Below are positions 1 through 64,000 of a DNA stretch of 64,000 nucleotides, piece after piece. The translations under genes were made by a program, and so were the position numbers. The notes beneath the pieces are model-generated. The model was given only the letters and a program-made list of their open reading frames with translations. It was not told the origin of the DNA and made no database searches. Source of the stretch: an uncultured Methylophaga sp. (GTDB lineage Bacteria > Pseudomonadota > Gammaproteobacteria > GCF-002020875); the NCBI GenBank assembly GCA_937877715.1, contig CALEHW010000046.1, forward strand, positions 89,690 through 153,689, written 5' to 3'. Numbering within the stretch: position 1 is the stretch's first letter; each line of letters starts with the position of its first letter.

Positions 1-345
1 CTCCAGCTCAACCTCAAGGATTAACTGATCCCCAGGCTCCACCGATTTACGGAATCGTGCCTTGTCAATGCCGACAAAATAGTAGAGAGAGCGGTCAGTT
101 GGAAGATTTCCCGTGGTCTTGAAGGAGAGAATGCCGGTTGCCTGTGCCAGTGCCTCCATAATCAATACCCCTGGCATCACCGGCACATGGGGAAAGTGGC
201 CCTGAAAAAAAGGCTCGTTGATGGTCACATTCTTCATCGCCCGCAGGCTCTTGCCAGGCTCGAACTCAAGCACTCGATCCACCAGCAGGAATGGGTAACG
301 GTGGGGGAGGTGTTTCATCACCTCATTGATATCCATCTGACTCAT
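1..345 (-). CDS. fabZ: 3-hydroxyacyl-[ACP] dehydratase FabZ (partial; C-terminus lies beyond the window edge)
   Basis: Reverse-strand translation from the ATG at 343-345 gives [28 protein letters not shown]...[11 protein letters not shown], the typical FabZ hot-dog N-terminus. It sits just downstream of lpxD in the conserved lpxD-fabZ order. It is absent from the ORF track because it runs off the window. Confidence 0.85.
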
Positions 346-360
346 TTTTTCTATTCCTTT

Positions 361-1410
361 TTAATCCGTATTACTGCCATCCAGCTGCTCACTGATCAAC
401 TCCACCCTCTTCTCCAGAGCTCTCAGTCTCTGTATAGATTCGTTCAGCTTTCTGAACTGTACAACATTTCTTCTCCATTTTCGGTTTGGATCTGCTGGAG
501 TTGCAGATGAGTAGAGTCCGGGTTTATTGATAGATCGAGTGATTAGTGTCCTGGCCGTACAGTGGGTACCATCCACAATCTCCAAGTGCCCCACAATCCC
601 CGCCTGCCCTCCAAAAGTACAGCCGGAACCAATAACTGTACTACCAGCAACTCCAACCATGGCAGCCATGGCACTATTCTCTCCAATCCGTACGTTGTGG
701 GCGATATGGACCAGATTATCGATCTTGACCCCGTCCTCAATCACCGTATCCTCCAGCGCCCCTCGATCAATTGTGGAGTTGGCGCCAATCTCTACCCGAT
801 CCCCAACTACAACCCGTCCCAGTTGCGGTATCTTGATCCAGCTCCCCTCTTCATTAGCAAAGCCAAAACCATCACTTCCCAGGACCGCCCCGGGGTGGAT
901 AATACAATCGTCCCCAATTACGGTATCTGGCATAAGCGAAACATTGGCCAGCAGGCGGGTTCCTCTACCAATCCTGCATCCGCTGCCAATTACTGAGCCG
1001 GCTCCAATAAAAACCGACTCACCAATCTCAACGCCCTCCATCACCACACAGTTGGGGCCAACCCATCCACCACCGGCTATGGAGGCAGTTTCATCAACCA
1101 CGGCTGAGGGATCTCCACCCTCACCCTTGAATGAGAATGGGTGTAGTATTGATGCAACCTTTGCATACCCCAGATAGGGGTCATCCATAAGCAGTCGATT
1201 TCCACTGAATCGGTCCCGCTGGTCAGGACGAAGAATCACTGCTGCAGCCCCAGTTGATGAGAGATTGGGGAGGAACCTGTCCGATGAGAGGAAAGAGATC
1301 TGCCGATTGGTTGCATTACTCAGGGGTGCAACTGCATCAACCAGACAGTCTGGGTCTCCGATAAGCTCTGCCCCTATCTGCCCTGCAACTTCTCCCAGAC
1401 TGATCCCCAT
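361..1410 (-). CDS. lpxD: UDP-3-O-(3-hydroxyacyl)glucosamine N-acyltransferase LpxD
   Basis: 349 aa with left-handed beta-helix hexapeptide repeats (many [LIV]G..xx[LIV] units). N-terminus MGISLGEVAGQIGAELIGD is typical of LpxD. Synteny skp-lpxD-fabZ. Confidence 0.9.
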   Translation of the reverse strand: MGISLGEVAGQIGAELIGDPDCLVDAVAPLSNATNRQISFLSSDRFLPNLSSTGAAAVILRPDQRDRFSGNRLLMDDPYLGYAKVASILHPFSFKGEGGDPSAVVDETASIAGGGWVGPNCVVMEGVEIGESVFIGAGSVIGSGCRIGRGTRLLANVSLMPDTVIGDDCIIHPGAVLGSDGFGFANEEGSWIKIPQLGRVVVGDRVEIGANSTIDRGALEDTVIEDGVKIDNLVHIAHNVRIGENSAMAAMVGVAGSTVIGSGCTFGGQAGIVGHLEIVDGTHCTARTLITRSINKPGLYSSATPADPNRKWRRNVVQFRKLNESIQRLRALEKRVELISEQLDGSNTD

Positions 1411-1422
1411 GGGATTTGGCTC

Positions 1423-1986
1423 CTATTTGGGGGATTCTGCTGCTGTTTCTTTATCCGGCTGTTCCGATACAACCTTCAGCGCATTCAGAACCTTGCGAGA
1501 TATATCAACACCAGGAGAAGCAAAAATAACAGCCTCATTTACAATCAGGTCAAACTGTTCCTGCTCCGCAATCTGATTTACAGCATCGTAGACCAGACGC
1601 TGTAGTTTCTGGAGCTCCTCAGCCTGAGCAATTCGTAGATCTTCGCCGTACTCCTCATCCATCAACTTCAGTTCACTGCCACAAGAACGGATCTTGCGAA
1701 TTTTTTTCTGCTTTTGCTGCTGGCTCAACGCCACACCCTCACGCTCCAATTCAACCTCCATCTCCTTGCAGCTCTTCTGGAAACTGAGAATTTCCGCTTT
1801 TCTCTCCCCAAATGCTTGCTCAAGTCGCCTAGTTGCTACATCTGCCTGTGGAACTTTCTGCAACAATAGATTGATATTTACAAAACCAATCTTGCTCCCC
1901 TCTGCATGCACCCCCGAGATTGCCAACAGCAATATGCTCGAAATAATTGCTTTTATTTTTTTCATATCCATCCCCTGAATCAACAT
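1423..1986 (-). CDS. skp: Periplasmic chaperone Skp (OmpH)
   Basis: About 180 aa, signal peptide (KKIKAIISSILLLAISGVHA), then a highly charged coiled-coil-rich body. Located between bamA and lpxD as in most Proteobacteria. The true start may be the internal MKKIK. Confidence 0.8.
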   Translation of the reverse strand: MLIQGMDMKKIKAIISSILLLAISGVHAEGSKIGFVNINLLLQKVPQADVATRRLEQAFGERKAEILSFQKSCKEMEVELEREGVALSQQQKQKKIRKIRSCGSELKLMDEEYGEDLRIAQAEELQKLQRLVYDAVNQIAEQEQFDLIVNEAVIFASPGVDISRKVLNALKVVSEQPDKETAAESPK

Positions 1987-4263
1987 CTAAAACATCTGTC
2001 CCATACTAAACTGGAAGGGCTCAAGGTCATCCTCAGACTTCTCCCTTAACGGTATTGCCCAACTAAATGTCAGTGGTCCTACCGGGGAGAACCATTTAGC
2101 TGTTACCCCTGCTGAGGCACGCAATTTATCACCTAATTCACCTCCATTATTGGCGACTGTACCCATATCGACAAAACCACTTACCCGTGTGGACTCCACA
2201 TCTTTAAGGAATGGGACTGGGAGAATCACCTCAGCATTAAGTATTCCTTTGATGTTTCCACCAACTGCATCACCAGATGAATCAACAGGCCCAATTGAAT
2301 TGCCCTTGAATCCACGGACTGAACCCTCTCCACCTGCATAGTATCGACTAAAAAATGGCAATGTGTTCTGATCGCCATAACCATCACCAACTCCAATATT
2401 CCCCTTCAACATCATAGTGTAATCATCGGCAATTGGATAGAAGAAGTCGTGTCGATAATCTATTTTATAATATTCAATACCACCCGGTGCACCCATCTCT
2501 GCTGTGAGGCGCTGATAGCTACCCTGATCCGGGAACACCGCACGGTTACGGCTATCCCTACTCCAGCTTGCCGACAGCTCCAACACATTGAAGGATCCCC
2601 CCTCAGCATCTAGGAAAGTATCACACTCACTATTTGTTGATGCAGTTCCGCAGGTAGTATCACTCATAAATTGCGGCTCAAAACCAACGAATAGTTTTTC
2701 ATACTCACTGGTGGGAATCCCCAAATCCAGATTAGCGCTGAGTGAATCATAACTATAAGCACTCTCACTTCCGTTAGAGTCCTGCTTCTTCCGGAAATGT
2801 ACCCCCCCCCCTAAACTAATCCCATCATCGGTAAAATAGGGGTCTCTGTATCCCAATCCATAAGCTGTCTCACTATCGCCACTGTTGAATTCAACATCCA
2901 CACTCTTCCCTGACCCCATAAAGTTATTCTGCTGAAGGTTAAGATTCATCATCATGCCACCGGTCTGTGAGTACCCCATACCAACCATCATGCTTCCGGT
3001 TGATTGCTCCTTGACCTGATAATTAAGTTCTACCTTATCAGTCGTTCCTGCAACCGGCAGTGTCTCTACCGAGACATCTTCAAAATATCCAAGCTTTCGT
3101 ATACGGGTCTGGGAACGCTCTACCTCCTTGTTTGAGAATCGGCTCCCCTCATACTGGCGCATCTCTCTACGAATCACCAGATCCTGGGTCTTGGTATTCC
3201 CCACAATATTGACCCGATCCACATAGACCCGATTTCCAGGGTCGACAAAAAATGTCAGGTCCACCACGCTGTTCTCTTCATCCAGATCAGGAATCACATT
3301 GATATTGGCAAAGGCGTAACCATCCTCTCCAAGACGATCGGTCAACGCCTCGTTGACGGCCGCAATCTCCTTACGCGAGAAGTCATCACCACTCTTCATG
3401 ATGATCTTCTCCTCTAGCTCCTCCTCTGAAACCACCATCTTGCCATCCAGCCTGATCTCTCCCAAAGTAAATTTGCTGCCCTCGTTCATGTTTATAGTTA
3501 TGTATATCTGCTGTCTATCCGGGGTAATCGACACCTGAGCAGATTCAATCTCAAAATTAATGAAACCCCGATCCAGATACCAGGAACGCAGTGTCTCCAA
3601 GTCACCCGCTAGTTTCTGCCTGGAGTACCGATCATTCTTGGTAAAGAATGAGAACCAGCCCCCAGTATTCAGTTGAAATAGGTCTCTCAGATCATCGGTC
3701 TCAAAGGCCTGGTTACCGATTAGAGTTATCCGGCGAATTCTCGCGCTCTCCCCCTCCTTTACCTGAACCCTTACCGCAGAGCGATTACGTTCCAGAGGTG
3801 TAATGGTGGCCTCAATTTCAACACCATAACGGCCCATCCCCAGATATTGGCGCCGCAGCTCGGCCTCAATTTTGTCCAGTAGCGCCCGGTCCAGCACCCT
3901 CCCCTCTGACAGCCCGATACCCTTGAGACCCTCTTTGAGATCCTCAGTCTTGATAACCTTGTTGCCATCAATGGTGATATCTGCAATTGCTGGTCGTTCA
4001 ATCACCGAAATCAAGAGAATATCCCCATCCTGCTCCAGACGAACATCCTTGAAAAAGCCGGTCTTGAATAGCGCCTTGATTGCATCTGCCGATCTGCGTG
4101 AAGTCAGCTCATCCCCAACCTTCAGGGGGAGGTAGTTGAAGATGGTACCAGCCGCAATCCGCTGTAGCCCCTCTACCTTGATATCCTCAATTACAAATGG
4201 CTCAAAGGCCCATGATGTGATGGAGGAGAAGAACAGAAAAAGAGAAAAAACAATGCGTTGCAT
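1987..4263 (-). CDS. bamA: Outer membrane protein assembly factor BamA
   Basis: 758 aa with signal peptide, POTRA-like N-terminal repeats and a C-terminal beta-barrel ending ...FQFSMGQMF (aromatic terminal residue). Conserved rseP-bamA-skp order. Confidence 0.9.
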   Translation of the reverse strand: MQRIVFSLFLFFSSITSWAFEPFVIEDIKVEGLQRIAAGTIFNYLPLKVGDELTSRRSADAIKALFKTGFFKDVRLEQDGDILLISVIERPAIADITIDGNKVIKTEDLKEGLKGIGLSEGRVLDRALLDKIEAELRRQYLGMGRYGVEIEATITPLERNRSAVRVQVKEGESARIRRITLIGNQAFETDDLRDLFQLNTGGWFSFFTKNDRYSRQKLAGDLETLRSWYLDRGFINFEIESAQVSITPDRQQIYITINMNEGSKFTLGEIRLDGKMVVSEEELEEKIIMKSGDDFSRKEIAAVNEALTDRLGEDGYAFANINVIPDLDEENSVVDLTFFVDPGNRVYVDRVNIVGNTKTQDLVIRREMRQYEGSRFSNKEVERSQTRIRKLGYFEDVSVETLPVAGTTDKVELNYQVKEQSTGSMMVGMGYSQTGGMMMNLNLQQNNFMGSGKSVDVEFNSGDSETAYGLGYRDPYFTDDGISLGGGVHFRKKQDSNGSESAYSYDSLSANLDLGIPTSEYEKLFVGFEPQFMSDTTCGTASTNSECDTFLDAEGGSFNVLELSASWSRDSRNRAVFPDQGSYQRLTAEMGAPGGIEYYKIDYRHDFFYPIADDYTMMLKGNIGVGDGYGDQNTLPFFSRYYAGGEGSVRGFKGNSIGPVDSSGDAVGGNIKGILNAEVILPVPFLKDVESTRVSGFVDMGTVANNGGELGDKLRASAGVTAKWFSPVGPLTFSWAIPLREKSEDDLEPFQFSMGQMF

Positions 4264-4298
4264 AATTATTAAGATTAACCGTATATCTAATGAGTTAG

Positions 4299-5681
4299 CT
4301 ACATCAATCGAAGAAGATCATTGTATAGTGCCAGTGACATCAATCCAACCAGAAATACAATACCAAGCCTCTGACCAAAGGCCATCGCACTCTCGGAGAG
4401 TGGCTCACCGCGTACCCACTCTACCAGGTAGTAGAAGAGATGCCCCCCATCCAGCAACGGCACAGGCAACAGATTCAATACCCCCAGACTGACACTGATC
4501 AACCCCAGAAAAGAGAGAAACGGCACCACTCCACTCTCCATGGATATGCCAGCATAACGGGCGATACTGATTGGCCCACTCAACCCATCTGTAGAGGTTG
4601 CGCCCACGACCATGCGCCCCATCACCTGCAGGGTCATGGATGCCATCTCCCAGCTCTTCTCGGTGCCACGAACCAGCGCCTCCAGTGGGCCATATTGGGC
4701 CTCACGATAGTGCTCCTTGCGATATTGGGTCAGATCAACCGCTACACCAATCCTGCCGATTACCTCTTTTCCACTCTCTCCAGCGGGTAGCTCAACCTCA
4801 ACCATGGCTGGGGTCAGCTGTAGCGGGAAGATCACCCCATCACGCTCTATGATCAGCGACAACTGCTGCTCCGGACTCTCTCGCACCCACTCCACCCACT
4901 CTCTCCAGGAGGTTATCTCCTCACCCTCAACACTCAATATCAGATCTCCATCCTCAAGCCCGGAGAGCTCCGCCGCCCCGCCCGACACCAACTCGCCAAG
5001 TCTGGGAGGAATAGGGGGGCGGCTCATAGTGAATCCCAACTGCTCCAGCAGCTCCATCCCCTCAGGAATATTCTCCCTGAACGGATTTTGCAGGAGCAGT
5101 TTCTGCGCCACCCCGGAACTGCTGACTATCTCCAGAGGAATTTCATCCCCCAACACAACCGACCCAAGGATTCCCTCCAGCGCCTGCTGCCATATCCTTA
5201 CAGGCCTGCCACCAACCGAGATGATCTCATCTCCGGAGTGCATGCCGGACAGTGCAGAGATAGAGCCCTCATGAACCTCGCCAACTACAGGTTTCATCCC
5301 GCTGACCCCAACCATCTGAATCGAGCTGAATGCAATAATCGCAAAGATAAAATTAAACAGTGGTCCTGCCGCTACAATGGCTGCCCTGGCAGAGAGTGGC
5401 TGGGAGTCAAATGAGCGCTCCCTATCGGCCTCGGGGACCTCATCGTCACCACTCTCACCCAGCATCTTCACATAGCCGCCTAGGGGGAGAGCTGCAATCA
5501 CATATTCAGTACCATCCTTCTGACCAATTCTGCGCCACAACGGGCGTCCAAAACCTACCGAAAAACGCAGAACCTTCACCCCCACACGACGTGCCACCCA
5601 GAAGTGGCCAAACTCATGGACTGTTACCAGAATTCCGATGGCAACAACAAACGCTAGTAGCGCGTAGAGACCCGACCCCAT
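4299..5681 (-). CDS. rseP: RIP zinc metalloprotease RseP (site-2 protease)
   Basis: 460 aa with an HEFGHF zincin motif near the N-terminus, a PDZ-like middle and multiple TM helices. Sits in the dxr-rseP-bamA context. Confidence 0.9.
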   Translation of the reverse strand: MGSGLYALLAFVVAIGILVTVHEFGHFWVARRVGVKVLRFSVGFGRPLWRRIGQKDGTEYVIAALPLGGYVKMLGESGDDEVPEADRERSFDSQPLSARAAIVAAGPLFNFIFAIIAFSSIQMVGVSGMKPVVGEVHEGSISALSGMHSGDEIISVGGRPVRIWQQALEGILGSVVLGDEIPLEIVSSSGVAQKLLLQNPFRENIPEGMELLEQLGFTMSRPPIPPRLGELVSGGAAELSGLEDGDLILSVEGEEITSWREWVEWVRESPEQQLSLIIERDGVIFPLQLTPAMVEVELPAGESGKEVIGRIGVAVDLTQYRKEHYREAQYGPLEALVRGTEKSWEMASMTLQVMGRMVVGATSTDGLSGPISIARYAGISMESGVVPFLSFLGLISVSLGVLNLLPVPLLDGGHLFYYLVEWVRGEPLSESAMAFGQRLGIVFLVGLMSLALYNDLLRLM

Positions 5682-6875
5682 CTACCCTCTCCCCTTGATC
5701 AAAGCGGTGGCCACAGCGCGTGCCTCCTCATCCTTCGAGAATACCAGATCAAGATCTGTCACCTCCTCCACAGCAACCTCACTCATAGTCTGCTCAATAA
5801 CCTCTGCAATCTCCATATAATCAATCTCACCATTCAGAAAAGCTGCTACCGCAACCTCATTGGCGCCATTCAGTACCGTTGTTGCACTCCCTCCATGTAC
5901 CATTGCATCGATAGAGAGGCGCAGACATGGGTAACGCCCGAAATCTGGCTGCTCGAAATCAAGCTTCGCCACCTCGAACAGATCCAGATTCCCAACCCCT
6001 GAATCAATTCTCTCCGGCCAGCTGAGCGCATGTGCAATCGGCGTCCTCATATCTGGATTGCCCATCTGTGCCAGTACAGAACCATCGCTGTACTGCACCA
6101 TAGAGTGAATAATGCTCTGCGGATGAATCACCACCTCAATCTGCTCCGGCGCGGCCCCAAACAACCAGCAGGCCTCAATAAACTCCAGCCCCTTGTTCAT
6201 CATGGTTGCAGAGTCAACCGAGATCTTCCTCCCCATACTCCAGTTGGGATGGGCAACTGCCTCATCAGGAGTAACCGTCCCCAGAGTCTCTACTGCCCGT
6301 TTGCGGAAGGGACCGCCAGACCCAGTTAGCAGGATCTTCTCCACCCCCGCAGGAAACTTACCCAGAACCCCATGCTGAGGCAGGCACTGAAAAATCGCGT
6401 TATGTTCACTGTCGATCGGCAACAACTGCGCCCCATTGGCCACCACCTCCTCCATGAAGAGGTGACCAGTCATCACCAGAGACTCCTTATTTGCCAGCAA
6501 TATCCGCTTGCCTGCACGTACCGCAGCCAGCGTTGGTCGCAGACCTGCGGCACCAACAATTGCCGCCATTACCTGATCGACCGCGGGGGCAGATGCAATC
6601 TGCTCCATCCCCTCCACACCTGATAGTACCGTAGTCTCTGGAGCTATATCCCGCAGCAACCTCTCCAGCTGCTCCGCACCATCTGCCTCTGTAACTACTG
6701 CAAAATCAGGATGAAACTGCCCGCACTGCTCAGCCAGCAACTCAATCTGACTATGTGCTGTAAGTGCAACAACCCGATATTTGTCGGAATGTCTGGAGAT
6801 CACATCCAGCGTACTTCTGCCGATAGATCCAGTTGCCCCCAGGATGGCAACGCCCTGTATACGTCCCTCCCCCAT
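5682..6875 (-). CDS. dxr: 1-deoxy-D-xylulose 5-phosphate reductoisomerase
   Basis: 397 aa with N-terminal NADPH-binding [13 protein letters not shown], the Dxr hallmark. Sits between cdsA and rseP. Confidence 0.9.
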
Positions 6876-7690
6876 CAGAGCCCTCCAGAGACAATCAGGA
6901 TGGAGAGAAATATCGGGGCAGCAGCAGTCAGACTATCCACCCGATCAAGTATCCCACCATGGCCAGGGATCAGATTGCCACTATCCTTCAGCCCTGCACT
7001 ACGTTTGTAACTGCTCTCCACAAGATCACCGACTACCGAGAATATGACTATGCCCACTACAGCTAACATGAACAGCGGCAGCCCCATACCTGACCACCCC
7101 ATATAGAGATAGGCGACGGATGCAAAAACAGCTGAGAAACCGATCCCCCCAAGCAGCCCCTCTATACTCTTGCCCGGGCTTACATTGGGAGCAAGTTTTC
7201 TGCTGCCAAAACTGCGCCCAACCAGGTAGGCACCGATGTCGGCGCTCCAGATCAACAGCAGCAGAAAAAATAGCAGCTCAACACCCTGCTCCTGGTGATG
7301 AATCACCTCCAGTGAGCGCCATGCTGGAATCAATACAAATATCCCGGCAATACGGCTTGTAACCGGGGCAAAGAGCCACCCTGTCCCCGCAGGAAAGTGG
7401 CGTAACCAGAGGAGCGCGCCCCACCACCAGAACAGAGCCGCCCCCAGCAGCCACTCCACCGAAATAAAACGACTTAAATAGAAGAGGAGAACCAACAACA
7501 CCGTATACCATAGGTGAGGCCAGAACATGGTCTGCCCGGAGAGTCGTCCCCACTCCCATGCAGCCGGAATCAGCAGTAGCGCAAGCAAAATCGAGAAATT
7601 ATCTCCACGCAGATAGAGCAGAGCTAGCAGTAGTAGAGGTCCCAACACCAACGTACTGATTGTGCGCTGCGCAAAGGAGGATAGTTTCAC
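6875..7690 (-). CDS. cdsA: Phosphatidate cytidylyltransferase CdsA
   Basis: 271-aa polytopic membrane protein with the C-terminal CTP-transferase signature region (SxxKRxxGxKDxGxxIPGHGGxLDRxDS). uppS-cdsA synteny. Confidence 0.85.
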
Positions 7691-8427
7691 TATTTGATAC
7701 CTCCACCTAACTGCTCACTTGTGCGCCCAAAACGGCGCTGCCGCCCCCCAAAGGAGGAGACCGCATCCTCTAGGGCAGAGCGATCAAATTCGGGCCAGAA
7801 AAGATCAGAGAAATAGAATTCACAATAGGCCATCTGCCACAAAAGGAAATTGCTGACCCGCTTCTCTCCCCCAGTACGGATAAAGAGCTCCGGCTCCGGG
7901 AGATCACTCAGAGTTATCTTCTGCTGCACCATCTCCTGCGTGATCTGCTCTGGATCCACTCTGCCTGCAGCCACCTCCACACAAAGCTGCCGTGTCGCTT
8001 CTGTTATATCCCAGCGCCCACCGTAGTTTGCTGCAATATTCAGCGACAACGTGCGATTATTCTTGGTCAACTCCTCAGACTCGGCAATGGCACTCTGCAG
8101 TTTTTCGGGGAACCTGCTGCGATCCCCAATAATGCGGAGACGAATCCCGTTCTTGTGAAGACGCTTGACCTCTCGTTTCAGGGATGACATGAAGAGATCC
8201 ATCAGAAAAGAGACCTCCTCCTGTGGCCGCTTCCAGTTTTCCGTACTGAAGGCAAACAGGGTAAGCGCCTCAACTCCCATATCAATACAGGCCTCAACAG
8301 AGGAGCGTACTCTCTCCACCCCGCGCTTGTGGCCCCAGAAACGCAGTCTATTTTGCTGACGCGCCCAGCGTCCATTGCCATCCATGACAATGGCTATGTG
8401 GCGTGGAACTTGCTGACCTGAAGACAC
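7690..8427 (-). CDS. uppS: Ditrans,polycis-undecaprenyl-diphosphate synthase UppS
   Basis: 245 aa with the conserved IAIVMDGNGRWA cis-prenyltransferase motif. Confidence 0.9.
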   Translation of the reverse strand: MSSGQQVPRHIAIVMDGNGRWARQQNRLRFWGHKRGVERVRSSVEACIDMGVEALTLFAFSTENWKRPQEEVSFLMDLFMSSLKREVKRLHKNGIRLRIIGDRSRFPEKLQSAIAESEELTKNNRTLSLNIAANYGGRWDITEATRQLCVEVAAGRVDPEQITQEMVQQKITLSDLPEPELFIRTGGEKRVSNFLLWQMAYCEFYFSDLFWPEFDRSALEDAVSSFGGRQRRFGRTSEQLGGGIK

Positions 8428-8449
8428 AATAGGAAGATGGTGGCAGAGA

Positions 8450-9007
8450 TCAGATCTCCATCAGATCGGCCTCTTTGGCCTGAATGGTCTGATCAACCTC
8501 AGCCACATAACGGTCTGTCAGACTCTGTACATCATCAATGGCACCATGCTCCTCATCCTCCGATATCTCTTTCTCTTTGAGCAACTCCTTGAAGTCACTA
8601 TTTGCATCACGGCGAATATTGCGGATTGCAACCTTGGCTGACTCCCCCTCATGCTTGACAACCCGAACCAAGTCGCGGCGACGCTCCTCAGTCAATGGCG
8701 GCAAGGGAATACGAATTATAGTTCCTGCAGTTGCTGGATTAAGCCCCAGATCGGCCTCCATGATAGCCTTCTCTATCGGCTGAACCATGCTCTTCTCCCA
8801 AGGAACAACCGTCAAGGTGCGAGAATCAGTTGCATTAACGTTAGCAACCTGATTCAGCGGGGTAAGGTTCCCATAGTAGTCCACGCTCACCTGCTCCAGC
8901 AGATTTGGATGGGCACGCCCCGCCCTTAGCTTGGAGAGTTCCCCCCTCAGTGACTCAACACTCTTTCCCATGCGCTCTTCCGCATCCTGTTTTATCTCAT
9001 TAATCAT
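8450..9007 (-). CDS. frr: Ribosome recycling factor
   Basis: 185 aa with the conserved RRF sequence pattern. pyrH-frr synteny. Confidence 0.9.
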
Positions 9008-9733
9008 TCACAACTCCTTTGTGACCAATGTGCCTTCATCTTCGTTCAACAGGGCGACACGCAGCCCTCCAGGACGCATCATATTGAATACTCTAAGCGG
9101 CATATTATGCTCTCGACAGAGAACAATTGCAGTCAAATCCATCACCCCAAGCCGCTTTTCAAGCACCTCTTCATAACTGATACGGCTAATCAAAGTAGCA
9201 GTTGGATCCTTCACCGGATCGGCACTGTAAACCCCATCCACTTTGGTTGCCTTCATCACTACATCCGCCCCCACCTCAATCCCCCTGAGGCAGGCTGCAG
9301 TATCGGTGGTAAAGAATGGATTCCCCGTCCCCGCCGCAAACAGCACCACCTCCCCCCTCTTCAGGGCAGCAACTGCCACGTGGGTACTGTATTCATCACA
9401 AACTTTGGATATCTTGAAGGCTGACATGGTACGTGCCGCCACTCCCGCCTGGTTCAGGGCATCACGCACGGCAATGGCATTCATCACCGTAGCCAGCATC
9501 CCCATCTGGTCACCGGTTACCCGACTGACGCCAACCTCTTCCAGACTAGCTCCGCGACAGTAGTTTCCTCCGCCAATCACTATGGCAACCTGAACCCCAA
9601 GCTCGGTAATAGCCGTTATCTCCTCTACCATCTGCGCCAGAACAACAGGATCGACACCCTGACAACCCTCCCCCATCAGCGCCTCACCACTGAGTTTTAG
9701 TAGAATTCGACGATATATTGACTGCTCTGACAT
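9008..9733 (-). CDS. pyrH: UMP kinase PyrH
   Basis: 241 aa with the [13 protein letters not shown]... amino-acid-kinase fold N-terminus typical of PyrH. Sits between tsf and frr. Confidence 0.9.
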
Positions 9734-9802
9734 CTCAATTTCCCTCTCTTTCCGGAGCTGTAATTGGCTATGTTCACAAACCCAAGATTATACCTATAAC
9801 CC

Positions 9803-9835
9803 AAAAAAAAGCCCTCCATCAGGAAGGCTTTTTAA
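9803..9835 (-). terminator. Putative rho-independent terminator downstream of tsf
   Basis: GC-rich inverted repeat (agccctcc ... ggaaggct, one G-U wobble) flanked by A/T runs on both sides. It lies 20 bp past the tsf stop codon on the transcribed (minus) strand. Confidence 0.5.
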
Positions 9836-9857
9836 CCGACTACAGATGACAGATAAC

Positions 9858-10739
9858 CTACCCTTGAACCTGGGCCATCACCTCATCTGCAAAATTTTCC
9901 TCTTTCTTCTCAATACCCTCACCAACCTCGAAACGGTCAAATGAGACAATGGTTGCACCATTGGCATCCATCAGTTTGGCAACAGTCTGATCCGGGTCCT
10001 TCACAAAAGGCTGGCCCAACAAGGTCACCTCATTAACAAACTTCTTCATCCTGCCTATTACCATCTTCTCGATAATATTTTCAGGCTTGCCACTCTCGGC
10101 CGCCTGGGCAGAGAATATCTCTCTCTCCTTATCCAAAACCTCGACAGGAATATCCGCCTCGGAAAGAGCTACTGGACGACTTGCAGCGACATGCATGGAG
10201 ACATCCTTAGCCAACACGGCATCACCGCCCTGTAGCGCAGTCATTACTCCGATACGACCACCATGCGAGTAGAATCCGATCACACCATCATCTGAGTCGA
10301 TGATGGAGAAACGACGTACAGTCATATTCTCACCGAGCTTTGCAATCAACTCCTGACGACGCACCTCAACAGTGGTCGATCCACCGGAGAGATCCATATC
10401 ATTAAGAGCGGCCACATCAGCTGGCGACCCAGAGAGAACTGTTGCTGCGATCTGGTTGGCAAACTCGATAAACTCATCACCTTTTGCGACAAAATCGGTC
10501 TCACAGTTAACCTCAACCATAACCCCGCAGGAGCCATCATCACTAACACCAATCGCCACAATACCATCTGCCGCAACCCGTGACGCCTTCTTGTCAGCCT
10601 TGGCCAGACCAGACTTTCTCAGGTTCTCAATTGCCGTATCTATATCGCCATCAGTCTCTACCAGAGCCCTCTTGCACTCCATCATTCCGGCACCGGTACG
10701 CTCACGCAGTTCCTTTACCTGACTCGCTGTAATTGCCAT
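9858..10739 (-). CDS. tsf: Elongation factor Ts
   Basis: 293 aa with N-terminus [26 protein letters not shown] (UBA-like EF-Ts signature). rpsB-tsf synteny. Confidence 0.9.
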
Positions 10740-10795
10740 GCGTTTCTCTCCTTAATCCTTAATATAACTGTAGCTACCTAGTGGTAGCCGCAGCG

Positions 10796-11632
10796 TTATT
10801 CTGCCTCTGTCGTCTTCTCGGCGGCTACGGTCTCAGTCACCTCATCAACTGCTGCGACCTCAGGCTCAGCTGGGGCAGCCTCTGCCTCTACGGCAGGTTT
10901 CTCTGCGGCCTTCTCTGGCTGCGGCTCTGCCTTTGCTACAGGTGCTGTAGCAGATGCACCTCTTGCATCAATGATTGCGTCTGCTGCGGCACGAACATAG
11001 AGCTGAATCGCCCGTATTGCATCGTCATTTCCGGGAATGACATAGTCAACAACCTCAGGGTTGTTGTTGGTATCGACCACACCAATCACAGGGATTCCAA
11101 GTTTTCTTGCCTCGTTGATGGCAATACCTTCATGTCCGGTATCGATAACAATTACCGCAGATGGCAATCCGCCCATGTCCTGAATTCCACCAAGCGTACG
11201 CTCCAGCTTCTCCAGTTCACGGGTCATCATCAAACCCTCTTTCTTGGTGAGGCGTTCAAGACGACCATCCTCCCTCATCGCCTGAATATCCTTGAGGCGA
11301 CGAATGGACTGTTTGACTGTCTTGAAGTTGGTGAGCATTCCACCCAGCCAGCGGTGGTTGACATAGGGCATGCCGGCACGCTCAGCCTCTTCACGAATAT
11401 TCTTCTGCGCTGCACGCTTGGTTCCCACAAACAGGACCTTGCCATTCTTTGCAGCCACCCCACCGATGAAGTTCATTGCATCCTGAAACATCGGCAATGT
11501 CTTCTCGAGGTTAATGATATGAATCTTGTTACGATCACCAAAGATGTAAGGTGCCATCTTGGGATTCCAAAAACGTGTTTGGTGGCCAAAGTGAACACCA
11601 GCTTCCAACATCTGTCTCATAGAAATGGACAT
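10796..11632 (-). CDS. rpsB: 30S ribosomal protein S2 with an acidic Ala/Glu/Pro-rich C-terminal extension
   Basis: The conserved S2 start [26 protein letters not shown] lies at the ATG at 11630-11632. The track ORF adds 17 upstream codons that precede the conserved start and are probably not translated. The C-terminal roughly 45 aa are a low-complexity AEP-rich tail. Confidence 0.9.
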
Positions 11633-11821
11633 AATAATATCTCTCCAGTTTGGGTTTTGCCTCCGTATACCCCATAACCCCAATCCCTTATTAAGGACAC
11701 CCGAGCTTATGGTGGTGGCATACGTGTGAAATTAAATTACACTTTCTCTCACAGAAAATGCGCGCGAAGTATACTACGTACTTTCAATGCAGACAAACAG
11801 ACTTTCCTTGCTACCCTGCCT

Positions 11822-12595
11822 ATGAGCATCACCATCAAAACTGCCGAAGAGATTGAGAAGATGCGCACAGCCGGCCGCCTTGCTGCTGATGTGCTAATGA
11901 TGGTTGAACCATACGTTGTGGCAGGGGTTACAACCGAGGAGCTGAACCGGATCTGCCACGACTATATTGTCGAGACCCAGGAGGCAATCCCCGCCCCTCT
12001 CGACTATCATGGCTTCCCCAAATCCATCTGCACATCAATCAACAATGTTATCTGCCATGGAATCCCCAGCCAGAAAAGGCTGAAAAAGGGAGATATAATC
12101 AATATTGACATAACTGTCATCAAGGATGGTTACCATGGCGATACCAGCAAGATGTTTGCCATCGGCAAGCCATCCATCCGGGCCCAGCGCCTGCTGCAGA
12201 TCTCCAGGGAGTGTCTACTCAAGGGAATTGAACTGGTAAGGCCAGGGACTCACCTTGGTGATATTGGATATGCTATCCAAAAACATGCGGAGAGATACCA
12301 TTTTTCCGTGGTCCACGAATATTGCGGCCACGGCATCGGCAGGGATTTCCATGAAGAGCCCCAAGTTCTCCATTATGGTGACAAGGGCACCGGTCCAGTT
12401 CTGCAGAGCGGGATGACCTTTACAATTGAGCCGATGATCAATGCCGGCAAGCGCCACAGCAAACTGAACCCCAAGGATGGCTGGACCGTAACCACCAAGG
12501 ACCGCAGCCTCTCCTCACAATGGGAGCACACCCTGCTGGTCACAGATGACGGTGTGGAGGTTCTGACCCGTAGAGAGGAAGAGGATGATCTCTGA
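11822..12595 (+). CDS. map: Methionine aminopeptidase (type I)
   Basis: The conserved MAP start MSITIKTAEEIEKMRTAGRLAA lies at the ATG at 11822. The pita-bread fold metal ligands are visible (D..D..H..E..E pattern). It is divergent from rpsB, the classic map/rpsB arrangement. Confidence 0.9.
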   Translation: MSITIKTAEEIEKMRTAGRLAADVLMMVEPYVVAGVTTEELNRICHDYIVETQEAIPAPLDYHGFPKSICTSINNVICHGIPSQKRLKKGDIINIDITVIKDGYHGDTSKMFAIGKPSIRAQRLLQISRECLLKGIELVRPGTHLGDIGYAIQKHAERYHFSVVHEYCGHGIGRDFHEEPQVLHYGDKGTGPVLQSGMTFTIEPMINAGKRHSKLNPKDGWTVTTKDRSLSSQWEHTLLVTDDGVEVLTRREEEDDL

Positions 12596-15239
12596 CCCCC
12601 TGCTCGCCTCTCTCACCAGTATATTTGAGAGCAGTCCTCTCAAGCCAGAGAAGCTCAGGGAGGTTCTGCAGAGTGGTCGGGAAGAGATTACCCGGCAATT
12701 TCATGACGGGGTCTCTGCACGGCAATTGCTCAGGGCACGTAGTGATCTTATCGACTCCACCCTGCAGGGAATCTGGCAGCTTATAGGCCCCAACAGCCCG
12801 CAAACCGCTCTGGTCGCTGTAGGTGGATATGGCCGCAGGGAACTCCACCCCTTCTCCGATATCGATCTCCTGATCCTGGCAGAAGATAGTGACGACCCTG
12901 CCACCAGCAGCGCCATCAGCACCTTTGTCACCATATTATGGGATCTGGGGCTGGAAATTGGCCACAGCGTTCGCTCAATCGCCCAGTGCGTCGACGAGGG
13001 CCGTGCAGATATTACAATAACTACCAATCTGCTTGAGGCGCGGCTGCTCTCCGGCTCAGCAGAATTCTTCAATCAGCTGCAGCACAGCATTTCAGATGAC
13101 TCCATCTGGCCCAGCGGCCCCTTCTTCATCGCCAAGCGCAATGAACAGCACGCTCGTCTGGAAAAATACAATGATACCGCCTACAACCTGGAGCCAAACA
13201 TCAAGGAGGGACCAGGGGGACTGCGAGATATCCAGAATATTCTCTGGGTTACCAGACGCCATTTCGGCGCAACCAACCTGGATCGGGAATCAGGGACTCT
13301 ACGTGAACTGGTCGATCACCACTTCCTCACCACGACCGAATGTGCCGATCTGGAGGCTGGACAGGAGCGACTCTGGGAGATCCGTTTCGCCCTCCACCTG
13401 ATTGCCGGGCGTGCAGAGGAGCGGCTGCTGTTTGAGTACCAACCGGAGCTGGCACAATATTTTGGCCATCTGGACAGTGGGCATAATAGAAGTGTTGAGT
13501 CATTCATGCACAGCTACTTCAGGATTATACGCGAGCTCTCACTGCTCAACGAGATCCTGCTGCAGCTGTTTGAAGAGCAGCTGCTGACCCCAGACAGTGA
13601 AAAACAGCCTCTTCCTGTAGATGACAATTTTGGTAGCAGCGGAGGCTATCTCACCCTGCTGGACCAACACGGACTGGAGAGAGAGCCCTCCCTGATTCTC
13701 TCCCTGTTTCTGATACTACGCGACCACCCGGAGATCAAGGGAGTTGCTGCAGAGACCATCCGGCAGGTCCGCGCGGCGCGCCACACCATTGACCCCAAAT
13801 TTCGTAACAATCCCAGGCATCAACAGCACTTCCTGCAGCTCTTCTACCAACCAGAGGGGTTGACCCACCAGCTACGACGGATGAACCGCTACGGTGTTCT
13901 CGGCGCATATCTACCTGACTTCGAGAAGATTATAGGGCTGATGCAGTATGATCTATTTCACGCATATACCGTGGATGAACACACCCTGTTTGTAGTACGC
14001 AATCTGAGGCGGCTGACAATCCCCGAATTTCATCACGAGGCTCCTCAGCTTAGTAAGCTGATTGCAGAACTACAACACCCTGAACAGATCTATCTGGCAG
14101 CCCTCTTCCACGACATTGCCAAAGGCAGAGGTGGAGACCACTCAAAACTGGGAGTGGAGGTTGCCAAGAATTTCTGCAAACAACACCAGGTAGACAGTGA
14201 AACCACTACAGAAATCAGCTGGCTGATTGAGAACCATCTGATCATGTCCGCCTTTGCGCAGCGCAACGATATTGATGATCCGGCTGAGATCCACACCTTT
14301 GCCAATATGGTCAAACAGCAGTCCAGACTGGATATGCTCTATCTGCTCACCGTTGCCGATATCAGGGCAACCAACAGCACCCTCTGGAATCATTTCAAGG
14401 ATTCACTGCTGTCACATCTCTATAACTCAACCTCAGAGGCGCTGGAACGTGGCCTCAGCCAACCCGAAGACAGTGATGAGAGAGGGGTGGAGAACCGCAA
14501 ACAGGCCCTAGAGCTTCTTGATGGTGATGGAATCAATAACAAACAGGCTGAATCACTCTGGGAAGAACTGGATGACGAGTATTTCCAAAAACATGACGCC
14601 AGAGAGATCAGCTGGCACACTAGGTCCATTCTGGGAAATCAGCAATATCCCCTGATCAGGTTTCATAGAAAAAGTCATCATGGAGGCAGTGAGATCCTGA
14701 TCTACAGCAGAGATCAACAGTTTCTCTTTCCCATTCTGGTCCATGCCATGGAGTCTCTTGGGCTCAATATTCAGACAGCAAAAATCAATACAACCCTGAA
14801 TAGTTATGCCCTCAACATCTTTACTGTACTGGACAGAGATGGCAAAACAGTCCAGGATGAAAAATCCATATCCAGGATCAAACAGACTCTACACAACGAG
14901 ATCGAGCACCCAACCCTGCTGGCCCAGCCAGTCACTTTCCGCAAAACCCGCCACCAGAAACATTTCCATGAAGAGAGTGAGGTGCAATTTCAGCAAGATG
15001 AATCGAAACAGCAGACCATTCTGGAGATCCATGCCACAGACCGTCCGGGGCTATTATCCACTATCTGCCGCATCCTGATGAATTGTAATATTCGGATCCA
15101 CGGCGCCAAGATTGCCACCCTGGGAGAGAAGGTCGAGGATCTGTTCTGGGTGACACATCAAGACAATACCCCTCTGACCAGGCAGAAAGAAAATGACCGC
15201 CTCAGTGAGCAATTAAAACAGGCGCTTGATCCACAGTGA
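12585..15239 (+). CDS. glnD: Bifunctional [protein-PII] uridylyltransferase/uridylyl-removing enzyme GlnD
   Basis: 884 aa with an N-terminal nucleotidyltransferase domain (GGYGRRELHPFSDIDLLIL), a central HD domain and two C-terminal ACT domains. The map-glnD order is conserved and the gene overlaps map by 11 nt. Confidence 0.9.
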   Translation: MISDPLLASLTSIFESSPLKPEKLREVLQSGREEITRQFHDGVSARQLLRARSDLIDSTLQGIWQLIGPNSPQTALVAVGGYGRRELHPFSDIDLLILAEDSDDPATSSAISTFVTILWDLGLEIGHSVRSIAQCVDEGRADITITTNLLEARLLSGSAEFFNQLQHSISDDSIWPSGPFFIAKRNEQHARLEKYNDTAYNLEPNIKEGPGGLRDIQNILWVTRRHFGATNLDRESGTLRELVDHHFLTTTECADLEAGQERLWEIRFALHLIAGRAEERLLFEYQPELAQYFGHLDSGHNRSVESFMHSYFRIIRELSLLNEILLQLFEEQLLTPDSEKQPLPVDDNFGSSGGYLTLLDQHGLEREPSLILSLFLILRDHPEIKGVAAETIRQVRAARHTIDPKFRNNPRHQQHFLQLFYQPEGLTHQLRRMNRYGVLGAYLPDFEKIIGLMQYDLFHAYTVDEHTLFVVRNLRRLTIPEFHHEAPQLSKLIAELQHPEQIYLAALFHDIAKGRGGDHSKLGVEVAKNFCKQHQVDSETTTEISWLIENHLIMSAFAQRNDIDDPAEIHTFANMVKQQSRLDMLYLLTVADIRATNSTLWNHFKDSLLSHLYNSTSEALERGLSQPEDSDERGVENRKQALELLDGDGINNKQAESLWEELDDEYFQKHDAREISWHTRSILGNQQYPLIRFHRKSHHGGSEILIYSRDQQFLFPILVHAMESLGLNIQTAKINTTLNSYALNIFTVLDRDGKTVQDEKSISRIKQTLHNEIEHPTLLAQPVTFRKTRHQKHFHEESEVQFQQDESKQQTILEIHATDRPGLLSTICRILMNCNIRIHGAKIATLGEKVEDLFWVTHQDNTPLTRQKENDRLSEQLKQALDPQ

Positions 15240-15583
15240 GCCATAAAGAAGATAATCCATTTATGGCCACTTGGTCGAAACAGGGGCACACCATCTGCCT
15301 GGGACATTGGGAGATCAGCTATCATGGTCAACCGATAGAGTTGCCGCCCACTAAACGTGACGAGGAGATGGGCACCTTTGGAATCTACAGTTACCTCTAT
15401 CCCGACGACCCGGATTTTGCCGAGGGTCTTGAGGAGGATGAGTGGATCCTGGAAAACATGGAGTGGATCGCCCCTCTGTTTGAAGAAAGTGGTATCCCCC
15501 TAGATGAGAAGCACCTTGGGTGGTTCTATCAGGCAATAAACATGGAGGATTGGCGCTGTGGAAGTTGTGGCGGTTGTATATAA
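15236..15583 (+). CDS. Hypothetical small acidic protein, translationally coupled to glnD, ending in a Cys cluster (CGSCGGCI)
   Basis: 115-aa ORF whose ATG overlaps the glnD stop (ATGA). The composition is protein-like (acidic, Trp-rich). I recognise no family. Confidence 0.45.
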   Translation: MSHKEDNPFMATWSKQGHTICLGHWEISYHGQPIELPPTKRDEEMGTFGIYSYLYPDDPDFAEGLEEDEWILENMEWIAPLFEESGIPLDEKHLGWFYQAINMEDWRCGSCGGCI

Positions 15584-15666
15584 TCCTCATCCCCAGTCAT
15601 AATCCATACAAAATAAAATAACGTGACTGATATCTGAACGATTACTTCAAAACAGGATCAAGAAAC

Positions 15667-16905
15667 ATGGAAAGTTACATTCAGGAGCTATTCGCAGAAC
15701 GCATTGGCGGCAACCAGTTTGGTAAAGACACCAATATCTACAAGTTCGAGAAGATCAAACGTGCCAAGCGGGCAGCAATGGAGGCCAACCCCACCACCGA
15801 GATGATCGACATGGGGGTTGGGGAGCCAGACTGGATGGCTGAGCCCGAGGTTATTGAGGTTCTCTACCAAGAGGCCAAAAACTGGGAAAACCGTGGCTAC
15901 ACCGACAATGGGATACAGGCCTTTAAGGATGCTGCTGCCGTATATATGGATAGTGTATTTGGGGCAAACGGGCTGGATCCAAACAGTGAGATTAACCATG
16001 GAATTGGCAGCAAACCGGTGCTTGCCCTGTTGCCCATGGCCTTCATCAATCCTGGTGACATCACCATAATGACCACCCCTGGATACCCTCTGCTTGGGAC
16101 AACAACTCAGGGACTTGGTGGCGAGGTGGTAAACCTTCCACTCCTTGAAGAGAATGGCTTTCTGCCAGATCTTGATCAACTGACTGATGCACAGAAAAAA
16201 CGGACAAAACTCCTCTATCTGAACTACCCAAACAACCCCACCGGTGCAGTTGCCAGCGAAGAGTTCTACAAAAAAGCAATCCAGTTTGCCAAAGAGAACG
16301 ACATAATGATTGTCTCCGATGAGGCATATGCTGCATTGATGTTTGACGGGGAGAAACCACTCTCATTCCTCAGTGTTGAGGGGGCAAAAGAGGTAGGTGT
16401 CGCCATTCAATCACTCTCCAAAGCCTACAACATGACTGGCTGGCGTCTGGCATTTATTGCTGGCAATGAGCTAATGGTGAAGGCATTTGCAGCTGTTAAA
16501 GACAATAATGACTCTGGTCAATTTGCAGCAATCCAGTATGCCGGAATCTACTGCCTGCAACACCCGGGGATTACCGAAAAGACAAGTGCCAAATACTCCA
16601 GAAGACATGATTTATTGGTAGATGCACTCACCAATGCAGGATTCGAAATCAAGAAGCCAAAAGCCACTTTCTATCTCTACGTCAAGGCACCAACCGCCAC
16701 CAGGGATGGGATCACTTTTGACAGTGGTGAAGCGTTCTCACAATACCTGATCAAGGAGAAGATGATATCCACCGTCCCCTGGGATGATGCCGGAAATTAT
16801 GTCCGCTTCTCCGTCACCTTTGTTGCCAAGGATGAGGCTGATGAAGATAGGGTGATTGGAGAGATCAAAAAGAGACTTGGAAATGGAGAGTTTGTTTTTG
16901 ACTAA
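15667..16905 (+). CDS. dapL: LL-diaminopimelate aminotransferase-like PLP-dependent aminotransferase (class I fold, DapL family)
   Basis: 412 aa. Blocks NYPNNPTGAVAS, DEAYAAL and SLSKAYNMTGWRLAF (the PLP-lysine region) align well with DapL-type LL-DAP aminotransferases as I remember them. It occupies the slot after map-glnD where dapD/dapC normally sit. Confidence 0.6.
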   Translation: MESYIQELFAERIGGNQFGKDTNIYKFEKIKRAKRAAMEANPTTEMIDMGVGEPDWMAEPEVIEVLYQEAKNWENRGYTDNGIQAFKDAAAVYMDSVFGANGLDPNSEINHGIGSKPVLALLPMAFINPGDITIMTTPGYPLLGTTTQGLGGEVVNLPLLEENGFLPDLDQLTDAQKKRTKLLYLNYPNNPTGAVASEEFYKKAIQFAKENDIMIVSDEAYAALMFDGEKPLSFLSVEGAKEVGVAIQSLSKAYNMTGWRLAFIAGNELMVKAFAAVKDNNDSGQFAAIQYAGIYCLQHPGITEKTSAKYSRRHDLLVDALTNAGFEIKKPKATFYLYVKAPTATRDGITFDSGEAFSQYLIKEKMISTVPWDDAGNYVRFSVTFVAKDEADEDRVIGEIKKRLGNGEFVFD

Positions 16906-16928
16906 TTCCTAAGCCAATACAATAGTAA

Positions 16929-16965
16929 AAAGCCCCATGAATAAGCACCATGGGGCTTTTTTTGT
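16929..16965 (+). terminator. Rho-independent terminator after the aminotransferase gene
   Basis: aaaaagccccatg-aataagcac-catggggcttttttt is a perfect GC-rich stem followed by a 7-T run. It sits in a convergent intergenic region, so it also works for tsaB on the other strand. Confidence 0.65.
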
Positions 16966-17141
16966 AATGGCTGTTATCGCCCCTCTTCTGCTGTTTAGTC
17001 TGGTTATGAATTGCAGGCAGGACTTAGTCGGTTACACTAATGATCATTGAAGAAAATAAGGGGACGCAATACTTAATTCAATAGGTTCAACGGTAAAAGC
17101 AGAATACAAATTGAATTACTGACTCAATTGAAGCCACCAAT

Positions 17142-17825
17142 CTAACTCTTCTGGTGAACCACTTGGTTCCTCAAATAAACTGGTTGTGCCTCTTCTGAGC
17201 TTAACACTCTCCCCTGCTCAAACTCATGAAGAGCCAATCGAGCAATATCTTTTGCATGAGGAAGTGCATTACCATCTATATGAATCAGATTCTCCCTAAG
17301 GCATTCCTTGAGCTCTTCCCTATAACTCTCGAACCCACTACCTGCTCCAGCCCATGGACCTTGCTGTTTTATGATCTTGTTGGGTAAAAGTACAGACTCC
17401 TCACCAACCAATGCAGGAAGGCCCCGATCATTGATCCGATAGTAACCGCAATATACCTCGCCCATTCTGGCATCAATGGCCGCTAGGATATTTCTGTTTT
17501 GGTTTTCCCTATACAAAGCAAAGGCAAGAGCTGCAAGTGATGAGACTGGAATTACAGGAAGACCAGCTCCATAAGCCAACCCCTGTACAACACCTGCTGT
17601 AATTCTCAACCCGGTAAAACTGCCAGGCCCCCTGTCAAAGGCGATGGCATCCAGCTCCGCGAGTGTAAGATCGGCCTCCGATAGCAGCTCGTCTACCATT
17701 GGCAGTATCCTCTGGGTGTGACCACGTGGTGTTATCTCAAACCTCTCCACCACCTCATCCCCTATCAGCAGTGCAGCCGAGCACCCCTCAGTAACTGTAT
17801 CGATGGCAAGTATCTTGCTACTCAT
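17142..17825 (-). CDS. tsaB: tRNA threonylcarbamoyladenosine biosynthesis protein TsaB (YeaZ)
   Basis: 227 aa with N-terminus MSSKILAIDTVTEGCSAALL, the typical inactive Kae1/YgjD-like ASKHA fold. Confidence 0.85.
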   Translation of the reverse strand: MSSKILAIDTVTEGCSAALLIGDEVVERFEITPRGHTQRILPMVDELLSEADLTLAELDAIAFDRGPGSFTGLRITAGVVQGLAYGAGLPVIPVSSLAALAFALYRENQNRNILAAIDARMGEVYCGYYRINDRGLPALVGEESVLLPNKIIKQQGPWAGAGSGFESYREELKECLRENLIHIDGNALPHAKDIARLALHEFEQGRVLSSEEAQPVYLRNQVVHQKS

Positions 17826-19759
17826 GCTGCCGCCTCCCTGTGATCCCTACCAAAAAACTCCCTTACATCCTCAATATCCCTAGTTCTTGCCATATCCGGA
17901 AGGCTGTTTAGAAAGGTGCGCCCATAACTCTTCTTCAGTAGACGGGGATCACAGACAACAAAAACACCTCGATCATCCACATCCCGAATCAACCTCCCTG
18001 CCCCCTGGCGCAGCGCAATTACCGCTCTGGGCAGTTGCAGCTCCATAAATGCATTCCTTCCATCACTATTGATGGCCTCAATTTTTGCCTGTAGCACAGG
18101 GTCACCAGGGGAGGCGAAAGGGAACTTGTCAATAATTACACAGGAGAGCGCCTCCCCACGGACATCAACGCCCTCCCAGAAGCTGGAGGCCCCAAGTAGT
18201 AGTGCGTTGCCCAGTCGACGGAAGCGGTCGAGCAGTCTGCTTCGTGGTGCCTCCCCCTGAACCAGAAGGGGAAACTCTATATCTCTCTCACGCAGGTATT
18301 CTGCCGCATGACGCAAGGCACGGTGGCTGGTAAAGAGCAGGAAGGTGCGTCCCTGACTAGCCTCAATAATAGGCAGCACAGCTTCCATTACTTTTTCGCC
18401 ATAGTCGGGGATGTTTGGTTGTGGAAGCCCCTGTGGATGGAAAAACAGTGATTGGTTTTGAAAATCAAACGGGCTTTCCCAGTGAAATGTATCCGCCTCA
18501 TCAATCCCGAACTCACGCAAGAAATGGTCGAAGCTCCCACCCACAGTAAGAGTGGCCGAGGTAAAAATCCATCCGCAGTTTCGGCTCGACATATGCTCCT
18601 GAAATGTGTCACTTATCTCCAGTGGGGTGTGGTGTATCGAGAAACCACTCTTGCGCAGCTCCATCCAGTGAATCTGTCCCGCCGTCGCCACTCCGGTCAG
18701 ACTAATAAAGCTATCCAGCAGCTCCTTTCCACGCTGCGCACACCCCTCCAATCCCTTGCCACGATCTGCAACCTTTTCCAGTTCAAGAGCAATCTGTCTA
18801 ATCGCCTGCTGGAGAATCTCGGCCTCTTCATGAAATCCTGGTCTTGTAGAGAGTTGAGACCATGGATAACGCCCCACTCTGTCACCCATTACGAAACGAA
18901 AATCAGCTACTGCCTTTTTCAGATCATCCGCACACTGCTGAAGTGGCTTATGGTCTGGCGCATCTGTCAGGTATTCCGCAATGGTATCTTCTGCCAGCTC
19001 TTGAAGTTGACGGTGGCTTATACGCTGCCCAAAGAAGCTGGTTGCCGTCTCTGCCAACTGATGGGCCTCGTCAAAAATAACTGTATTGGCTCCCGGCAAC
19101 AGCTCCCCGAAACCCTCATCCCTCAATGCCATATCAGCAAAGAAGAGGTGGTGGTTGACCACTACCAGATCAGCCTCCTGCGCCCTGCGTCTTGCATTAA
19201 CCACATGACAGTCGTCCCACTCCGGACACTCCTGTCCCAGACAGTTATCAGCAGTTGAAGTAACCCGTAACCAGAGCAGATCACCCTCTTCAACGTCGCT
19301 CATCTCGGAGATATCGCCACTACTGGTCTCACTGGCCCAGCGCCTGATCTTTACAAATTTTGCCGACTCCTGTCTGGAGTAGAAACGCCCCTGATCCTCG
19401 GCCAGGGCCAGACGATGCAGACATAGATAGTTGGATCGCCCCTTCAGCAGTGCAGTTACCGAGGATACCCCTAGTAGTTTACGAACCACAGGAAGATCAC
19501 GATGGTAGAGTTGATCCTGCAGATTCTTGGTGCCTGTAGAGATTATGATCCGCTCCCCGGAGAGCAGTGCCGGTACCAGATAGGCATATGTCTTCCCCGT
19601 ACCTGTGCCAGCCTCAGCCACCAGAATTGATTCACTCTCCAGTGCAGCTGCTACCGCATCTGCCATCTCCATCTGTGACTGGCGCGGCCTGAATCCATCT
19701 ATCGCATCTGCAAACGGGCCGTGATCACCCAGAACATCTGAAGATCTGCTCCATTCCAT
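17822..19759 (-). CDS. ATP-dependent DNA helicase, DinG/YoaA family (Rad3-like, Fe-S)
   Basis: Walker A AGTGTGKTYAYL, a DEAH-like box (VIFDEAHQL) and a Cys cluster (DNCLGQECPEWDDCH) typical of the Fe-S domain. I chose the start at the Met that aligns with the YoaA N-terminus and abuts the upstream gene's stop. The track ORF extends 25 codons further. Confidence 0.8.
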   Translation of the reverse strand: MEWSRSSDVLGDHGPFADAIDGFRPRQSQMEMADAVAAALESESILVAEAGTGTGKTYAYLVPALLSGERIIISTGTKNLQDQLYHRDLPVVRKLLGVSSVTALLKGRSNYLCLHRLALAEDQGRFYSRQESAKFVKIRRWASETSSGDISEMSDVEEGDLLWLRVTSTADNCLGQECPEWDDCHVVNARRRAQEADLVVVNHHLFFADMALRDEGFGELLPGANTVIFDEAHQLAETATSFFGQRISHRQLQELAEDTIAEYLTDAPDHKPLQQCADDLKKAVADFRFVMGDRVGRYPWSQLSTRPGFHEEAEILQQAIRQIALELEKVADRGKGLEGCAQRGKELLDSFISLTGVATAGQIHWMELRKSGFSIHHTPLEISDTFQEHMSSRNCGWIFTSATLTVGGSFDHFLREFGIDEADTFHWESPFDFQNQSLFFHPQGLPQPNIPDYGEKVMEAVLPIIEASQGRTFLLFTSHRALRHAAEYLRERDIEFPLLVQGEAPRSRLLDRFRRLGNALLLGASSFWEGVDVRGEALSCVIIDKFPFASPGDPVLQAKIEAINSDGRNAFMELQLPRAVIALRQGAGRLIRDVDDRGVFVVCDPRLLKKSYGRTFLNSLPDMARTRDIEDVREFFGRDHREAAA

Positions 19760-19760
19760 A

Positions 19761-20312
19761 TCAGTGCTGCCCAGCCCTACCCCATGCCAGCTCTGCTCCA
19801 GCATGGTCACCCAGCGCCTCTCTTGACCCTGCAATAAGAGACCAGTTTTGCTCCTGCAGTGCAGGCATGCCGACCGAGAGGGTGTTGGAGCGTTTGGCTA
19901 GAGTAATTGATTCGCGATAAGAGCCCTGTAGGTGGTGCACCTGAGCCAGGTCGTGCCACAGGCCAGCACGCTGGGAATCAATCCTTAACGCCCTCTCCAA
20001 CAACACTTCTGCTTTTTCAAGCTGCCCCTGTTGCAGTGCATACTCAATCTTCTCTATCAGATCATGAAGAGGATCAAGATCATCCGTTGGTTCGAGTTCA
20101 GGCTTGGGCTCGGATCCAGGTTCAGATATAACTCTATCCGTAACCACCCTGTGCACAGCTTTTGCAACAACCACCGGACTTCTCTCCACTCCATGCGATT
20201 GTGACCCTGTTGAATGCTCCTCCACAGGAATTCTTGATGTTGTGGTGGCACAACCATGCAGTAACAGCAGAGAGAATATTACAAGAGAGGTTAAGAGTTT
20301 CGAGCTATCCAT
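19761..20312 (-). CDS. TPR-like outer-membrane lipoprotein, candidate PBP1b activator (LpoP-like)
   Basis: Signal peptide with a lipobox-like LLLHGC, a disordered Pro/Glu-rich linker, and a C-terminal TPR-like helical segment (LEKAEVLLERALRIDSQRAGLWHDLAQVHHLQGSYRESITLA). It lies immediately downstream of, and overlaps, mrcB. Confidence 0.45.
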   Translation of the reverse strand: MDSSKLLTSLVIFSLLLLHGCATTTSRIPVEEHSTGSQSHGVERSPVVVAKAVHRVVTDRVISEPGSEPKPELEPTDDLDPLHDLIEKIEYALQQGQLEKAEVLLERALRIDSQRAGLWHDLAQVHHLQGSYRESITLAKRSNTLSVGMPALQEQNWSLIAGSREALGDHAGAELAWGRAGQH

Positions 20313-22605
20313 TTGAGCCACATTGTACCGTGCTCTCCGGCTCACTGCCCTCGATAAAGGGGATCTCACGCGCATCGGAACATCCATATATGGTTTTTAA
20401 ACCATCCGGATTAATCCATGATTTGGTGACACCCTCCGGATAGATGGCAGCAAGCGGTTCCAGTGGCAGGGCAGACATAACCCTGCCCCATGCCCGCAAT
20501 GCTCCAGATGAACCTGTCAGCCCTGCCGGTTTATTGTCATCCCTCCCCATCCAGACTACTGCCAGACGATCACCACTAAAACCGGCAAACCAGCTATCCC
20601 TGAGATCATTGGTAGTGCCTGTCTTTCCCGCCACTCTTATTGATTGTGCCAACATGGTATTGAGATAACGTGCAGTTCCGGAACGTACCACCTCCTCCAT
20701 TCCCCACTGCAGAAGGGCTATCGCTTTTGATGAGGCCACCTCCTCAACTCGGAGTGGATAACGATTAAGAGGCTCTCCGTTACGACCCATCACTGCACGA
20801 ATTGAGCGTAGCGGAGAACGCACCCCGCCAGCGGCAATAGGTTGATAGAACTGCGCAACCTCAAGCGGAGTCAGCTCCAGTGCCCCAAGGAAGAGTGACG
20901 GATAGCGATGGATATCACGCTCTACCCCCAGACGCTTCAATGTATTGGCTACCCGACCAATACCCAACTCCACCCCCAACCTGGCAGTTGAGATGTTATA
21001 GGAGTGGCTCAGGGCTCTATAGAGAGGAACATCCCCATGGGATCTCATGTCATAATTTCTGGGACGCCAACGGTTCTCCCCCTGACCAACCTCAAAGGGG
21101 CGATCTCTCAGCTTGGTGACAAGGGTATAACGCTCTGGCTGCTCCAGGGCAGCAAGAAAAAGTGCCGGCTTTACCAGGGAACCAATTTGACGAACCGCAT
21201 TCATGGCACGATTAAAACCTGTGGCACGAGGATCTCGACCACCAACAACCGCCTCTACCTCTCCACTATCGGGACGAACAACAACAACTGCCCCTTGAAG
21301 ATCCTCTTTTCCACTTCTGTCAAGTTCACGGATACGCTGCTGTAACCCACGCTCTGCAGCCGACTGTACCAGCGGATCCAGGGTGGTGAAAATTTGCAGC
21401 CCCTCGGAGGTAAGGTCCTCTTTGGCATAGTCACGCAGAATCTGGCGGCGTACCAGATCGAGAAAGGCGGGGGAATGCGAGCGTCCGGATGGTGGTCTTT
21501 CCAATATCCCGAGTGGTGTACGCCTGGCCTCTGCAGCCTCACTCTCGGAGATCTCCCCCTGCTGCGCCATAAGATCGAGAATCATGTTCCTTCTCTCCAT
21601 GGCCCGCTTCGGGTTCTTTCTTGGGTTATACCATGATGGCCCCTTCAACATCCCGACCAGCAGGGCAGATTTAGCAAGAGTCAACTGACTGGCATCATGA
21701 CCAAAGAAAAAGTGGCTCGCCATCCCTACCCCATGTATGGCTCGCCTCTGATCCTGTCCAAAATAGACCTCATTGATGTAGGCCTCAAGAATTTCATCCT
21801 TCTGATAGTGAAACTCCAGAATCAGCGTAATCAATGCCTCACGGGCCTTGCGCCAAAGAGTGCGCTGCCGGGTCAGAAAGAGGTTCTTTGCCAGCTGCTG
21901 AGTAAGGGTGCTCCCCCCCTGAACTGCACGACCCGCACGCAGATTGGCGACTAGCGCCCGGGCAATTCCCAGAGGGCTGATCCCGAAATGGTCATAAAAG
22001 GAACGATCCTCGACAGTGAGCAAGGTACGGACCAAAACGTCTGGAAGCTGATCCAGCTGCACCAGTATCCGGTCTTCTCCATGTAATGGGTAGAAACTCC
22101 CGATCGGCAGAGGATCAAGACGAACAACCCCAACCCCATCACCACTCTTCAGGTCGGTGATTCTGGAGATTTTTCCATCACGAAAAGAGAGCTTGAGCTC
22201 TCTGGATGGCTCTACCCCATCCCAGAAGCGGAATGGTCTAGTATGGATGGTAATGCGGTTGTTGGAGAGATAGTAACTACCCTCCTCCTCACTTCCAGAA
22301 CGGCTACGATACCCCAACTGCTGCAGAGAACTGACAATCTGGTCTGGGCGGATAGCCCTCTCCCCGTAAAGCTCCAGTGGGGACGCATATACCCGTGCCG
22401 GCAACTCCCAGCGCCTGCCCTCGAACTGATCTCGAACAGTAAAGTCCAGCCAGAGAGTATAGAACAGAGAGAGCGGAAGCAGTGTGAACAGCAGTAGGCG
22501 TAGAGCCCGACGCAAAAGAGAGGAGGTTGCGCTATGGCGAGTACGGGTGGATCTCCTGGCTGATCTCTTGGTCGCTCTGCTGGTAGATTTCCTGTTCGGA
22601 CTCAC
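20305..22605 (-). CDS. mrcB: Penicillin-binding protein 1B (bifunctional glycosyltransferase/transpeptidase)
   Basis: 766 aa with a basic cytoplasmic tail, TM helix, UB2H-like segment, GT51 motifs (EDRSFYDHFGI, RQRTLWRKAREA) and a transpeptidase domain (SxxK ... KTGT). Confidence 0.85.
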   Translation of the reverse strand: MSPNRKSTSRATKRSARRSTRTRHSATSSLLRRALRLLLFTLLPLSLFYTLWLDFTVRDQFEGRRWELPARVYASPLELYGERAIRPDQIVSSLQQLGYRSRSGSEEEGSYYLSNNRITIHTRPFRFWDGVEPSRELKLSFRDGKISRITDLKSGDGVGVVRLDPLPIGSFYPLHGEDRILVQLDQLPDVLVRTLLTVEDRSFYDHFGISPLGIARALVANLRAGRAVQGGSTLTQQLAKNLFLTRQRTLWRKAREALITLILEFHYQKDEILEAYINEVYFGQDQRRAIHGVGMASHFFFGHDASQLTLAKSALLVGMLKGPSWYNPRKNPKRAMERRNMILDLMAQQGEISESEAAEARRTPLGILERPPSGRSHSPAFLDLVRRQILRDYAKEDLTSEGLQIFTTLDPLVQSAAERGLQQRIRELDRSGKEDLQGAVVVVRPDSGEVEAVVGGRDPRATGFNRAMNAVRQIGSLVKPALFLAALEQPERYTLVTKLRDRPFEVGQGENRWRPRNYDMRSHGDVPLYRALSHSYNISTARLGVELGIGRVANTLKRLGVERDIHRYPSLFLGALELTPLEVAQFYQPIAAGGVRSPLRSIRAVMGRNGEPLNRYPLRVEEVASSKAIALLQWGMEEVVRSGTARYLNTMLAQSIRVAGKTGTTNDLRDSWFAGFSGDRLAVVWMGRDDNKPAGLTGSSGALRAWGRVMSALPLEPLAAIYPEGVTKSWINPDGLKTIYGCSDAREIPFIEGSEPESTVQCGSNG

Positions 22606-23183
22606 TTCAGGGAGCGAATCATGGACTTGACTTTGTCAGCCTTGAAATCAAGATCAATTTTCCTCTTCATCTCCCGAGCTGTCTTCATTGACGGCAGTGG
22701 CTGGGTAGTGATGCGCAGACTTCTTTTCCCCTTGCGGGTCCCCTCATCCAACTTCACCTGGTACCCCTTGGACTCCATTCTCTGCAGAAAGCGCTCTGCG
22801 CGCTTGCGACTCTTTACACTATAGCTAACCACCTGCACCTCATAGCGGCCGTCAGCACTCTCTGCGGCGGGGGTGTCGGGGGTGATTGCGGTAGATGGGG
22901 CGGCGGCAGTTGATAGATCAACAATCGGCTTGGTCACAGTGCTGCTATCTGCCGCTGTAGTAGGTCTGGACGAGGCTACGGGTTGTGGTGCCGGAGAGAA
23001 CCCCTCCTCATTGATCTCGATTGTGGTCAATGGCAGATTATCCGGCCACGCCGGAACATTACTCTCGAGCAAGCGTACCTCCTGGCGTGGATCATCCATC
23101 AGAAATGGAACCAGAATGGCGGCCAGTGAAATCAGCACAATACCGCCAATAATGCGTTGTTTCAGTTCAACCTTTTGCAGCAC
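22602..23183 (-). CDS. SPOR-domain cell-division protein (DedD-like)
   Basis: 193 aa with an N-terminal TM helix, a Pro/Ala/Thr-rich linker and a C-terminal SPOR-like domain (YEVQVVSYSVKSRKRAERFLQRMESKGYQVKLDEG). It lies downstream of folC, as dedD does in E. coli. Confidence 0.7.
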   Translation of the reverse strand: MLQKVELKQRIIGGIVLISLAAILVPFLMDDPRQEVRLLESNVPAWPDNLPLTTIEINEEGFSPAPQPVASSRPTTAADSSTVTKPIVDLSTAAAPSTAITPDTPAAESADGRYEVQVVSYSVKSRKRAERFLQRMESKGYQVKLDEGTRKGKRSLRITTQPLPSMKTAREMKRKIDLDFKADKVKSMIRSLK

Positions 23184-23236
23184 AATCGACTCCTATCTAT
23201 AGAATGGTTAATGGTACGGTGGTTGGTGAGGCAAGT

Positions 23237-24493
23237 CTATGGGGTGTTGAGAACTGCTGCAACTGTATGGAATGATCCAAATACAATGATCCTGTCATTA
23301 CGCTTTGCACCCTCCAGTACAGCCTCATATGCCAGCTTCACGTTCGCAAACGAGTCAACCACCGAATCTTTGACCTCTGACTCCACCACCTTCAACATAT
23401 CTTCTGATGATACACCTCTTGTCCCCTGCAGGCCTCCCACTATCCAGTGGTCAACCTCCGGTGCAAGCAGCGCCACCACGGTAGCCATCTCCTTGTCCCT
23501 GAGCATGGCAACCACAGCTATGGTTTCGCCATTACCCGCGGTTGAGGCAAGATTCTGCGCCAGCACCCTGGCTGCCTGTGGATTATGCGCAACATCCATA
23601 ATAACTTCAGGTTCCTGACGGATGGTCTGGAAACGCCCTGGTACTGTTGCATCCGCCACCCCTCTGGCTATCTGAGCCTCCCCCACCCTCTCCATCCACC
23701 CCAACAGATGGATCACCTCCAGCACCGCTGCACTATTTGCTATCTGCACCTCTCCCCTCAGTGCCGGTAGGGGCAGATGGTAGAGCTCTCTGCCATTGGA
23801 CTCCCGCCACGACCAGCTGCTCTCCTCAACCACGAAAGAGAAATCGCACCCCACCTTGAACAGAGGGGTTCCCAGCTCTCTGGCATACTGCACCACTGTT
23901 GAGGGTGGATCGTACTCCCCGATCACAGCCGGTCGTCCGGGCCGCAAGATTCCCGCCTTCTCCAGACCAATCTCCTCACGGCTCTCCCCAAGCCAGGATT
24001 GATGATCCAGATCAACCGTTGTAATCAACGCCACATCAGCATCCACAATATTGGTTGCATCGAGTCGGCCACCCAATCCAACCTCAAGCACAATCAGATC
24101 GAGGGGGTGACGCCGAAAGAGCTCCAGTGCAGCCAGGGTTCCAAACTCAAAGTAGGTTAGTGATTCACCGTTACGGGCTCTGTCGATACATTCAAAAGCA
24201 TCACACAGATCTGCATCAGAGGCCTCTTTACCATTGATACGAATCCGTTCGTTGTAACGCAGCAGATGGGGTGAGGTGTAGACCCCGACACTCAAACCAG
24301 CAGTACAAACGATGGATTCCAGAATAGCAATAGATGAGCCCTTGCCGTTGGTTCCCGCAACCGTGACCACCTTTGCCTGCGGAGATAACAGATTCAGGCG
24401 CGCACCAACCTGGCCAATACGCTCCAGCCCCAGCTCAATCTCCTCTGGATGAAGCCTCTCCTGCCAAGAGAGCCACTCATCAAGCGTCATCAA
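23237..24493 (-). CDS. folC: Bifunctional folylpolyglutamate synthase/dihydrofolate synthase
   Basis: 418 aa with a Mur-ligase-family P-loop ([12 protein letters not shown]). accD-folC synteny. Confidence 0.9.
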
Positions 24494-25356
24494 GCCAGAG
24501 ATCTGTTCTGGTTATTTTCCATCATGATGGATAGCAGTGAGGAGAGTTTCTCTCGCATCTCACGACGATCGATAATCATATCGATGGCACCATGCTCAAC
24601 CAGGAATTCACTGCGCTGAAAACCCTCCGGGAGCTTCTCACGAACCGTCTGCTCGATAACCCGAGGGCCTGCAAAGCCTATTAGCGCATTGGGCTCCGCA
24701 ATATTTAGATCACCCAGCATGGCAAAGCTGGCAGAGACACCGCCCATAGTTGGATCGGTCAATACCGAGATGAACGGAAGCCCACGATCTGCCAGTCTGG
24801 TCAGTGCCGCACTGGTCTTCGCCATCTGCATTAGAGAGAAAAGCGCCTCCTGCATGCGGGCACCACCACTGGCGCTAAAACATACCAGCGGCACATTCTG
24901 TTCCAAACTGGCATTTACTGCCCGCACAAAGCGCTCGCCCACTACCGAGCCCATTGAGCCCCCCATGAATTTGAATTCAAATGCAGCAGCAACCAAGGGG
25001 ACACCATCCACCTCACCCTGCATTACGATCAACGCATCTTTCTCACCAGTACTTTTCTGAGCCTGGGCAATCCGATCTCTGTATTTTTTCAGATCCTTGA
25101 AGTTGAGTTTGTCTACCGGAGCCAGATTGGCTGCAATCTCCCGGGTGCTATCCTGGTCGAAAAATAACTCCAGACGGCGCCGTGCCCCAATCCTCATATG
25201 GTGGCTGCACTTTGGGCAGACATCCTGGTTGCGCTCCAGTTCCGCACGGTAGAGAATTGACTCACAGGAGGGGCACTTTATCCAGACTCCCTCTGGTACC
25301 GCCTTCTTGCTCCCCTCCGTTCTAATCTTTGGAAGAATTTTCTCAAACCAGGTCAT
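24490..25356 (-). CDS. accD: Acetyl-CoA carboxylase carboxyltransferase subunit beta
   Basis: 288 aa with an N-terminal C4 zinc ribbon (CPSC...CPKC) and a crotonase-like CT domain. Confidence 0.9.
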
Positions 25357-25371
25357 CTCTTGCTCCCTTCT

Positions 25372-26178
25372 CTAAACCTTGTCAAGCGCGCTCCGCATCT
25401 CTGAGAGGATACCACCAATCGCCGCTGGAATCCGGTCTGGAGTCTCACCTAGTGCCTCCATTTTTGAGACCAGCACACTTCCAACTACAACCGCATCTGC
25501 CACTGCACCAATTGCAGCAGCCGATGCTGCATCCCTGATTCCAAACCCAACTCCTACGGGAAGATCCGTCTGTTGACGAATTGAGTCAACCTTATTCTCA
25601 ACCTCGGAGAGATCCGGGGCCTGTGAACCGGTCACCCCTTTTACTGAAACATAGTAGATAAAACCTCGGGCAGAACTGGTAATCATGCCGATTCGCTTCG
25701 CAGTGCTAGTTGGAGCCAACAGATAGATAGGATCAAGCCCATGTGTCTCACAGATCTGTTCAAACTCTGCGCCCTCCTCTGGTGGCATATCCACCGTAAG
25801 CACACCATCCACACCAGCTGCCTCTGCCGCTGTAGCGAATTGCTCCACACCCATATTCTCAATCGGATTGAGATACCCCATCAATACCACTGGTGTAGTC
25901 TCATTCTCTCTTCGAAATGTAGCAACCATCTCCAGCACATGGTGGATACTGGTATTCTCCTCCAGCGCGCGCTCACTGGAACGCTGGATAGTTGGTCCAT
26001 CCGCCATTGGATCGGAGAATGGTACCCCCAGCTCAATAATATCGGCACCTGCATCCACCATTGAGTGCATAACCGGTACCGTAACCGAGCGATCGGGATC
26101 ACCTGCAGTCACAAAGGGGATTAGTGCGGTACGCCCCGATGCCTTGCACTGCTCAAAACAGGATTGAATTCGGCTCAT
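25372..26178 (-). CDS. trpA: Tryptophan synthase alpha chain
   Basis: 268-aa TIM-barrel TrpA pattern, directly downstream of trpB. Confidence 0.9.
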
Positions 26179-27392
26179 ACCTCAACCCCTTCAATATCAG
26201 CAACAGTATGAATATCCTTATCCCCCCTCCCAGAGAGGTTGACGATAATAATCTGGTCCTTACTCATGGTTGGTGCCAGCTTTGTTATATAGGCCAGTGC
26301 ATGGCTTGATTCCAGTGCTGGCAGAATCCCCTCAATACGGGTCAGGTCATGAAACCCTTGCAGCGCCTCCTGGTCATCGATCGCTACATATTCGGCTCTC
26401 CCACGGTCCTTAAGCCAGGAGTGTTCCGGACCTACTCCAGGGTAATCAAGTCCAGCAGAGATTGAGTGGGTCTCAATAATCTGACCATTCTCATCCTCGA
26501 TGATATAAGTGCGGTTACCATGCAGTACCCCCGGCTTTCCTGCATTTAGTGTTGCAGCATGCTTGTCTGTGTCCAGCCCCAGACCTGCTGCCTCAACTCC
26601 ATATATTTTTATCTGCTCGTCCACAAGGAATGGGTGAAAAAGGCCAATTGCATTGGACCCACCGCCCACACAGGCTACCAGCGCATCGGGAAGTTTTCCC
26701 GCCTGCTGCTGAATCTGCTCTCTCGCCTCCCGTCCAATAATGGTCTGGAAATCACGTACCAGCATTGGATAGGGGTGAGGACCAGCGACTGTGCCGATAA
26801 TATAGAAGGTATCATCCACATTGGTGACCCAGTCCCGCATCGCCTCATTGAGCGCGTCTTTAAGAGTTTTAGAGCCGGAACTGACAGGAACCACCTTGGC
26901 CCCCAACAATTTCATACGGTAGACATTGAGCTTCTGGCGCTCCACATCCACCTCGCCCATATAGACCACACACTCCAGACCCAGGCGTGCCGCAACTGTC
27001 GCCGTAGCAACCCCATGCTGACCCGCACCAGTCTCTGCAATAATTCTGCTCTTTCCCATGCGCTGAGCAAGCAGGGCCTGACCAATAGTGTTGTTTACCT
27101 TATGGGCACCAGTATGGTTGAGATCCTCACGCTTAAGCCAGATCTGCGCCCCTCCCAGATGATCACTCCAGCGCTGGGCGTGGTATAGCGGACTGGGGCG
27201 GCCAACGTAGTGCTGCAGATCCTCATCCAGCTCACGCAGAAAATCCTCATCCTTCATATAGCGCGTGTAGGCCTCTGACAGCTCCTCCAGTGGAGCCATC
27301 AGGGTCTCCGAGGCAAAAATACCTCCATAGACCCCAAAATGTCCCTTGCTATCCGGCTGATCGGTCCATCGATTACTCACATCCTGCTCCAT
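26175..27392 (-). CDS. trpB: Tryptophan synthase beta chain
   Basis: 405 aa with the PLP-lysine motif HTGAHKVNN and the GGGSNAIG loop. Confidence 0.9.
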
Positions 27393-27554
27393 TCGTCTTA
27401 TTGTCTAACTTCCTGATATCAGTTGCACCAAAAGTATTGGCAGTTTTGTTCATGCAGCTCGCTCAAGCACATCCATGTGTCACTCGATTGCGGACATCCT
27501 ATCCGCAAACGGCTGCCTGCTCAAAACTACCAATACTCATGAAACAATTCACAT

Positions 27555-28181
27555 CTAATCTTTGACACGTTTTACATTGTCTATGAAACGATAAACCTTG
27601 AGATGATCCTTGACCCCTCTCTCCCGCTCCACACCACCACTCACATCTACAGCCCATGGCTGAACCTTTCTGATTGCCGACTCAATATTGTCAGCGTTGA
27701 GGCCACCGGCAAGCACCAACGGCTTGTCCAGATCTACAGGAATTCTCTCCCAGTCAAAGGTCTCACCCGTACCACCCGGAACCCCAGGTTGGTAGGCATC
27801 TACCAGCAAGGCCCTGGCTGTTGCATATCTTGTAGACTCTTGTTGCAGATCAACCCCTTCCCTCATCCTGATCGCCTTCATGTATGGGCGCACAAATGAG
27901 GCACAATAATCTTGGGATTCATCTCCGTGAAACTGCAACAGATCCAGAGGGACAGCTGCCAATACCTCATTTACAAAATCGGGCTCTGCATCAACAAATA
28001 GCCCCACTGTAGTTATGAATGGTGGCAGTGCAGCGACAATCTCACCTGCCTGCTCCACAGTTACCGCCCTCGGGCTTGGATCATAGAAGACCAGGCCAAT
28101 GGCATCTGCACCACTCTCGGCGGCATAAATCGCATCCTCGACCGAGGTTATTCCACAGATTTTCAGACGGGTTTGCATCAC
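27555..28181 (-). CDS. trpF: N-(5'-phosphoribosyl)anthranilate isomerase
   Basis: 208 aa, [11 protein letters not shown]... TIM-barrel PRAI pattern. Lies in the truA-trpF-trpBA neighbourhood. Confidence 0.85.
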
Positions 28182-28190
28182 GCAATATTA

Positions 28191-28952
28191 TCACACTGAG
28201 GGGATATCAAAACGGTCCGGATATTCTACCGACACCATAGACAATCCCTCTGGTGGGGCAGTAATTCCGCCCCGGGTCCGATCTCTCAGATCCAGCACCG
28301 CTTTTGCCCACTCTGGCTCATTGAGTCCACTACCGATAGAGATTAATACCCCCGCAATATTCCTTACCATGTGGTGGAGAAAGGCATTGGCTCTCACCTC
28401 AATCCAGACCTCTTCCCCATGACGTGTTACATCTAGATTGTGAATTGTACGTACAGGGCTATGGGCCTGGCAGGCAACTGCCCGATATGAGCTGAAGTCG
28501 TGTTCGCCCAGAAGGTGGTCTGCCCCTAGTTGCATAAAATTTTCATCAAGATGCCTATAGATCCAGGTACGTTCATCAGCAGATATAGCTGTACGAACAG
28601 GACGATTAAATATGACGTAACGGTAGGAGCGGGAGAGGGCCGAAAATCTGGCGTGAAATTTATCATCCACCTGTTTTACCCAGGCAATGGAGACATCCCT
28701 GTCGAGGTTTGCGTTAGCACCATAAACCCATGCTCGCACACTACGCTCGGAGTCGCTCTCAAAATGGATCACCTGTCCCAGAGCATGAACCCCAGCATCA
28801 GTACGTCCTGCCGTTGTTACCCGTACAAAGTGGTTGGCAACCCTGGAGAGTGCCTTCTCTACCTCACCCTGAACAGTACGAACATCCGGTTGCTGCACCT
28901 CCCAGCCATGGAAGTTGGTCCCACTATACTCAATACCGGCCGCATACTTCAT
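28191..28952 (-). CDS. truA: tRNA pseudouridine(38-40) synthase TruA
   Basis: 253 aa with the catalytic-Asp region RTDAGVHA. Confidence 0.9.
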   Translation of the reverse strand: MKYAAGIEYSGTNFHGWEVQQPDVRTVQGEVEKALSRVANHFVRVTTAGRTDAGVHALGQVIHFESDSERSVRAWVYGANANLDRDVSIAWVKQVDDKFHARFSALSRSYRYVIFNRPVRTAISADERTWIYRHLDENFMQLGADHLLGEHDFSSYRAVACQAHSPVRTIHNLDVTRHGEEVWIEVRANAFLHHMVRNIAGVLISIGSGLNEPEWAKAVLDLRDRTRGGITAPPEGLSMVSVEYPDRFDIPSV

Positions 28953-29677
28953 ACCCCCCCATCTCCAGGGGTTTTGGGGCGAATCTTTCGCTCGATCTGC
29001 TCAACTCCACGCCTGAAATCACCCCAAATATCAGCATCTTCAGTCTCTGTTCTTACACCAGATTGCAGTAGATCTGCATCTGTTACCGGCTCCGCAAAAC
29101 GCCACCAACGGATCAGTAGCAGGGCGATTCCCCCACCCAGCAGCAGGAATATTGTCCAGCTTGAGAAGATCTGGTAGGTCGGCACCGAAAACAGCTCCCT
29201 AGCCCTGTAGAGCCAGTGGCTTCTGCTCTCTTGCTGCTGCGCTGCCATCTCCCCACTCTGTTGCAGTGCCATGTTTCTCTCGTTCAGCAATTGCACAAGA
29301 TAGGCAGAGCTGGAGTCTGGCGGCACGGGAACAAGAAACAGTGTTAGCTGCCGGCGTGTCTTCCCTGCCCCCTCTCCTGACAACAGTCCCAATGTCAGAA
29401 TTGGCTGCTCTATCGGCTGATCAGAGAGCAACAGTAGAGTTCCTCTCTCTCCAACTCTCTCAACCTTAAATTGAGAGGCTGACTCACTCTTGACCTCAAT
29501 GGAAAATTCGCTCTTCTGCCCTTCATCTGGCAGCAACTGGACCTCCGCAATCAACGGATCACCCAGTGCAGAGAAGATCTTGATGTTGCCACTGGCATAG
29601 AGCTCCCCAATAGTCAGGCTACAAAGGAGAATGGCAATCAGATATTTCACAGCAGAATGCCTATAACTCCAGGGCAA
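28949..29677 (-). CDS. Hypothetical bitopic protein (signal peptide plus C-terminal TM anchor) in the position of fimV between asd and truA
   Basis: 242 aa with an N-terminal hydrophobic leader, a periplasmic-looking body and a TM helix ([17 protein letters not shown]) near the C-terminus. It overlaps asd and truA by a few nt, giving an operon-like arrangement. Confidence 0.5.
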
Positions 29678-30782
29678 TCCCCATCAGGCGACGTAGTGGC
29701 TCTGCGGCACCCCACAACAACTGATCACCAACGGTAAATGCAGAGATATACTCCGGTCCCATAGTTAGCTTGCGCACTCTACCAACAGGCACAGTAAGGG
29801 TTCCAGTAACCTTGGCTGGGGTCAACTCGGTCATACTCAGGTCACGATCATTTGGGACCACCTTCACCCAGTCATTGGCCTGGGCCATGATAGATTCGAT
29901 CTCTGCAACCGGAATATCACGTTTCATCTTGATGGTCAGCGCCTGACTATGGGAACGCATTGCACCGATACGGACACAGAGTCCATCAATAGGTACCGGG
30001 TTATCATTGCGGCCCAGAATCTTGTTGGTCTCTGCCTCTGCCTTCCACTCCTCTCGACTTTGTCCACTTGGCAGCTGGGTATCAATCCATGGGATCAGAC
30101 TACCGGCCAATGGCACCCCAAAATTATCTGTTGGGTAGCCATCACTGTTCATGTGAGAAGAGATAGTACGATCAATCTCGAGGATTGCGCTGGCAGGATC
30201 ATCAAGCAGTCCCCCAACACTATCTCTGATACTTCCCATTTGGGAGATCAATTCACGCATGTTTCGTGCACCGGCACCAGATGCGGCCTGATAGGTCATG
30301 GGGCTAATCCACTCCACCAGATCTTTCTGGAAAAGTCCCCCTATTGCCATAAGCATCAGACTTACAGTGCAGTTTCCTCCCACAAAGGTATTTGTTCCGT
30401 CACTCAGAGCATTATCTATTACATTACGGTTGACCGGATCCAGCACCAGCACTGCCTCATCATTCATACGAAGAGAGGATGCCGCATCAATCCAGTACCC
30501 ACTCCAGCCTGACTCGCGTAGCAGGCCGATTACCGCTTTGGTATAGCTACCACCCTGACAGCTGATGATGGCATCCATTTCCACCAACTCGGAGATATCA
30601 TTGGCATCCTTAAGTGGTGGCACCTTCTTGCCCACATCAGGACCTGGCTGCCCAAACTGCGAGGTGGTAAAGAAGACTGGATCAATCTTCTCAAAATCAT
30701 TCTCTTCACGCATTCGCCCCATCAAGACCGAACCAACCATGCCACGCCAACCTACAAAACCTACCTTTTTCATCTCAATCAA
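29661..30782 (-). CDS. asd: Aspartate-semialdehyde dehydrogenase
   Basis: 373 aa with N-terminus [17 protein letters not shown] (Rossmann) and an active-site Cys region. Confidence 0.9.
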
Positions 30783-30979
30783 GCTCTTAGTAAAACAGAA
30801 AAACCGCCTGCAAACGGGCCAATATCCATCATCAACCCAGTGACAGAGCGATGATGACGAAAGACAGCTATGATAATCCTTTCAGCAACATAGCACTACG
30901 AGAAAATGGAAGATCCGTGCAGAAGCACACTAATACCGGCACCTGCTCAGTAATGGAGTTATTGTGTATCATATAACGC

Positions 30980-31225
30980 ATGGATACTCCCCCTGCAACG
31001 GACCCTCTGGACAAGCTCCCAGCTATTCTTAAAGAAGATCTGGATCGTAACCTGTGTACCTGCAATGAGGTGGTAAAGATGGATGTGATCAATGCCATTG
31101 CGGATGGAGCCATCTCAGTAAAGGCGGTTAAAGAGCAGACCCTTGCCACTGATGGGAACGGCTGTTGCAGACGCCAGGTCGAACGCTTGATTGAGTGCAT
31201 CTGCGCCCCTGAATTGGAGAAATAG
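30980..31225 (+). CDS. Small BFD-like [2Fe-2S]-binding-domain protein (putative)
   Basis: 81 aa with CTCNEV near the N-terminus and GNGCCRRQVERLIECIC near the C-terminus, which resembles the CxC...CxxC spacing of bacterioferritin-associated-ferredoxin-like domains. It lies alone on the plus strand between minus-strand asd and leuB. Confidence 0.35.
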   Translation: MDTPPATDPLDKLPAILKEDLDRNLCTCNEVVKMDVINAIADGAISVKAVKEQTLATDGNGCCRRQVERLIECICAPELEK

Positions 31226-31275
31226 AAGGTTCTCCAATTGACTGGAGCACTAAATTACCCTCTTCTAGGATTCCA

Positions 31276-32355
31276 TCAACTACACAGCGCAGCCACCACT
31301 GCATCACCCATTGCCGAACAGCTCACCTCCTGCATTCCATCTGAGTGGATATCACGGGTACGCAATCCACCATCCAGCACACTATCAACTGCACGATCAA
31401 TACGGTCTGCCATCTCTGCCTCATCCAGGCTATAGCGCAACATCATTGAGACCGAGAGAATTGTTGCTAGTGGATTAGCTATATTCTGACCGGCAATATC
31501 TGGGGCAGAACCATGAATTGGCTCATACATACCCTTGCCATTTGCATCCAGTGAGGCGGACGGCAGCATTCCAATGGAGCCTGTCAACATTGCGGCACAG
31601 TCAGAGAGGATATCACCAAACATATTTGTAGTAACCATCACATCAAACTGCTTGGGTGCACGAACCAGCTGCATGGCTGCATTATCCACATACATATGGG
31701 AGAGCTCCACCTCAGGATAATCCTTAGCAACACGTTCCATTACCTCACGCCACAGCTCTGTAGATTCCAGTACATTGGCTTTATCGACAGAGGTGATACG
31801 CTTGTCTCGCTTCATTGCGATCTCAAATGCGGACCGCCCAATACGCTCAATTTCATGTTCCGCATAGACTAGGGTATTGAATCCCTGACGCTCACCACCC
31901 TCCAGTGTACGGATACCTCGTGGCTGGCCAAAATAGATGCCGCCAGTCAACTCACGGACAATCATCAGATCCAGACCAGAGACAACATCCTCTCTCAGAG
32001 TGGATGCGCTCGCCAACTGAGGATAGAGAATTGCGGGACGAAGGTTGGAAAAAAGCCCCAGACCAGCTCTGATGCCAAGCAGCCCTTTCTCTGGACGCAC
32101 AGCAATATCCAGAGACTCCCACTGATAACCACCTACAGCACCCAACAGAACTGCATCAGCCTCTCTGGCAATATCCATAGTCTGATCCGGTAGAGGAGTT
32201 CCATGAGCATCATAAGCGGCACCACCGATTAATCCATTCTCGGTCTCGACCGATAACCCGAAATCACTCTGCAGGACATTCAGCACCTTGATTGCCTCTG
32301 CAACAATCTCCTGACCAATCCCGTCACCGGGCAACACTGCAACTTTTTTACTCAT
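31276..32355 (-). CDS. leuB: 3-isopropylmalate dehydrogenase
   Basis: 359 aa with N-terminus [18 protein letters not shown], typical of IMDH. Confidence 0.9.
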
Positions 32356-32416
32356 TAACTTGTACTCTTAAAAACTGAAAATTAATAAACCAAAAATCGT
32401 TATCTCGACAATCCAT

Positions 32417-33055
32417 CTACCTGAACAACCATGGAGCCTCAGAGCTTCGATGTGCCTCATATGCCCTGATGGAATCCTCATGCTGTAGAGTCAGACCAAT
32501 ATCATCCAGCCCATTTAAAAGCCGATATTTGCGAAACTCATCAATCTCGAAGGAGAAGGAGCCACCTTCCGGAACAGTTACCGTCTGCGCCTCCAGATCA
32601 ATCTGTAACTGATATCCGCTACCCTCTGCCTCCTCCTGAAAGAGCTGCTCAACCTCATTCTCGCTAAGGGTGATAGGCAACAGTCCATTCTTGAAGCTGT
32701 TATTAAAGAAGATATCAGCAAAACTGGGGGCTATAACCGCTCTGATACCGTAATCTGTCAATGCCCACACCGCATGCTCACGGGAAGAGCCGCAGCCAAA
32801 ATTCTCACGCCCCAACAGCACGGTAGCGCCCTCATACTGGCTGTTATTGAGTACGAAATCTGGGTTGATACGACGTGTTGCATTATCAATTGATGGATCA
32901 CCCGGATCCAGATAGCGCCAATCATCAAAAAGATTGGGGCCAAATCCTGCGCGCTTGACTGACTTAAGGTACTGCTTGGGAATTATTGCATCGGTATCTA
33001 CATTAGGTCGGTCCATTGGTACAACCAACCCCTTATGTTGAGTGAATTTTTCCAT
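32417..33055 (-). CDS. leuD: 3-isopropylmalate dehydratase small subunit
   Basis: 212 aa with an aconitase swivel domain. leuC-leuD-leuB order. Confidence 0.9.
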
Positions 33056-34473
33056 TAGTCACCTCCCCCAACAAGCTCCCTAACATCAATAAAGTGACCA
33101 GTTACTGCGGCAGCCACTGCCATGGCTGGACTTACCAGATGAGTACGGCTGTTCAGCCCCTGTCTACTCTCAAAGTTCCGGTTTGAGGTTGAGGCACAAC
33201 GCTCTCTCTCCTCCAGACGATCAGCATTCATTGCCAGACACATTGAACAGCCAGGATCGCGCCACTCAAAACCGGCATCCACAAAAACCCTGTCCAGCCC
33301 CTCACTCTCTGCCTGCTCCTTGATAAGACCAGAACCGGGGACAATCAATACCTGCTTTACATTTGAGGCAATCTTTCTACCTTTGACCACCTCGGCGGCT
33401 TCACGCAGATCCTCAATTCTCGAGTTGGTACATGAGCCAACAAAAACCTTATCAACGGCAATGGAATCAATCGGGGTATCTGCATCCAACCCCATATAGG
33501 CCAGTGCCTTCTCCATGCCTCTACGTTTCACATCGTCTATCTCACTATCCGGGTTTGGGACCTTATCCTCAATCGACACCACCATCTCAGGTGATGTTCC
33601 CCAAGTGACCTGTGGTGCTATTGTCGCCCCATCAAACTCAACCACGTAGTCAAATAGCGCATCGGCATCGCTATGAAGTTCCTGCCACGCCTCCACTGCC
33701 TGTGGCCACTGCTCCTCGCTTGGTGCGTAAGGCCGACCCTTTACATACTCAATGGTCTTTTGATCAACCGCCACCATACCGGCACGGGCACCAGCCTCAA
33801 TTGCCATGTTGCAGACTGTCATCCTCCCCTCAACCGAAAGCTCCTCTATTGCCTCGCCGGCAAATTCGATTGCATACCCGGTACCACCAGCCGTACCGAT
33901 CTTGCCAATAATGGAGAGCACAATATCTTTGCCAGTTACCCCCGTACCAACCGAACCATTGATCCGAACCAGCATGCTTTTTGATTTTTTCTGTACCAGG
34001 CACTGGGTCGCCAGCACATGCTCTACCTCAGAGGTGCCGATACCGAAGGCCAGGGCACCCAAGGCACCATGAGTTGAGGTGTGGGAATCCCCGCAGACAA
34101 TGGTCATTCCCGGAAGGGTTGCCCCCTGCTCAGGGCCAATAACATGAACGATTCCCTGACGGATGTCCCCCATCTTGAACTCTGTGATTCCGAATTCATC
34201 CGCATTCCTGTCCAGAGTCTCGACTTGGGTACGTGCCACCGGATCGACAATTCCCAGCTCCCGCTCTGTGGTAGGAACATTATGGTCAGGTACAGCCAGG
34301 CTGGCGCTCACCCGCCACGGTTTACGCCCTGCCAATCGCAGCCCCTCAAATGCCTGGGGAGAAGTCACCTCGTGCAGTAGCTGCCGATCAATATAGAGGA
34401 GTGAGCTTCCATCCTCCTCGGATCTAACCACGTGCGCATCCCAAAGCTTGTCGTATAAGGTCTTTCCGGCCAT
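33055..34473 (-). CDS. leuC: 3-isopropylmalate dehydratase large subunit
   Basis: 472 aa with aconitase-family Fe-S ligand motifs ([19 protein letters not shown]). Confidence 0.9.
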
Positions 34474-34563
34474 GGCTTCTGTTATCTGTCCCTGAATAAG
34501 TGGATAGCGTGAAAGCGGCCCATTTTACTCCCTGCTGTCCCCGCTGTAAAAGTGTTGATGTTG

Positions 34564-35748
34564 CTAGCGAATCCAGCGCCAGGTCACTACAAATGCAAAC
34601 GCTGTAAGCAGGGCTGAAAAGAGAAAGATTGATGAGGAACCTGTAGTGGTCCAGACCACGCCGCCCAACATACTCCCAACTACACCACCTGCCCCAAAAC
34701 TGATGCTGGAGTAGAGGGCCTGCCCTCTTCCCTGGAGCTTGCCACGGAACAGGTCATGCACCATATGGATGGAGACCGCATGGATAATTCCAAAACTGGC
34801 TGCATGAAAACTCTGCGCCACAAACATAAGCCACAAACTTTCAGGGAAAAGTGCGATAACAATCCAGCGGACCGCAGCCAGAAAGAGACTTGCCAGCAAC
34901 AGGTTGCGCTCACCAAACCTGGCCATCCAACAGGACATCACTATAAAGACACCCACCTCAACCCCTACTCCAACAGCCCAGAGCATCCCAATCAACCCCT
35001 TTCCGTAACCGAATGACTCCATGTAGAGGGTATAGAAAGTGTAGTAAGTTCCATGTGCCGCCTGATTGAGAAAAGCAACAACAAGCAACGCCACCACCAC
35101 TGGGTTGCGCAATACACTCTTCATTGAGATATGGGGGTGATCATGCTCCGGATCCGGTACTGTAGGAATAGAGAGACTGCTAATCCATATACCAACCATC
35201 AATACCATCAATGCAATCGGCACCAACTCTACGCTATACCACTCCAGCATCGACCCCAATATCGCCACTGTAACGATGAAGCCAACTGAGCCCCAAAGCC
35301 TGATTGAGGAGTAGCGCTCCACCCTCTCCCCCAGGTGGTTGAGGGTTACCGCCTCAAACTGTGGCAGTGAGGCATTCCAGAAAAAACTAAACAGGGCGAT
35401 TATCAGTGCCAGCCACCAGTAACCACTGCCAATAAAGACCCCAGCAAATGCGATAATGGATGCCAGCGATGCAAAACGGACAATCGAAAGATGCTCTCCC
35501 CTACGATCTGCCCACCACCCCCAGATATTGGGGGCAACAATCTTGGTTGCCGCCAGAATTGCCGTCAGCTCACCAATCTCACGAATGGAGAAACCAAGGT
35601 GCTCAAGGTATGGCCCCCAATAGGGGATCAGCACACCGAGGGTGGCGAAATAGAAAAGATAGAAACTGGAGAGGCGAAAGTATGGAAATGGGCTAGTCAC
35701 ACAAGGGCACCTCTGGGAGCCTGTCCAGGAGCATAAACAGTAGCACAA
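34564..35748 (-). CDS. MFS transporter (HcaT/MFS_1-like subfamily)
   Basis: 394 aa, about 12 TM helices, with an N-terminal motif RLSSFYLFYFATLGVLIPYW and a mid-protein RLWGSVGF block that resemble the HcaT-like family. Confidence 0.7.
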   Translation of the reverse strand: MCYCLCSWTGSQRCPCVTSPFPYFRLSSFYLFYFATLGVLIPYWGPYLEHLGFSIREIGELTAILAATKIVAPNIWGWWADRRGEHLSIVRFASLASIIAFAGVFIGSGYWWLALIIALFSFFWNASLPQFEAVTLNHLGERVERYSSIRLWGSVGFIVTVAILGSMLEWYSVELVPIALMVLMVGIWISSLSIPTVPDPEHDHPHISMKSVLRNPVVVALLVVAFLNQAAHGTYYTFYTLYMESFGYGKGLIGMLWAVGVGVEVGVFIVMSCWMARFGERNLLLASLFLAAVRWIVIALFPESLWLMFVAQSFHAASFGIIHAVSIHMVHDLFRGKLQGRGQALYSSISFGAGGVVGSMLGGVVWTTTGSSSIFLFSALLTAFAFVVTWRWIR

Positions 35749-35780
35749 ATCACAGAGAGACCCTCCGCAGGCAGATCAGA

Positions 35781-36866
35781 TCAGATCACAGGTGTAGTTG
35801 AGTGTGCAGCACCATTCTGACTCCGCTGACGTAGGGCATGATCCAGCAATATAATAGCAAGCATAGCCTCGGCAATTGGTGTAGCACGAATCCCCACACA
35901 TGGATCGTGTCGCCCCTCTGTCAATATCTCAACCGGATCCCCATCTACATTTATGGTATCAGCAGGCAGACGAAGACTAGATGTTGGTTTGAGAGCCATG
36001 GAGACCAGAATATCCTGGCCAGAAGATATTCCACCCAGTATCCCTCCTGCATTATTACTCTTGAACCCTTCGGGGGTCATCTCATCCCGATGCTCTGTCC
36101 CCTTTTGCTCAACAGAGTCAAAGCCGGCACCAATCTCCACCCCTTTTACCGCGTTGATGCTCATCATTGCATGGGCTATATCGGCATCAAGACGGTCAAA
36201 CACGGGCTCACCCCAACCTGGAGGCATGCCGGTGGCAACTACATTGATTCGCGCGCCGATGGAGTTCCCCTCTTTGCGCAACTCATCCATATAGGCCTCC
36301 ATTTCGGAGACCTTGCTACTATCGGGAGAGAAAAACGGATTCTGGTGAACCTGATTCCAATCCAGATTTTCAACCTTGATGGGGCCAATCTGTGCAAGAT
36401 AACCATGAATCTCAACCCCAAATTGTACCTTCAGTACGGCCTTTGCTACCCCACCAGCCGCAACCCGCATTGCGGTTTCACGGGCAGATGAACGCCCACC
36501 ACCACGGTAGTCTCGAAAGCCATATTTCTGATTATAGGTATAGTCTGCATGCCCAGGACGAAAACGGTCCGCAATATTGGAGTAGTCTCTGGAGCGTTGA
36601 TCCTCATTACTAATCAGCAGTCCAATAGGGGTTCCGGTGGTTTTTCCCTCAAATACCCCGGAGAGAATCTCCACCTGGTCAGACTCCCGGCGCTGGGTAG
36701 TGTGGCGAGAGGTTCCAGGCTTTCTTAGATCGAGATCCTTTTGCAGGGCCTCCTCTGAAATCTCAACCCCCGGAGGGCAGCCATCGACAATGCAGCCCAG
36801 AGCTGCGCCATGACTCTCGCCAAAGGTGGTGACCGTAAATAGTTTGCCAATTGAATTTCCAGACAT
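35781..36866 (-). CDS. aroC: Chorismate synthase
   Basis: The conserved start [20 protein letters not shown] lies at the ATG at 36864-36866. The track ORF adds 24 upstream codons that precede the conserved start and are probably not translated. Confidence 0.9.
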
Positions 36867-36904
36867 GTTCTGAATTATACATGGTTCATGAGTATAATTT
36901 ACCC

Positions 36905-37603
36905 ATGAAAAAATCACGCCTATCAACCAGCATCTCAATTCTATTGCTTGGTCTATCCCTCTCTATTTCCTCCCCATCAAGTGCTGATCTGAACTCGGCA
37001 AAACATGCCATTACCAAAGGGAATGGAGAACTTGCGATGATGGAGATGAGTCGACTAGCCGGCGAGGGAAACAGTGAGGCACAGTATGAACTTGGAAAAC
37101 TCTACGCGGAGGGCAGACTGACTGACCCCGACCCCAGCCGCGCCATGCTGGCACTCACCCTAGCAGTTGAAAATGGCTATCACCATGCTGAACAACTACG
37201 TAAAGAACAGCAGAAAAAAATTAATCTGATACAGCTAGCTGCCCTGCAGGAACAGTTGGGCATTCTGTTCCAGGATGGTGGAGCAGTTGCCATAGACCCA
37301 GCTCGTGCCACTGATTGGCTTGGAAAACGAACCCTGAACCCTGTCCCATTCACAAATGAGGAGCGCGGGGAGATGGCACGTAAAATTGGCAAAATATTTG
37401 AAGAGAAAATCTTCAGTTTTACCGCTGCGCACACCTGGTACACTCTGGCTGAGGCCTTTGGAACCGAGCGTGCAGCAAAAGATAGAAAACGGATGGAACT
37501 GTTCCTGCAGGACCAGAGCATCTCCCAATCCAGAAATGATGCTATTAGCAAATACAAAAGTTACCTAAAAAGTCGCAAGAAAATGGTGGATGGGAAGCTA
37601 TAG
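36905..37603 (+). CDS. Secreted Sel1-like/TPR repeat protein
   Basis: Signal peptide ([27 protein letters not shown]), then Sel1-like repeats ([18 protein letters not shown]...). The start is taken at the internal ATG, which has signal-peptide logic. Confidence 0.6.
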
Positions 37604-40600
37604 GGAAACCTCTCGCGTTATCTGGTGCATTGGGAAATAGAGTACAAGCTTCTGAGGGCGATCCTCCATCTGCCGCAGCACCTCACCGTAACGCTGTAGC
37701 TGCGGAGTATAACGAGCCACCTCCTCATCGAGAAACCCCTCTAGATCGCCACCGCTATGGCTACTGGTCTTCCAATCCACAATCCAACGAGTACCTCTAT
37801 CATCCACAAATGTTCTATCGATGGTGACATCAAGCGCTCTACCCTTTGTTCGCGTTGAGAGGCTCCACTCACTCCTCGCCTCCGCATGTTCAGAGAGCAA
37901 ATAGCGGCCAGTCTCATCCTCCAGCACCAGGCGGAGTGCCTCTATCACCCTGTCTGTTGCTCTCCCCAGGGTGTCTGATGCCACTCCAAGCTGTCTCAAT
38001 TGATTTTCCGCCCTACCACGAATCGACATCAGATCAGATTCAAGCCATTTACCGACACCATCTTCTGTGATCTGCTGCAGAATTGCGTGCACCACAGTCC
38101 CGACATGTGCTGCACTGGCAGCCGCCCACTGATAGATCACCCTCTCATCACCGGTCGACGGCTTACCTGTCTGGATCGGTTCCGGAGGTTGCGGACAGCT
38201 CCAGATATCTGCGGTACGCTGTGGATGAGCACTACCACGAAGAGTTCTCTTACCACCCCTAACAGATTCCACCTCAACCTCTCCAGAGTCAAACAGCCTC
38301 TGATAATCAACCTTCACAACAGGCCATAACTGCTCAAGCAGAGAACCTGACTGCGGCTTACCAAGCTCTCCTGCAGAGTTGATGTTTACAGCACCAAACA
38401 AATGCAGTTTGCGTTCAGCTCGGGTAGCCGCTACATACAGCAGCCGCGACAGCTCATTACGCCCACGTGACTGTTCGATCTTTCTAATATATCTTCCCAA
38501 CCTGTCACCATCACTGCCCTGCTCTGCGTGACGAACCGGAGAGAGCAGCAGCTGCATACTCTCCTCAGACTCATCCGACACCCCCGGAACCTCCATCCAG
38601 TGCAGCAGTTTTTGCTGCTCTCCTCTCGGCTTTCTGCCCAGACCAGGCAGGATTACCGTATCAAACTGCAGCCCCTTAGATTTATGGATAGTCATAACCT
38701 CAACCGTGGTAGAGGGGACATCTGCATCACTCTCCTCTGCTCTGCCGGAACGTACATTCTGCTTCTCCAACTGTTCCCGCAGCCTGTTGAAGTCAATAAG
38801 CTCCCCCCCTTGCCCCATCTTTCTCAACAATTCAAGGAATGAGTCCGCCTCTCTCTGAGACCGGCCAGCCACCCCAAGCCTCTGATGTATGGCTGCCCCT
38901 CCAAGCCTGATCCAGGCGTGCTCTACCCATGACTCCAATACAGTTTCGCCGCGTTCATCAAAAATGGAATTCAACCTCTCGCACAACCACTGGACCCTCT
39001 CAACCCCAATCGGTGAGAGCTCTGCCAGACGAGACTCATCATGCATCAACTCCCAAAGTGTACGATCCTCAGCATCAGCAGTTAGATGCAGAAGATCCTC
39101 CAGAGAGAGGCCACTCCAGGGAGCCCGCAACAGAGCCAACCACGCCTCTCTGTCAGCCTGGTGCAACAGGGCACGGGTCAATGCCAACATATCACGTACC
39201 AGTGGGCGCTCCCCAAGTGACTCAATCTCAACCGCACGGTAGCTAATCCCGTTACTGTAAAGCTCTCTGGCAATCTCGCTCAGATGGCTACGGGAACGTA
39301 TCAGGATGGCAATTTTCCCTCCCCTGTCACCTATCTCAGCAATTTCCATCCTGATCAGCTCAACCACTCTAGCCGCCTCCACCTCATAATCAGCCATCAA
39401 CGCAGGGTGAACCGTTACCGACTGTACTGTGGTTTGGGGTTTTGTGGAGATTGATTCGGAGTAGTGAATCGCCCCACTAAAGCGGTCAGATCGTAATGGA
39501 AATATAGAGTTGAAACTATCATTAAACCAGCTTACAACCCCTTCCTCAGAACGGAAATTTGCTGCCAGCTTCCTGTATTCTAGGTGCAGGCCGCCAACCC
39601 CCTCGTTTATCGCTTTTATAAACAGCCCCACCTCAGCATGGCGAAAACGGTAGATAGACTGCATGGGGTCTCCCACCAGAAAGAGGGTGCGACCAGAGCC
39701 ATCATTTGCCCACTCTGCAGTCAGGCGACTCATAAGGTCGAATTGACCATGGGATGTATCCTGAAACTCATCAACCAGAATATGGGAGATCTGATGGTCC
39801 AGACGGAGCGCCAGATTGGTAGGCCGCTCCTCACTCCCAAGCGCCTGAAGAGCCCGTCTGGCAATCTCGTTGTGATCCACCACACCCTTCTCTTCAAACC
39901 ACCCCATCAACTCAATTTGTGCCATCAACAGCACCTGAAACAGGGAGGTGATGGTGTCCCACTGTGCATCCTCATACTGCACCGGCGGCAACAAGGGAAC
40001 CTGCTGGATTGCTGTAGCCGCCTCATGGTCTGACTCAACTCTCTGCAACAGAGAGAACATCCGCTGTTTTAGAACCTTGCCCTCTGCCCCCGGTGGAAAA
40101 CCGCTATTCTTGTTCCAGCTATTCTCTGACGCCCTGAACACCCCATCTTTTTTTAGAAATAGCGAGGCAATCCCCTGCCACTGCAGAATGAAAGATGGCT
40201 CTCCAGATGGTAGCTGACCAATCCCGCTACATGCAGCGACCTCGGCACTTTTTCCAATACTGTTCACAACCTCTGCTGCAGAAGATGCCAGCTCCACCAG
40301 TTGAGAGACACCATCCCTGCCTAACGCTTGCAGCAGTCCATCCCTGGCATTCTGTAGAGATTTCTCTACTGCCGAGCAGAGTGTTGCCTCCAGTGATTCC
40401 CGATCAATACCACCACCTGCACCTCTCGCCACATGAGGCAGCCACTGATCACGGTGGCCAAGCATCTCTGTCAGCATTCTCTCAAGTTGAGAGACATCGT
40501 TGTCGAGCCATGCCAGCAGTTGTGCTACTGCCTCACCATCCCTGCTCTCAAGTCGCTGAATAGTGCGTCGTGCCGCCCCAACAAATGCCTCCTCTGCATC

Positions 40601-41044
40601 ATCACTAATTCCCGGAACTCCCCCAAATGCAGCCATAACCGGCATCTGCCGAACCAGCTTTGCATTCAGACTATCCATGGTGCGAATCTCCAGCCTGCCC
40701 GGATTGGTCAACAGATTCCAGTTCAGGTTACGATCCTGTTGCAACACCTTGTTGGCCAACCCCCAAGTTGTAGCCAGATACGGCTCTTTCGGTTTCTGTT
40801 TACTGGCAGCCATCATCAATGACTCAAGCAGTCTGGTACGCATCTCACCAGCCGCCTTGCGGGTAAAAGTAATAGCCAGAATCTCCTCCGGATGGTTAAC
40901 CCCTGCCAACAGCGAGAGGAAGCGCTGTATCAGCAACTCGGTCTTTCCAGAACCTGCCGGGGCCTGAACAATTACCGAGAGCCGAGGGTCCAGCACCTCT
41001 TCACGAACTGCTCTGTCCTCACTCATAAGCCTGGAGTTACTCAT
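37598..41044 (-). CDS. addA: AddA-type helicase-nuclease (UvrD-like helicase with a C-terminal RecB-family nuclease)
   Basis: About 1149 aa. N-terminal UvrD/Rep Walker A (VQAPAGSGKT) and helicase motifs, then a C-terminal PD-(D/E)XK nuclease signature (RWIVDWKTS). The start is chosen 2 nt after the addB stop. Confidence 0.75.
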   Translation of the reverse strand: MSNSRLMSEDRAVREEVLDPRLSVIVQAPAGSGKTELLIQRFLSLLAGVNHPEEILAITFTRKAAGEMRTRLLESLMMAASKQKPKEPYLATTWGLANKVLQQDRNLNWNLLTNPGRLEIRTMDSLNAKLVRQMPVMAAFGGVPGISDDAEEAFVGAARRTIQRLESRDGEAVAQLLAWLDNDVSQLERMLTEMLGHRDQWLPHVARGAGGGIDRESLEATLCSAVEKSLQNARDGLLQALGRDGVSQLVELASSAAEVVNSIGKSAEVAACSGIGQLPSGEPSFILQWQGIASLFLKKDGVFRASENSWNKNSGFPPGAEGKVLKQRMFSLLQRVESDHEAATAIQQVPLLPPVQYEDAQWDTITSLFQVLLMAQIELMGWFEEKGVVDHNEIARRALQALGSEERPTNLALRLDHQISHILVDEFQDTSHGQFDLMSRLTAEWANDGSGRTLFLVGDPMQSIYRFRHAEVGLFIKAINEGVGGLHLEYRKLAANFRSEEGVVSWFNDSFNSIFPLRSDRFSGAIHYSESISTKPQTTVQSVTVHPALMADYEVEAARVVELIRMEIAEIGDRGGKIAILIRSRSHLSEIARELYSNGISYRAVEIESLGERPLVRDMLALTRALLHQADREAWLALLRAPWSGLSLEDLLHLTADAEDRTLWELMHDESRLAELSPIGVERVQWLCERLNSIFDERGETVLESWVEHAWIRLGGAAIHQRLGVAGRSQREADSFLELLRKMGQGGELIDFNRLREQLEKQNVRSGRAEESDADVPSTTVEVMTIHKSKGLQFDTVILPGLGRKPRGEQQKLLHWMEVPGVSDESEESMQLLLSPVRHAEQGSDGDRLGRYIRKIEQSRGRNELSRLLYVAATRAERKLHLFGAVNINSAGELGKPQSGSLLEQLWPVVKVDYQRLFDSGEVEVESVRGGKRTLRGSAHPQRTADIWSCPQPPEPIQTGKPSTGDERVIYQWAAASAAHVGTVVHAILQQITEDGVGKWLESDLMSIRGRAENQLRQLGVASDTLGRATDRVIEALRLVLEDETGRYLLSEHAEARSEWSLSTRTKGRALDVTIDRTFVDDRGTRWIVDWKTSSHSGGDLEGFLDEEVARYTPQLQRYGEVLRQMEDRPQKLVLYFPMHQITREVSL

Positions 41045-43688
41045 CTCTCTCAACCTCGTACTCCACACGACACAATGGCTCCAGTCCACAGTACTGACAA
41101 CTGCTCTTCCCTTTTAGAGGGTCAACCACAGCAATTCCCTCTCTGAACTCTCCTGCCAGCTCTGTTACAACTCTCTCCCACTGACTTATTTGCTGCTCCC
41201 ACCCCTCACTGACAACCACCTTTCTCTTGCCACCCCAGCCCTTGCCATCGGCCCCCTCAAGCAGACTCTCCTCCTGCTGCTCACCTTTATATGCAACCTC
41301 ACTAACCTGAATCTGCCCAAACAGTACTGCCGCAACATCATCCAGCAGAGTGGTATAGAGTGGTAACTGGGGCTCCTCCGGGCGCTCCCCCTGCCATCCT
41401 GATCTACTGACCTTGCCACTTTTGTAATCAATCAGAATCCGCCTTCCATCATCCAGTCGATCAACTCGATCCATCTTCACAGAGATAGAGAGCCCATCCA
41501 GAATAACTTTGTGCAGACGCTCCATCTCCTCAACCCTGAAGCTGGTTACACGCCCCCGATCAAGCTCCAGAAAACGCATTGCAAGCTGAGCCAAACGGGC
41601 CGATTCATTAACTGCAAAACCATCCCCCATACGGTCCTGACGAGAGAGACGGAACTTCTCGACTGTCTCCTCTGCTGCTGCTGCAACCAGAGCGGTCAAC
41701 TCCTGCTCACTCAGTTGATTCAGCCGGTCTGACGAGAGCCCCAACCTCTCCCAGCACCGCTCAAGCAACCCATGTATCAGTGTGCCTCTCTCGCGTGGAT
41801 CAAGTCCCAACTGCTCGCTTTCCATGCTATCTGCCTGCAGTCGGTGGCGCACAAAAGCTCTGAATGGACACTGTGACTGGTTTGCAAGAATCGAGCTGCC
41901 TCCGCGCACCCTGCTTCCACGCCCCACAGATAGTGTCCCCTCACTAATTTCCTCCAGCACCAGACTATTGCCATCAAGCCACCACTTTTCAACTGTGGTT
42001 TTCAACCCTAGGCTTCTGTAATCCATCTGAGGAATATCATCGACTAAGGGGGTCTCCCGTAGCCCCTCCTCAGCCCCATCCTCACTACTCTCAGATAGAG
42101 TGAAGAAAACTTGGTCTGCTGCAATTGCGAATCCAGCCACCATCTCTTCTGCAATCTTCAGACTATTGGCCCTGTCTACTGCAGGCACCTGTCTGCGCTG
42201 CCACTCCAGTGGCAAAAATGGCGACAGCTCCGCAGTTGATGGCCAATTCCGATCCTCCATCCCCATTACCCAAAGTGCATCGTAATGTACTCCACACGCC
42301 TCTTCCGGAGTCAGAATATCTACAACTGCACTCTCCCCTTGTGGGGGCATATCCATTCTGGAGAGAATCTGTCTTAATCCAGAGAGGGCCTCCGCAAGGG
42401 AGAGGATTCCAGTAAAGTCTCCAACTGCAGAAAAACGGTCGAGACCATCTCTCCAGCCATCATAGGCAGATAGCGAGATATCACTCTTCTCCCCGTTCTC
42501 CGCCCACTCAAAAAATGAGAGTAGATGGCTAAAACGTTCAGCCCACTCTGTGGTGGTCAACCGTGACTCATTTAACTCAAGCTCCTCCACCGCATGCAAG
42601 GCACCAAGAAAGCGTGGAGCCTGAAGACCAGACTCTCCATCATCCTTATCAAAGAGCCGGACCAGGGTAGCAGTATAGACATCAGGGTTACGCCAACGCC
42701 TTAGCTGAAGATCAAATGTTGATCTTGCCCCCATCTCTGTCCCCTGTAGCAACCAGGGTGAACGCAACAGCGCAGACGCCTCCGCCAGAGGCAGCCCTCT
42801 CTGTACCATCCTTATCAACTGCAGTGCAGTATGGATACGTGGATCCTGCAGCAGAGCCGTACCTCTATTAAACCGATATGGAAGTTCCATGCCAGATTTT
42901 GCCTGGAGCAGAGTTGCAGGAGCGAGAATGGTTCTGAACAGTTTCTCAATACGGTGCCGTCTTCCATACAGGCCGGGTACTACCACAGCCAACCTGTGGT
43001 CCGGACAGTCCTGCAGGTACTCTCTTAACCAGTAGGCAACCGCTATCTCCTCCTCACTCTCACTAGGCAGAATCGTCTTTACTGCCACACTGCTTGTAGC
43101 TACACCCTCCTCACTTCTCAACTCACTACCAAGCTTATTGAGTGTCTGCAGAATCTGTCGTTCAGCTCTACTCCATTGGGACTCACCATATGTATAGACA
43201 GTCTCAGGAGTGGCAATATCTCCAGAGAGCAGCAGTTTTACCGCCCATTCAGCAAGACTGGCACGCTCCAATAGCCCTCTCTGTTGGCACTGCTCCGCAA
43301 ACCTTGATTGCCACTGCTGAAACAGATCCAGCTCCTGCAGATGTGAGTCCTTAACCAGACTCTGGCCATCCTCTCTCCACTGATGAAATATTCTATTGGC
43401 AGATACCGCGTGGTCTACCAGCTCGCCCTTCCGCAAAAATGAACCATCGTCTAAACTTTCCTGCGGAATAGTCTGCTGCCATATGATCCTCTCCTGTTCT
43501 GGCGTCAACAGGTGCGAAAGTTCAGTTCCTCGCTGCAACTGTTCATTCCACTGCTGCTGAATCCAGGCCTGAATAGAAAAAACTGGGGGGGTCTCCCATA
43601 CAGCAACCCCTTTTTGCAACTGCTCATCACCCCACCGGTCCCTGAGATATCGAGCCTGTCTGGCAGTTGCAGTTAGAGTAAGATTCAT
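41037..43688 (-). CDS. addB: AddB-type nuclease subunit with a C-terminal Fe-S cysteine cluster
   Basis: About 883 aa with no full helicase motor. It has a C-terminal PD-(D/E)XK motif (ILIDYKSGK) and CQYCGLEPLC (CxxCx5C) as in AddB iron-staple domains. The start is taken at the conserved-looking MNLTLTATARQARYL. The track ORF continues 88 codons upstream through low-quality sequence. Confidence 0.7.
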   Translation of the reverse strand: MNLTLTATARQARYLRDRWGDEQLQKGVAVWETPPVFSIQAWIQQQWNEQLQRGTELSHLLTPEQERIIWQQTIPQESLDDGSFLRKGELVDHAVSANRIFHQWREDGQSLVKDSHLQELDLFQQWQSRFAEQCQQRGLLERASLAEWAVKLLLSGDIATPETVYTYGESQWSRAERQILQTLNKLGSELRSEEGVATSSVAVKTILPSESEEEIAVAYWLREYLQDCPDHRLAVVVPGLYGRRHRIEKLFRTILAPATLLQAKSGMELPYRFNRGTALLQDPRIHTALQLIRMVQRGLPLAEASALLRSPWLLQGTEMGARSTFDLQLRRWRNPDVYTATLVRLFDKDDGESGLQAPRFLGALHAVEELELNESRLTTTEWAERFSHLLSFFEWAENGEKSDISLSAYDGWRDGLDRFSAVGDFTGILSLAEALSGLRQILSRMDMPPQGESAVVDILTPEEACGVHYDALWVMGMEDRNWPSTAELSPFLPLEWQRRQVPAVDRANSLKIAEEMVAGFAIAADQVFFTLSESSEDGAEEGLRETPLVDDIPQMDYRSLGLKTTVEKWWLDGNSLVLEEISEGTLSVGRGSRVRGGSSILANQSQCPFRAFVRHRLQADSMESEQLGLDPRERGTLIHGLLERCWERLGLSSDRLNQLSEQELTALVAAAAEETVEKFRLSRQDRMGDGFAVNESARLAQLAMRFLELDRGRVTSFRVEEMERLHKVILDGLSISVKMDRVDRLDDGRRILIDYKSGKVSRSGWQGERPEEPQLPLYTTLLDDVAAVLFGQIQVSEVAYKGEQQEESLLEGADGKGWGGKRKVVVSEGWEQQISQWERVVTELAGEFREGIAVVDPLKGKSSCQYCGLEPLCRVEYEVERDE

Positions 43689-43782
43689 CCGACAGACCTT
43701 ATCACCATGGAAAAAATGGATCGACAGGAAATCACAAATCAGTCCATAATTAGAAACCCCTAATACAACGGAATGCAATACG

Positions 43783-44877
43783 ATGAGTACAACTCCAGAT
43801 GACAGAGGCCAGATTCGTGAAATCCGCATAAACCCTATTGTTCCCAGTGAATCTGTACTGGTGGCAACCGCCCGCAGTATGCGGCCGATCAAGGAGGAGC
43901 AGCAGGCCCCACGGGATACCCGTAGCCATGTGGAGAGCTGCCCTTTCTGCAAGGGAAATGAGGAGAAGACCCCACCTGCAATTGTTACTTATCCGGACGA
44001 TGAGTCATGGAAAATTCGTGTTGTAGAGAACCTCTTTCCTGTCCTTGGCAAGGCTAGTGATGAATCTCAGAAAAACTTGAATTTTGGTTTGCAGTCAGCA
44101 ATTGAGGGATATGGTCACCATGAGGTGATGATCGATCACAGCAACCATGGGGCTGTAGTCAATGAGATGAGTGAGGAGCATCTAACCTTACTGTTTGGTG
44201 CCTATCAGGAGAGGATGCGTAAGCTGTATGAGAGTGAGAGAATTCGCTTTGTCCTGGTTTTTAAAAATTACGGCCCTGCCGCTGGTGCCAGCATCCGCCA
44301 CACGCATAGCCAGATTATTGCCATGCCGGTGGTACCACAGAATGTCCATGACGAGGTAATAAACAGTGCTGCTCACTACCAAAAACATCATCAATGCATA
44401 TTCTGCACCCTGATTGACGAGGCCCTCACCTTCGAGACCACAATATATGATCGTCACTCAGGTGAGGTGCGCAGAAAAATAAATGTGGGGCAGTATGTAG
44501 TCGACAGATCAGACCACTTTATCGCTATCAAGCCATTTGCCAGTCGCTTTGAGTGGGAAGTGCATATTTTGCCACTGGTTCATCAAAGTGATTATCTGAA
44601 CTCCTCTGCAGAGGAGTTGGCAGACTTCGCAAAAATTGTAAAACGGACTATGCAGAGACTCGATGGGGTGCTTGGTGGAGTACAGTACAACTACTTCCTC
44701 CACTCAATCCCCCACAATGAGGATTGCGAAAGCTGTCACGCAAGTTTCCACTGGCACCTCGAGATCGTACCTCGCACCAGCATCCCTACAGGATTTGAAC
44801 TTGGGTCAGGCCTCTTTGTAAATACCATAAGCCCGGAACAGGCTGCTGAACAGCTACGTAATACAGTAGTGGGGTAA
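43783..44877 (+). CDS. GalT-family (HIT superfamily branch III) nucleotidyltransferase, a candidate APS:phosphate adenylyltransferase (ADP-sulfurylase) or Ap4A phosphorylase-like enzyme
   Basis: 364 aa with a CPFCKGNE zinc-knuckle motif in the first half, the GalT/Apa-type active site RHTHSQII (HxHxQ) and a degenerate second half-domain (HWHLEIVPR). Confidence 0.7.
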   Translation: MSTTPDDRGQIREIRINPIVPSESVLVATARSMRPIKEEQQAPRDTRSHVESCPFCKGNEEKTPPAIVTYPDDESWKIRVVENLFPVLGKASDESQKNLNFGLQSAIEGYGHHEVMIDHSNHGAVVNEMSEEHLTLLFGAYQERMRKLYESERIRFVLVFKNYGPAAGASIRHTHSQIIAMPVVPQNVHDEVINSAAHYQKHHQCIFCTLIDEALTFETTIYDRHSGEVRRKINVGQYVVDRSDHFIAIKPFASRFEWEVHILPLVHQSDYLNSSAEELADFAKIVKRTMQRLDGVLGGVQYNYFLHSIPHNEDCESCHASFHWHLEIVPRTSIPTGFELGSGLFVNTISPEQAAEQLRNTVVG

Positions 44878-44966
44878 GAAGCACACAAAGGAGTCTGCAG
44901 AGATTGCAAATCTTGTCTGATTCAAAGAGAATTACGCCACTCTAATATAGATCTGAAAATAATAAA

Positions 44967-45380
44967 ATGACTACAACAACCAAGATGAGTGATGAAGAGT
45001 GCCGCTTTTGTAATGCCAGCCCAAATCGACGGATTTTGATTGAAGGGAAGTACGGCTTTGCAGCACTGGATCGCCATCCAGTCAATGAGGGGCATTTCCT
45101 GGTGATCCCCTACCGCCATTTTCCAGATTACTTTGACATAGGTGATGAAGAACGTGAGGAGTTATGGTCACTTGTGGCTCAGGGGAAAAAATTAATCGAT
45201 GAGAAGCACAACCCAGACGGCTATAACATTGGCATCAATGTAGGCGAGTCTGCTGGCCAATCGGTACCCCACCTACATATCCACGTTATTCCACGCTATA
45301 AAGGTGACGTAGAAACCCCCAAAGGTGGGGTCCGTGGAGTTGTTCCAGAACAAAAACTCTATACCCTTCAACCAGATTAA
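44967..45380 (+). CDS. HIT-family (Hint-like) nucleotide hydrolase/transferase
   Basis: 137 aa with a canonical histidine triad PHLHIHVIPR and an N-terminal CRFC zinc motif. Lies directly downstream of the GalT-family gene. Confidence 0.75.
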   Translation: MTTTTKMSDEECRFCNASPNRRILIEGKYGFAALDRHPVNEGHFLVIPYRHFPDYFDIGDEEREELWSLVAQGKKLIDEKHNPDGYNIGINVGESAGQSVPHLHIHVIPRYKGDVETPKGGVRGVVPEQKLYTLQPD

Positions 45381-45429
45381 ATCGGAGATAGAGGTTACGC
45401 GAAAAACTGTCTTATTTTAGGCGCACGAA

Positions 45430-45464
45430 AAAAATCCCAGCTCACCACGAGCTGGGATTTTTTA
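45430..45464 (+). terminator. Rho-independent terminator (bidirectional) after the HIT gene
   Basis: aaaaaaatcccagctc-accacg-agctgggattttttatt is a perfect 9-bp GC-containing stem flanked by A-run and T-run. Confidence 0.65.
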
Positions 45465-45484
45465 TTACCCTACAGTAATCGAAA

Positions 45485-45643
45485 TTACGGTTTCTTGGGT
45501 GTAGTGTATGGAACCTCTTTCTGGAACGGTTCCCAGATTGTTTCATAACCAACAAAGCCCTGCTCAGTCGGCGCTTTCTGGCGGGTTGTCAGGAAACGAC
45601 TATGCCCTGTAGGGACCGTTGGTTTTGTGTTTTCTTCGCTCAT
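45485..45643 (-). CDS. Unannotated 52-aa ORF (MSEENTKPTVPTGHSRFLTTRQKAPTEQGFVGYETIWEPFQKEVPYTTPKKP)
   Basis: ATG preceded by a good Shine-Dalgarno (AGAGGTGA, 6 nt spacer). Below the ORF-track length cut-off. No recognisable family. Confidence 0.3.
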   Translation of the reverse strand: MSEENTKPTVPTGHSRFLTTRQKAPTEQGFVGYETIWEPFQKEVPYTTPKKP

Positions 45644-45796
45644 AAATCACCTCTTGCTAAAAAAATACAGGATGGCCACTACAAGTGGTTGCAGCTAAAA
45701 ACCATCTGATATCTACTATAAAAAATTCCTTTATCGTTGAATTGGTGCACTGTGTAACACATTAAATGTGCACCTCTATTACTCAGTTAATTCTAC

Positions 45797-46318
45797 TTAC
45801 TCCGTCAATTCTACCATGTTCTCAATTTCTGGCTCTGGTTCGATCGGTCCACCCTCTTTGATCTCCTCATCCGTTGCATCACGCACGGTGAGAATCTCGA
45901 GCTTGAACAGAAGGTCCCGACCACAAAGTGGGTTGTTGCCATCAATAGTCAGACTCTTCTCATCGATTCGGGTAACCAGAAAGTTCTTGGTATCACCTTT
46001 ATCATTCTCCATGACAATGGTGGTTCCAACCTCATGGTACTCCTCAGGAACATTCTCCAGGTAATCAGTGATCACTAGAGACTCATCACGCTCGCCGTAG
46101 AGCAGGCTCCCATCAATGGGAACCTCAATAACCTCGCCAATAGAGCATCCCTCCAGGGCCTCCATAATGGGCTCAGAGAGAACATCATTGTGGCCATGAA
46201 TGTAACCAATCGGGAATTCCACCGCTGCCAACACCGCCCCACTCTTCTGGTCTAGAACCTGGTAGGTCAGCTCAACAAGCTTGTTTTTCTGAATCGTCTC
46301 ACTCATAACAGTCTGCAC
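45797..46318 (-). CDS. slyD: FKBP-type peptidyl-prolyl cis-trans isomerase, SlyD-like (lacks the His-rich tail)
   Basis: 173 aa. YIHGHNDVLSEPIMEALEGCSIGEVI aligns with SlyD YLHGHGSLISGLETALEGHEVGDKF. The IF-domain insertion and DGNNPLCGRDLLFKLEILTVRDATDEEI align with SlyD DGNHMLAGQNLKFNVEVVAIREATEEEL. Confidence 0.75.
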   Translation of the reverse strand: MQTVMSETIQKNKLVELTYQVLDQKSGAVLAAVEFPIGYIHGHNDVLSEPIMEALEGCSIGEVIEVPIDGSLLYGERDESLVITDYLENVPEEYHEVGTTIVMENDKGDTKNFLVTRIDEKSLTIDGNNPLCGRDLLFKLEILTVRDATDEEIKEGGPIEPEPEIENMVELTE

Positions 46319-46320
46319 AA

Positions 46321-46671
46321 CTAGAAAATAGAGGCACTAAAGATCTTGACCCCATCCTTTTCATAGCCTAGTACCAATCTGCCAAGCCACTCACCCTTCT
46401 TCTCGGTACTTCGCACCCTAAACAGAACAGTGACATGCTCGTCACGACGAATCATTCCCAGATAGTCTGACTCCTCGGAGAGGTTTCGTGCCAGTTGACT
46501 TCTGGCAAACTGCTTTCCAACCTCCATCTCATTGAGACCAAACAAAAGATCCTGGGAGAAGTGACGGGTAAACATTCCATACTCACCCTCATTGGAATAC
46601 TTAATCAAGTCATTCCACATTGGAAGTCCAACTTCCAAAATCTCCTCATCACTATCGTCAATAATATTCAT
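46321..46671 (-). CDS. Hypothetical 116-aa acidic protein downstream of aprA, translationally coupled to the SlyD-like gene
   Basis: Protein-like composition. Its stop abuts the SlyD-like start. No family recognised. Confidence 0.5.
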   Translation of the reverse strand: MNIIDDSDEEILEVGLPMWNDLIKYSNEGEYGMFTRHFSQDLLFGLNEMEVGKQFARSQLARNLSEESDYLGMIRRDEHVTVLFRVRSTEKKGEWLGRLVLGYEKDGVKIFSASIF

Positions 46672-46722
46672 TCAAAAATCCTGAATTCCTAAACTTACAG
46701 CCATCACTATCCTCGGACAGCC

Positions 46723-46769
46723 CAATAAAAAGATCAACAAACGAGCATTACTACGATCGAATGTTGATC
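46723..46769 (-). terminator. Possible partial terminator/attenuator after aprA
   Basis: On the transcribed strand: 8-bp stem gatcaaca/tgttgatc with a 22-nt loop, followed by TTTTTATT, 27 bp after the aprA stop. Confidence 0.35.
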
Positions 46770-46795
46770 CCTTATTAAACTAGTCCATCAGAGGA

Positions 46796-48688
46796 TTAGG
46801 CTGCCTCGCCTTCCTGTCCCTCATGATCCTCATCGAACAGGTGATACAGTGGAGCCTTCTCCATAGTGTACTCACCAGTCTTTGGATCACGGCGAGAAAC
46901 TGTCAGAACATGCCAGTTCTTATCATCCAGCTTCATTGCGTCACCACGGTAGTAGTAACCAGGCCAGCGAGTTTCCTTACGGAACAGGGTGTGCTGCATT
47001 ACAGACTCGGAGGCAAGCAGACGATGCTTCAGCTCCCATGCGCGCAGCAGCTCATGAATATCAGAAGCAGCAATCTTCTCCATATCCTCTTCCAGAGTCT
47101 TCATCTTCTTCAGACCGATGTTCAGCAGCTTATCGTTAGTCATGTAGTTCACCGTTACACCACCAGCGTACTCGTCCATCATCTTCTGCATACGATCAAG
47201 ACCTTGACGTGGGTTGATGTAGTTAGGGTTAACAGTTCCAGCAACGATATCGTTACGGTAAACTTTATAGTGCTCCATTGGTTTGTAGATCTCTTCCTTG
47301 CGATCATTGATCTGCTTCTCAGAGATGGTAATTCCATTGGCCTTACCATCATCGATGTACTTGCAAGCAGCCTTGGCAGCCAAACGACCTTCGGTGAATG
47401 AACCAGAAGAGAACGCATGTGGTGTACCACCAACCGCATCACCAGCACCAAACAGACCTTCTACAGTAGTCATACGGTTGTAACCCCAGAAATACTCATC
47501 AGGAGAAACATCCTCAGGACCAGAACACCATGCACCACAACCGGTAGCGTGTGAACCCATTACATAAGGCTCAGACGTAGTCAGCTCAGGGTTCTCATAC
47601 TTTGGATTTACATCAGTTGCAGCCCAAAGTACAGCCTGACCAACTGTCATACCCAAGAAGTTGTGCCAGCCAATCTCCTCAAGGTGAGGATCCTGGAATG
47701 AGTGCATAGTAACCATGTGAATCGGGCCACGTCCTGCATTGACCTCGTTGATCAGAGCATGGTTACGCAAACATGTTGGGATTGGCTTATGAGACAAGTG
47801 CTGGTTTTCTGTATCCAGATATTCCTTACCAACCATCTCACTCAGAGCCGGGAACCACTTGGACTCATACTCCTCACCATTACAGTTCTGGGTGTAAGTC
47901 TTAAGGTGTAGGAAGTAAGCACCAACCGGGCCGTAACCATCCTTGAATCGAGCAAGTACGATACGGTTTTCCATCTGGGTCATCTTCGCACCAGCCTGAA
48001 TCATCAGACCATATGCAGATCCAGAAGACCACGGTGCATACCATACACGTCCAGCACCCTCACCAACGGAGCGAGGCTTGAATATGTTAGATGCACCACC
48101 AGCACCAACAATAACAGTCTTGGACTTGAATACGTGGTAGTTACCAGTACGTACGTTGAAACCAACAGCACCAGCAACACGATTCTCTTTGCTCTCATCC
48201 ATCAGCAGGTGAGTAACACAGATACGGTTGTAGACCTTGTCAGCAGACTTGGTAGCAGCCTCAGCCACAAGCGGCTTGTAGGACTCACCGTGAATCATGA
48301 TCTGCCAGCGACCCTCACGCAGATAGGCGCCAGTCTTCGAGTCACGCATGATAGGCATGCCCCACTCCTCGAACTGGTGTACTGCGGAGTCAACATGACG
48401 CGCCATGTCAAAAGCAAGATCCTCACGAACCATTCCCATCAGGTCCATACGTGCGTAGCGAACGTGATCTTCCGGATTATTCTCTCCGAAACGTGTTCCC
48501 ATGTAGCAGTTAATTGCATAAAGACCCTGTGCAACTGCACCGGAACGGTTGATATTTGCCTTCTCAGCAATAACGATTTTCTTGTCTTGGCCCCAGAAGC
48601 GCGCCTCCCAGGCTGCACCAGTACCGCCGAGCCCTGCGCCCGCGACTAGAACATCGATATTGTCTTCTACGATAGTTTTGTAAGCCAT
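46796..48688 (-). CDS. aprA: Adenylylsulfate (APS) reductase alpha subunit
   Basis: 630-aa FAD flavoprotein with a dinucleotide-binding N-terminus (VLVAGAGLGGTGAAWEA) and fumarate-reductase-family fold. Immediately preceded by aprB, so the stop and start are tightly coupled. Confidence 0.9.
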   Translation of the reverse strand: MAYKTIVEDNIDVLVAGAGLGGTGAAWEARFWGQDKKIVIAEKANINRSGAVAQGLYAINCYMGTRFGENNPEDHVRYARMDLMGMVREDLAFDMARHVDSAVHQFEEWGMPIMRDSKTGAYLREGRWQIMIHGESYKPLVAEAATKSADKVYNRICVTHLLMDESKENRVAGAVGFNVRTGNYHVFKSKTVIVGAGGASNIFKPRSVGEGAGRVWYAPWSSGSAYGLMIQAGAKMTQMENRIVLARFKDGYGPVGAYFLHLKTYTQNCNGEEYESKWFPALSEMVGKEYLDTENQHLSHKPIPTCLRNHALINEVNAGRGPIHMVTMHSFQDPHLEEIGWHNFLGMTVGQAVLWAATDVNPKYENPELTTSEPYVMGSHATGCGAWCSGPEDVSPDEYFWGYNRMTTVEGLFGAGDAVGGTPHAFSSGSFTEGRLAAKAACKYIDDGKANGITISEKQINDRKEEIYKPMEHYKVYRNDIVAGTVNPNYINPRQGLDRMQKMMDEYAGGVTVNYMTNDKLLNIGLKKMKTLEEDMEKIAASDIHELLRAWELKHRLLASESVMQHTLFRKETRWPGYYYRGDAMKLDDKNWHVLTVSRRDPKTGEYTMEKAPLYHLFDEDHEGQEGEAA

Positions 48689-49173
48689 TAGTGATATACC
48701 CCTTCTTTCATGATTAGGCCATTGGACTCAAGGGTGTGCAAACCACCTTCATCGAGACGAATGTATTTTGGTTCGTTAAACAGTAGCAGGTCATTATCAC
48801 GATGCTCCTGAGTTGGAGCAGGGACATCAGCAAGCTGTGGAATTTCCTGTCCCCATGGCTTTGTTGTAATAGGCGCCAGCAGATTCAGATCAGTCTCACC
48901 ATTGCGAGACTTGATGCGCCATGCGATAACACCCTTCTCCTCATCACGGTCCACACGTACAGAGTGACCCAGAGGGGCAAAGTCGGCATAACCACGAACA
49001 TCAATTGCATGGTGAGGACATGCCTTCACGCATGAGTAGCACTCCCAACACATATTAGGCTCAATATTGTAGGCACGACGATATTTATCATCGATATGCA
49101 TGATATCTGATGGACAGATATCAACACAGTGTCCACAACCGTCGCAACGGGTCATATATACAAAAGTAGGCAT
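48688..49173 (-). CDS. aprB: Adenylylsulfate reductase beta subunit (2x[4Fe-4S])
   Basis: 161 aa with two ferredoxin motifs (CDGCGHCVDICP and CWECYSCVKACP) and the AprB-specific C-terminal tail. Confidence 0.9.
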   Translation of the reverse strand: MPTFVYMTRCDGCGHCVDICPSDIMHIDDKYRRAYNIEPNMCWECYSCVKACPHHAIDVRGYADFAPLGHSVRVDRDEEKGVIAWRIKSRNGETDLNLLAPITTKPWGQEIPQLADVPAPTQEHRDNDLLLFNEPKYIRLDEGGLHTLESNGLIMKEGVYH

Positions 49174-49213
49174 AATCTTTCCTTTTTGTTTAGATTAATC
49201 TTGAATCTTAAAA

Positions 49214-50035
49214 TCAGTAGTGGCTAGGCTCTTCGCGCTTAATGCCAAGACCCATGTTGGATGGGTTTTTACCCATGTACTCAGGGATATCTGGAAATCT
49301 TGCATGCGTAGCAGCAGCAGACAGGTCAGGTATCTCAGGCAGATTCTCATTAGAACCATCAGCATGAACTGTACGCTTGTTATAAGCCGCAGCAGGCTTG
49401 AAGAACATATGGGAGAACTTAGACCAGTAAACGCCGCCGAATAGTGAAGCTGTAGAAATGATCACTAGGGCAAACCATGCTCCGGTGCCACCACCAGTTA
49501 GTGACCAACCTATAGCTGCTGTTGATGTAGCCATCAGCGAGAGGCTGAACATATCCCTTCTAAGCTTGATATTTGTCCATGTATTACCTTCTGCAGCCAC
49601 ATCAACCTTGAATACAAACCAGAACCACCAGCTACCTACGAACAAACTGATAGCACCCAGATGCCAGAACAAGTTCAATGTTGCATCGGCAGCATTATCA
49701 CCAAAAATCATCATTGCAGTTGCTGCATTAAATGAGATAAAACCATACATGGTCAACAGATGTACCAGCCTACGAGTCGGGTTACAGAACTCTCCAGACA
49801 GCGCCACATCAGTAACAACAGTCTTGACCAGAATTGAGGCAGCAGGAGCAGTTTTTGTTGCATTCTGCTTATCTTTTGCAGCTTTCTCGAAGAAGTACTG
49901 AGCACTCTTCTTGTGCATCATATCCAGCACAGTCATTACAATAACTAGCGCAATCATTACGATCACATACGTCTGCATAGACGCATATGTGATGCCGGCA
50001 TCCACTAATGACTGGATAGGGGTATTACTTAACAT
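49214..50035 (-). CDS. aprM: APS reductase membrane anchor AprM-like protein
   Basis: 273 aa with about 5 predicted TM helices and a hydrophilic C-terminal tail. It sits between sat and aprB, as aprM does in sat-aprMBA loci of purple sulfur bacteria. Confidence 0.65.
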   Translation of the reverse strand: MLSNTPIQSLVDAGITYASMQTYVIVMIALVIVMTVLDMMHKKSAQYFFEKAAKDKQNATKTAPAASILVKTVVTDVALSGEFCNPTRRLVHLLTMYGFISFNAATAMMIFGDNAADATLNLFWHLGAISLFVGSWWFWFVFKVDVAAEGNTWTNIKLRRDMFSLSLMATSTAAIGWSLTGGGTGAWFALVIISTASLFGGVYWSKFSHMFFKPAAAYNKRTVHADGSNENLPEIPDLSAAATHARFPDIPEYMGKNPSNMGLGIKREEPSHY

Positions 50036-50091
50036 AGTGTTTTCCTTTTAAAATTAAATAAAAATAAACATTAACAATAATCAAGAACGAC

Positions 50092-51309
50092 TTACTGGGC
50101 AGAGTGCCCCTTCATCTCAATCTTTACATTCTCATCATCACTAAGACTTGCATAGTAGTCCTGAAGCACCTTGGCAACCTCTGGACGACTGAAGGTAGCA
50201 GGAAGCTCCTCACCCTCAGACAACATCTTGCGTACCTTGGTACCAGACAACAGAATACGATCATCCTTGCCATGAGGACAGGTCTTCATAGAAGCCATTC
50301 CGTCACAGGCATTACACCAGAAGGTCCAGTCGATCTTCAGTGGCTTAGTCTCCAGTGCGCCCTCAGGGATTTCGTCAAAGATCGACTGTGCATCAAAGGG
50401 GCCATAAAAATCGCCGACACCAGCGTGGTCACGACCAACAATCAGGTGCGAACAGCCGTAGTTCTGGCGGAATACGGCGTGCAACAGCGCCTCACGGGGG
50501 CCTGCAAAACGCATATCCAGCGGATAACCTGCCTGTACAACACTGTTGGGAACAAAATAGTTATCAATCAGAGTCTGGATCGCCTCAGAGCGAACCTCTG
50601 CAGGGATATCACCCTTCTTCAGCTTACCCAGTGTGGAGTGAACCAGAACACCGTCCAGAGTCTCTACCGCAATTTTGGCAAGATACTCATGAGAGCGATG
50701 CATTGGGTTACGGGTCTGGAATGCCGCAATAGTATTCCAACCCTTTGACTCGAATAACGCACGGGTCTGCTCAGGTGTCATGAATTGCTCACCATAAGTC
50801 TCGGGGAATCCACCCAGAGAGAGGACCTTGATTGGACCGGCAAGATTCACCTCTCCCTGATCCATAACCATCTGCACACCTGGATGCTCCAGATCAGTGG
50901 TCTTGTATACAGACATGCACTCATGCTCTTTATCAATACCGTATTTCTCGGTAACTGTCATGGTTGCAACAATATTCCCGCTTTCCTCATCAAACAGAGC
51001 AACATCAGAACCCTCATGGGTGTTGTCGGCAGTGGCACTGTCAGTAGAGATGGTTACCGGAATTGGCCAGAACAGGCCGCTCTCCATCTTGTATGAGTCA
51101 CAAACACCCTTCCAGTCAGCGTGGTTCATGAAACCGTCAAGTGGGGTAAACCCACCGATACCCAGCATATAGATATCACCAGCCTCACGTGAGGTAATCG
51201 TTACCTTGGGCAGCGTCTCTGCGCGTGCCTTCTCATCCTCGAGGGCGATCCCCTCAAGCAGTAGCGGCTTCAACTCACCGCCACCATGTGGTTTAACTAA
51301 ATTTGACAT
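50092..51309 (-). CDS. sat: Sulfate adenylyltransferase (dissimilatory-type ATP sulfurylase)
   Basis: 405 aa with ATP-sulfurylase motifs [11 protein letters not shown] and GRDHAGVG. Heads the sat-aprM-aprB-aprA operon. Confidence 0.9.
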
Positions 51310-51762
51310 AGCTTCCCTTCTCTCTAAATCCCGTTAACCTATTAATCGGACCTTGATTGTCTACCAAAAAAACCAGCATCAATGCCGATTCTCCTGCCAC
51401 TTAACTCTTCTCAGCCCTACAACTTTATCTCCTCCACCACACCATTCAAGCAGGGAAATCTTCTTTTGATATAAGCTCGCCTTATTGGTTAAAGATAATT
51501 TAATGATGCACTAATGCTAGACGGCAGAGAATTCTTGCCGAAAATCATGGAATACATTATTTATCTTTACTCTTCATATAGTTACAAAGAGTGAATGAGA
51601 GAGCTAAAAACCTCTAACAGACCTAAGTAACCAACTTTTTTACTGGGAAATAACCACAAATCAAATGATAAAAAAACCAGGATACCCCCTCTTCAAAGAC
51701 TATTCTTAACTGGCAATCCGGTCGTCAGAAGGTTGTCTGGGAATAGAGGGGCCGGACCAAGA

Positions 51763-52149
51763 TCACTTATCCTGTTTGGATTGGTAATCCTCAACCGCAG
51801 CCTTGATGGCATCCTCCGCCAGCACAGAACAGTGCACCTTAACCGGTGGTAGAGCCAGCTCCTCAGCAATATCAGAATTCTTGATCTGCTGCGCCTCCTC
51901 AAGGGTTTTCCCCTTCACCCACTCTGTCACCAGTGAGCTTGAGGCGATAGCAGAACCACAACCATAAGTCTTGAACTTTGCATCCTCGATGACACCATTC
52001 TGATCTACCTGGATCTGCAGTTTCATCACATCACCGCAGGCGGGAGCACCTACCATACCAGTACCTACATCACCTGCATCCTTATCCATCACCCCAACGT
52101 TTCTTGGGTTCTCGTAATGGTCCATCACCTTGTCACTGTAAGCCATCAA
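51763..52149 (-). CDS. IscU/NifU-like Fe-S cluster scaffold protein (standalone)
   Basis: 128 aa with the three scaffold cysteines in APACGDVMKL, a YGCGSAIAS block and a C-terminal HCSVLAEDAIKAA, typical of IscU. Confidence 0.8.
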   Translation of the reverse strand: MMAYSDKVMDHYENPRNVGVMDKDAGDVGTGMVGAPACGDVMKLQIQVDQNGVIEDAKFKTYGCGSAIASSSLVTEWVKGKTLEEAQQIKNSDIAEELALPPVKVHCSVLAEDAIKAAVEDYQSKQDK

Positions 52150-52326
52150 ATTGCTCCTGAGAAAATACCTGACCTTTTCACTATATTATGAGCCAAGGCA
52201 ATTTTCATTAAAAATAAGTTCGCCATTATACGCCATATTCGCCTCCCTCCACCATAGACCACAAAAAAGGGGCCATCCAGAGGATTACTTGCGCCCATAT
52301 ACTGACTGCTTAAGTGACAAATTTCC

Positions 52327-53868
52327 TTGCAGAATCCGGCTGTTACTATGTACAGTCATCCAATGCACTCTAAACACCGCCTCTCTCTCCTCACTCAGAC
52401 AGGAATTATCATTGGGATAATCAGCCTGCTGGCAGTCATCGGCATTAGCAGCTCGGTTTTTATCACCCAGACCATTCAAGGTGCAGGAACCACCATCAAC
52501 ACCTCCGGCACCCTGCGCATGTTCGCCTACAAAATCGCCACCCAGATGATGCGGGATCAGCGTGAGGAGGATCCCACCTCAACTGACATACGCGAGCTGA
52601 TCAGTCGCTTTGAATCCCAACTCAACCACCCATCTCTGCAACACTCCATTCCGCAACCATCACAGAACCCGAAAGAATCAGACACTGTTGACTTACATCC
52701 GCTCTACACACTTTACAACTCTATCCAGTGGCGCTGGCATGAGGAGATTCAACCACTACTGCTAAGCTATGCAGCACTTCTGGATATGGAGAGCGGCGAG
52801 GAGTCCATGGGCAAGCTCAAGCACACCATCCACAACTCCTACCAGCAAAGCTACCTGTCGATAATTGATGATTTCGTATTTGACATCAACAACATGGTTA
52901 AACTGATCGAAGAGCAGACTGAGTCCAGAATTGAGCTACTACGCAACATTGCGTATGTATCACTACCCCTACTGCTACTCTCCATTCTGGCGGCACCATT
53001 TCTACTCTACTACAGGGTTCTGGTTCCATTAAAAGATCTACTTGAGATCTCGCAACATGTACGCCAACGCGACTTCTCCCGCCAGGCTAAATATACTCGT
53101 AAGGATGAACTGGGCGAACTAGCCAGAGCCTTCAACCTGATGAACTCAGACCTCTCTGCCACCTATGCCGAGCTGGAAGAGCGGATTATGGAGAAGACCC
53201 AAGCCCTGATTGATGAGTCCAACAGGATCACCCTTATGGAGGAGCGTAATATCATCGCCCAGGAGCTACACGACTCCCTAGCCCAATCCATCTTCTATAT
53301 CAACATTCAGATTAGCCGAATCAAGACCCTGATAAGAAGAGAAGCCCCGCCAAGCCAGCTACTCCCCATCATTTATGAGTTTGCGACAACCAATGATGAG
53401 GCCGATCGTCAGCTACGGGAGCTGATCTCCACCTTCAGAATCAAAATCAACCCCGAGGGGCTGACAGCCGCAATCAACGAAATTATAACCAAATATATGG
53501 GGAGAGAATCTGTAACACTAAAGTTTTACAACCATATTCCCGATTTCTCCTTCACCCACAGCGAGGAGGTCAACATGATTCAGATTACCCAAGAGGCGAT
53601 CTCCAACATCATCAAACATGCCAACGCAACCTCCGGCACCATTGTGCTTGACCACGATGGTGAGAACAACCTAGTGACACTGACTATTGATGATGACGGG
53701 GGCGGAATCCCCGAAAACCCTTACCGCCATAACCATTTTGGTCTCAAAAACATGGAGGAGCGCGCAGAAAACATCAATGGGAATATCTCAATTTACCAAC
53801 AAGCAGATGGCGGCACCAGGATAGAGCTTGATTTCAACCCAGCACTAACCCAGGAGAGCAGGCTGTAG
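52327..53868 (+). CDS. narX: Nitrate/nitrite sensor histidine kinase NarX-like
   Basis: Periplasmic sensor domain with a P-box-like TSGTLRMFAYKI, two TM helices, HAMP, an H-box ELHDSLAQ and a HATPase_c domain. Confidence 0.8.
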   Translation: MQNPAVTMYSHPMHSKHRLSLLTQTGIIIGIISLLAVIGISSSVFITQTIQGAGTTINTSGTLRMFAYKIATQMMRDQREEDPTSTDIRELISRFESQLNHPSLQHSIPQPSQNPKESDTVDLHPLYTLYNSIQWRWHEEIQPLLLSYAALLDMESGEESMGKLKHTIHNSYQQSYLSIIDDFVFDINNMVKLIEEQTESRIELLRNIAYVSLPLLLLSILAAPFLLYYRVLVPLKDLLEISQHVRQRDFSRQAKYTRKDELGELARAFNLMNSDLSATYAELEERIMEKTQALIDESNRITLMEERNIIAQELHDSLAQSIFYINIQISRIKTLIRREAPPSQLLPIIYEFATTNDEADRQLRELISTFRIKINPEGLTAAINEIITKYMGRESVTLKFYNHIPDFSFTHSEEVNMIQITQEAISNIIKHANATSGTIVLDHDGENNLVTLTIDDDGGGIPENPYRHNHFGLKNMEERAENINGNISIYQQADGGTRIELDFNPALTQESRL

Positions 53869-53982
53869 TTGGCTGCGGCAGGCATGGGTAACTAGCTAAA
53901 GTAATAGCGCAGGCAAGCCATATTCCTCTATACTCCAAAAGAATATTATAAAAAATACCCCTGACCAAAGGCTAAAAAGACA

Positions 53983-54633
53983 ATGAGTGAATTTGAATCA
54001 AAATCTATCTCTCTGCTACTGATTGATGACCACCCACTTATACGCAAGGGCATTATCCAACTACTGGAGCTCCACGAGGGGATTCAGCTAGCGGGCGAGG
54101 CAGATGGTGGTGCCGATGGGCTGAAACTGATCGAGAAAAAAGAGCCAGATATGGTGCTGCTTGATCTCAACATGAGCGAGATGGATGGCCTCACCACCCT
54201 GAAAAAAATCAAGAAGAGATGGCCGAATATTCGGGTGGTGATCCTTACAGTCTCCGACAACCCACAGAATATTATCCAGGCATTTCGTAACAAGGCAGAT
54301 GGCTACCTGCTGAAAAATGCAGATCCGGAGAAGATCGTGGACCATTTGATCCAGGTAATGCACGGGGTGACAATTGTCAGTCCTGAGATCGCCAAGATCC
54401 TTGCCCGGTCACGCACCGATAAAAATAATCTGCCGGAACTCAATCTAACCCGCCGCGAGGAGGAGGTGTTGCGCCTAATTGCCGAGGGGCTCTCCAACCA
54501 GGATGTTGGAAATCGTCTTGGTATTTCGGTCTGGACCGCCAAGGTACATGCCAAACACATCCTCAAGAAACTTGGTCTCAATAGCCGTAATGAACTGATC
54601 GTCTGGGCTATCCGAGAGGGGATGACCAGCTAA
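53983..54633 (+). CDS. narL: Nitrate/nitrite response regulator NarL-like (REC plus LuxR-type HTH)
   Basis: 216 aa with a receiver domain (LLIDDHPLIRKG ... DLNM) and a C-terminal LuxR/FixJ HTH (LTRREEEVLRLIAEGLSNQDVGNRLGISVWTAKVHAKHILKKL). Confidence 0.85.
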   Translation: MSEFESKSISLLLIDDHPLIRKGIIQLLELHEGIQLAGEADGGADGLKLIEKKEPDMVLLDLNMSEMDGLTTLKKIKKRWPNIRVVILTVSDNPQNIIQAFRNKADGYLLKNADPEKIVDHLIQVMHGVTIVSPEIAKILARSRTDKNNLPELNLTRREEEVLRLIAEGLSNQDVGNRLGISVWTAKVHAKHILKKLGLNSRNELIVWAIREGMTS

Positions 54634-54901
54634 TCAGGAGCCTGTCCGATAACAGGATCCCAAATCACCTAAACCTTCTGTGGATGCCCACCTGCATGAG
54701 CAGGGTACTACTGAGGAGTGCCGTCACCATCCCGAGAATCCAGATTGAGACGAGTGGCCCGAGCAGGAACAGTCCGATTATCAAGATCTAAGAGGCTCTT
54801 CTCAGGAGTAGCCACTTGTGTGAACGGAGCCACCCCTTCTCCTCTGCCGCTGCTGTGCCGACCGAGCGGTTTGTCACTCTGCCCATAACCCCTCCCCTCT
54901 T

Positions 54902-55474
54902 CTATGCATCACTCTGCCCAGCCGAATCCCGGTGCTGCAACGTTAACGCATCCACTGGACATGGTGCAATACAGGCCCCGCAGCCAGTACATTTGCCTGC
55001 ACTCATCTCCATCTGTACTGCACCACCCGCCCGTGGACGAAAACGGAATACACGTTCCAGACACTGGTCTCCACAGATCTGGCAGACTACCCCCTTTTGT
55101 GCAATACAGGTGTAGCTCACCCGCACCTCCAGACCCCAGGGATCACCATGCTCCTCCGTGGAGAGAAAGCGGAGTGCCCCAGGCTCACAATGGGCCACAC
55201 ACTCCTCACAGAAGGTGCACTCCCCACGCCTGAATTCAACCACCGGGAATTTGCCCCGCCCCTCTAGCAGAATCTGCTCTGGACAGTGCTTGATGCACTC
55301 CCCGCAACGACTGCAGGTCTCGGTAAACTCGAACTCCTCCAGTGCCCATGGTGGACGCATGGGGCGATTTTTGCCGCTCACATCACCGCGCAAAAATTGA
55401 GCACGGCTCACTCCATGGCTACTCGGCACCTTGCTCTCTCGACCATCTTTTCTCTTTTTCAGGAATTCAAACAT
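54902..55474 (-). CDS. napF: Ferredoxin-type protein NapF-like (4 Cys clusters)
   Basis: 190 aa with an N-terminal RPPWA motif and four CxxCxxCxxxC(P)-type clusters. It aligns along its length with E. coli NapF (RPPWS...CTRCDACINAC...). Confidence 0.7.
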   Translation of the reverse strand: MFEFLKKRKDGRESKVPSSHGVSRAQFLRGDVSGKNRPMRPPWALEEFEFTETCSRCGECIKHCPEQILLEGRGKFPVVEFRRGECTFCEECVAHCEPGALRFLSTEEHGDPWGLEVRVSYTCIAQKGVVCQICGDQCLERVFRFRPRAGGAVQMEMSAGKCTGCGACIAPCPVDALTLQHRDSAGQSDA

Positions 55475-55703
55475 CAGTCGTATTCTGCCCAGTGCATGTG
55501 ATTCTCCACTTTCTCTTCCCTCACATGGCCGCTTATTTCCTCTGTATCAGACCATTTTTTAGCGCTTATCCAAACTCACTTTACTCAAACACGGATAAGC
55601 TTCCTCTAAAAAAGGGCCAGAAGCAGAGCAGCGTCCAACTTCTGTCAGAGAAAACGCATAATTACGTTGTCTCTCTGTGCTCTCTTTCTACTCTTAACCA
55701 ATT

Positions 55704-55751
55704 GGTAACTATTCATCATTCCCGCGCAGGCGGGAATGATGAATAGTTACC
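55704..55751. repeat. Perfect 22-bp inverted repeat (hairpin) with a 4-nt loop, overlapping the stop codon of the radical SAM gene
   Basis: ggtaactattcatcattcccgc-gcag-gcgggaatgatgaatagttacc, read directly from the sequence. No U-tract follows on either strand. Confidence 0.85.
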
Positions 55752-56349
55752 CCACAATATCAAGTTTCCGCGCCCGAAACCCGACCCCGCACTCATCTGT
55801 AAGCCGCCGACACGCCTCAATATCAACCCCATCCAGCCCATCGATTGCTGTTGCGGTCACCAGCGGTATCCTCCCTGCGGCTGCCCGCAGAAAGTCGAGC
55901 ATCGCCTCAAAAGAACCCTCCAGCTGGGGCTGACAGTGGCGATTATATACCTCTTCGTTCTGCCCATTCATGGAGATAGAGAGCTCATCTATAAGCCCCA
56001 CCATCTCCGGCACCACATTGTGTTTATGGACCAGGTTGGCCAGTCCGTCAGTATTGATTCTGATGGTACCGCCCCTCTGTTTGATCCAGTGTGCAACCTC
56101 GAGCAGCACCTTCAGCCGCAGAGTCGGCTCTCCAAACCCGCAGAAGACGATCTGCGTATATTCTGCTGGATCACCAATTGACTCGACAATCTCGGTGAAT
56201 TCAGGACGATGGTCAACCGTCAGGTCAAAATCATGGACCTGCATCACCCCCTGAGTCTTGGGGCAAAACTCACAGACCAGCGTACAGTGGTCAGTGATAC
56301 TGAGATAGAGACGATCCTCAATTTGGTAGGAAATGGTTTGAGTAGACAC
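55747..56349 (-). CDS. Small radical SAM domain protein (uncharacterised family)
   Basis: 200 aa with a CxxxCxxC cluster (DHCTLVCEFC) near the N-terminus and a glycine-rich SAM-binding block (IVFCGFGEPTL). Confidence 0.6.
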   Translation of the reverse strand: MSTQTISYQIEDRLYLSITDHCTLVCEFCPKTQGVMQVHDFDLTVDHRPEFTEIVESIGDPAEYTQIVFCGFGEPTLRLKVLLEVAHWIKQRGGTIRINTDGLANLVHKHNVVPEMVGLIDELSISMNGQNEEVYNRHCQPQLEGSFEAMLDFLRAAAGRIPLVTATAIDGLDGVDIEACRRLTDECGVGFRARKLDIVG

Positions 56350-56779
56350 TATAATCTTGCTGACGACATTTTATCTGATTAACAAACCGCCATTCTCTCA
56401 CCCCGGAAGCTGAACCACAAAGCCCAATAAGACACTTTTACTCTGACGCTTCTCTTATTTTCCATTCACCGCCACAGCTACACTCAATGAGTGTTGGCAT
56501 GCCGCAAGTTAGGGGGAATGGAGGCGAGGCTGATGCAACCAGACATCTCAAAATGGTCAAACTGCCATCGAGATAGGGAGACATTTCGTTCACCAAAAAC
56601 ATAGCCGCACAGATAAAAAGTGAACAGACTGCTCAATGACTGAATCGGATAAAAAACTTAATCTCCAGTTATTGTTTGCCATAACATACTGTTAAAAAAT
56701 AGAAAAATATAATTAACCATATGGTGACACAAGAACTGCTAGTATTCTGCACTGATCCATCCAAATAGAACCAGAGATA

Positions 56780-57769
56780 ATGAAAAGAGCGCTCACAGAC
56801 CCTTTTGGCAGAAGAATCGATTACCTTCGTCTATCGGTAACCGATCGTTGCGATCTGCGCTGTGTCTACTGTATGCCACAGGGGTTTGATGATTATGAGG
56901 CCCCGGATGACTGGCTCACCTTCGATGAGATCGAACGTGTTGTAAAACTATTTGGCGAGATGGGTGTTAGCCGGGTGAGGCTGACTGGTGGGGAACCACT
57001 GGTGCGCAAAGGGATTACTGAACTGAGTGGGCGCCTCTCAAAACTTGAGGGGATTGATGATCTCTCACTGAGCACAAATTGTGTAAGCATGAAGAAGTTT
57101 GCACAGCCGCTCAAGGATGCCGGTATCAGCCGTATAAATGTAAGCCTGGACAGCCTTAACCCAACAAAATTCCAAGAGATTACTGGTGGCGGCAAATTAA
57201 ACAAGGTAATAGATGGTCTTATGGCCGCCAAGGCAGCAGGCTTCTCTCCCATCAAAATAAACGCTGTTGCGATGAAGGGGGTTAATGATGATGAGTTGGG
57301 AAATATGGTTGAATTCTGTATTAAACATGACTTCACCCTGCGCTTTATCGAAACTATGCCGATTGGTGACACTGGCTGTCGCGCCAAGGATTCACACTAT
57401 CTTGATCTTGAGGTAATTCGCGAGGAGCTGGAACAGCGTTTTGATCTAGCCCCCAGCGTTATGCCCGGAGCCGGGCCCGCCCGCTACTTTAAGGTGAGAG
57501 ACACTAACCTGCATTTCGGCTTCATCACCCCTATATCACAACACTTCTGTGAGACTTGCAACAGGATTCGTCTCTCTACCGATGGTACTCTGTATATGTG
57601 CCTGGGACAGGATGAGAAATTTGAGCTACGTCCACTACTACGTGGTGGAGCAACTGATGAAGAGCTGAGAGATGCCATCCATTACGCACTCACCCTAAAA
57701 CCAGAACGCCATGAATTCAATGAAGGGAAAGAGCAGACTGTCCGCTTCATGAACATGACCGGCGGTTAG
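56780..57769 (+). CDS. moaA: GTP 3',8-cyclase MoaA (molybdenum cofactor biosynthesis)
   Basis: 329 aa with an N-terminal radical SAM cluster (CDLRCVYCMP) and a C-terminal auxiliary cluster (CETCNRIRLSTDGTLYMC). Confidence 0.9.
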   Translation: MKRALTDPFGRRIDYLRLSVTDRCDLRCVYCMPQGFDDYEAPDDWLTFDEIERVVKLFGEMGVSRVRLTGGEPLVRKGITELSGRLSKLEGIDDLSLSTNCVSMKKFAQPLKDAGISRINVSLDSLNPTKFQEITGGGKLNKVIDGLMAAKAAGFSPIKINAVAMKGVNDDELGNMVEFCIKHDFTLRFIETMPIGDTGCRAKDSHYLDLEVIREELEQRFDLAPSVMPGAGPARYFKVRDTNLHFGFITPISQHFCETCNRIRLSTDGTLYMCLGQDEKFELRPLLRGGATDEELRDAIHYALTLKPERHEFNEGKEQTVRFMNMTGG

Positions 57770-57846
57770 AGAGTAGCCAGCCACAAAAAACCCCTGCCTC
57801 ACCATCTGGTGAGGCAGGGGTTTTGCTTTTGGTCTAGCCATTCTAC

Positions 57847-58161
57847 CTATTTGGCCGCCTTTGATCCTGTACCAGTTACACCCTTGTTGTCAGTCCAGGT
57901 AACAGTGATCTTGTCACCCTTCTCACCGGCAACCTTGATCCGCAGATATGGATTTTTCGAGATTGTGGTGTTGACATCAGCGTTCATGAATACAACACCG
58001 TTCTTCTCTGCAACCACGGTCTGAATGAAATGCTCAGGAATCTTCTCTCCTGTCTTCTTATCCTTTCTAAATCCGGTCTCCATAGGATGGGTCATCAAAC
58101 ATTTGATATCGATAATACCCTTCTTCGCCTTTGCTCTAAGCTTTACTGCACTCTTTGCCAT
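57847..58161 (-). CDS. soxZ: Thiosulfate-oxidation carrier complex protein SoxZ
   Basis: 104 aa. IKCLMTHPMETGFRKDKKTGEKIPEHFIQTV...NPYLRIKV aligns with SoxZ (ISHKMESGQRKDADGKLIPRSII...NPYFEF). Confidence 0.8.
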   Translation of the reverse strand: MAKSAVKLRAKAKKGIIDIKCLMTHPMETGFRKDKKTGEKIPEHFIQTVVAEKNGVVFMNADVNTTISKNPYLRIKVAGEKGDKITVTWTDNKGVTGTGSKAAK

Positions 58162-58207
58162 GTTCTTGTCCTCTATATTCTATTTATTGGATTCAGTCAA
58201 AATGAAT

Positions 58208-58645
58208 CTAAGCACATCCGCCGACAGTTACCTTAACCTGGGTCTTGGTGTTCAAGGTGCCTGATACGGTCTTGACCACGCCGTAGACATCACCAGTCTT
58301 ACTCATCTTGAGTCGGGTCGAGACGAATGGAATCGCACCCTCACCCATACGGTAGGTGGCAGCTAGGGGACGACTATTGGCAGCGGCCACAATGCTGATG
58401 CTCTCAACCCCGTCAACGCCTGTGGCATCAATCGTAATGGGAACTACTGCACCGTTCTCGGCAATCTCGGGGGCTTTGATCTTGACTGAGCCACTGGCAG
58501 TGCCAGTATCGCCGAAGCTGCTTGCCTCCATTACCGCCTTGGGCCATGCAGCAAGCGCAGCACGTGGCAGCAGTAGACCTGCGCCGAGAGCTGCTGTAAT
58601 AGCACTACCCGCAAGTGTCCCCTTCAGAAATAGTCGTCTTCTCAT
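58208..58645 (-). CDS. soxY: Sulfur carrier protein SoxY (Tat signal) with a non-canonical C-terminus VTVGGCA
   Basis: The start is taken at MRRRLFLKGTLAGS (a twin-arginine motif with a good AAGGAG Shine-Dalgarno upstream). IAENGAVVP is identical to the conserved SoxY block. The track ORF extends 55 codons upstream. Confidence 0.8.
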   Translation of the reverse strand: MRRRLFLKGTLAGSAITAALGAGLLLPRAALAAWPKAVMEASSFGDTGTASGSVKIKAPEIAENGAVVPITIDATGVDGVESISIVAAANSRPLAATYRMGEGAIPFVSTRLKMSKTGDVYGVVKTVSGTLNTKTQVKVTVGGCA

Positions 58646-58890
58646 GGATTTCTCCTTAGTTATTGTAGAAACAGTTCTCTCTTGCAGCCCCACTGGTGCA
58701 CCAAAGCGGATGCTGAAGATTGGACTGTAAACAAAACCACCGCCCCTGTCCACACACTGTTTGTCTCCAGAAACGCCTCGAAGAGTGTAACCACACAGGG
58801 CACTATTCAATGGTTCAATTGTTTGTTATATTCAGGAGGCTGACTTTGGTCAGTTTTTATAAAAAAGGTAAACACCAAAAAGGAGAAGTC

Positions 58891-59205
58891 ATGAAGAAGA
58901 CATTAATAGCATTAATTGCCACAACGTTTGTCGCATCCAGTGCCTCGGCATTTATGAGCGGAGATGACAACCAGTCTGGCGCTGGCACCGGTTCTGCCGA
59001 TGGTGCAGTCGATGCCAGTGGACGCGGCGCAGGCAAGGGATCTGGTGATGCTGAGGGTAACTTCAGCATGTCCATCAACGCATCAGGCAAGGGTTCTTCC
59101 AGCGCTGAAGCCGATATGGATGCTGCCGAAAATGCCCGCGTGCAAGGTAATACAGACCTTAGAACAGAGAGTTCATCAGGGTATCCTGTACCACCTGCGC
59201 AGTAG
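58891..59205 (+). CDS. Small secreted low-complexity Gly/Ser/Ala/Asp-rich protein
   Basis: Strong RBS (AAAGGAGAAG) before the ATG at 58891. Signal peptide MKKTLIALIATTFVASSASA, then a degenerate repeat body (SGAGTGSADGAVDASGRGAGKGSGDAEGNF...ASGKGSSSAEAD). A clean terminator follows. Confidence 0.5.
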   Translation: MKKTLIALIATTFVASSASAFMSGDDNQSGAGTGSADGAVDASGRGAGKGSGDAEGNFSMSINASGKGSSSAEADMDAAENARVQGNTDLRTESSSGYPVPPAQ

Positions 59206-59246
59206 ATAACCGGTATAACTGGCCTGCCTCTTTGGTGGACCATAAA

Positions 59247-59291
59247 AAGGGCACAATCACAGTGTGATGCTGGTTGTGCCCTTTTTTTTAT
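59247..59291 (+). terminator. Rho-independent terminator after the small secreted protein gene
   Basis: aaagggcacaa-tcacagtgtgatgctgg-ttgtgccc followed by a T8 run. Confidence 0.6.
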
Positions 59292-59519
59292 TGCAAACTT
59301 TCTTACCTGGCCAGTAGACAAACCCACTACTCCATTCTGGAAGACCATTTACACCCCATCCATTCCTTTATTGTCTTTTAGTGGAGTTACAAATAGAACA
59401 AACCGTGGGAAGAATGGATTGATGAGGTGACTTTTTATGCTTGACAACCACAACCACGTCCATACAACATGCGGAAGCTTTACAAAAAAACATAATAAAA
59501 TAGGAGGAGACACAATAAA

Positions 59520-59936
59520 ATGAATACAAATACTACCGCAGCACTGACACTACTTGCCGCGTCAACTATACCAACCACAATCTACGCCCATGGTGGCGAT
59601 GATCACACCAAGGCATGGAATGCGCCAGCTGGGGCTGCAGCACGCCCAAACCCAATGTCTTCTAGCTCGGAAAATATTGCAAGGGGAAAGATACTCTATG
59701 AAACTTTCTGCAAACAGTGCCACGGTGTGGATGCTACTGGTGTTGGCCCTGGATCTGGCCTGATAAGAGGCAAGTCCACCAATCTTACCTATTCTGCAGA
59801 CCACCACACTGCTGGGGATCTGTTCTGGAAAATCCGCACCGGCCGTAGCGCTATGCCTAGTTATAAACTGGTATTCAAGAAAAAACAGGTTTGGGAGATG
59901 GTGACCTATATCAAAACACTTGCGGCCAAAGAGTAG
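59520..59936 (+). CDS. Monoheme c-type cytochrome (class I), secreted
   Basis: 138 aa with a signal peptide, a single CKQCH haem-binding motif and a distal Met region (SAMPSY). Confidence 0.7.
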   Translation: MNTNTTAALTLLAASTIPTTIYAHGGDDHTKAWNAPAGAAARPNPMSSSSENIARGKILYETFCKQCHGVDATGVGPGSGLIRGKSTNLTYSADHHTAGDLFWKIRTGRSAMPSYKLVFKKKQVWEMVTYIKTLAAKE

Positions 59937-59951
59937 GTATCATAGGCCACT

Positions 59952-60536
59952 ATGGCCGCTCCAAAACTCCAGGTAATCCAGCTCTTTTCTAGGCTCTGCA
60001 ACAACCCTACCCCTCATACTCTGCTTGCCATTCTTCTCGCTGGCGGTATTGGAGGGGTAGTCTTCTGGGGTGGGTTCAACACCTTTATGGAGTACACTAA
60101 CACCATGGAGTTCTGCATCTCCTGTCACGAGATGGAGCAAAATGTCTACCATGAGTACAAGAAGACTGTTCACTACAAGAACAGAACCGGAGTCAGGGTA
60201 GTCTGCTCCGACTGTCACGTCCCCAAGGAATGGACAGCAAAATTGATGCGCAAGATTCACGCAACCAAAGAGCTCTACTACTGGATGACTGGTGAAATCA
60301 ACACGCCAGAGAAGTTTGAGGCAAAACGGATGGAGCTTGCAAGACGGGTCTGGGACTCTATGGAGAGCTCCAACTCACGCGAATGCCGTAACTGCCACGA
60401 TTATGGCGCCATGCGTTTCGACTGGCAGACAGAAAACTCCCAAGAATCTCATCCAGATGCAATGGATGAGGGAGACACCTGTATCGACTGCCACAGGGGG
60501 ATTGCACATCAGATGCCATATGACCCTGACGAGTAA
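59952..60536 (+). CDS. napC: Tetrahaem cytochrome c NapC (NapC/NirT family quinol dehydrogenase)
   Basis: 194 aa with an N-terminal TM helix and four CxxCH motifs (CISCH, CSDCH, CRNCH, CIDCH). Long near-identical stretches to E. coli NapC (GGIVFWGGFNT, EFCISCHEM, TCIDCH.GIAH). Confidence 0.8.
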   Translation: MAAPKLQVIQLFSRLCNNPTPHTLLAILLAGGIGGVVFWGGFNTFMEYTNTMEFCISCHEMEQNVYHEYKKTVHYKNRTGVRVVCSDCHVPKEWTAKLMRKIHATKELYYWMTGEINTPEKFEAKRMELARRVWDSMESSNSRECRNCHDYGAMRFDWQTENSQESHPDAMDEGDTCIDCHRGIAHQMPYDPDE

Positions 60537-60747
60537 TTCTCATTTGAATTGATCAAGATCAAATATTCTTACCGTATAGTTGTTGACGCAGTATATGATT
60601 TTTGAGATAAATGCCGCTCACATATGTTTATGTGGGAATAACTGACAGTATTTGTTGGTTATTCTCTGAAGAAGTCGGTAGTGGAGGGCCGACCATACGA
60701 CCTCTCCTGCCACAAATGTAAATGTAACAAAAAGAGGAGAAGTATCT

Positions 60748-63294
60748 ATGGGAATCTCTAGAAGGGACTTTATCAAGTCCAATGCTGTTGCTGCCACTGC
60801 TGCTGCAGTTGGTATCAGCGGCATCCCCGTCGTCTCTCAAGCCAAAGATGGCTATGACGCTGACGGTATCCGCTGGGACAAGGCACCATGTCGTTTCTGC
60901 GGCACCGGCTGCAGTATTCTGGTCGGTACCCGCGATGGTCGTGTAGTAGCCACCCAGGGTGACCCAGATGCACCAGTTAACCGTGGCCTCAACTGTATCA
61001 AGGGGTATTTCCTCTCCAAGATCATGTATGGCAAGGATCGTCTCGATACCCCGCTACTGCGCCAGACGGATGGCAAGTATGACAAGAATGGTAAATTCGA
61101 GCCTGTAAGCTGGGATGATGCATTCGACATCATGGCAGAGAAGTGGAAGGCTGCAATTGCCAATGACATTGCACGCAATGACAACAAATCTACTGTTGGT
61201 ATGTTTGGCTCTGGTCAGTGGACAGTCCTAGAGGGCTACGCTGCAGTTAAATTGATGAAGGCTGGCTTCCGCTCCAATAATATTGACCCTAATGCACGTC
61301 ACTGTATGGCCTCTGCGGTAGGAGCATTCATGCGCACCTTCGGCTCGGATGAGCCAATGGGCTGTTATGATGACTTCGAGCACGGTGAGAACTTTGTGCT
61401 CTGGGGTTCAAATATGGCAGAGATGCACCCAATTCTATGGTCACGTATCACCGATACTCGTCTATCCAAGAGTAATGCATCAGTTCACGTACTATCAACA
61501 TACACTCAACGTAGTTGTGATCTCGCAGACAATGTACTGATCTTTGAGCCACAGACTGACTTGGTGATTGGTAACTACATTGCCAACTATATTATCGAGA
61601 ATGGTGCAGTGGATCACGACTTCGTGAAAAACCACACCAATATCCGTCTTGCTAATACCGATATCGGTTATGGTCTGCGCCCATCTGACCCTCGCGAGAA
61701 GAATGCTAAGAACAGCTCTCCACGTAAGGCACAGGTTGGCTCCAAACCAATGAGCTTTGATGACTACAAGGCTTTTGTGTCCGAGTACACCCTGGAGAAG
61801 GCCTCCAAGATGTCTGGTGTTCCTGAGGAGAATCTACTCAAGCTCGCCAAGCTCTATGCTGACCCAAGCAAGAAGATCGTCTCTCTCTGGACCATGGGCA
61901 CCAACCAGCACACTCGTGGTGTCTGGATGAACCACTTGATGTATAACCTGCATCTACTGACTGGCAAGATCTCTGAGCCTGGTAATGGACCATTCTCACT
62001 GACCGGACAGCCTTCTGCATGTGGTACTGCACGTGAGGTTGGAACATTCTCACATCGTCTACCTGCAGATCTATTGGTTGGAAAAGCACCACACCGTAAG
62101 TTTGCAGAGAAGATCTGGAAGCTTCCTGAGGGCGCCATTGCTCCCAAGCCTGGCTACCATGCAGTATTGCAAAACCGTATGCTCAAGGATGGCAAGCTCA
62201 ACGCCTACTGGGTAATGTGTAACAACAACGTCCAGGCAGCACCAAACCTCAATGATGAGACCATGCCTGGATACCGTAATCCGAAGAACTTTATCGTAAC
62301 ATCGGATCCCTACCCCACAGTTACCGCAGTCGCATCAGATCTGATTCTGCCAACTGCAATGTGGATTGAGAAAGAGGGTATGTATGGTAATGCAGAGCGT
62401 CGTTCTCAGGCATGGCGTCAGCAGGTTCCTGCACCAGAGGGGGCAAAATCAGATCTCTGGCAGCTAATGGAATTCTCCAAGCGTTTCACCACTGAAGAGT
62501 GCTGGCCACAGGCAATTCTGGATGCCAACCCTGACTACAAGGGCAAGACCCTGTTTGATGTGCTTTACAAGAATGGCAATGTCGACAAATATGGCATGGA
62601 AGACCTGGAAGCTGGACATGACAACGAAGAGGCATTCCACTTTGGCTTCTACCCACAGAAGGGGCTCTACGAGGAGTACCGTCAGTTTGGTCTGAAGGGA
62701 CCAAAGAAGGGCCACGAACTTGGTGAATATGCAAAATATCACAAGACACGCGGTATGCGTTGGCCAGTAATTGATGGCAAAGAGACACTGTGGCGCTACC
62801 GTGAAGGATTTGATCCTCTTGTCAAAAAGTCTAACCCTGATGTTGCGAAGGGCGGTGTTTACTTCTACGGCAAACCAGATGGTAAGGCCAACATATTCTG
62901 CTGCCCTTACGAGCCACCCGCAGAGTCACCAGATGATGAATATCCATTCTGGATGTCCACCGGACGTGTACTCGAGCACTGGCACTCTGGAACCATGACT
63001 CAACGTGTTCCTGAGCTATACAAGGCGGTACCTGATGCAGTCATCTACATGCACCCCGCTGATGCGAAGAAGCTGAAGATGCATGATGGTTCCGTTGCCA
63101 AGGTAACCTCCCGTCGTGGCGATATCAAGGCGCGTATCTCAACTCGTGGCCGTAACAAACCGCCTCAGGGACTTATCTTCGTCCCCTGGTTTGATGCACG
63201 TCGACTGGTAAATAAACTGATTCTTGATGCAACCGATCCTCTCTCCAAAGAGACGGACTTCAAGAAAACCGCTGTTAAAATTACCAAGGCATAA
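60748..63294 (+). CDS. napA: Periplasmic nitrate reductase catalytic subunit NapA
   Basis: 848 aa with a Tat signal ([19 protein letters not shown]), an N-terminal [4Fe-4S] motif CRFCGTGCS and a molybdopterin oxidoreductase fold. N-terminus is highly similar to E. coli NapA. Confidence 0.9.
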
Positions 63295-63307
63295 GGAGGG
63301 CATACCA

Positions 63308-63754
63308 ATGAAAAATAGCAAAAGCATGATGTTCGTATTGGGTGCCTCACTGGCAGCACTTCTCGGTAGCAGCTCCGTTGCCATCGCCCACCATGATGTG
63401 GTCTCTCTACGTGGAGATCTCGATATTGGTAGTGATGCACAGATTCCTGCAAAACGGAGAATCTACAAGGATGTGGATCCCTTTGAGAGAACATGGAAGG
63501 AGCAACCTCCATCCATGCCTCACAAAGATTACTCCATAACCATGAAGGAGAATCGCTGCATGGAGTGTCACAGTGAGGAGACATATAAAGAGGAAGAGGC
63601 CACACTGATTGGTGAGAGCCACTACCTGGATCGAGATGGTAACAAGGTGAATCGTGTTACTGGATCCCGGTTCTTCTGTAATCAGTGCCACACCCCTCTG
63701 TTCAAGGTTGAGCCGTTGGTTGACAACAACTTCCAGACCACGTCTAGAAGGTAA
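63308..63754 (+). CDS. napB: Dihaem cytochrome c NapB
   Basis: Start at the ATG at 63308, 7 nt after an AAGGAGGG Shine-Dalgarno. Signal peptide, a SLRG motif and two CxxCH motifs (CMECH, CNQCH). The track ORF extends upstream into napA. Confidence 0.8.
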   Translation: MKNSKSMMFVLGASLAALLGSSSVAIAHHDVVSLRGDLDIGSDAQIPAKRRIYKDVDPFERTWKEQPPSMPHKDYSITMKENRCMECHSEETYKEEEATLIGESHYLDRDGNKVNRVTGSRFFCNQCHTPLFKVEPLVDNNFQTTSRR

Positions 63755-63771
63755 TTTGGTACTCTGACCAT

Positions 63772-63808
63772 AACCGTCTGGATCCATCCGGATCCAGACG
63801 GTTTTTTT
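63772..63808 (+). terminator. Terminator-like hairpin between napB and napD
   Basis: aaccgtctggatcc-atcc-ggatccagacggtt followed by T7: a perfect 14-bp stem and T-run 18 bp after the napB stop. Confidence 0.55.
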
Positions 63809-63870
63809 GTGCAGAGGCAAATGGTGAACTACACTACAGACAGAGTGTCCAACTAACTGTGGAGAGAACA

Positions 63871-64000
63871 AATGACAGATAAACCAATACAGATTTCAGG
63901 GGTTGCAATCAAACTAAAACCAGAAATGATGGAGTCGGTAAAAGCCAGTCTCAATGACATTGAGGGGCTGGAGATCCATGCCGAAGATGAGAGCGGAAAA
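63871..64000 (+). CDS. napD: NapA chaperone NapD (partial; continues beyond the window end)
   Basis: MTDKPIQISGVAIKLKPEMMESVKASLNDIEGLEIHAEDESGK aligns residue by residue with E. coli NapD WQVCSLVVQAKSERISDISTQLNAFPGCEVAVSDAPSGQ. Confidence 0.5.

Follow-up and report, generated by a model that had tools for sequence, protein, structure and literature searches.

A DapL-like aminotransferase of the PRK06290/NF004937 family downstream of glnD in an uncultured gammaproteobacterium

In textbooks, the Gammaproteobacteria stand for the DapD/DapC/DapE route to diaminopimelate (DAP), i.e., the succinylase branch. The published lineages with a DapL-type LL-diaminopimelate (LL-DAP) aminotransferase (EC 2.6.1.83) are the Cyanobacteria, Desulfuromonadales, Firmicutes, Bacteroidetes, Chlamydiae, Spirochaetes, and Chloroflexi, and include no Gammaproteobacteria (PMC4176475). 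Curated reconstructions recognise several DapL forms as well as the adjacency of dapF and dapL, and contain a SEED role named 'LL-diaminopimelate aminotransferase, predicted alternative', for which the tables give peg identifiers only (Ashniev 2022, PMC9026213). How does the aminotransferase of our window—the whole 64-kb stretch of DNA analysed here—compare with the systems described so far? The DapL1 form, represented by Arabidopsis AGD2 (At4g33680), Chlamydia CT390, and the Chlamydomonas enzyme (structures 2z1z, 3asa, and 3qgu), shares with it the PLP fold-type I superfamily and, by prediction, the conversion of tetrahydrodipicolinate (THDP) and Glu to LL-DAP and 2-OG, but is only remotely related to it in sequence (68–86 bits). 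DapL2 is captured by the model TIGR03540, which we take to stand for the Moorella and Methanothermobacter enzymes, reportedly the DapL2 enzymes of Hudson et al. 2008 (cited in PMC3390587); its DapL assignment reportedly rested on the same gene-context argument that is made below. In fold and size class the window protein resembles DapL2, which ranks second among its HMM families with an alignment spanning nearly the whole length. The two also share an association with genes of the DAP pathway in genomes where acyl-branch genes are not adjacent. Yet, it falls into a separate equivalog, NF004937, possesses ~24 extra N-terminal residues, and scores far below the TIGR03540 cutoff. With DapC of Gamma- and Betaproteobacteria (TIGR03538, 'DapC_gpp') it has in common the neighbourhood 3′ of glnD, the superfamily, and the pathway stage, whereas it shares only ~25% identity with genuine DapC from Ectothiorhodospiraceae bacterium 2226 (locus L082) and is without the flanking dapD and dapE genes of the latter. 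Finally, Bacillus-type PatA/BacF (NF005815, NF005977; 6l1l) provides the best match among solved structures and moderate HMM scores, but both models remain well below cutoff and no acetylase-branch genes are found near the window aminotransferase.

An aminotransferase following map and glnD had been called in the first-pass annotation, and the locus bears this out, with one small ORF in between. An uninterrupted ATG-to-TAA ORF at exactly 15667–16905 (+) encodes a 412-aa PLP-dependent class I/II protein, whose single Pfam domain is Aminotran_1_2 (PF00155, 175 bits). The intact frame, this match, and a full-length alignment to NF004937 identify it as a real gene. Its class I motifs comprise SLSK (Lys252), NPTG (from residue 186), SDEAY (from 217), and YVRFS (Arg380), and by analogy SLSK, NPTG, SDEAY, and Arg380 may be assigned their catalytic roles. 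The minus strand beside the unit carries rpsB-tsf-pyrH-frr-uppS-cdsA-dxr-rseP-bamA-skp-lpxD. On the plus strand, map (11726–12595; type I methionine aminopeptidase, TIGR00500, 335 bits with the cutoff at 171) opens the unit next to rpsB and is followed by glnD (12585–15239; [protein-PII] uridylyltransferase, TIGR01693, 904 bits against 519), the anchor of the slot, by a 115-aa ORF of the PF27390 ('PM0253') family (orf36; 15236–15583), and by the aminotransferase, beyond which lie the convergent tsaB and yoaA.

Several features bear on the expression of this gene. The GTG start of orf36 overlaps the glnD stop codon (GTGA), and AGGA precedes the ATG of the aminotransferase. The aminotransferase gene and convergent tsaB are separated by a perfect 13-bp inverted repeat, AAAAAGCCCCATG / CATGGGGCTTTTT (16927–16961, no strand), whose arms are 100% complementary; a terminator scan scored it as a hairpin of 14 pairs, six of them G-C, and runs of A and T flank it. 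This is likely a bidirectional intrinsic terminator that closes the map-glnD-orf36-aminotransferase unit. Given the GTGA overlap, the hairpin, and the finding of no promoter-like site in the short gaps of this stretch, the aminotransferase is most simply seen as the last gene of the map-glnD unit, probably co-transcribed with map, glnD, and orf36. Across the clade formed by the window and ten further loci (11 sequences), no conserved promoter or operator motif was found 5′ of the aminotransferase, and no lysine riboswitch was detected in the 64-kb window or in seven family loci (149 kb in total). The rest of the window encodes aprBA, sat, narXL-like genes, moaA, napCA, leuBCD, asd, trp genes, and an addAB-like pair. 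Of these, asd, 13 kb away, is the sole lysine-pathway gene of the window, and no DAP gene adjoins the aminotransferase.

To which family does the protein belong? The first-pass annotation had proposed to weigh DapL against the DapC and ArgD families, and the outcome favours the former: the best profile match is the equivalog NF004937 (PRK06290, 'LL-diaminopimelate aminotransferase'), at 690.3 bits against a curated cutoff of 585 (E = 7e-208), with residues 1–411 aligned end to end to model positions 1–410 of 410. DapC models TIGR03537, TIGR03538, and TIGR03539 yield 141–180 bits (cutoffs 454, 475, and 356), the gammaproteobacterial DapC_gpp model TIGR03538 accounting for the 141 bits against 474.6, and ArgD-type models also stay below cutoff. 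Nor are generic aspartate or alanine aminotransferases the best matches, an outcome that would have spoken against a DapL assignment; all such models fall short (NF004611, 253 against 628 bits; NF006033, 221 against 647; NF041091, 174 against 550), as do the PatA/BacF-like NF005977 and NF005815 (280–283 bits against 494 and 545). That the motifs match DapL, as previously stated, is thus borne out with respect to NF004937 (690 against 585 bits) and not with respect to the other DapL forms. TIGR03540 ('DapC_direct') is missed at 352.1 bits against a trusted cutoff of 593, over residues 25–385, and the DapL2-type model NF006756 at 354 against 507, while the 25 best NCBIfam matches include no model for DapL1. 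Among solved structures, BacF (6l1l, 220 bits) leads, and the best matches overall are BacF-like or uncharacterised proteins and aspartate aminotransferases, not DapL; the DapL1 chains 2z1z, 3qgu, and 3asa are remote (68–86 bits, E = 1e-18 to 1e-23). By these profile comparisons, the 412-aa protein belongs to a third family named DapL, apart from both experimentally anchored forms.

The name itself deserves caution. We found no experimental characterisation of any NF004937/PRK06290 member, and a full-text literature search for PRK06290 came back empty; the functional name of the family consequently rests on inference. Several sibling PRK-derived NCBIfam models share the DapL name, without experimental support, in taxa using the succinylase route. 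This makes 'LL-diaminopimelate aminotransferase' weak evidence as a label, and we did not count it as evidence for function. Close homologues from the same lineage have already been given this name by NCBI and JGI (P0002, P0010, P0011, and P0013). Homologue names also conflict, with one Sporomusa copy called 'dapL 2' and the copy of Desulfoluna limicola 'aspartate aminotransferase'.

What do the neighbourhoods of other family members suggest? Scanning a genome collection with the aminotransferase yielded 80 loci, in all of which ORFs were called and clustered. The commonest neighbour (cluster 1) is the diaminopimelate epimerase gene dapF (TIGR00652, 316 bits). In 33 of 67 non-gamma loci it directly adjoins the aminotransferase gene and is read in the same direction, 31 times upstream and mostly 9–40 bp away, which, judged by this spacing, is an operon arrangement; by tblastn, 39 of 70 loci have dapF within ~2 kb. 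These dapF-linked loci span Clostridia, Halanaerobiales, Bacillales, Kiritimatiellia, Verrucomicrobiota, and Desulfovibrionaceae, the three matches from the last group being only ~26% identical. The nearest non-gamma relatives (78–79% identity) reside in lysA...dapA-STAS-aminotransferase clusters (L012 and L089), and L013 has lysA upstream. At none of 70 loci did the flanks retrieved, which reach up to 10 kb, contain a homologue of dapD or dapE. Ten representatives from other phyla, covering every type of context and all DAP-linked ones, score 688–729 bits on NF004937, which marks the window aminotransferase as being of the same kind as its DAP-linked relatives. The dapF, lysA, and dapA context supports a role of the family at the step from THDP to LL-DAP without acyl intermediates. 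About half of the non-gamma loci have no DAP gene nearby, and the copies in Negativicutes adjoin a MarR regulator and amino-acid ABC-transporter genes. Family members also occur in Bacillales (Paenibacillus, Tepidibacillus, and Vulcanibacillus), an order that usually takes the acetylase route.

Is there a meaning to the position beside glnD? The earlier claim that dapD or dapC follows glnD proved accurate for E. coli K-12, with the order rpsB | map-glnD-dapD. In Ectothiorhodospiraceae bacterium 2226, the order is rpsB | map-glnD-(two reversed genes)-dapC-dapD-arsC-dapE (dapC, TIGR03538, 666 bits; dapD, TIGR00965; dapE, TIGR01246). From these two gene orders, the region 3′ of glnD appears as a recurrent home of the succinylase branch, and the idea of a slot is a reasonable one. 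It is not a universal slot, as unrelated genes follow glnD in one Sulfuriflexus and one Competibacteraceae genome. The conserved synteny proposed in the first-pass annotation also holds only in part. Adjacency of glnD and the aminotransferase is kept in ten of the 11 clade sequences, and in locus L088 as well, but half of the arrangements are inverted: five sequences, including the window, read glnD-(orf36)-aminotransferase, in another five the two genes converge, and in one (L011) the aminotransferase gene is located elsewhere. In a more distant lineage (GlnD 53% and aminotransferase 82% identical), the order is again glnD-(small ORF)-aminotransferase. The occurrence in this distant lineage, and of both orientations within the clade, argues that the linkage to the glnD 3′ end is old and independent of co-transcription. 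No flanking inverted repeats that could explain the inversion were found.

Neither the 64-kb window nor 196 kb of clade sequence contains a dapD or dapE homologue, and the neighbours in clade loci L008, L010, and L011, among them uppP, clpA, mnmA, cheB, amtB, and trpS, include none of the dap genes. As seen over these 196 kb of clade sequence, the gene content fits a replacement of dapC-dapD-dapE by a foreign aminotransferase, while falling short of proof. A second aminotransferase gene in L088 was considered as a hidden dapC and discarded, its product resembling neither DapC nor the window protein; from its sequence and an adjoining gene of the zinc alcohol-dehydrogenase type, it would appear to be Kbl-like.

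Where did the gene come from? The relatives of the window organism carry NCBI labels such as 'Piscirickettsiaceae' or 'Gammaproteobacteria bacterium', and the presence of aprBA, sat, and napCA points to a sulfur oxidiser that respires nitrate. The identity of window GlnD to its counterparts in named gammaproteobacteria (Ectothiorhodospiraceae, Competibacteraceae, Alkalilimnicola, and Sulfuriflexus) does not exceed 49%, and inside its own lineage it is 53–81%. For the aminotransferase, the corresponding identity inside the lineage is 80–92%, and 64–72% is still reached with proteins of Sporomusa, Desulfoluna, Solidesulfovibrio, Halanaerobiales, Fibrobacter, and many Clostridia. Conservation of this strength implies that the role is constrained and probably essential. 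When a neighbour-joining tree is rooted with genuine DapC (100 bootstrap replicates), the gammaproteobacterial copies are monophyletic (97/100) and nested among sequences of anaerobes, and their grouping with L012 and L014 is recovered in 69/100 replicates. The GC content of the gene (0.48; GC3, 0.53) matches that of neighbouring host genes and, taken with the nested position, indicates that the transfer is old. The simplest reading of tree and composition would be a single, old horizontal transfer from an anaerobe to the ancestor of the gammaproteobacterial sulfur-oxidising lineage.

What, then, is the likely function of this gene? Its product is probably a PLP-dependent LL-diaminopimelate aminotransferase of the DapL type, from the PRK06290/NF004937 family, which is sister to the DapL2 enzymes. 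Family membership, gene context, phylogeny, and synteny are shown by the data, whereas we infer this substrate as well as the loss of dapD, dapC, and dapE. The enzyme would operate by a ping-pong mechanism with Lys252 as Schiff-base lysine, transferring the amino group of glutamate to ring-opened THDP and thus producing LL-DAP in one step, which DapF and LysA would take on to meso-DAP and lysine. In evolutionary terms, the gene would have passed from anaerobic bacteria to the ancestor of a deep gammaproteobacterial lineage of uncultured sulfur oxidisers and become fixed at the 3′ end of glnD, where related Gammaproteobacteria hold dapC-dapD-dapE or dapD, with the presence of a DapL-like aminotransferase rendering the succinylase branch dispensable. 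That the lineage, taken to be free-living, has fully lost dapD-dapC-dapE, and now relies on an anaerobe-derived DapL-type enzyme placed at the very locus where its relatives keep dapC-dapD-dapE, is a more tentative proposition, to which we lend somewhat less than half our belief.

Might the foreign enzyme instead have displaced native dapC only, acting as an N-succinyl-LL-diaminopimelate aminotransferase with dapD and dapE located elsewhere in the genome? The aminotransferase does sit where a related gammaproteobacterium has dapC, and adjacency to dapF by itself fits aminotransferases for LL-DAP and for acyl-DAP alike. Moreover, proteins of the DapC, DapL2, and PRK06290 groups match each other's models (L082 DapC scores 204 bits on TIGR03540, the window protein 141–180 on the DapC models), suggesting chemically close substrates, and an N-terminal Y-x-F motif, read from both sequences, is common to the 412-aa protein and DapC and hence cannot discriminate between DapL and DapC. 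The membership of Bacillales, described above as a mostly acetylase-route order, would be in keeping with an acylated substrate, too. We nevertheless deem such a DapC function unlikely, in view of the low identity (~25%) to a genuine gammaproteobacterial DapC and of scores far below cutoff on every DapC model. In addition, dapD and dapE are found beside none of the 70 non-gamma loci and nowhere in the 196 kb of clade sequence, although native L082 dapC is contiguous with both, and the closest relatives of the window protein are accompanied by lysA and dapA only.

A second alternative is a general-purpose enzyme, or one for another substrate (aspartate, alanine, or an unknown keto acid), in which case the family name would be an over-annotation and the position at glnD without meaning for the pathway. 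This would agree with the want of any experiment behind the name, with the naming disagreement in D. limicola, with the BacF-like, uncharacterised, and aspartate aminotransferase structures that outrank DapL, with the roughly half of family loci that have no DAP-pathway neighbour, and with an arrangement at glnD that occurs in both orientations in the gammaproteobacterial clade and once elsewhere; a logic of nitrogen metabolism, unrelated to lysine, could likewise link glnD to a transaminase. However, tight dapF-aminotransferase operons at 33 loci across several phyla, along with the lysA-dapA clusters, are hard to explain on these terms. Aspartate and alanine aminotransferase models are well below cutoff (253 against 628; 221 against 647), and identities of 64–72% between phyla, and of 80–92% in a clade whose GlnD is 53–81% identical, do not favour a generalist, leaving this explanation about as improbable as the preceding one. 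Least probable of all is a true DapL serving as a redundant second route beside an intact succinylase branch, with nothing having been replaced; organisms with two DAP routes do exist. Variants that mix pathways, P34 in Acidaminococcus being one, have also been tabulated (Ashniev 2022, PMC9026213, Table S2), but a deep lineage has retained the aminotransferase with high conservation, and the surroundings of glnD, where dapD and dapE are kept in relatives, contain neither of the two.

The database name of close homologues, the existence of several DapL forms, and the dapF-dapL adjacency are already known; what is unusual here is that the host class is Gammaproteobacteria and that the gene occupies the ancestral dapCDE locus. 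We know of no earlier Gammaproteobacteria with a DapL pathway, and the present lineage would be the first. If a DapL function is true and the succinylase genes are gone, this would constitute a clean case of one horizontally acquired enzyme replacing a three-step branch at its ancestral locus, and the first physiological assignment for PRK06290. This large family bears an inferred name, for which the dapF-operon evidence supplies an explicit and easily tested rationale. Under these two conditions, the DapL pathway would also be extended to a class absent from published surveys (PMC4176475). Practical consequences are modest, given that automated annotation is already correct or plausible and that transfer of amino-acid biosynthesis genes is common.

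The small ORF between glnD and the aminotransferase merits a comment of its own. It is positioned directly upstream of the aminotransferase in seven of the 11 clade sequences (the window, L002, L003, L004, L005, L010, and L011), with 69–80% protein identity in the latter six and an invariant C-terminal CGSCGGCI, and is, judged by its sequence, a real gene. We considered whether it formed part of a transferred cassette and discarded this idea, since PF27390 is widespread in Gamma- and Betaproteobacteria and its contexts are unrelated to one another; the ORF would hence be native rather than co-transferred. Elsewhere, PF27390 genes lie beside an efflux pump (Sedimenticola), after narGHJI (Aliiglaciecola), and after ffh (Novimethylophilus).

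The aminotransferase (15667–16905) has a far lower rate of evolution than the adjacent GlnD (12585–15239), as seen when the window is compared with its homologues: identities to the lineage of clade member L002 are 91–92% for the aminotransferase versus 67% for GlnD, those to the more distant gammaproteobacterial lineage represented by L088 are 82% versus 53%, and across phyla, aminotransferase identity is still 64–72%.

How is the gene arranged at the glnD 3′ end? Comparing L005, L007, L008, L009 and L010 with the window, L002, L003, L004 and L006, we find both orientations relative to glnD within the gammaproteobacterial clade, the aminotransferase (together with orf36 where present) being either co-directional with glnD or convergent to it. 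The far-side neighbours of the aminotransferase also vary between these loci. Inverted repeats flanking the aminotransferase that could explain an inversion were not found in the window.

The small upstream gene orf36 (15236–15583, plus strand), which begins with a GTG that shares bases with the stop codon of glnD, encodes a conserved, acidic protein of 115 aa with an invariant CGSCGGCI at its C-terminus. The protein is a member of PF27390 (‘PM0253’), an uncharacterised family that is widespread among the Gamma- and Betaproteobacteria, where it occurs in gene neighbourhoods that are unrelated; searching local copies of Pfam and NCBIfam with the protein returned no match. Clade member L006 lacks orf36, yet a short remnant resembling the orf36 3′ end (9899–10001 in that locus) lies upstream of its aminotransferase, suggesting that the gene was deleted there.

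Among the non-gammaproteobacterial loci, L048 (labelled ‘Methanomethylophilaceae archaeon’) and L061 (‘Senegalimassilia sp.’) share nearly all neighbour genes with the Fibrobacter loci L051 and L052 and group with Fibrobacter loci in the tree; both are probably mis-binned Fibrobacter contigs. In the nearest non-gammaproteobacterial relatives, L012 and L089, a STAS/anti-sigma-antagonist-like gene (3130–3633 and 9488–9985, respectively) sits between dapA and the aminotransferase within a lysA-dapA-aminotransferase cluster.

Elsewhere in the window, a t44 RNA (RF00127; 11654–11746, minus strand; 58 bits) lies within the leader of rpsB, between this gene and map, matching the position of tff in E. 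coli. A 273-aa ORF between aprB and sat (49214–50035) had no match in NCBIfam. The genes aprA, aprB, sat, napC and napA (46796–51309, minus strand, and 59952–63294, plus strand) indicate a sulfur-oxidising, nitrate-respiring host.

Follow-up and report, generated by a model that had tools for sequence, protein, structure and literature searches.

The locus analysed here raises two questions, namely whether a GalT-family protein encoded close to the APS reductase genes is an APS:phosphate adenylyltransferase (APAT, or ADP sulfurylase), and whether the histidine triad (HIT) gene that follows it encodes a partner of that enzyme. In the window, by which we mean the whole stretch of 64,000 nucleotides that was analysed, the apt gene (43783-44877, plus strand, ATG start) encodes a protein of 364 aa and 41.3 kDa from the GalT branch of the HIT superfamily. 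It is followed on the same strand by the HIT gene (44967-45380, ATG start, 137 aa), for which an alternative ATG start at 44985 is possible. We put a probability of about 0.8 on the reading that apt is the orthologue of the Thiobacillus denitrificans APAT gene, and that the HIT protein belongs to a separate, apr-linked family and is not a conserved partner of APAT.

The identity of the 364-aa protein is given by a full-length comparison with the T. denitrificans enzyme (AAF64398.1 / UniRef100_Q9LA72). Residues 1-361 align with residues 1-369 of AAF64398.1 at 68% identity and 80% similarity (536 bits), and the calculated masses are 41,334 Da for the protein encoded here and 41,386 Da for AAF64398.1 without Met1; Bruser et al. 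reportedly gave 41.4 kDa for the T. denitrificans subunit in 2000. The original prediction had named the protein as an APAT candidate on the basis of its two-half GalT architecture with CPFC, HTHSQ and HWHLE motifs, all of which can be read directly in the translation, and the comparison it had called for bears this out (68% identity, 41.3 against 41.4 kDa). The motifs comprise C53-P-F-C56, H173-T-H175-S-Q177, C205-I-F-C208 and H323-W-H325-L-E327, with HTHSQ and HWHLE identical to those of AAF64398.1. An alignment of 20 APAT orthologues contains 161 invariant columns, among them C53, C56, H113, H173, H175, Q177, C205, C208, H323, H325 and E327.

The profile search that had been suggested placed both proteins of the locus in their families above cut-off, with the Pfam GalT N-half at 61.5 bits (cut-off 22.1) on the 364-aa protein and the HIT domain at 82.7 bits on its neighbour. 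The GalT C-half reaches 25 bits over residues 229-359 of the 364-aa protein, below the cut-off of 29.2. Both GalT-branch halves align to the solved structure 1z84, with the active HxHxQ in the first half and the degenerate motif in the second. C53, C56, H113 and H173 align with the corresponding residues of 1z84 and likely form a structural zinc site. The AlphaFold model of the protein is poor (pLDDT 59), because its alignment was too shallow, all rows being at least 67% identical. In a library clustered at 50%, the APAT clade collapses to a single representative, at 65% identity and 500 bits. The full-length representatives that come next reach 48% and 47% identity (349 and 343 bits), and beyond these lies a cloud of relatives at 33-41%. 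With 68% identity to the purified enzyme, scores under the galT cut-offs and a tight, separate cluster, the assignment of the 364-aa protein as APAT, an added member of a known enzyme family, is strongly supported at the level of sequence.

The sat-aprMBA genes occupy 46796-51309 on the minus strand, and the original prediction had the gene order and the distance of about 2 kb right: both ORFs are exact, and the end of aprA lies 1.9 kb from the end of apt. The cluster consists of sat (50092-51309; dissimilatory ATP sulfurylase, Pfam ATP-sulfurylase 299 bits, PUA_2 177 bits), a gene for an AprM-like membrane anchor (49214-50035, 273 aa), aprB (48688-49173; APS reductase beta subunit, TIGR02060 201.5 bits against a cut-off of 135.65, with Pfam APS-reductase_C) and aprA (46796-48688; alpha subunit, TIGR02061 1070.7 bits against 641.75), all on the minus strand. 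The AprM-like protein matched no curated family, and all related loci encode a protein approximately 50% identical to it immediately upstream of aprB; AprM has been described (PMC3779200). Directly after aprA, again on the minus strand, lies a gene for a 116-aa protein, p116 (46321-46671); a profile search gave no Pfam or NCBIfam match for it, and copies 65-74% identical follow aprA in related loci. It is succeeded by a gene for a SlyD-like FKBP-type peptidyl-prolyl isomerase (45797-46318, minus strand, 173 aa; NCBIfam PRK10737 67.7 bits, below cut-off), which most related loci also carry in the interval from p116 to HIT.

Upstream of apt, a 971-aa minus-strand ORF with a Pfam PD-(D/E)XK nuclease domain overlaps the start of apt as listed; judging from its translation, its true start is most likely 43688. 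The 95-bp divergent spacer contains a candidate sigma-70-like promoter for apt (TCGACA-18-CATAAT, 43721-43750, plus strand; 10 of 12 matches, from a consensus scan alone), and L001, a related contig, matches the entire spacer at 100% identity. Between apt and HIT, the 89-bp spacer showed no terminator-like structure (z = +0.4) and no promoter match in the consensus scan, and co-transcription of the two genes is plausible on these grounds.

About 50 nt 3' of the HIT stop, at 45429-45466, lies an intrinsic terminator, AAAAAAUCCCAGCUC-ACCAC-GAGCUGGGAUUUUUU, with a 9-bp G+C core, A6/U6 tracts and a 5-nt loop. It folds at -30.5 kcal/mol (z = -4.1), none of 200 shuffles was equally stable, and it was missed by the consensus scan, which gave weak sites only. 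As it carries both an A-run and a U-run, the terminator is bidirectional and is assigned to no strand. It is common to the apt-HIT unit and to the convergent apr unit, which extends through p116, the SlyD-like gene and a further small gene, p52. The strong terminator that the original prediction had placed behind the pair is thus real, but it is not the pair's own, as it closes the convergent apr unit too. An Rfam search of 43400-46000 returned nothing at E up to 1.

The roughly 330 nt behind the terminator, seemingly empty, carry the small protein gene p52. This unlisted gene (45485-45643, minus strand, 52 aa) lies downstream of the SlyD-like gene and has a ribosome binding site, AGAGGTGA, read from the sequence. 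A tblastn search recovered it, with identities of 60-70%, from 19 further HIT/apr loci, where it adjoins HIT; no Pfam, NCBIfam or PDB match was obtained for it.

When the analysis is extended to other genomes, APAT proves widespread and its gene context variable. At least 551 species genomes carry an APAT relative at approximately 70% identity. Among the best 80 of these, the hosts are almost all sulfur oxidisers, including Thiobacillus, Hydrogenophilales, Sulfuricaulis, Sulfuriferula, Thiomargarita and Acidiferrobacteraceae, and the clade spans beta- and gammaproteobacteria at a conservation of about 70%. In 79 of the same best 80 loci, neither HIT nor apr nor sat occurs within 10 kb of apt. 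The sole exception is L001, from the same lineage and 97% identical, and a regular-expression search for HxHxHxx ORFs near APAT genes likewise returned L001 only, besides spurious antisense ORFs in high-G+C loci. In Thiobacillus, apt sits among der, hflX, hflK and hisS, and elsewhere it adjoins dapA/bamC or type II secretion genes. The adjacency of apt to sat-aprMBA, which had been taken as meaningful, is therefore peculiar to one lineage among the 80, and, apt having no conserved sulfur-gene context, synteny gives no independent support for a role in APS metabolism. As had been proposed, both Sat and APAT are encoded by this organism, with apt and sat-aprMBA in the same window. This combination is not new, as Sat and APAT together are already established for T. 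denitrificans.

This lack of sulfur genes around apt bears on the question of its substrate. APAT could phosphorolyse APS in vitro and still act physiologically on another adenylylated compound, such as ADP-glucose, Ap4A or similar, in a housekeeping capacity. The context in 79 of the 80 genomes, which is housekeeping or variable and never consists of sulfur genes, is what such a role would predict, and the closest solved relative is an ADP-glucose phosphorylase from Arabidopsis, with a substrate range in the family broader than APS. The Km values of the Thiobacillus enzyme, reportedly high at approximately 0.3 mM for APS and 12 mM for phosphate, point in the same direction. The APAT clade, however, stands sharply apart from the rest of the family (500 against at most 349 bits), it is conserved at about 70% across the beta- and gammaproteobacteria, and its named hosts are overwhelmingly sulfur oxidisers. 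Taken together, separation, conservation and hosts fit a sulfur-specific role better than general housekeeping, which we consider unlikely.

For the HIT gene, by contrast with apt, it is the APS reductase cluster that recurs as neighbour. HIT lies next to aprMBA-p116-slyD in all five look-ups on long contigs. The metagenomes yielded 25 loci with a HIT protein at least 65% identical, 19 of which had at least 600 bp upstream; slyD is directly upstream of HIT on the same strand in 11 of these 19 informative loci, and of the six loci with 4 kb or more of sequence on each side, five carry apr. The common order is aprM-aprB-aprA-p116-slyD-like-HIT. In other loci, HIT lies upstream of aprM, or aprMBA diverges from a HIT-sat unit (there AprA is only 75% identical). 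In all, at least five different arrangements preserve the linkage, and the genes flanking the loci differ between them. The linkage is not universal, as one locus carries HIT without apr despite 10 kb of upstream and 6.6 kb of downstream sequence, and the linked loci are confined to a limited set of gammaproteobacterial lineages (about seven groups at 85% HIT identity). In the window lineage, HIT follows apt at the end of the apr cluster, in inverted orientation. The HIT protein thus represents a conserved family of its own, with aprMBA, p116, the SlyD-like gene and p52 as recurrent neighbours. No paper in the searchable literature links either "histidine triad" or "HIT family" to aprBA, aprM or SlyD.

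These observations also bear on the model of the original prediction, in which apt and HIT are a two-gene operon of their own whose products act jointly on APS. The two genes do share a strand, an 89-bp spacer lacking a terminator and one terminator after HIT, the same arrangement is found in L001, and HIT enzymes, which the prediction had stated to act on APS, can hydrolyse or phosphorolyse it (PMC4613722). Against this, the pairing is seen in one lineage only, namely in 1 of 80 APAT loci and in 0 of 88 other HIT loci; the other 79 apt genomes have no HIT gene within 10 kb, and no GalT-family Pfam domain was present among the called genes of further HIT look-ups on long contigs. Moreover, HIT stays linked to aprMBA-p116-slyD in lineages without apt nearby. 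Even when the window is compared with L001, the spacer between HIT and slyD proves rearranged, suggestive of a local inversion in the recent past rather than of an operon of long standing. A functional apt-HIT pair is therefore very unlikely, and the conserved neighbour of HIT is the aprMBA-p116-slyD cluster, not APAT.

The identification of apt as the APAT gene is at odds with its naming in databases. In all annotated source records listed, the orthologues are called DUF4931, DUF4921 or GalT, with the exception of AAF64398.1 / Q9LA72, and in the searchable literature DUF4931 turned up in one unrelated structural preprint. Although the GalT N-half scores above its Pfam cut-off and relatives go by "UDPglucose--hexose-1-phosphate uridylyltransferase" or "galactose-1-phosphate uridylyltransferase" at JGI and in some NCBI records, a genuine Leloir galactose-1-phosphate uridylyltransferase is effectively refuted by scores below the NCBIfam galT equivalogs TIGR00209 and PRK11720 (82.1 against 102.1 and 103.6 against 448), a match to E. 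coli GalT of only E = 3e-13 as compared to 5.5e-57 for 1z84, 68% identity to an enzyme purified as APAT, the absence of galK, galE and galM among the ORFs of 36-64 kb and among the conserved neighbours in 80 related loci, and host lineages that are chemolithoautotrophs. A sulfur-gene database holds one core and six total sequences for apt (PMC10199032). APAT was characterised in 2000 and is widespread in sulfur oxidisers; as a result of the mislabelling, the pyrophosphate-independent route from APS to sulfate is missed in sulfur-cycle reconstructions or called absent.

The orthology, motifs, size and genomic setting of APAT described above are shown by the sequence analysis; from these we infer its catalysis and physiological role, by analogy with the T. 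denitrificans enzyme and the GalT-branch enzymes. His175 of the HTHSQ motif would attack the alpha-phosphate of APS made by AprBA, upon which sulfate would leave and a covalent APAT-AMP intermediate would form. Phosphate would then take over the AMP to yield ADP, which adenylate kinase could turn into ATP and AMP. In this manner, APAT would provide the organism, which stands close to Candidatus Thiopontia autotrophica, with a pyrophosphate-independent exit from APS beside Sat.

The HIT protein is a canonical member of its superfamily, as had been predicted (Pfam HIT PF01230, 82.7 bits, cut-off 21.5), with C12-R-F-C15, HLHIHVI at 102-108 and a C-terminal PKGGVRGVVP. In an alignment of the family (80% mean column identity), an N-terminal CRFC of its own and an invariant C-terminal PKGGVRGVIP..KLY are apparent, and the predicted model (pLDDT 77) matches HIT folds. 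The protein scores below the NCBIfam ATP adenylyltransferase model NF052622 (79 bits against a cut-off of 290) and below the Hint/HinT model PRK10687 (28.4 against 206), and among its structural matches Hint1 ranks below Ap4A phosphorylases, Bacillus Hit and Fhit. Rather than Hint-like, as first proposed, it is nearer to the Fhit / Ap4A-phosphorylase branch.

The HIT protein most likely transfers a nucleotidyl group to water or phosphate, with APS or an adenylyl compound derived from APS as the donor, and may serve AprBA specifically as an enzyme of APS turnover. We tentatively propose, as a possibility somewhat short of an even chance, that HIT, p116, the SlyD-like protein and p52 form an undescribed accessory module of the gammaproteobacterial membrane-bound APS reductase, in which HIT turns over APS. 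In such a module HIT may be a second, non-GalT ADP sulfurylase (APS:phosphate adenylyltransferase) or an AMP-recycling APS hydrolase. If so, an aprMBA...HIT operon without sat would be a self-contained module for the oxidation of sulfite to sulfate, and the window lineage would have three adjoining APS-consuming enzymes, Sat, APAT and HIT. ADP-sulfurylase activities were reported long ago in purple sulfur bacteria; a HIT protein acting on APS could account for these, and would extend the textbook Apr/Sat pathway by a new enzyme. HIT travels with aprMBA through several rearrangements and is a small soluble protein, the role of which is directly testable.

The GalT branch comprises the GalT, Ap4A phosphorylase and APAT groups (bioRxiv 10.64898/2026.09.13.751320). 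Of the known enzymes, the T. denitrificans APAT is closest, sharing CPFC, HTHSQ, CIFC and HWHLE, with 371 aa as compared to 364 here, and its host is likewise a sulfur oxidiser with Sat and AprBA. In contrast to that enzyme, the 364-aa protein lacks a 9-residue Gly/Ala/Ser-rich insertion before HWHLE and has a gammaproteobacterial host; its gene lies 1.9 kb from the end of aprA, whereas the Thiobacillus orthologues lie among der, hflX and hflK. The best solved relative is the Arabidopsis ADP-glucose phosphorylase At5g18200 (PDB 1z84, 2h39; E = 5.5e-57), in which the zinc-knuckle and HxHxQ are kept. It likewise transfers AMP to phosphate, but it is eukaryotic, uses ADP-glucose and, with a score of 197 bits for 1z84 that is similar to those of the relatives at 33-41% identity, lies far from the APAT cluster. 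E. coli GalT (PDB 1hxp) has the same fold family and HxHxQ nucleophile motif, but catalyses uridylyl and not adenylyl transfer. The yeast Ap4A phosphorylases Apa1 and Apa2 also belong to the GalT branch, use phosphate as acceptor and are listed as sulfate adenylyltransferase (ADP) as well; they are of a different subfamily, the Pfam Ap4A_phos_N model touching the HxHxQ of APAT over 30 residues at 21.6 bits, below its cut-off of 23.1.

Among solved structures, the mycobacterial HIT-type Ap4A phosphorylases (M. tuberculosis Rv2613c, 3ano/3wo5; M. avium, 6af2) stand nearest to the HIT protein, both in sequence (E of about 1e-20) and in fold (38-40% identity and an rmsd of 1.7-2.3 A over approximately 95 residues), and they share the NxGxxAGxS...HxHxHxxPR core with it. 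They have an N-terminal extension of about 60 residues that the HIT protein lacks, the match starting from chain residue 68-86 with some 20 residues preceding it, and they differ from the HIT protein in that the latter is linked to apr genes. More distant are Fhit (E = 3e-11 to 4e-15) and Hint1 (E = 3e-9 to 2e-12). Fhit is an APS sulfohydrolase, and for Hint4 and DcpS both hydrolysis and phosphorolysis of APS are documented (PMC4613722 and reference 11 therein); these three share the HxHxHxx nucleotidyl-transfer chemistry with the HIT protein, but are eukaryotic and have no link to dissimilatory sulfur genes.

The original prediction assigned the 364-aa product of a plus-strand gene at 43783-44877 to adenylylsulfate:phosphate adenylyltransferase (APAT, gene apt) and paired it functionally with the 137-aa HIT-superfamily protein (HIT) encoded on the same strand at 44967-45380. 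Both ORF calls are as it placed them, and the motifs that it quoted (CPFC, HTHSQ, HWHLE and HxHxHxx) can be read directly in the translations; in the 364-aa protein they are C53PFC56, H173THSQ177 and H323WHLE327, with a second CxxC at 205-208. Pfam matched the GalT N-terminal half (61.5 bits), DUF4921 and DUF4931_N, with the GalT C-terminal half at 25 bits, slightly under the threshold of 29.2, and both NCBIfam galT equivalog models scored far under their cut-offs (103.6 against 448, and 82.1 against 102.1). The best homologues are not galactose-1-phosphate uridylyltransferases of the Leloir type: the nearest solved structure is the ADP-glucose phosphorylase At5g18200 of Arabidopsis (PDB 1z84, E = 5.5e-57), and E. 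coli GalT reached only E = 3e-13 in the search of solved structures.

A homology search with the 364-aa protein gave 2,730 matches, the best 120 of which (357-401 aa, about 68-75% identity) come from Thiobacillus, Thiomargarita, Sulfuricaulis, Acidiferrobacterales and Hydrogenophilaceae. Among the members of the 90% clusters to which the Thiobacillus homologues belong is P0235 (AAF64398.1 / UniRef100_Q9LA72), the Thiobacillus denitrificans APAT that Bruser, Selmer and Dahl purified and cloned (J Biol Chem 2000). Aligned over the full length, the window protein (computed mass 41,334 Da) and P0235 share 68% identity, 80% similarity and the same motifs. Without Met1, P0235 has a computed mass of 41,386 Da, in agreement with the 41.4-kDa subunit that Bruser, Selmer and Dahl reportedly found in 2000. 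PMC6382920 and PMC8232776 cite this enzyme work. In a library clustered at 50% identity, the APAT clade is a single representative (65% identity, 500 bits), followed by full-length representatives at 48% and 47% identity (349 and 343 bits) and then by a large cloud of relatives at 33-41%. Because of the identity to P0235, the motifs, the mass, the separation of the clade and the failed galT cut-offs, we file the 364-aa protein as an APAT orthologue, as had been proposed. Judging from the family, His175 would attack APS, sulfate would depart as an enzyme-AMP forms, and AMP would be passed to phosphate, giving ADP.

For indirect sulfite oxidation, textbooks give APAT as an alternative to Sat, and the presence of both in one organism is already known. 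The 364-aa protein thus adds to a known enzyme family within the GalT branch of the HIT superfamily, which comprises GalT, Ap4A phosphorylase and APAT groups (bioRxiv 10.64898/2026.09.13.751320). A useful outcome is the scale of APAT mis-annotation. Among the matches listed, all named APAT-clade proteins from NCBI, UniRef and JGI are called DUF4931, DUF4921 or galactose-1-phosphate uridylyltransferase (GalT), with the original deposit AAF64398.1 / Q9LA72 as the sole exception. No curated NCBIfam or Pfam model scored well enough to assign the 364-aa protein to APAT, and in one curated database of sulfur genes apt is represented by a single core sequence (PMC10199032).

When one genome per species was scanned, at least 551 species had a relative; the best 80 of these loci are nearly all from sulfur oxidisers, and host taxonomy, as the sole measure, favours the predicted co-occurrence with apr/sat. 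The neighbours of apt at the 80 loci, 45 of which span at least 20 kb, were searched by tblastn with the window's own proteins over a range of 10 kb. HIT, aprA, aprB, aprM or sat was found within this range only at L001, a locus of the window's own lineage (97% identical, close to Candidatus Thiopontia autotrophica), and at none of the other 79; a search for HxHxHxx ORFs confirmed that, L001 apart, no HIT gene lies near apt at these loci. Elsewhere apt is surrounded by hisS, bamB, der, hflX and hflK (Thiobacillus and relatives), by dapA/bamC and an ACT-domain gene (another Piscirickettsiaceae MAG) or by type II secretion genes (Thiomargarita). Given these other neighbours and the 79 loci, the location of apt beside sat-aprMBA and its pairing with HIT are peculiar to the window lineage. 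The original prediction stands for the identity of APAT, and its functional pair with HIT does not. In the betaproteobacterial sulfur oxidisers (L004-L080, Thiobacillus and Hydrogenophilales) the genes form a housekeeping run of hisS, BamB-like, der, APAT, hflX and hflK.

On long contigs, all five HIT homologues looked up adjoin an aprM-aprB-aprA-p116-slyD-like cluster (p116, a 116-aa protein; slyD-like, an FKBP-type isomerase gene), with flanking genes that vary by locus. A metagenome scan with the HIT family alignment gave 80 loci, 25 with a HIT at least 65% identical and 55 with a more distant one. Of the 25, 19 have at least 600 bp upstream, and in 11 of these the slyD-like gene directly precedes HIT in the same orientation, about 35-90 bp away; apr is present in five of the six with at least 4 kb on each side. 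Only two of the 55 distant loci are apr-linked; their HIT proteins are at least 98% identical to each other, aprMBA is divergent from HIT-sat, and AprA and Sat are 75% and 58% identical to the window proteins. The apr-linked loci total 23, in about seven groups at 85% HIT identity, with at least five arrangements: slyD-HIT; slyD-X369-HIT; HIT 2-3 kb upstream of aprM; aprM divergent from HIT-sat; and convergent slyD / HIT, as in the window. In the linked loci examined, apt is absent from all but the window's. Since the linkage recurs without apt, the conserved neighbour of HIT is the APS reductase cluster rather than APAT. No HIT protein, SlyD, p116 or p52 (a 52-aa protein) is linked to aprBA in the literature searched, and interest lies chiefly in the linkage of HIT to apr and in the annotation gap.

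Two proteins of 369 and 286 aa are recurrent HIT neighbours (L081 4877-5986 and 6417-7277; L169; L092; L141 1788-3011); the window has no homologue of either. The 286-aa protein, whose gene adjoins HIT in at least 10 loci, has no family match recorded for the called gene, and L141 has a 34% identical relative of the 369-aa protein with TPR repeats. L141 and L145 represent a different lineage (AprA 75% identical). Their aprA-aprB-aprM genes are divergent from HIT-sat; downstream of aprA are genes for a TPR protein and a DsrE2-like protein, and the gene after sat encodes a cysteine-desulfurase-like aminotransferase of class V.

The window's minus strand carries aprA (TIGR02061, 1070 bits), aprB (TIGR02060, 201 bits), an AprM-like membrane protein and sat (ATP-sulfurylase, 299 bits), and the end of aprA is 1.9 kb from the GalT-like stop, close to the predicted 2 kb. 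p116 (46321-46671, minus strand) matches no family in the libraries searched; it directly follows aprA in nearly every related apr locus reaching past that gene, at 65-74% identity (displaced in L090), and is a conserved AprBA-associated protein. The SlyD-like gene (45797-46318, minus strand), whose product is under the curated cut-off and has no Pfam match, is a constant component of the aprMBA-p116-slyD cluster. The seemingly empty 330 nt between it and the terminator hold an unlisted ORF for p52 (45485-45643, minus strand) with a strong RBS, AGAGGTGA. No match to p52 was found in Pfam, NCBIfam or PDB; it is conserved at 60-70% identity, on either strand, within about 1.5 kb of HIT in 19 other apr/HIT loci. 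With p52 the minus-strand unit extends to sat-aprM-aprB-aprA-p116-slyD-like-p52 and converges on a terminator common with apt-HIT. The strong terminator predicted after HIT is bidirectional and intrinsic (45429-45466; 9-bp G+C core with A6/U6, 5-nt loop) and was overlooked by a simple consensus scan; it folds at -30.5 kcal/mol (z = -4.1), with none of 200 shuffles as stable.

The 89-bp apt-HIT spacer showed no more structure than chance on folding and no promoter match in a consensus scan, and co-transcription of the two genes is plausible. Between the window and L001 the region upstream of apt is 100% identical, and the HIT-slyD spacers (window 45381-45796, L001 11598-12086) are not alignable, though the APAT proteins are 97% identical. 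This spacer, together with p52 on opposite strands, is a sign that a local inversion or rearrangement took place recently where the two convergent units meet. The SlyD-like protein is only 62% identical between the two, whereas flanking genes are 85-97% identical, which suggests a mosaic or recombined segment.

As listed, the 971-aa ORF (41037-43952) runs 170 nt into the start of the APAT gene; its translation probably begins instead at the ATG at 43688 (MNLTLTA...). With a second minus-strand ORF (37598-41089) it forms an AddAB-like pair, a PD-(D/E)XK nuclease then a UvrD-type helicase-nuclease, divergent from the APAT gene. Downstream of sat lies a sensor kinase and response regulator pair (52327-54633). 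Translations at 59952-63754 resemble a periplasmic nitrate reductase set (NapC-like tetrahaem, 848-aa molybdopterin NapA-like and NapB-like proteins), which would be consistent with a coupling of sulfur oxidation to nitrate reduction.

The 137-aa protein itself (C12RFC15, H102LHIHVI108; Pfam HIT domain 82.7 bits) gave 1,999 matches, of which the best 120 are 131-147 aa long and 69-92% identical, and it belongs to a separate, well conserved family with invariant CRFC, HxHxHxx and a C-terminal PKGGVRGVIP..KLY. Its scores against the NCBIfam models of actinobacterial ATP adenylyltransferase and of HinT are under the curated cut-offs. In both sequence and fold comparisons (model pLDDT 77) its nearest solved relatives are the mycobacterial HIT-type Ap4A phosphorylases, which have an N-terminal extension that the window protein lacks, followed by Bacillus Hit, Fhit and Hint1; with Hint1 last and the HinT cut-off failed, the description as Hint-like was not borne out. 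That HIT enzymes act on APS, as had been stated, is documented for Fhit, an APS sulfohydrolase, and for Hint4 and DcpS, which both hydrolyse and phosphorolyse APS (PMC4613722), and by analogy with these enzymes an APS-directed activity of the window's HIT protein would be chemically reasonable.

Follow-up and report, generated by a model that had tools for sequence, protein, structure and literature searches.

The membrane coupling of AprM-type (lineage I) APS reductase, an enzyme central to the sulfur cycle, has been a standing question since aprM was first noticed. The sat-aprMBA cluster of A. vinosum (Alvin_1118-1121) and lineage-I apr loci have the same four genes as the locus reported here, in the same order and with sat co-directional. 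The published accounts of them consulted here (PMC3779200; PMC2211403) end at aprA, and an earlier note on this DNA was right that the two genes that it saw downstream (hyp116 and an FKBP gene) lie outside the canonical sat-aprMBA description. In aprBA-qmoABC loci (sulfate reducers and lineage-II sulfur oxidizers; PMC3333476), partner genes linking AprBA to the membrane follow aprBA.

In contrast to the published sat-aprMBA cluster, the conserved unit described here runs on through hyp116, the FKBP gene, and a small gene, sm52, and its variable member is sat rather than any downstream gene. It also differs from aprBA-qmoABC loci, in that Qmo is absent, AprM is encoded before aprBA, and an NTF2-like protein is encoded after it. 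A full-text literature search found the genes downstream of aprA described nowhere in the searchable literature. The proteins encoded by hyp116, the FKBP gene, and sm52 appear to be components of the APS reductase system that have so far gone undescribed.

Gene cluster

The window (the whole 64,000-nucleotide stretch of DNA analyzed) contained the following features, given from sat downstream.

50092..51309, minus strand: sat, dissimilatory ATP sulfurylase, 405 aa (NF003166; Pfam PUA_2 and ATP-sulfurylase)
49214..50035, minus strand: aprM, membrane anchor of lineage-I APS reductase, 273 aa (hydrophobic segments and position)
48688..49173, minus strand: aprB, 2×[4Fe-4S] beta subunit, 161 aa (TIGR02060; Pfam APS-reductase_C)
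46796..48688, minus strand: aprA, FAD alpha subunit, 630 aa (TIGR02061)
46711..46794, minus strand: intercistronic RNA hairpin (MFE and conserved motif)
46321..46671, minus strand: hyp116, uncharacterized protein of NTF2-like fold, 116 aa, directly 3′ of aprA in AprM-type loci
45797..46306, minus strand: predicted SlyD-type FKBP-IF peptidyl-prolyl isomerase/chaperone without a metal-binding tail, 169 aa
45485..45643, minus strand: sm52, conserved hydrophilic protein, 52 aa (GAGGTG Shine-Dalgarno sequence; homologues)
45428..45463, no strand assigned: strong bidirectional intrinsic terminator (CCCAGCUC/GAGCUGGG stem between an A-run and a U-run)

Sat passed the curated sulfate adenylyltransferase models NF003166 (521.5 bits; cut-off, 387) and TIGR00339 (406.9 bits; cut-off, 322.95). 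AprA (1070.7 bits against TIGR02061; cut-off, 641.75) and AprB (201.5 bits against TIGR02060; cut-off, 135.65) both scored above curated equivalog cut-offs, which identifies them as dissimilatory APS reductase, AprBA. AprM, for which the family libraries searched held no curated model, was an integral-membrane protein with at least four hydrophobic segments and weak matches to QmoC/TcuB membrane-domain models. Its gene was directly 5′ of aprB in every related locus (46 to 88% identity), the product being 46 to 58% identical to that of the same-position gene in most sulfur-oxidizer loci, including Thiobacillus, Thioalkalivibrio, and Thiocystis, and up to 88% identical in the closest relatives. 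With aprM 40 nt from aprB and no qmoABC present, the locus is of the lineage-I (AprM) type.

The six minus-strand open reading frames of the earlier note were all present where it had placed them, and the stop-start overlap that it described between aprB and aprA was found as TAATG. Its head-to-tail run of six genes is real but overlooked a seventh co-directional open reading frame, sm52 (52 aa, 45485-45643).

Linkage across genomes

We compared 81 hyp116-anchored loci from proteobacterial sulfur oxidizers (alpha-, beta-, and gammaproteobacteria; median hyp116 identity, 72%). The FKBP gene came next after hyp116 in 81/81, and aprA lay 5′ of hyp116 in 79/81, directly so wherever upstream sequence existed; the remaining two contigs were too short to tell. 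The order aprA-hyp116-FKBP was invariant across the three classes, and linkage to apr, which the earlier note had set beforehand as its own refutation test, proved to be conserved. The distance from hyp116 to the FKBP gene was 4 to 27 nt in most loci, and look-ups anchored on FKBP or sm52 returned the same gene order (5/5). An IS3 insertion accounted for the sole long gap in the cluster. In other genomes, the placement of sat relative to apr differed, and the order aprMBA-hyp116-FKBP was constant. Identity to the window's proteins fell from AprA (89%) through AprB (84%), hyp116 (72%), and FKBP (62%) to AprM (51%).

On marine low-GC contigs, a distant clade, hyp116 was likewise retained directly after aprA (80/80; 48% identity), at a median gap of 6 nt and with the two genes overlapping by 14 to 17 nt in 23/72; the FKBP gene was absent from the 80 contigs. 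HIT-family and TauE/SafE sulfite-exporter genes were among the neighbors in both clades. A search of AprA against plasmids gave two distant matches only.

Two loci (L060 and L066) carried a second, lineage-II-like aprBA copy that was 41 to 43% identical to that of the window, with neither aprM nor hyp116 seen alongside. A second FKBP paralogue with the motif DGNNPLCG adjoined this copy in both, which points to AprBA as the client.

Hairpin between aprA and hyp116

Intercistronic stem-loops can set differential expression in operons; examples are the Rhodobacter puf hairpins and attenuating intrinsic terminators. The aprA-hyp116 spacer (124 nt) contained GATCAAC(24 nt)GTTGATC at 46732-46769, followed by TTTTTATT. 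In the RNA, the core arms GAUCAAC (46763-46769) and GUUGAUC (46732-46738), with a U-run at 46724-46731, lay inside a longer imperfect stem (MFE, −42 kcal/mol; z, −4.2). None of 200 shuffled sequences folded as stably, so the hairpin is a real structure and a stronger one than first described; the earlier note had reported the structure and its T-run correctly but had called the hairpin weak.

The hairpin was conserved in sequence among sulfur oxidizers, with a motif of A-run, GRYCAAY, loop, RUUGRYC, and U-run in 36/75 aprA-hyp116 spacers. A genome-wide repeat was rejected as an explanation, since the strict motif was present a single time in the 64-kb window and at three further positions in the 1.33 Mb of loci. 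Pair counts were 257 Watson-Crick, 28 G·U, and 27 mismatched in the sense orientation and 257, 1, and 54, respectively, in antisense; this 28:1 asymmetry in G·U pairs favors action in the sense RNA. With a stable stem-loop and a U-run on the transcribed strand, it is a predicted Rho-independent terminator or attenuator. Like the puf-type stem-loops, it places a stable hairpin and a U-run after abundant structural genes and ahead of accessory genes; it differs in that the stem sequence itself (GAYCAAC/GUUGRUC) is conserved across families. An Rfam search of the region found no family. A promoter/terminator scan found no promoter-like site in the spacer. It missed this hairpin and the terminator beyond sm52, since in both of them the U-run is paired with an A-run that lies upstream.

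The same downstream genes are present in A. vinosum (Alvin_1122, hypothetical, 116 aa; Alvin_1123, putative PPIase; Alvin_1124, hypothetical). On pyrite, Alvin_1118-1124 were all down (0.15- to 0.56-fold; PMC11267869 Table S2). On elemental sulfur, array data put sat-aprMBA down about 10-fold, with no such drop in Alvin_1122 (0.47; not significant) or Alvin_1123 (1.03), which suggests that the downstream genes are expressed, at least in part, independently of sat-aprMBA.

FKBP protein

The FKBP aligned end to end with residues 3 to 150 of E. coli SlyD (phmmer; 33% identity; E, 1.3e-18), and its predicted structure matched T. thermophilus SlyD (Foldseek; E, 7e-15) as well as E. coli SlyD, SlpA, and archaeal FKBP-IF proteins. 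Alignment and model agreed on an FKBP domain interrupted by an insert-in-flap (IF) chaperone domain, the arrangement of SlyD (E. coli and T. thermophilus) and SlpA/FkpB, and the YxHG and DGN-x-L-x-G motifs of these proteins were kept. Motifs in common with E. coli SlyD were YxHG, YG-x-x-DE-x-LV, and DGN-x-x-L-x-G, and conservation of the FKBP-domain motifs predicts peptidyl-prolyl isomerase and holdase activity. The score against the NCBIfam SlyD equivalog NF008008 was 67.7 bits (cut-off, 174), and Pfam FKBP_C gave no match to the protein even at an E value of ≤1. An invariant, family-specific motif, DGNNPLCGR, had a nearly invariant Cys.

The C-terminal tail (EEIKEGGPIEPEPEIENMVELTE) was short and acidic. 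E. coli SlyD has a tail of 46 residues, whereas each of the 18 family members aligned to it stopped within about 20 residues of the FKBP domain and had no His/Cys runs. The earlier note's SlyD-type FKBP is thus upheld in architecture, but its "metallochaperone" is unsupported: the His/Cys-rich tail is absent, and the score falls short of the cut-off for the SlyD equivalog. A nickel- or metal-binding SlyD was rejected on the absent tail. Compared with SlyD, the protein has only this short acidic tail and carries the DGNNPLCGR motif, and its gene belongs to an enzyme operon instead of standing alone. Public annotations label it "SlyD." Translation starts at ATG 46306 and not, as the earlier note had it, at GTG 46318, because homologues all open with MSETIQ; this start is 14 nt past the hyp116 stop, near it but without overlap.

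hyp116

No sequence match to hyp116 or sm52 was found in Pfam, NCBIfam, or the PDB. For hyp116, 21 diverse members gave nothing below an E value of 0.003 (Pfam) or 0.01 (NCBIfam), and a PDB profile search gave nothing below 0.97. The predicted structure was an alpha+beta cone, an NTF2-like fold, at ≤17% sequence identity to NTF2-like proteins; the resemblance to this (cystatin-like/SnoaL-like) superfamily is at the level of fold only, with no known catalytic motif seen. In an alignment of 24 sequences, 54 of the 116 columns were invariant, including polar or charged residues K24, N27, N47, E48, E50, K53, and Q54 together with R75, R76, H79, E94, R98, Y103, and E104; RR(75-76) was retained even among distant members. 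The "unknown acidic protein" of the earlier note does lack a curated family, but its acidity is mild (pI 4.8) and that of the FKBP stronger (pI 4.2).

More distant homologues (25 to 35% identity), on contigs too short for informative context, may sit elsewhere, e.g., beside a ParE/Phd pair. N-terminal extensions of 50 residues on some homologues were considered as fused sm52 and rejected, being AprA C-termini or unrelated sequence.

Proposed roles

From genomic context, we infer a maturation or folding role for hyp116 and the FKBP. We lean toward reading aprM-aprB-aprA-hyp116 as one functional unit with an FKBP and 52-aa extension in sulfur oxidizers, in which hyp116 is a core partner and the FKBP a clade-specific helper. 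Retention of hyp116 and its translational coupling to aprA in streamlined marine genomes that lack the FKBP argue for a core component over a transient chaperone. This NTF2-like cone protein would be an obligate partner of AprM-type APS reductase, most likely an assembly adaptor or small accessory subunit that aids the assembly of AprBA on AprM or its docking there. The FKBP may be a SlyD-type prolyl isomerase and holdase specialized for AprBA; its most plausible client would be apo-AprB, the 2×[4Fe-4S] ferredoxin-like subunit with a long tail, held during Fe-S loading and pairing with AprA. SlyD itself has documented ties to Fe-S biogenesis proteins and 2×[4Fe-4S] clients (PMC10653786). The hairpin would end or stabilize most aprMBA transcripts, with read-through giving lower expression of the accessory genes, and translation of the FKBP is probably coupled to that of hyp116 across the 14-nt gap, which has no Shine-Dalgarno sequence. 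Against this preferred reading count the NTF2-like fold, which is uninformative on function, the partial independence of the A. vinosum downstream genes from sat-aprMBA on elemental sulfur, and the distant hyp116 homologues that may sit elsewhere. In addition, purified lineage-I APS reductases were described as consisting of alpha and beta subunits and are not known to contain a 13-kDa one.

More tentatively, and with rather little confidence, hyp116 could be a hitherto unrecognized fourth component of AprM-type APS reductase, a small NTF2-like subunit that docks AprBA on AprM and is needed for electrons to pass between enzyme and quinone pool, the FKBP and sm52 forming a dedicated assembly line. 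This wider proposal would cover lithotrophic sulfur oxidizers and abundant marine heterotrophs that oxidize sulfite from organosulfonates.

A strict form of the earlier note's idea of maturation or folding partners, that hyp116 and the FKBP are both purely transient maturation chaperones and neither is in the working enzyme, we consider unlikely. A terminator-like hairpin upstream suggests that the two are expressed substoichiometrically in sulfur oxidizers, the FKBP comes from a chaperone family, and the hyp116-FKBP spacing is tight in most loci; marine hyp116, however, overlaps or abuts aprA with no FKBP present, which suggests near-equimolar synthesis, and hyp116 is conserved more than AprM, which would be unusual in a transient factor.

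It is also improbable that hyp116, instead of serving in structure or assembly, is an NTF2-like protein that binds small molecules or acts as a catalyst and so handles a pathway intermediate such as APS, AMP, or sulfite (for example, channeling APS to Sat or HIT enzymes or sulfite to AprA). Ligand-binding proteins and enzymes are the typical bearers of the cone fold, many polar and charged residues are invariant (the RR pair even in distant members), and HIT-family and TauE/SafE neighbors recur in both clades, but in the Pfam, NCBIfam, and PDB searches no enzymatic NTF2 family resembled it in sequence, and hyp116 is tightly coupled to aprA specifically, while the positions of sat and HIT genes vary.

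That hyp116, the FKBP gene, and sm52 are a separate stress or housekeeping unit, with the FKBP as the cell's SlyD and proximity to apr due to shared horizontal transfer or co-regulation, would fit the partly uncoupled expression on elemental sulfur in A. vinosum, the variable strand and side of sm52, and the public "SlyD" label, but is very unlikely given an adjacency that is invariant over three proteobacterial classes while sat and other neighbors shuffle, a spacer without a promoter-like site, an FKBP below the SlyD equivalog cut-off with a family-specific motif and no metal tail, its paralogue beside a second aprBA locus, and the retention of hyp116 by streamlined marine genomes.

On the preferred reading of one functional unit, hyp116, without a family name, conserved beyond AprM and never apart from aprA in the samples (purple sulfur bacteria, Thiobacillus, and a very abundant low-GC marine clade), is a clear and testable candidate for the missing partner of the enzyme and a compact metagenome marker for AprM-type loci. 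The FKBP subfamily would be among the few SlyD-type chaperones encoded within the operon of a specific Fe-S/flavin enzyme, and heterologous production of the lineage-I enzyme may need co-expression of hyp116, the FKBP, and sm52.

Downstream end of the cluster

Homologues of sm52 fell into 173 clusters, all annotated as hypothetical (mean column identity, 77%). The gene was within 10 kb in 71/81 loci, and in 40/81 no more than 500 nt separated it from the FKBP stop; it lay on either strand and either side of the cluster depending on the locus, and in the three look-ups anchored on sm52, it adjoined the FKBP gene of an aprMBA-116-FKBP cluster each time. In the window, the terminator at 45428-45463 (−26.3 kcal/mol; z, −5.5) closes the co-directional run 3′ of sm52 and also faces a convergent HIT gene.

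Seven co-directional ORFs occupy the minus strand from position 51309 to 45485, and a functional linkage of the two genes that directly follow aprA to the apr genes is well supported. The genes are, in order of transcription:

50092-51309 (-), sat (NF003166, 521 bits vs a cut-off of 387)
49214-50035 (-), aprM, hydrophobic 273-aa protein with weak QmoC/TcuB membrane-domain matches
48688-49173 (-), aprB (TIGR02060, 201 bits vs a cut-off of 136)
46796-48688 (-), aprA (TIGR02061, 1071 bits vs a cut-off of 642)
46321-46671 (-), hyp116, uncharacterised 116-aa protein in no curated family
45797-46306 (-), FKBP, 169-aa SlyD-type protein
45485-45643 (-), sm52, 52-aa protein

The six genes listed in an earlier note are all present, and the aprB/aprA stop-start overlap that it described was borne out (TAATG); the seventh, sm52, had been overlooked. 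The FKBP start was moved from GTG 46318 to ATG 46306 because MSETIQ begins every homologue, which places FKBP 14 nt downstream of the hyp116 stop. This start lacks a Shine-Dalgarno sequence; that of sm52 is a good match (GAGGTG). No curated model exists for aprM, which holds the same position as aprM in Thiobacillus, Thioalkalivibrio, and Chromatiaceae loci. The only strong terminator in the seven-gene run (45428-45463; z = -5.5) follows sm52. Genes 3' of aprA were not described in anything returned by full-text literature searches, whose scope did not extend to key subscription papers.

The proposed linkage of hyp116 and FKBP to apr proved to be conserved in sulfur oxidisers. In all 81 loci fetched from other genomes and contigs (among them Thioalkalivibrio, Thiobacillus, Thiocapsa, Thiocystis, Halochromatium, Sedimenticolaceae, Woeseiaceae, Arenicellales, Hyphomicrobium, and Rhodospirillales; MAG taxonomy as deposited), hyp116 was followed by FKBP, with aprA upstream of hyp116 in 79 and the contig too short to tell in the remaining two. 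This census took hyp116, FKBP, and sm52 as its anchors rather than aprM. In every locus whose contig extended far enough, aprM-aprB preceded aprA. Look-ups anchored on FKBP and on sm52 (the latter including the complete Thiothrix anitrata genome) returned the identical order, and the arrangement in Allochromatium vinosum matches it (Alvin_1118, sat; 1119, AprM; 1120, AprB; 1121, AprA; 1122, hypothetical, 116 aa; 1123, putative PPIase; 1124, hypothetical). Placement of sat varied (upstream, divergent, downstream, or absent within 10 kb), so it is aprMBA-hyp116-FKBP, rather than sat-aprMBA, that is invariant as a unit. The aprA-hyp116 distance exceeded ~310 nt in locus L024 only, owing to an IS3-type insertion (8548-10001; transposase ORFs of 81 and 276 aa) between the aprA hairpin and hyp116. 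One gammaproteobacterial contig (L077) carries two hyp116-FKBP pairs (2509-3350 and 7286-8118), the first directly 3' of aprA and the second 5 kb downstream, with hyp116 proteins 52% and 72% identical, respectively, to that of the window.

The hyp116 family is large yet compact, with 1,579 clusters at 90% identity, nearly all of 116 aa; at 50% identity, only 347 representatives remain, and many are fragments. Relatives were found in at least 580 species (scan of one genome per species), and 54 of 116 columns were invariant across 24 members from three proteobacterial classes. No sequence match was obtained in Pfam, NCBIfam, or PDB, even when 21 diverse members were scanned. In one homologue (P0129, 167 aa), the predicted protein starts at a Met inside the AprA C terminus and continues into hyp116 with no intervening stop codon; this is either a true fusion of AprA with hyp116 or an error of sequencing or gene calling. 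A distant member (P0182, ~34% identity; L089, 690-1040) adjoins a ParE/PhdYeFM toxin-antitoxin pair on a 1.2-kb contig; on this example, apr linkage may be missing from the most divergent members.

At least 572 contigs from marine metagenomes (GC, 30-36%) carry a more distant subfamily (~48% identity); their clade may be SAR11-like, a guess from GC content and sample origin. Its hyp gene lay directly 3' of aprA in 80/80 contigs (L090-L169), again with aprM-aprB upstream, at a median gap of 6 nt and with an overlap of 14-17 nt in 23/72. Neither FKBP nor sm52 occurred anywhere on the 80 contigs. Downstream neighbours were a TauE/SafE sulfite-exporter-family permease, a HIT protein, and a ThDP enzyme (e.g., L093, 4833-13208), the last possibly a sulfoacetaldehyde acetyltransferase; this set would fit sulfite derived from organosulfonates.

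Identity to the window's own proteins (sulfur oxidisers; marine clade)
AprA: 89%; 72%
AprB: 84%; 66%
hyp116: 72%; 48%
FKBP: 62%; absent
AprM: 51%; 40%

By this ranking, hyp116 is under more constraint than AprM, the accepted enzyme partner, in both groups. We infer that hyp116 would be a core obligate partner of the AprM-type enzyme, as an adaptor or small subunit or as a dedicated assembly factor. The rival readings are a ligand-binding or enzymatic protein of the NTF2 type, the fold of its predicted model, and a purely transient chaperone, a role that it would share with FKBP.

FKBP aligned end to end with residues 3-150 of Escherichia coli SlyD (E = 1.3e-18; 33% identity), and its predicted model matched Thermus thermophilus SlyD, E. 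coli SlyD, SlpA, and archaeal FKBP-IF proteins; on these grounds, it is a predicted two-domain prolyl isomerase and chaperone. The earlier designation as a metallochaperone was not supported: where SlyD has a His/Cys-rich metal-binding tail, the window FKBP has a short acidic one. SlyD orthology was ruled out (67.7 bits vs a cut-off of 174, no Pfam match, the differing tail, and a family-specific DGNNPLCGR motif). In two Chromatiales loci (L060, 165-3367; L066, 11-3242), a second FKBP paralogue (48-52% identity, same DGNNPLCG motif, no metal tail) lies convergent beside a second, lineage-II-like aprBA that is 41-43% identical to that of the window and has no adjoining aprM or hyp116, which suggests that the client is AprBA itself. 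Thiocapsa- and Thiohalocapsa-type loci carry the second paralogue just past sm52 (L033, 11759-12262; L036; L071). As a precedent, SlyD of E. coli and Helicobacter pylori binds IscU, IscS, and the 2×[4Fe-4S] protein OorD (PMC10653786); AprB is likewise a 2×[4Fe-4S] ferredoxin-like subunit. FKBP would be a clade-specific folding and holding helper for AprBA.

The 124-nt aprA-hyp116 spacer of the window holds a long hairpin (z = -4.2). Across 75 such spacers (median length, 149 nt; median z, -3.6), 36 share one motif (A-run, GRYCAAY, 4- to 26-nt loop, RUUGRYC, U-run), usually ending 50-60 nt upstream of the hyp116 ATG; the marine clade has no aprA-hyp spacer at all. In its strict form the motif is unique within the 64-kb window, and 1.33 Mb of loci contain only three further sites; no Rfam family matched the element. 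Stem positions 2, 3, and 7 show paired states only (U-A, U·G, C-G, A-U, G·U, and G-C). For 24 distinct hairpins, the sense strand gave 257 Watson-Crick pairs, 28 G·U pairs, and 27 mismatches vs 257, 1, and 54 on the antisense strand, an asymmetry by which the hairpin functions at the RNA level, in the apr transcript. Its appearance is that of a terminator that attenuates or of an element that stabilises the 3' end. The alternative that the downstream genes are an independent unit can be set beside expression data from A. vinosum (PMC11267869, Table S2), in which all seven genes (Alvin_1118-1124) were down on pyrite (0.15-0.56 fold) and only sat-aprMBA dropped (~10-fold) on elemental sulfur. 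Together these patterns agree with the hairpin as a partial boundary, which would set the expression ratio of aprMBA to the downstream genes. In many spacers, the conserved hairpin is preceded on its aprA side by another that is rich in GC and variable in sequence, and GCUAUAGAG is common to six loci (L003, L005, L014, L020, L044, and L047) at the Shine-Dalgarno position, 7-8 nt upstream of the hyp116 start.

The sm52 product is hydrophilic (52-53 aa; mean column identity, 77%), with no family match found, and its gene lies within 10 kb of hyp116 in 71/81 loci, on either strand. Upstream of sat, at a distance of 453 nt, is a gene for the Fe-S scaffold IscU (51763-52149, minus strand; TIGR01999, 229.6 bits) that stands alone: neither iscS nor any other isc gene adjoins it. 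The iscU-sat-aprM order recurs in L002 and L011, the closest two relatives (95% and 92% identity). The proximity of iscU to apr is possibly relevant because E. coli SlyD binds IscU. Past iscU, a NarX/NarL-type two-component pair is divergent from the apr cluster (52327-53868, plus strand, PilJ-HAMP-HisKA_3-HATPase sensor; 53983-54633, plus strand, receiver and LuxR/GerE regulator). Two genes convergent on the cluster encode a GalT-like HIT-superfamily protein (43783-44877, plus strand; 364 aa; GalP_UDP_transf, DUF4921) and a small HIT protein (44967-45380, plus strand; 137 aa), and share the 45428-45463 terminator with it. HIT proteins are a candidate substitute for Sat, through phosphorolysis or hydrolysis of APS; homologues lie no farther than 10 kb from apr in several loci of sulfur oxidisers and, usually 1.1-3 kb 3' of hyp, in ~30/80 marine contigs.

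Follow-up and report, generated by a model that had tools for sequence, protein, structure and literature searches.

AprM-type (lineage I) APS reductase converts sulfite and AMP to APS in sulfur oxidisers and SAR11-like bacteria. The enzyme is active in very abundant marine bacteria (SAR11, SUP05), chemosynthetic symbionts and purple sulfur bacteria, and passes its electrons to the membrane. The window analysed here, a DNA stretch of 64,000 nucleotides, carries a locus of this type in which aprA is followed by a gene for a protein of 116 amino acids and then by a gene for a SlyD-like FKBP. The locus raises the question of what the small protein, named X116 in this analysis, contributes, and whether its partner is the reductase or the FKBP.

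The apr unit has been described as sat-aprMBA or aprMBA, with AprM as the presumed anchor (PMC3779200, PMC2211403, PMC3333476, PMC10504309). In papers published from 2008 to 2023, AprM was only suggested as the anchor or entry point, and it has no recognisable cofactor site (PMC2211403, PMC3779200, PMC10504309). The literature on aprM and aprMBA loci, FKBP, the Alvin and Tbd locus tags and cryo-EM was searched, and the downstream 116-amino-acid gene was nowhere described in it; neither was the FKBP gene. X116 is thus an undescribed conserved companion of AprM-type APS reductase, and is probably a helper or subunit of the enzyme.

X116 and its neighbours in the window

Positions of the genes and of a hairpin between aprA and X116 are collected in Table 1. 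The original prediction had described a well-formed open reading frame lacking a signal peptide, its strand unstated, and this was borne out on the minus strand. The ATG of X116 is preceded, 8 nt upstream, by AGGA, and the encoded N-terminus is acidic (MNIIDDSDEEILE) and without a hydrophobic leader. The protein has a pI of 4.8, comprises 21 Asp plus Glu against 14 Lys plus Arg, and contains no Cys. The spacer between aprA and X116 in the window is 124 nt. The X116 stop had been said to abut the FKBP start directly. This nearly holds for the GTG at 46318, which lies 2 nt beyond the end of the TAG; orthologues instead begin at the equivalent of the ATG at 46306, 14 nt downstream. The latter was taken as the FKBP start because its MSETIQ aligns with MDNTIQ of the Ca. 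Ruthia orthologue.

Table 1. Features of the apr cluster in the window, from sat to the FKBP gene
Feature	Position	Strand	Basis
sat, dissimilatory ATP sulfurylase, first gene of the cluster	50092..51309	-	ORF; 65-91% identical to PUA_2 plus ATP-sulfurylase genes upstream of aprM in related loci
aprM, membrane anchor of lineage-I APS reductase	49214..50035	-	Homologues named 'Adenylylsulfate reductase membrane anchor'
aprB, APS reductase iron-sulfur beta subunit	48688..49173	-	ORF; 74-89% identical to the gene preceding aprA in 80 loci
aprA, APS reductase alpha subunit	46796..48688	-	TIGR02061, 1070.7 bits against a cutoff of 641.75
Terminator-like hairpin, aprA-X116 spacer	46727..46769	-	GATCAACA...TGTTGATC then TTTTT
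X116	46321..46671	-	116-aa ORF with ATG start (ORF list)
SlyD-like FKBP-type peptidyl-prolyl isomerase	45797..46306	-	169 aa from ATG 46306; start in the ORF list is GTG 46318

The aprB orthologues carry the Fer4 and APS-reductase_C Pfam domains. In NCBIfam, AprM weakly resembles the QmoC (E 0.0034) and TcuB (E 0.0011) membrane domains, which hints at a relationship with the heme-b membrane module found in these proteins. The FKBP of the window matched NCBIfam PRK10737 (SlyD) over residues 9-156 (E 1.2e-18) with 67.7 bits, which is below the equivalog cutoff of 174. Against Pfam it gave no match, FKBP_C included, at E ≤1. Its homologues are named SlyD (JGI) or peptidylprolyl isomerase by their sources, and its C-terminal tail is acidic and contains neither His nor Cys. 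From these matches, the protein appears to be a divergent SlyD subfamily member.

Just beyond the FKBP gene, a 137-amino-acid HIT-family gene (44967-45380) and a 364-amino-acid GalT-like gene (43783-44877; HIT branch III, Pfam GalP_UDP_transf and Ap4A_phos_N) lie on the plus strand. We presume that such HIT and GalT-like neighbours could be APS-converting enzymes of the APS phosphorylase or ADP-sulfurylase type. A HIT gene recurs near apr loci (L006, L023, L024, L064, L079, L080 and others), and in a marine SAR11-like clade described below it lies immediately upstream of aprM (L089, 3318-3716). SAR11 has been reported to be without sat (PMC5069961). On the far side of the HIT and GalT-like genes, approximately 2 kb from where the apr cluster ends with the FKBP gene, two large overlapping open reading frames of 1163 and 971 amino acids (37598-43952, minus strand) are putatively helicase-nuclease-like. 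In the SUP05-clade loci L169, L171 and L174 (1 to ~1400), a UvrD-type helicase gene lies a few kb from sat, which suggests that conservation between the window and these loci extends to a wider neighbourhood.

X116 is a real gene under strong purifying selection. Its dN/dS was 0.043 relative to a 94%-identical relative (L001); relative to more distant relatives, synonymous sites were saturated and the protein was still more than 70% identical. Homologues in a large protein database numbered 1579 clusters at 90% identity, and all of those with any source name were called "hypothetical protein". A spurious open reading frame was ruled out by these homologues together with the dN/dS. Identity was 68-78% across Chromatiales, Thioalkalivibrio, Thiobacillus, Hyphomicrobium and Magnetococcales, and 52 columns were invariant in an alignment of 22 X116 sequences. 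The median identity to the window over 80 loci was 88% for AprA, 84% for AprB, 72% for X116, 64% for the FKBP and 51% for AprM; X116 is under tighter constraint than either the AprM anchor or the FKBP chaperone.

The family is narrow. Among 1.84 billion representatives at 50% identity, 264 matches were found at E ≤0.001, and many of these were fragments. AprM gave at least 7998 clusters against 1579 for X116, a comparison confounded by protein length and search depth. Searched as a single protein against Pfam, NCBIfam and PDB sequences, X116 gave no family match. When 27 diverse family members were searched, only three distant ones touched DUF3887 (best E 0.0031) and none exceeded the gathering threshold; a profile of the 27 gave only chance-level matches to the PDB. 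The noise matches over all these searches included RlmH (E 0.018) and an Hsp90 fragment (E 0.017). The first reading of the sequence, which could place the protein in no known family, therefore agrees with the absence of any Pfam, NCBIfam or PDB sequence family. That reading had also named two outcomes that would speak against it, a common housekeeping DUF unlinked to sulfur genes and a lack of conservation. What was found is a narrow family that adjoins aprA in every close clade.

Gene order around X116 across lineages

Gene order was examined in two sets, each comprising the best-scoring 80 loci of a scan, with more than 500 further genome matches lying outside them. For gamma- and betaproteobacteria, one genome per species was scanned, at least 587 loci were obtained, and the best 80 were fetched. 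Among these 80 loci of sulfur oxidisers, the order aprM-aprB-aprA-X116-FKBP was essentially invariant: aprA was directly upstream of X116 in 76/78, aprM was further upstream in 71/72, and the FKBP gene was downstream in 73/77. The median spacers were 156 nt between aprA and X116 and 15 nt between X116 and the FKBP gene.

The two exceptions to aprA adjacency were L018 and L058. In L018, approximately 1.45 kb (4537-6000) is inserted between aprA and X116, and the locus is otherwise typical. L058, a MAG contig, carries two X116-FKBP pairs 4 kb apart (1221-2098 and 6001-6866). The X116 that follows aprA is 52% identical to that of the window and the stand-alone copy is 72% identical; the double pair represents either duplication as a unit or an assembly chimera.

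A marine low-GC clade (approximately 31% GC), obtained from marine metagenomes and with X116 44-53% identical to that of the window, looks SAR11-like. Its gene order is HIT-aprM-aprB-aprA-X116, with a gap of 20-45 nt between aprA and X116. Among its best-scoring loci, aprA was directly upstream of X116 in 57/57 and aprM was upstream in 12/12. The FKBP gene was downstream in 0/60. In L089 the gene after X116 encodes a multi-pass membrane protein and follows a 243-nt gap.

The converse test used loci that were fetched via AprM and not via X116. Five SUP05-clade contigs were retrieved (a pair each from the Bathymodiolus thermophilus symbiont and from Ca. Ruthia, plus one from a complete genome of 1.18 Mb), and all five carry X116 (59-62% identity) and the FKBP gene (52-58%) after aprA. 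Directly after the FKBP gene, SUP05-clade loci have a conserved open reading frame of 114-119 amino acids (L169, 10310-10654; L171, 10197-10556; L174, 10201-10560), which begins M[AD]IDFT[EQ]SEI..., has no Pfam match and has no counterpart in the window. The single AprM-retrieved locus without X116, L173, is missing aprBA too. In this Gallionellaceae MAG (4456-7731), sat-aprM is followed by an antitoxin/ParE toxin pair, and aprB-aprA-X116-FKBP is absent, which suggests an apr locus that is disrupted, rearranged or misassembled.

Adjacency or co-occurrence of X116 with aprM-aprB-aprA was thus found in the gamma/beta loci, in the marine loci and in the SUP05-clade contigs. In the loci examined, the only member of the close X116 clades away from aprA was the L058 copy. 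X116 was kept both in the AT-rich SAR11-like loci that have no downstream FKBP gene and in the reduced 1.18-Mb genome. Distant homologues (32-39% identity) lie in unrelated contexts with neither apr nor FKBP genes; their neighbours, one case each, were a DsrC-like gene, an upstream AcrB-type gene, BlaR-type and ADH genes, and a toxin-antitoxin pair. The divergent members P0190, P0266, P0176, P0129 and P0125 lay on contigs that were too short for their neighbourhood to be read. Because the distant homologues lie in unrelated contexts, the apr-linked X116 would form a specialised branch within an NTF2-like family of slightly wider range (the fold is described below).

The coupling of X116 to a SlyD-like gene, as originally predicted, was found in gamma- and betaproteobacteria and in the SUP05 clade, but it is lineage-specific and does not extend to the marine loci. 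Since the FKBP gene is absent there and aprA is constant, the stable partner of X116 is taken to be the AprM-type APS reductase and not the chaperone. The suggestion that X116 may act as an accessory factor in the APS reductase system gains support from its position directly after aprA in the aprM-aprB-aprA locus of every close clade.

Predicted fold and transcriptional setting

AlphaFold2 was run on the 22-sequence X116 alignment and gave a model with a mean pLDDT of 85.6 and a pTM of 0.79. The model comprises a long helix (residues 8-28), two short helices (40-45 and 48-57) and a four-stranded antiparallel sheet. This arrangement, an alpha+beta cone in which three N-terminal helices pack against a curved antiparallel beta-sheet, is that of the NTF2-like fold. 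In a fold search the top matches included the scaffold proteins TraM of pIP501, DotI, IcmL and Tim44; SnoaL, ketosteroid isomerase, scytalone dehydratase, LinA and designed ligand binders were also matched. Sequence identity to the solved structures was 3-17%. At the sequence level, no curated model of an NTF2-like family (SnoaL, DUF3887 etc.) passed its threshold. From the model, X116 is predicted to be an NTF2-like, acidic, Cys-free cytoplasmic protein of an unannotated family.

Only residues 41-60 were modelled at low confidence (pLDDT 63-69). Within this stretch, residues 45-55 (G[LA]NE[VI]E[VL]GKQ[FW]) hardly vary across the two apr-linked clades but are lost in the distant non-apr homologues. 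Residues 45-55 are a candidate interface, because a distinctive motif within a low-confidence stretch is expected where part of a protein takes up its structure upon binding a partner. Polar residues conserved in both apr-linked clades are R75, R76, E48, E50, K53, Q54 and E94. Y31 is invariant. At H79, the His is kept throughout the gamma clade but is often replaced by Tyr in the marine one, and no Asp or His is invariant family-wide. Neither a metal motif nor a conserved Asp/His/Tyr catalytic set was seen in the family alignments. The X116 of the window has no Cys, the gamma-clade alignment has no conserved Cys column, and a sulfur-relay role (DsrC, TusA or DsrE type) or an Fe-S scaffold role was ruled out by the lack of Cys in the window protein.

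Fold prediction had been proposed at the outset as a check, with an NTF2-like or SRPBCC fold taken to suggest small-molecule binding. The predicted fold was NTF2-like, but a fold alone is no proof of such binding, and the conservation pattern fits protein binding better. X116 may nevertheless be a ligand-binding or enzymatic NTF2-like protein that, for example, buffers or hands over sulfite, AMP or APS, or carries out a side reaction. The NTF2-like cone often forms a pocket, the fold matches include the enzymes and designed ligand binders listed above, and among the conserved polar residues the basic R75-R76 pair could bind an anion. We nonetheless judge this reading unlikely. An Asp/His/Tyr catalytic set is not kept family-wide (H79 being invariant only in the gamma clade), Cys for sulfur chemistry is absent, and the median full-length identity of 72% suggests a constrained surface beyond a mere pocket. 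Known NTF2-like enzymes, moreover, act mostly on hydrophobic substrates, unlike sulfite or nucleotides.

The spacer between aprA and X116 contains a terminator-like hairpin (Table 1). Folding of positions 46660-46810 gave a z of -5.0. A hairpin plus T-run was found in 49/75 orthologous aprA-X116 spacers, and the stem sequence itself, (A)nAGATCAAC...GTTGRTC(T)n, is kept in 27/75 spacers from distant taxa (carriers include L004, L005, L008, L013, L015, L023, L025, L033, L035, L036, L048, L051, L069 and L079). Over both strands of 1.7 Mb of loci, the stem pattern had 77 matches, against the 27 spacers that carry it. With its flanking A- and T-runs the hairpin has the look of a bidirectional terminator. 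Its loop is longer than the limit of a simple terminator scan, which missed it. An Rfam scan of the apr locus, hairpin included, gave no match, and a simple promoter scan found no sites. The long hairpin-bearing spacer before X116 and the short spacer after it suggest that the X116-FKBP pair is expressed from read-through or from its own promoter, below AprBA levels.

Previously published expression data, tabulated anew in a later paper, were available for Allochromatium vinosum, in which Alvin_1118-1121 are sat, aprM, aprB and aprA, Alvin_1122 is a 116-amino-acid hypothetical protein and Alvin_1123 is a putative PPIase (PMC11267869, Table S2). Alvin_1122 is a putative X116 orthologue, on the basis of its length, its position and the presence of X116 in other Chromatiaceae (L010, L027, L064). 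It is transcribed in this dataset (PMC11267869). On pyrite, Alvin_1118-1123 all fell, to 0.29, 0.56, 0.37, 0.41, 0.15 and 0.54-fold, respectively; on elemental sulfur, sat-aprMBA was at approximately 0.1-fold, Alvin_1122 at 0.47 (not significant) and Alvin_1123 at 1.03 (PMC11267869). The weaker drop of Alvin_1122 than of sat-aprMBA on elemental sulfur fits a terminator-like hairpin between aprA and X116.

These spacings and responses would also suit an X116 that is mainly the partner or co-chaperone of the SlyD-like FKBP in general folding, its adjacency to apr being incidental. In gamma/beta loci the median distance to the FKBP gene is the tight one and that to aprA is long and often hairpin-bearing, L058 carries its second X116-FKBP pair apart from aprA, and Alvin_1122 and Alvin_1123 both respond less than sat-aprMBA on elemental sulfur. 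This explanation is considered quite improbable: in the marine clade X116 follows aprA by 20-45 nt and the FKBP gene is never downstream, the L058 copy stands alone among the close clades in lying apart from aprA, and a family of 264 clusters at 50% identity is too narrow for a housekeeping chaperone partner. A role as a regulator or sensor, such as an anti-sigma-like or ligand-sensing NTF2 module tuning apr expression or activity, is very improbable, since X116 lacks any DNA-binding or transmembrane domain and any partner regulator domain, the loci examined share no conserved regulator gene next to it, and its retention in highly reduced genomes that shed most regulation counts against a purely regulatory role.

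Proposed role and comparison with known systems

We hold it highly probable that X116 is functionally linked to AprMBA. With moderate confidence, we propose that it serves AprM-type APS reductase as a non-catalytic accessory, one that binds protein and aids the assembly of AprBA or its docking on AprM. The near-invariant synteny, the converse test, retention in small genomes, sequence constraint, the motif at residues 45-55, the predicted fold, the lack of Cys and the A. vinosum expression data all support an accessory role; physical interaction with the Apr proteins, and a part in assembly or docking, are what we infer from them.

In this proposal, X116 would be a small cytoplasmic NTF2-like module dedicated to AprM-type APS reductase and acting by protein binding. 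It would either help newly made AprB and AprA to assemble and dock onto AprM, or remain attached as an extra small subunit. In gamma- and betaproteobacteria it would be co-expressed with the SlyD-like prolyl isomerase/chaperone for the same maturation step, and the FKBP would be a lineage-specific folding helper. The hairpin after aprA would in these lineages hold the X116-FKBP pair at a lower level, partly independent of the very abundant AprBA.

The high conservation of X116 and its persistence in streamlined genomes are as compatible with transient action in assembly as with a lasting place in the enzyme; the hairpin and an expression that is partly independent speak for a factor of lower abundance. 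That X116 is a stoichiometric subunit bridging AprB to AprM, through which electrons from sulfite oxidation would pass to the quinone pool, is possible but doubtful. To our knowledge, purified APS reductases have never been reported with a 13-kDa subunit. If the subunit reading were true, purple sulfur bacteria, SUP05, chemosynthetic symbionts and SAR11 would all use the enzyme as an AprMBA-X complex and not as AprMBA.

Several points weigh against an accessory role as such. In many gammaproteobacteria, X116 is set apart from aprA by the hairpin and by transcription that is partly uncoupled. Enzymes and ligand-binding proteins also occur among NTF2-like folds, and published accounts of the sat-aprMBA operon in A. 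vinosum contain no fifth component (PMC3779200). X116 is nevertheless an obvious candidate for a missing component of lineage-I APS reductase, because it is strongly constrained, accompanies aprMBA and persists even where genomes are streamlined or reduced. When metagenomes are annotated, it could also serve to tell AprM-type loci from Qmo-type ones. Alvin_1122, at the orthologous position in the genetically tractable A. vinosum, is a concrete and cheap target.

X116 shares its predicted fold with the NTF2-like superfamily (SnoaL, ketosteroid isomerase, NTF2, VirB8/TraM, DotI). It differs from that superfamily in having only four predicted strands, in matching no Pfam or NCBIfam model above threshold and in not keeping the known catalytic sets. 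A genomic link to APS reductase was found in no described NTF2-like family.

Cofactor-free, enzyme-adjacent factors of approximately 10-15 kDa are known to mature or place an enzyme by protein contact, among them SdhE/SDHAF2, which serves the SdhA/FrdA family, and CoxG, which recruits CO dehydrogenase to the membrane. AprA belongs to the SdhA/FrdA family and binds FAD non-covalently. The likeness of X116 to SdhE and CoxG lies in the role alone: the helical bundle of SdhE and the SRPBCC fold of CoxG both differ from the fold of X116, and there is no sequence similarity. Membership of X116 among SdhE-like flavinylation factors was ruled out on these two grounds.

SlyD-type FKBPs work with small partners, for example HypB in hydrogenase maturation. 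The present case differs in that the tail of the window FKBP is without a His- or Cys-rich metal-binding region and that marine loci have no FKBP gene downstream; it is alike in that a SlyD-like FKBP gene lies directly downstream of X116 and is conserved with it in gamma- and betaproteobacteria and SUP05. With respect to AprM and QmoABC, X116 differs in being soluble, in lying downstream of aprA and not upstream of aprB, and in its sequence, which is unrelated to AprM or Qmo. With AprM it has in common that it is a constant companion of lineage-I aprBA and that it carries no recognisable cofactor motif (PMC3779200, PMC2211403).
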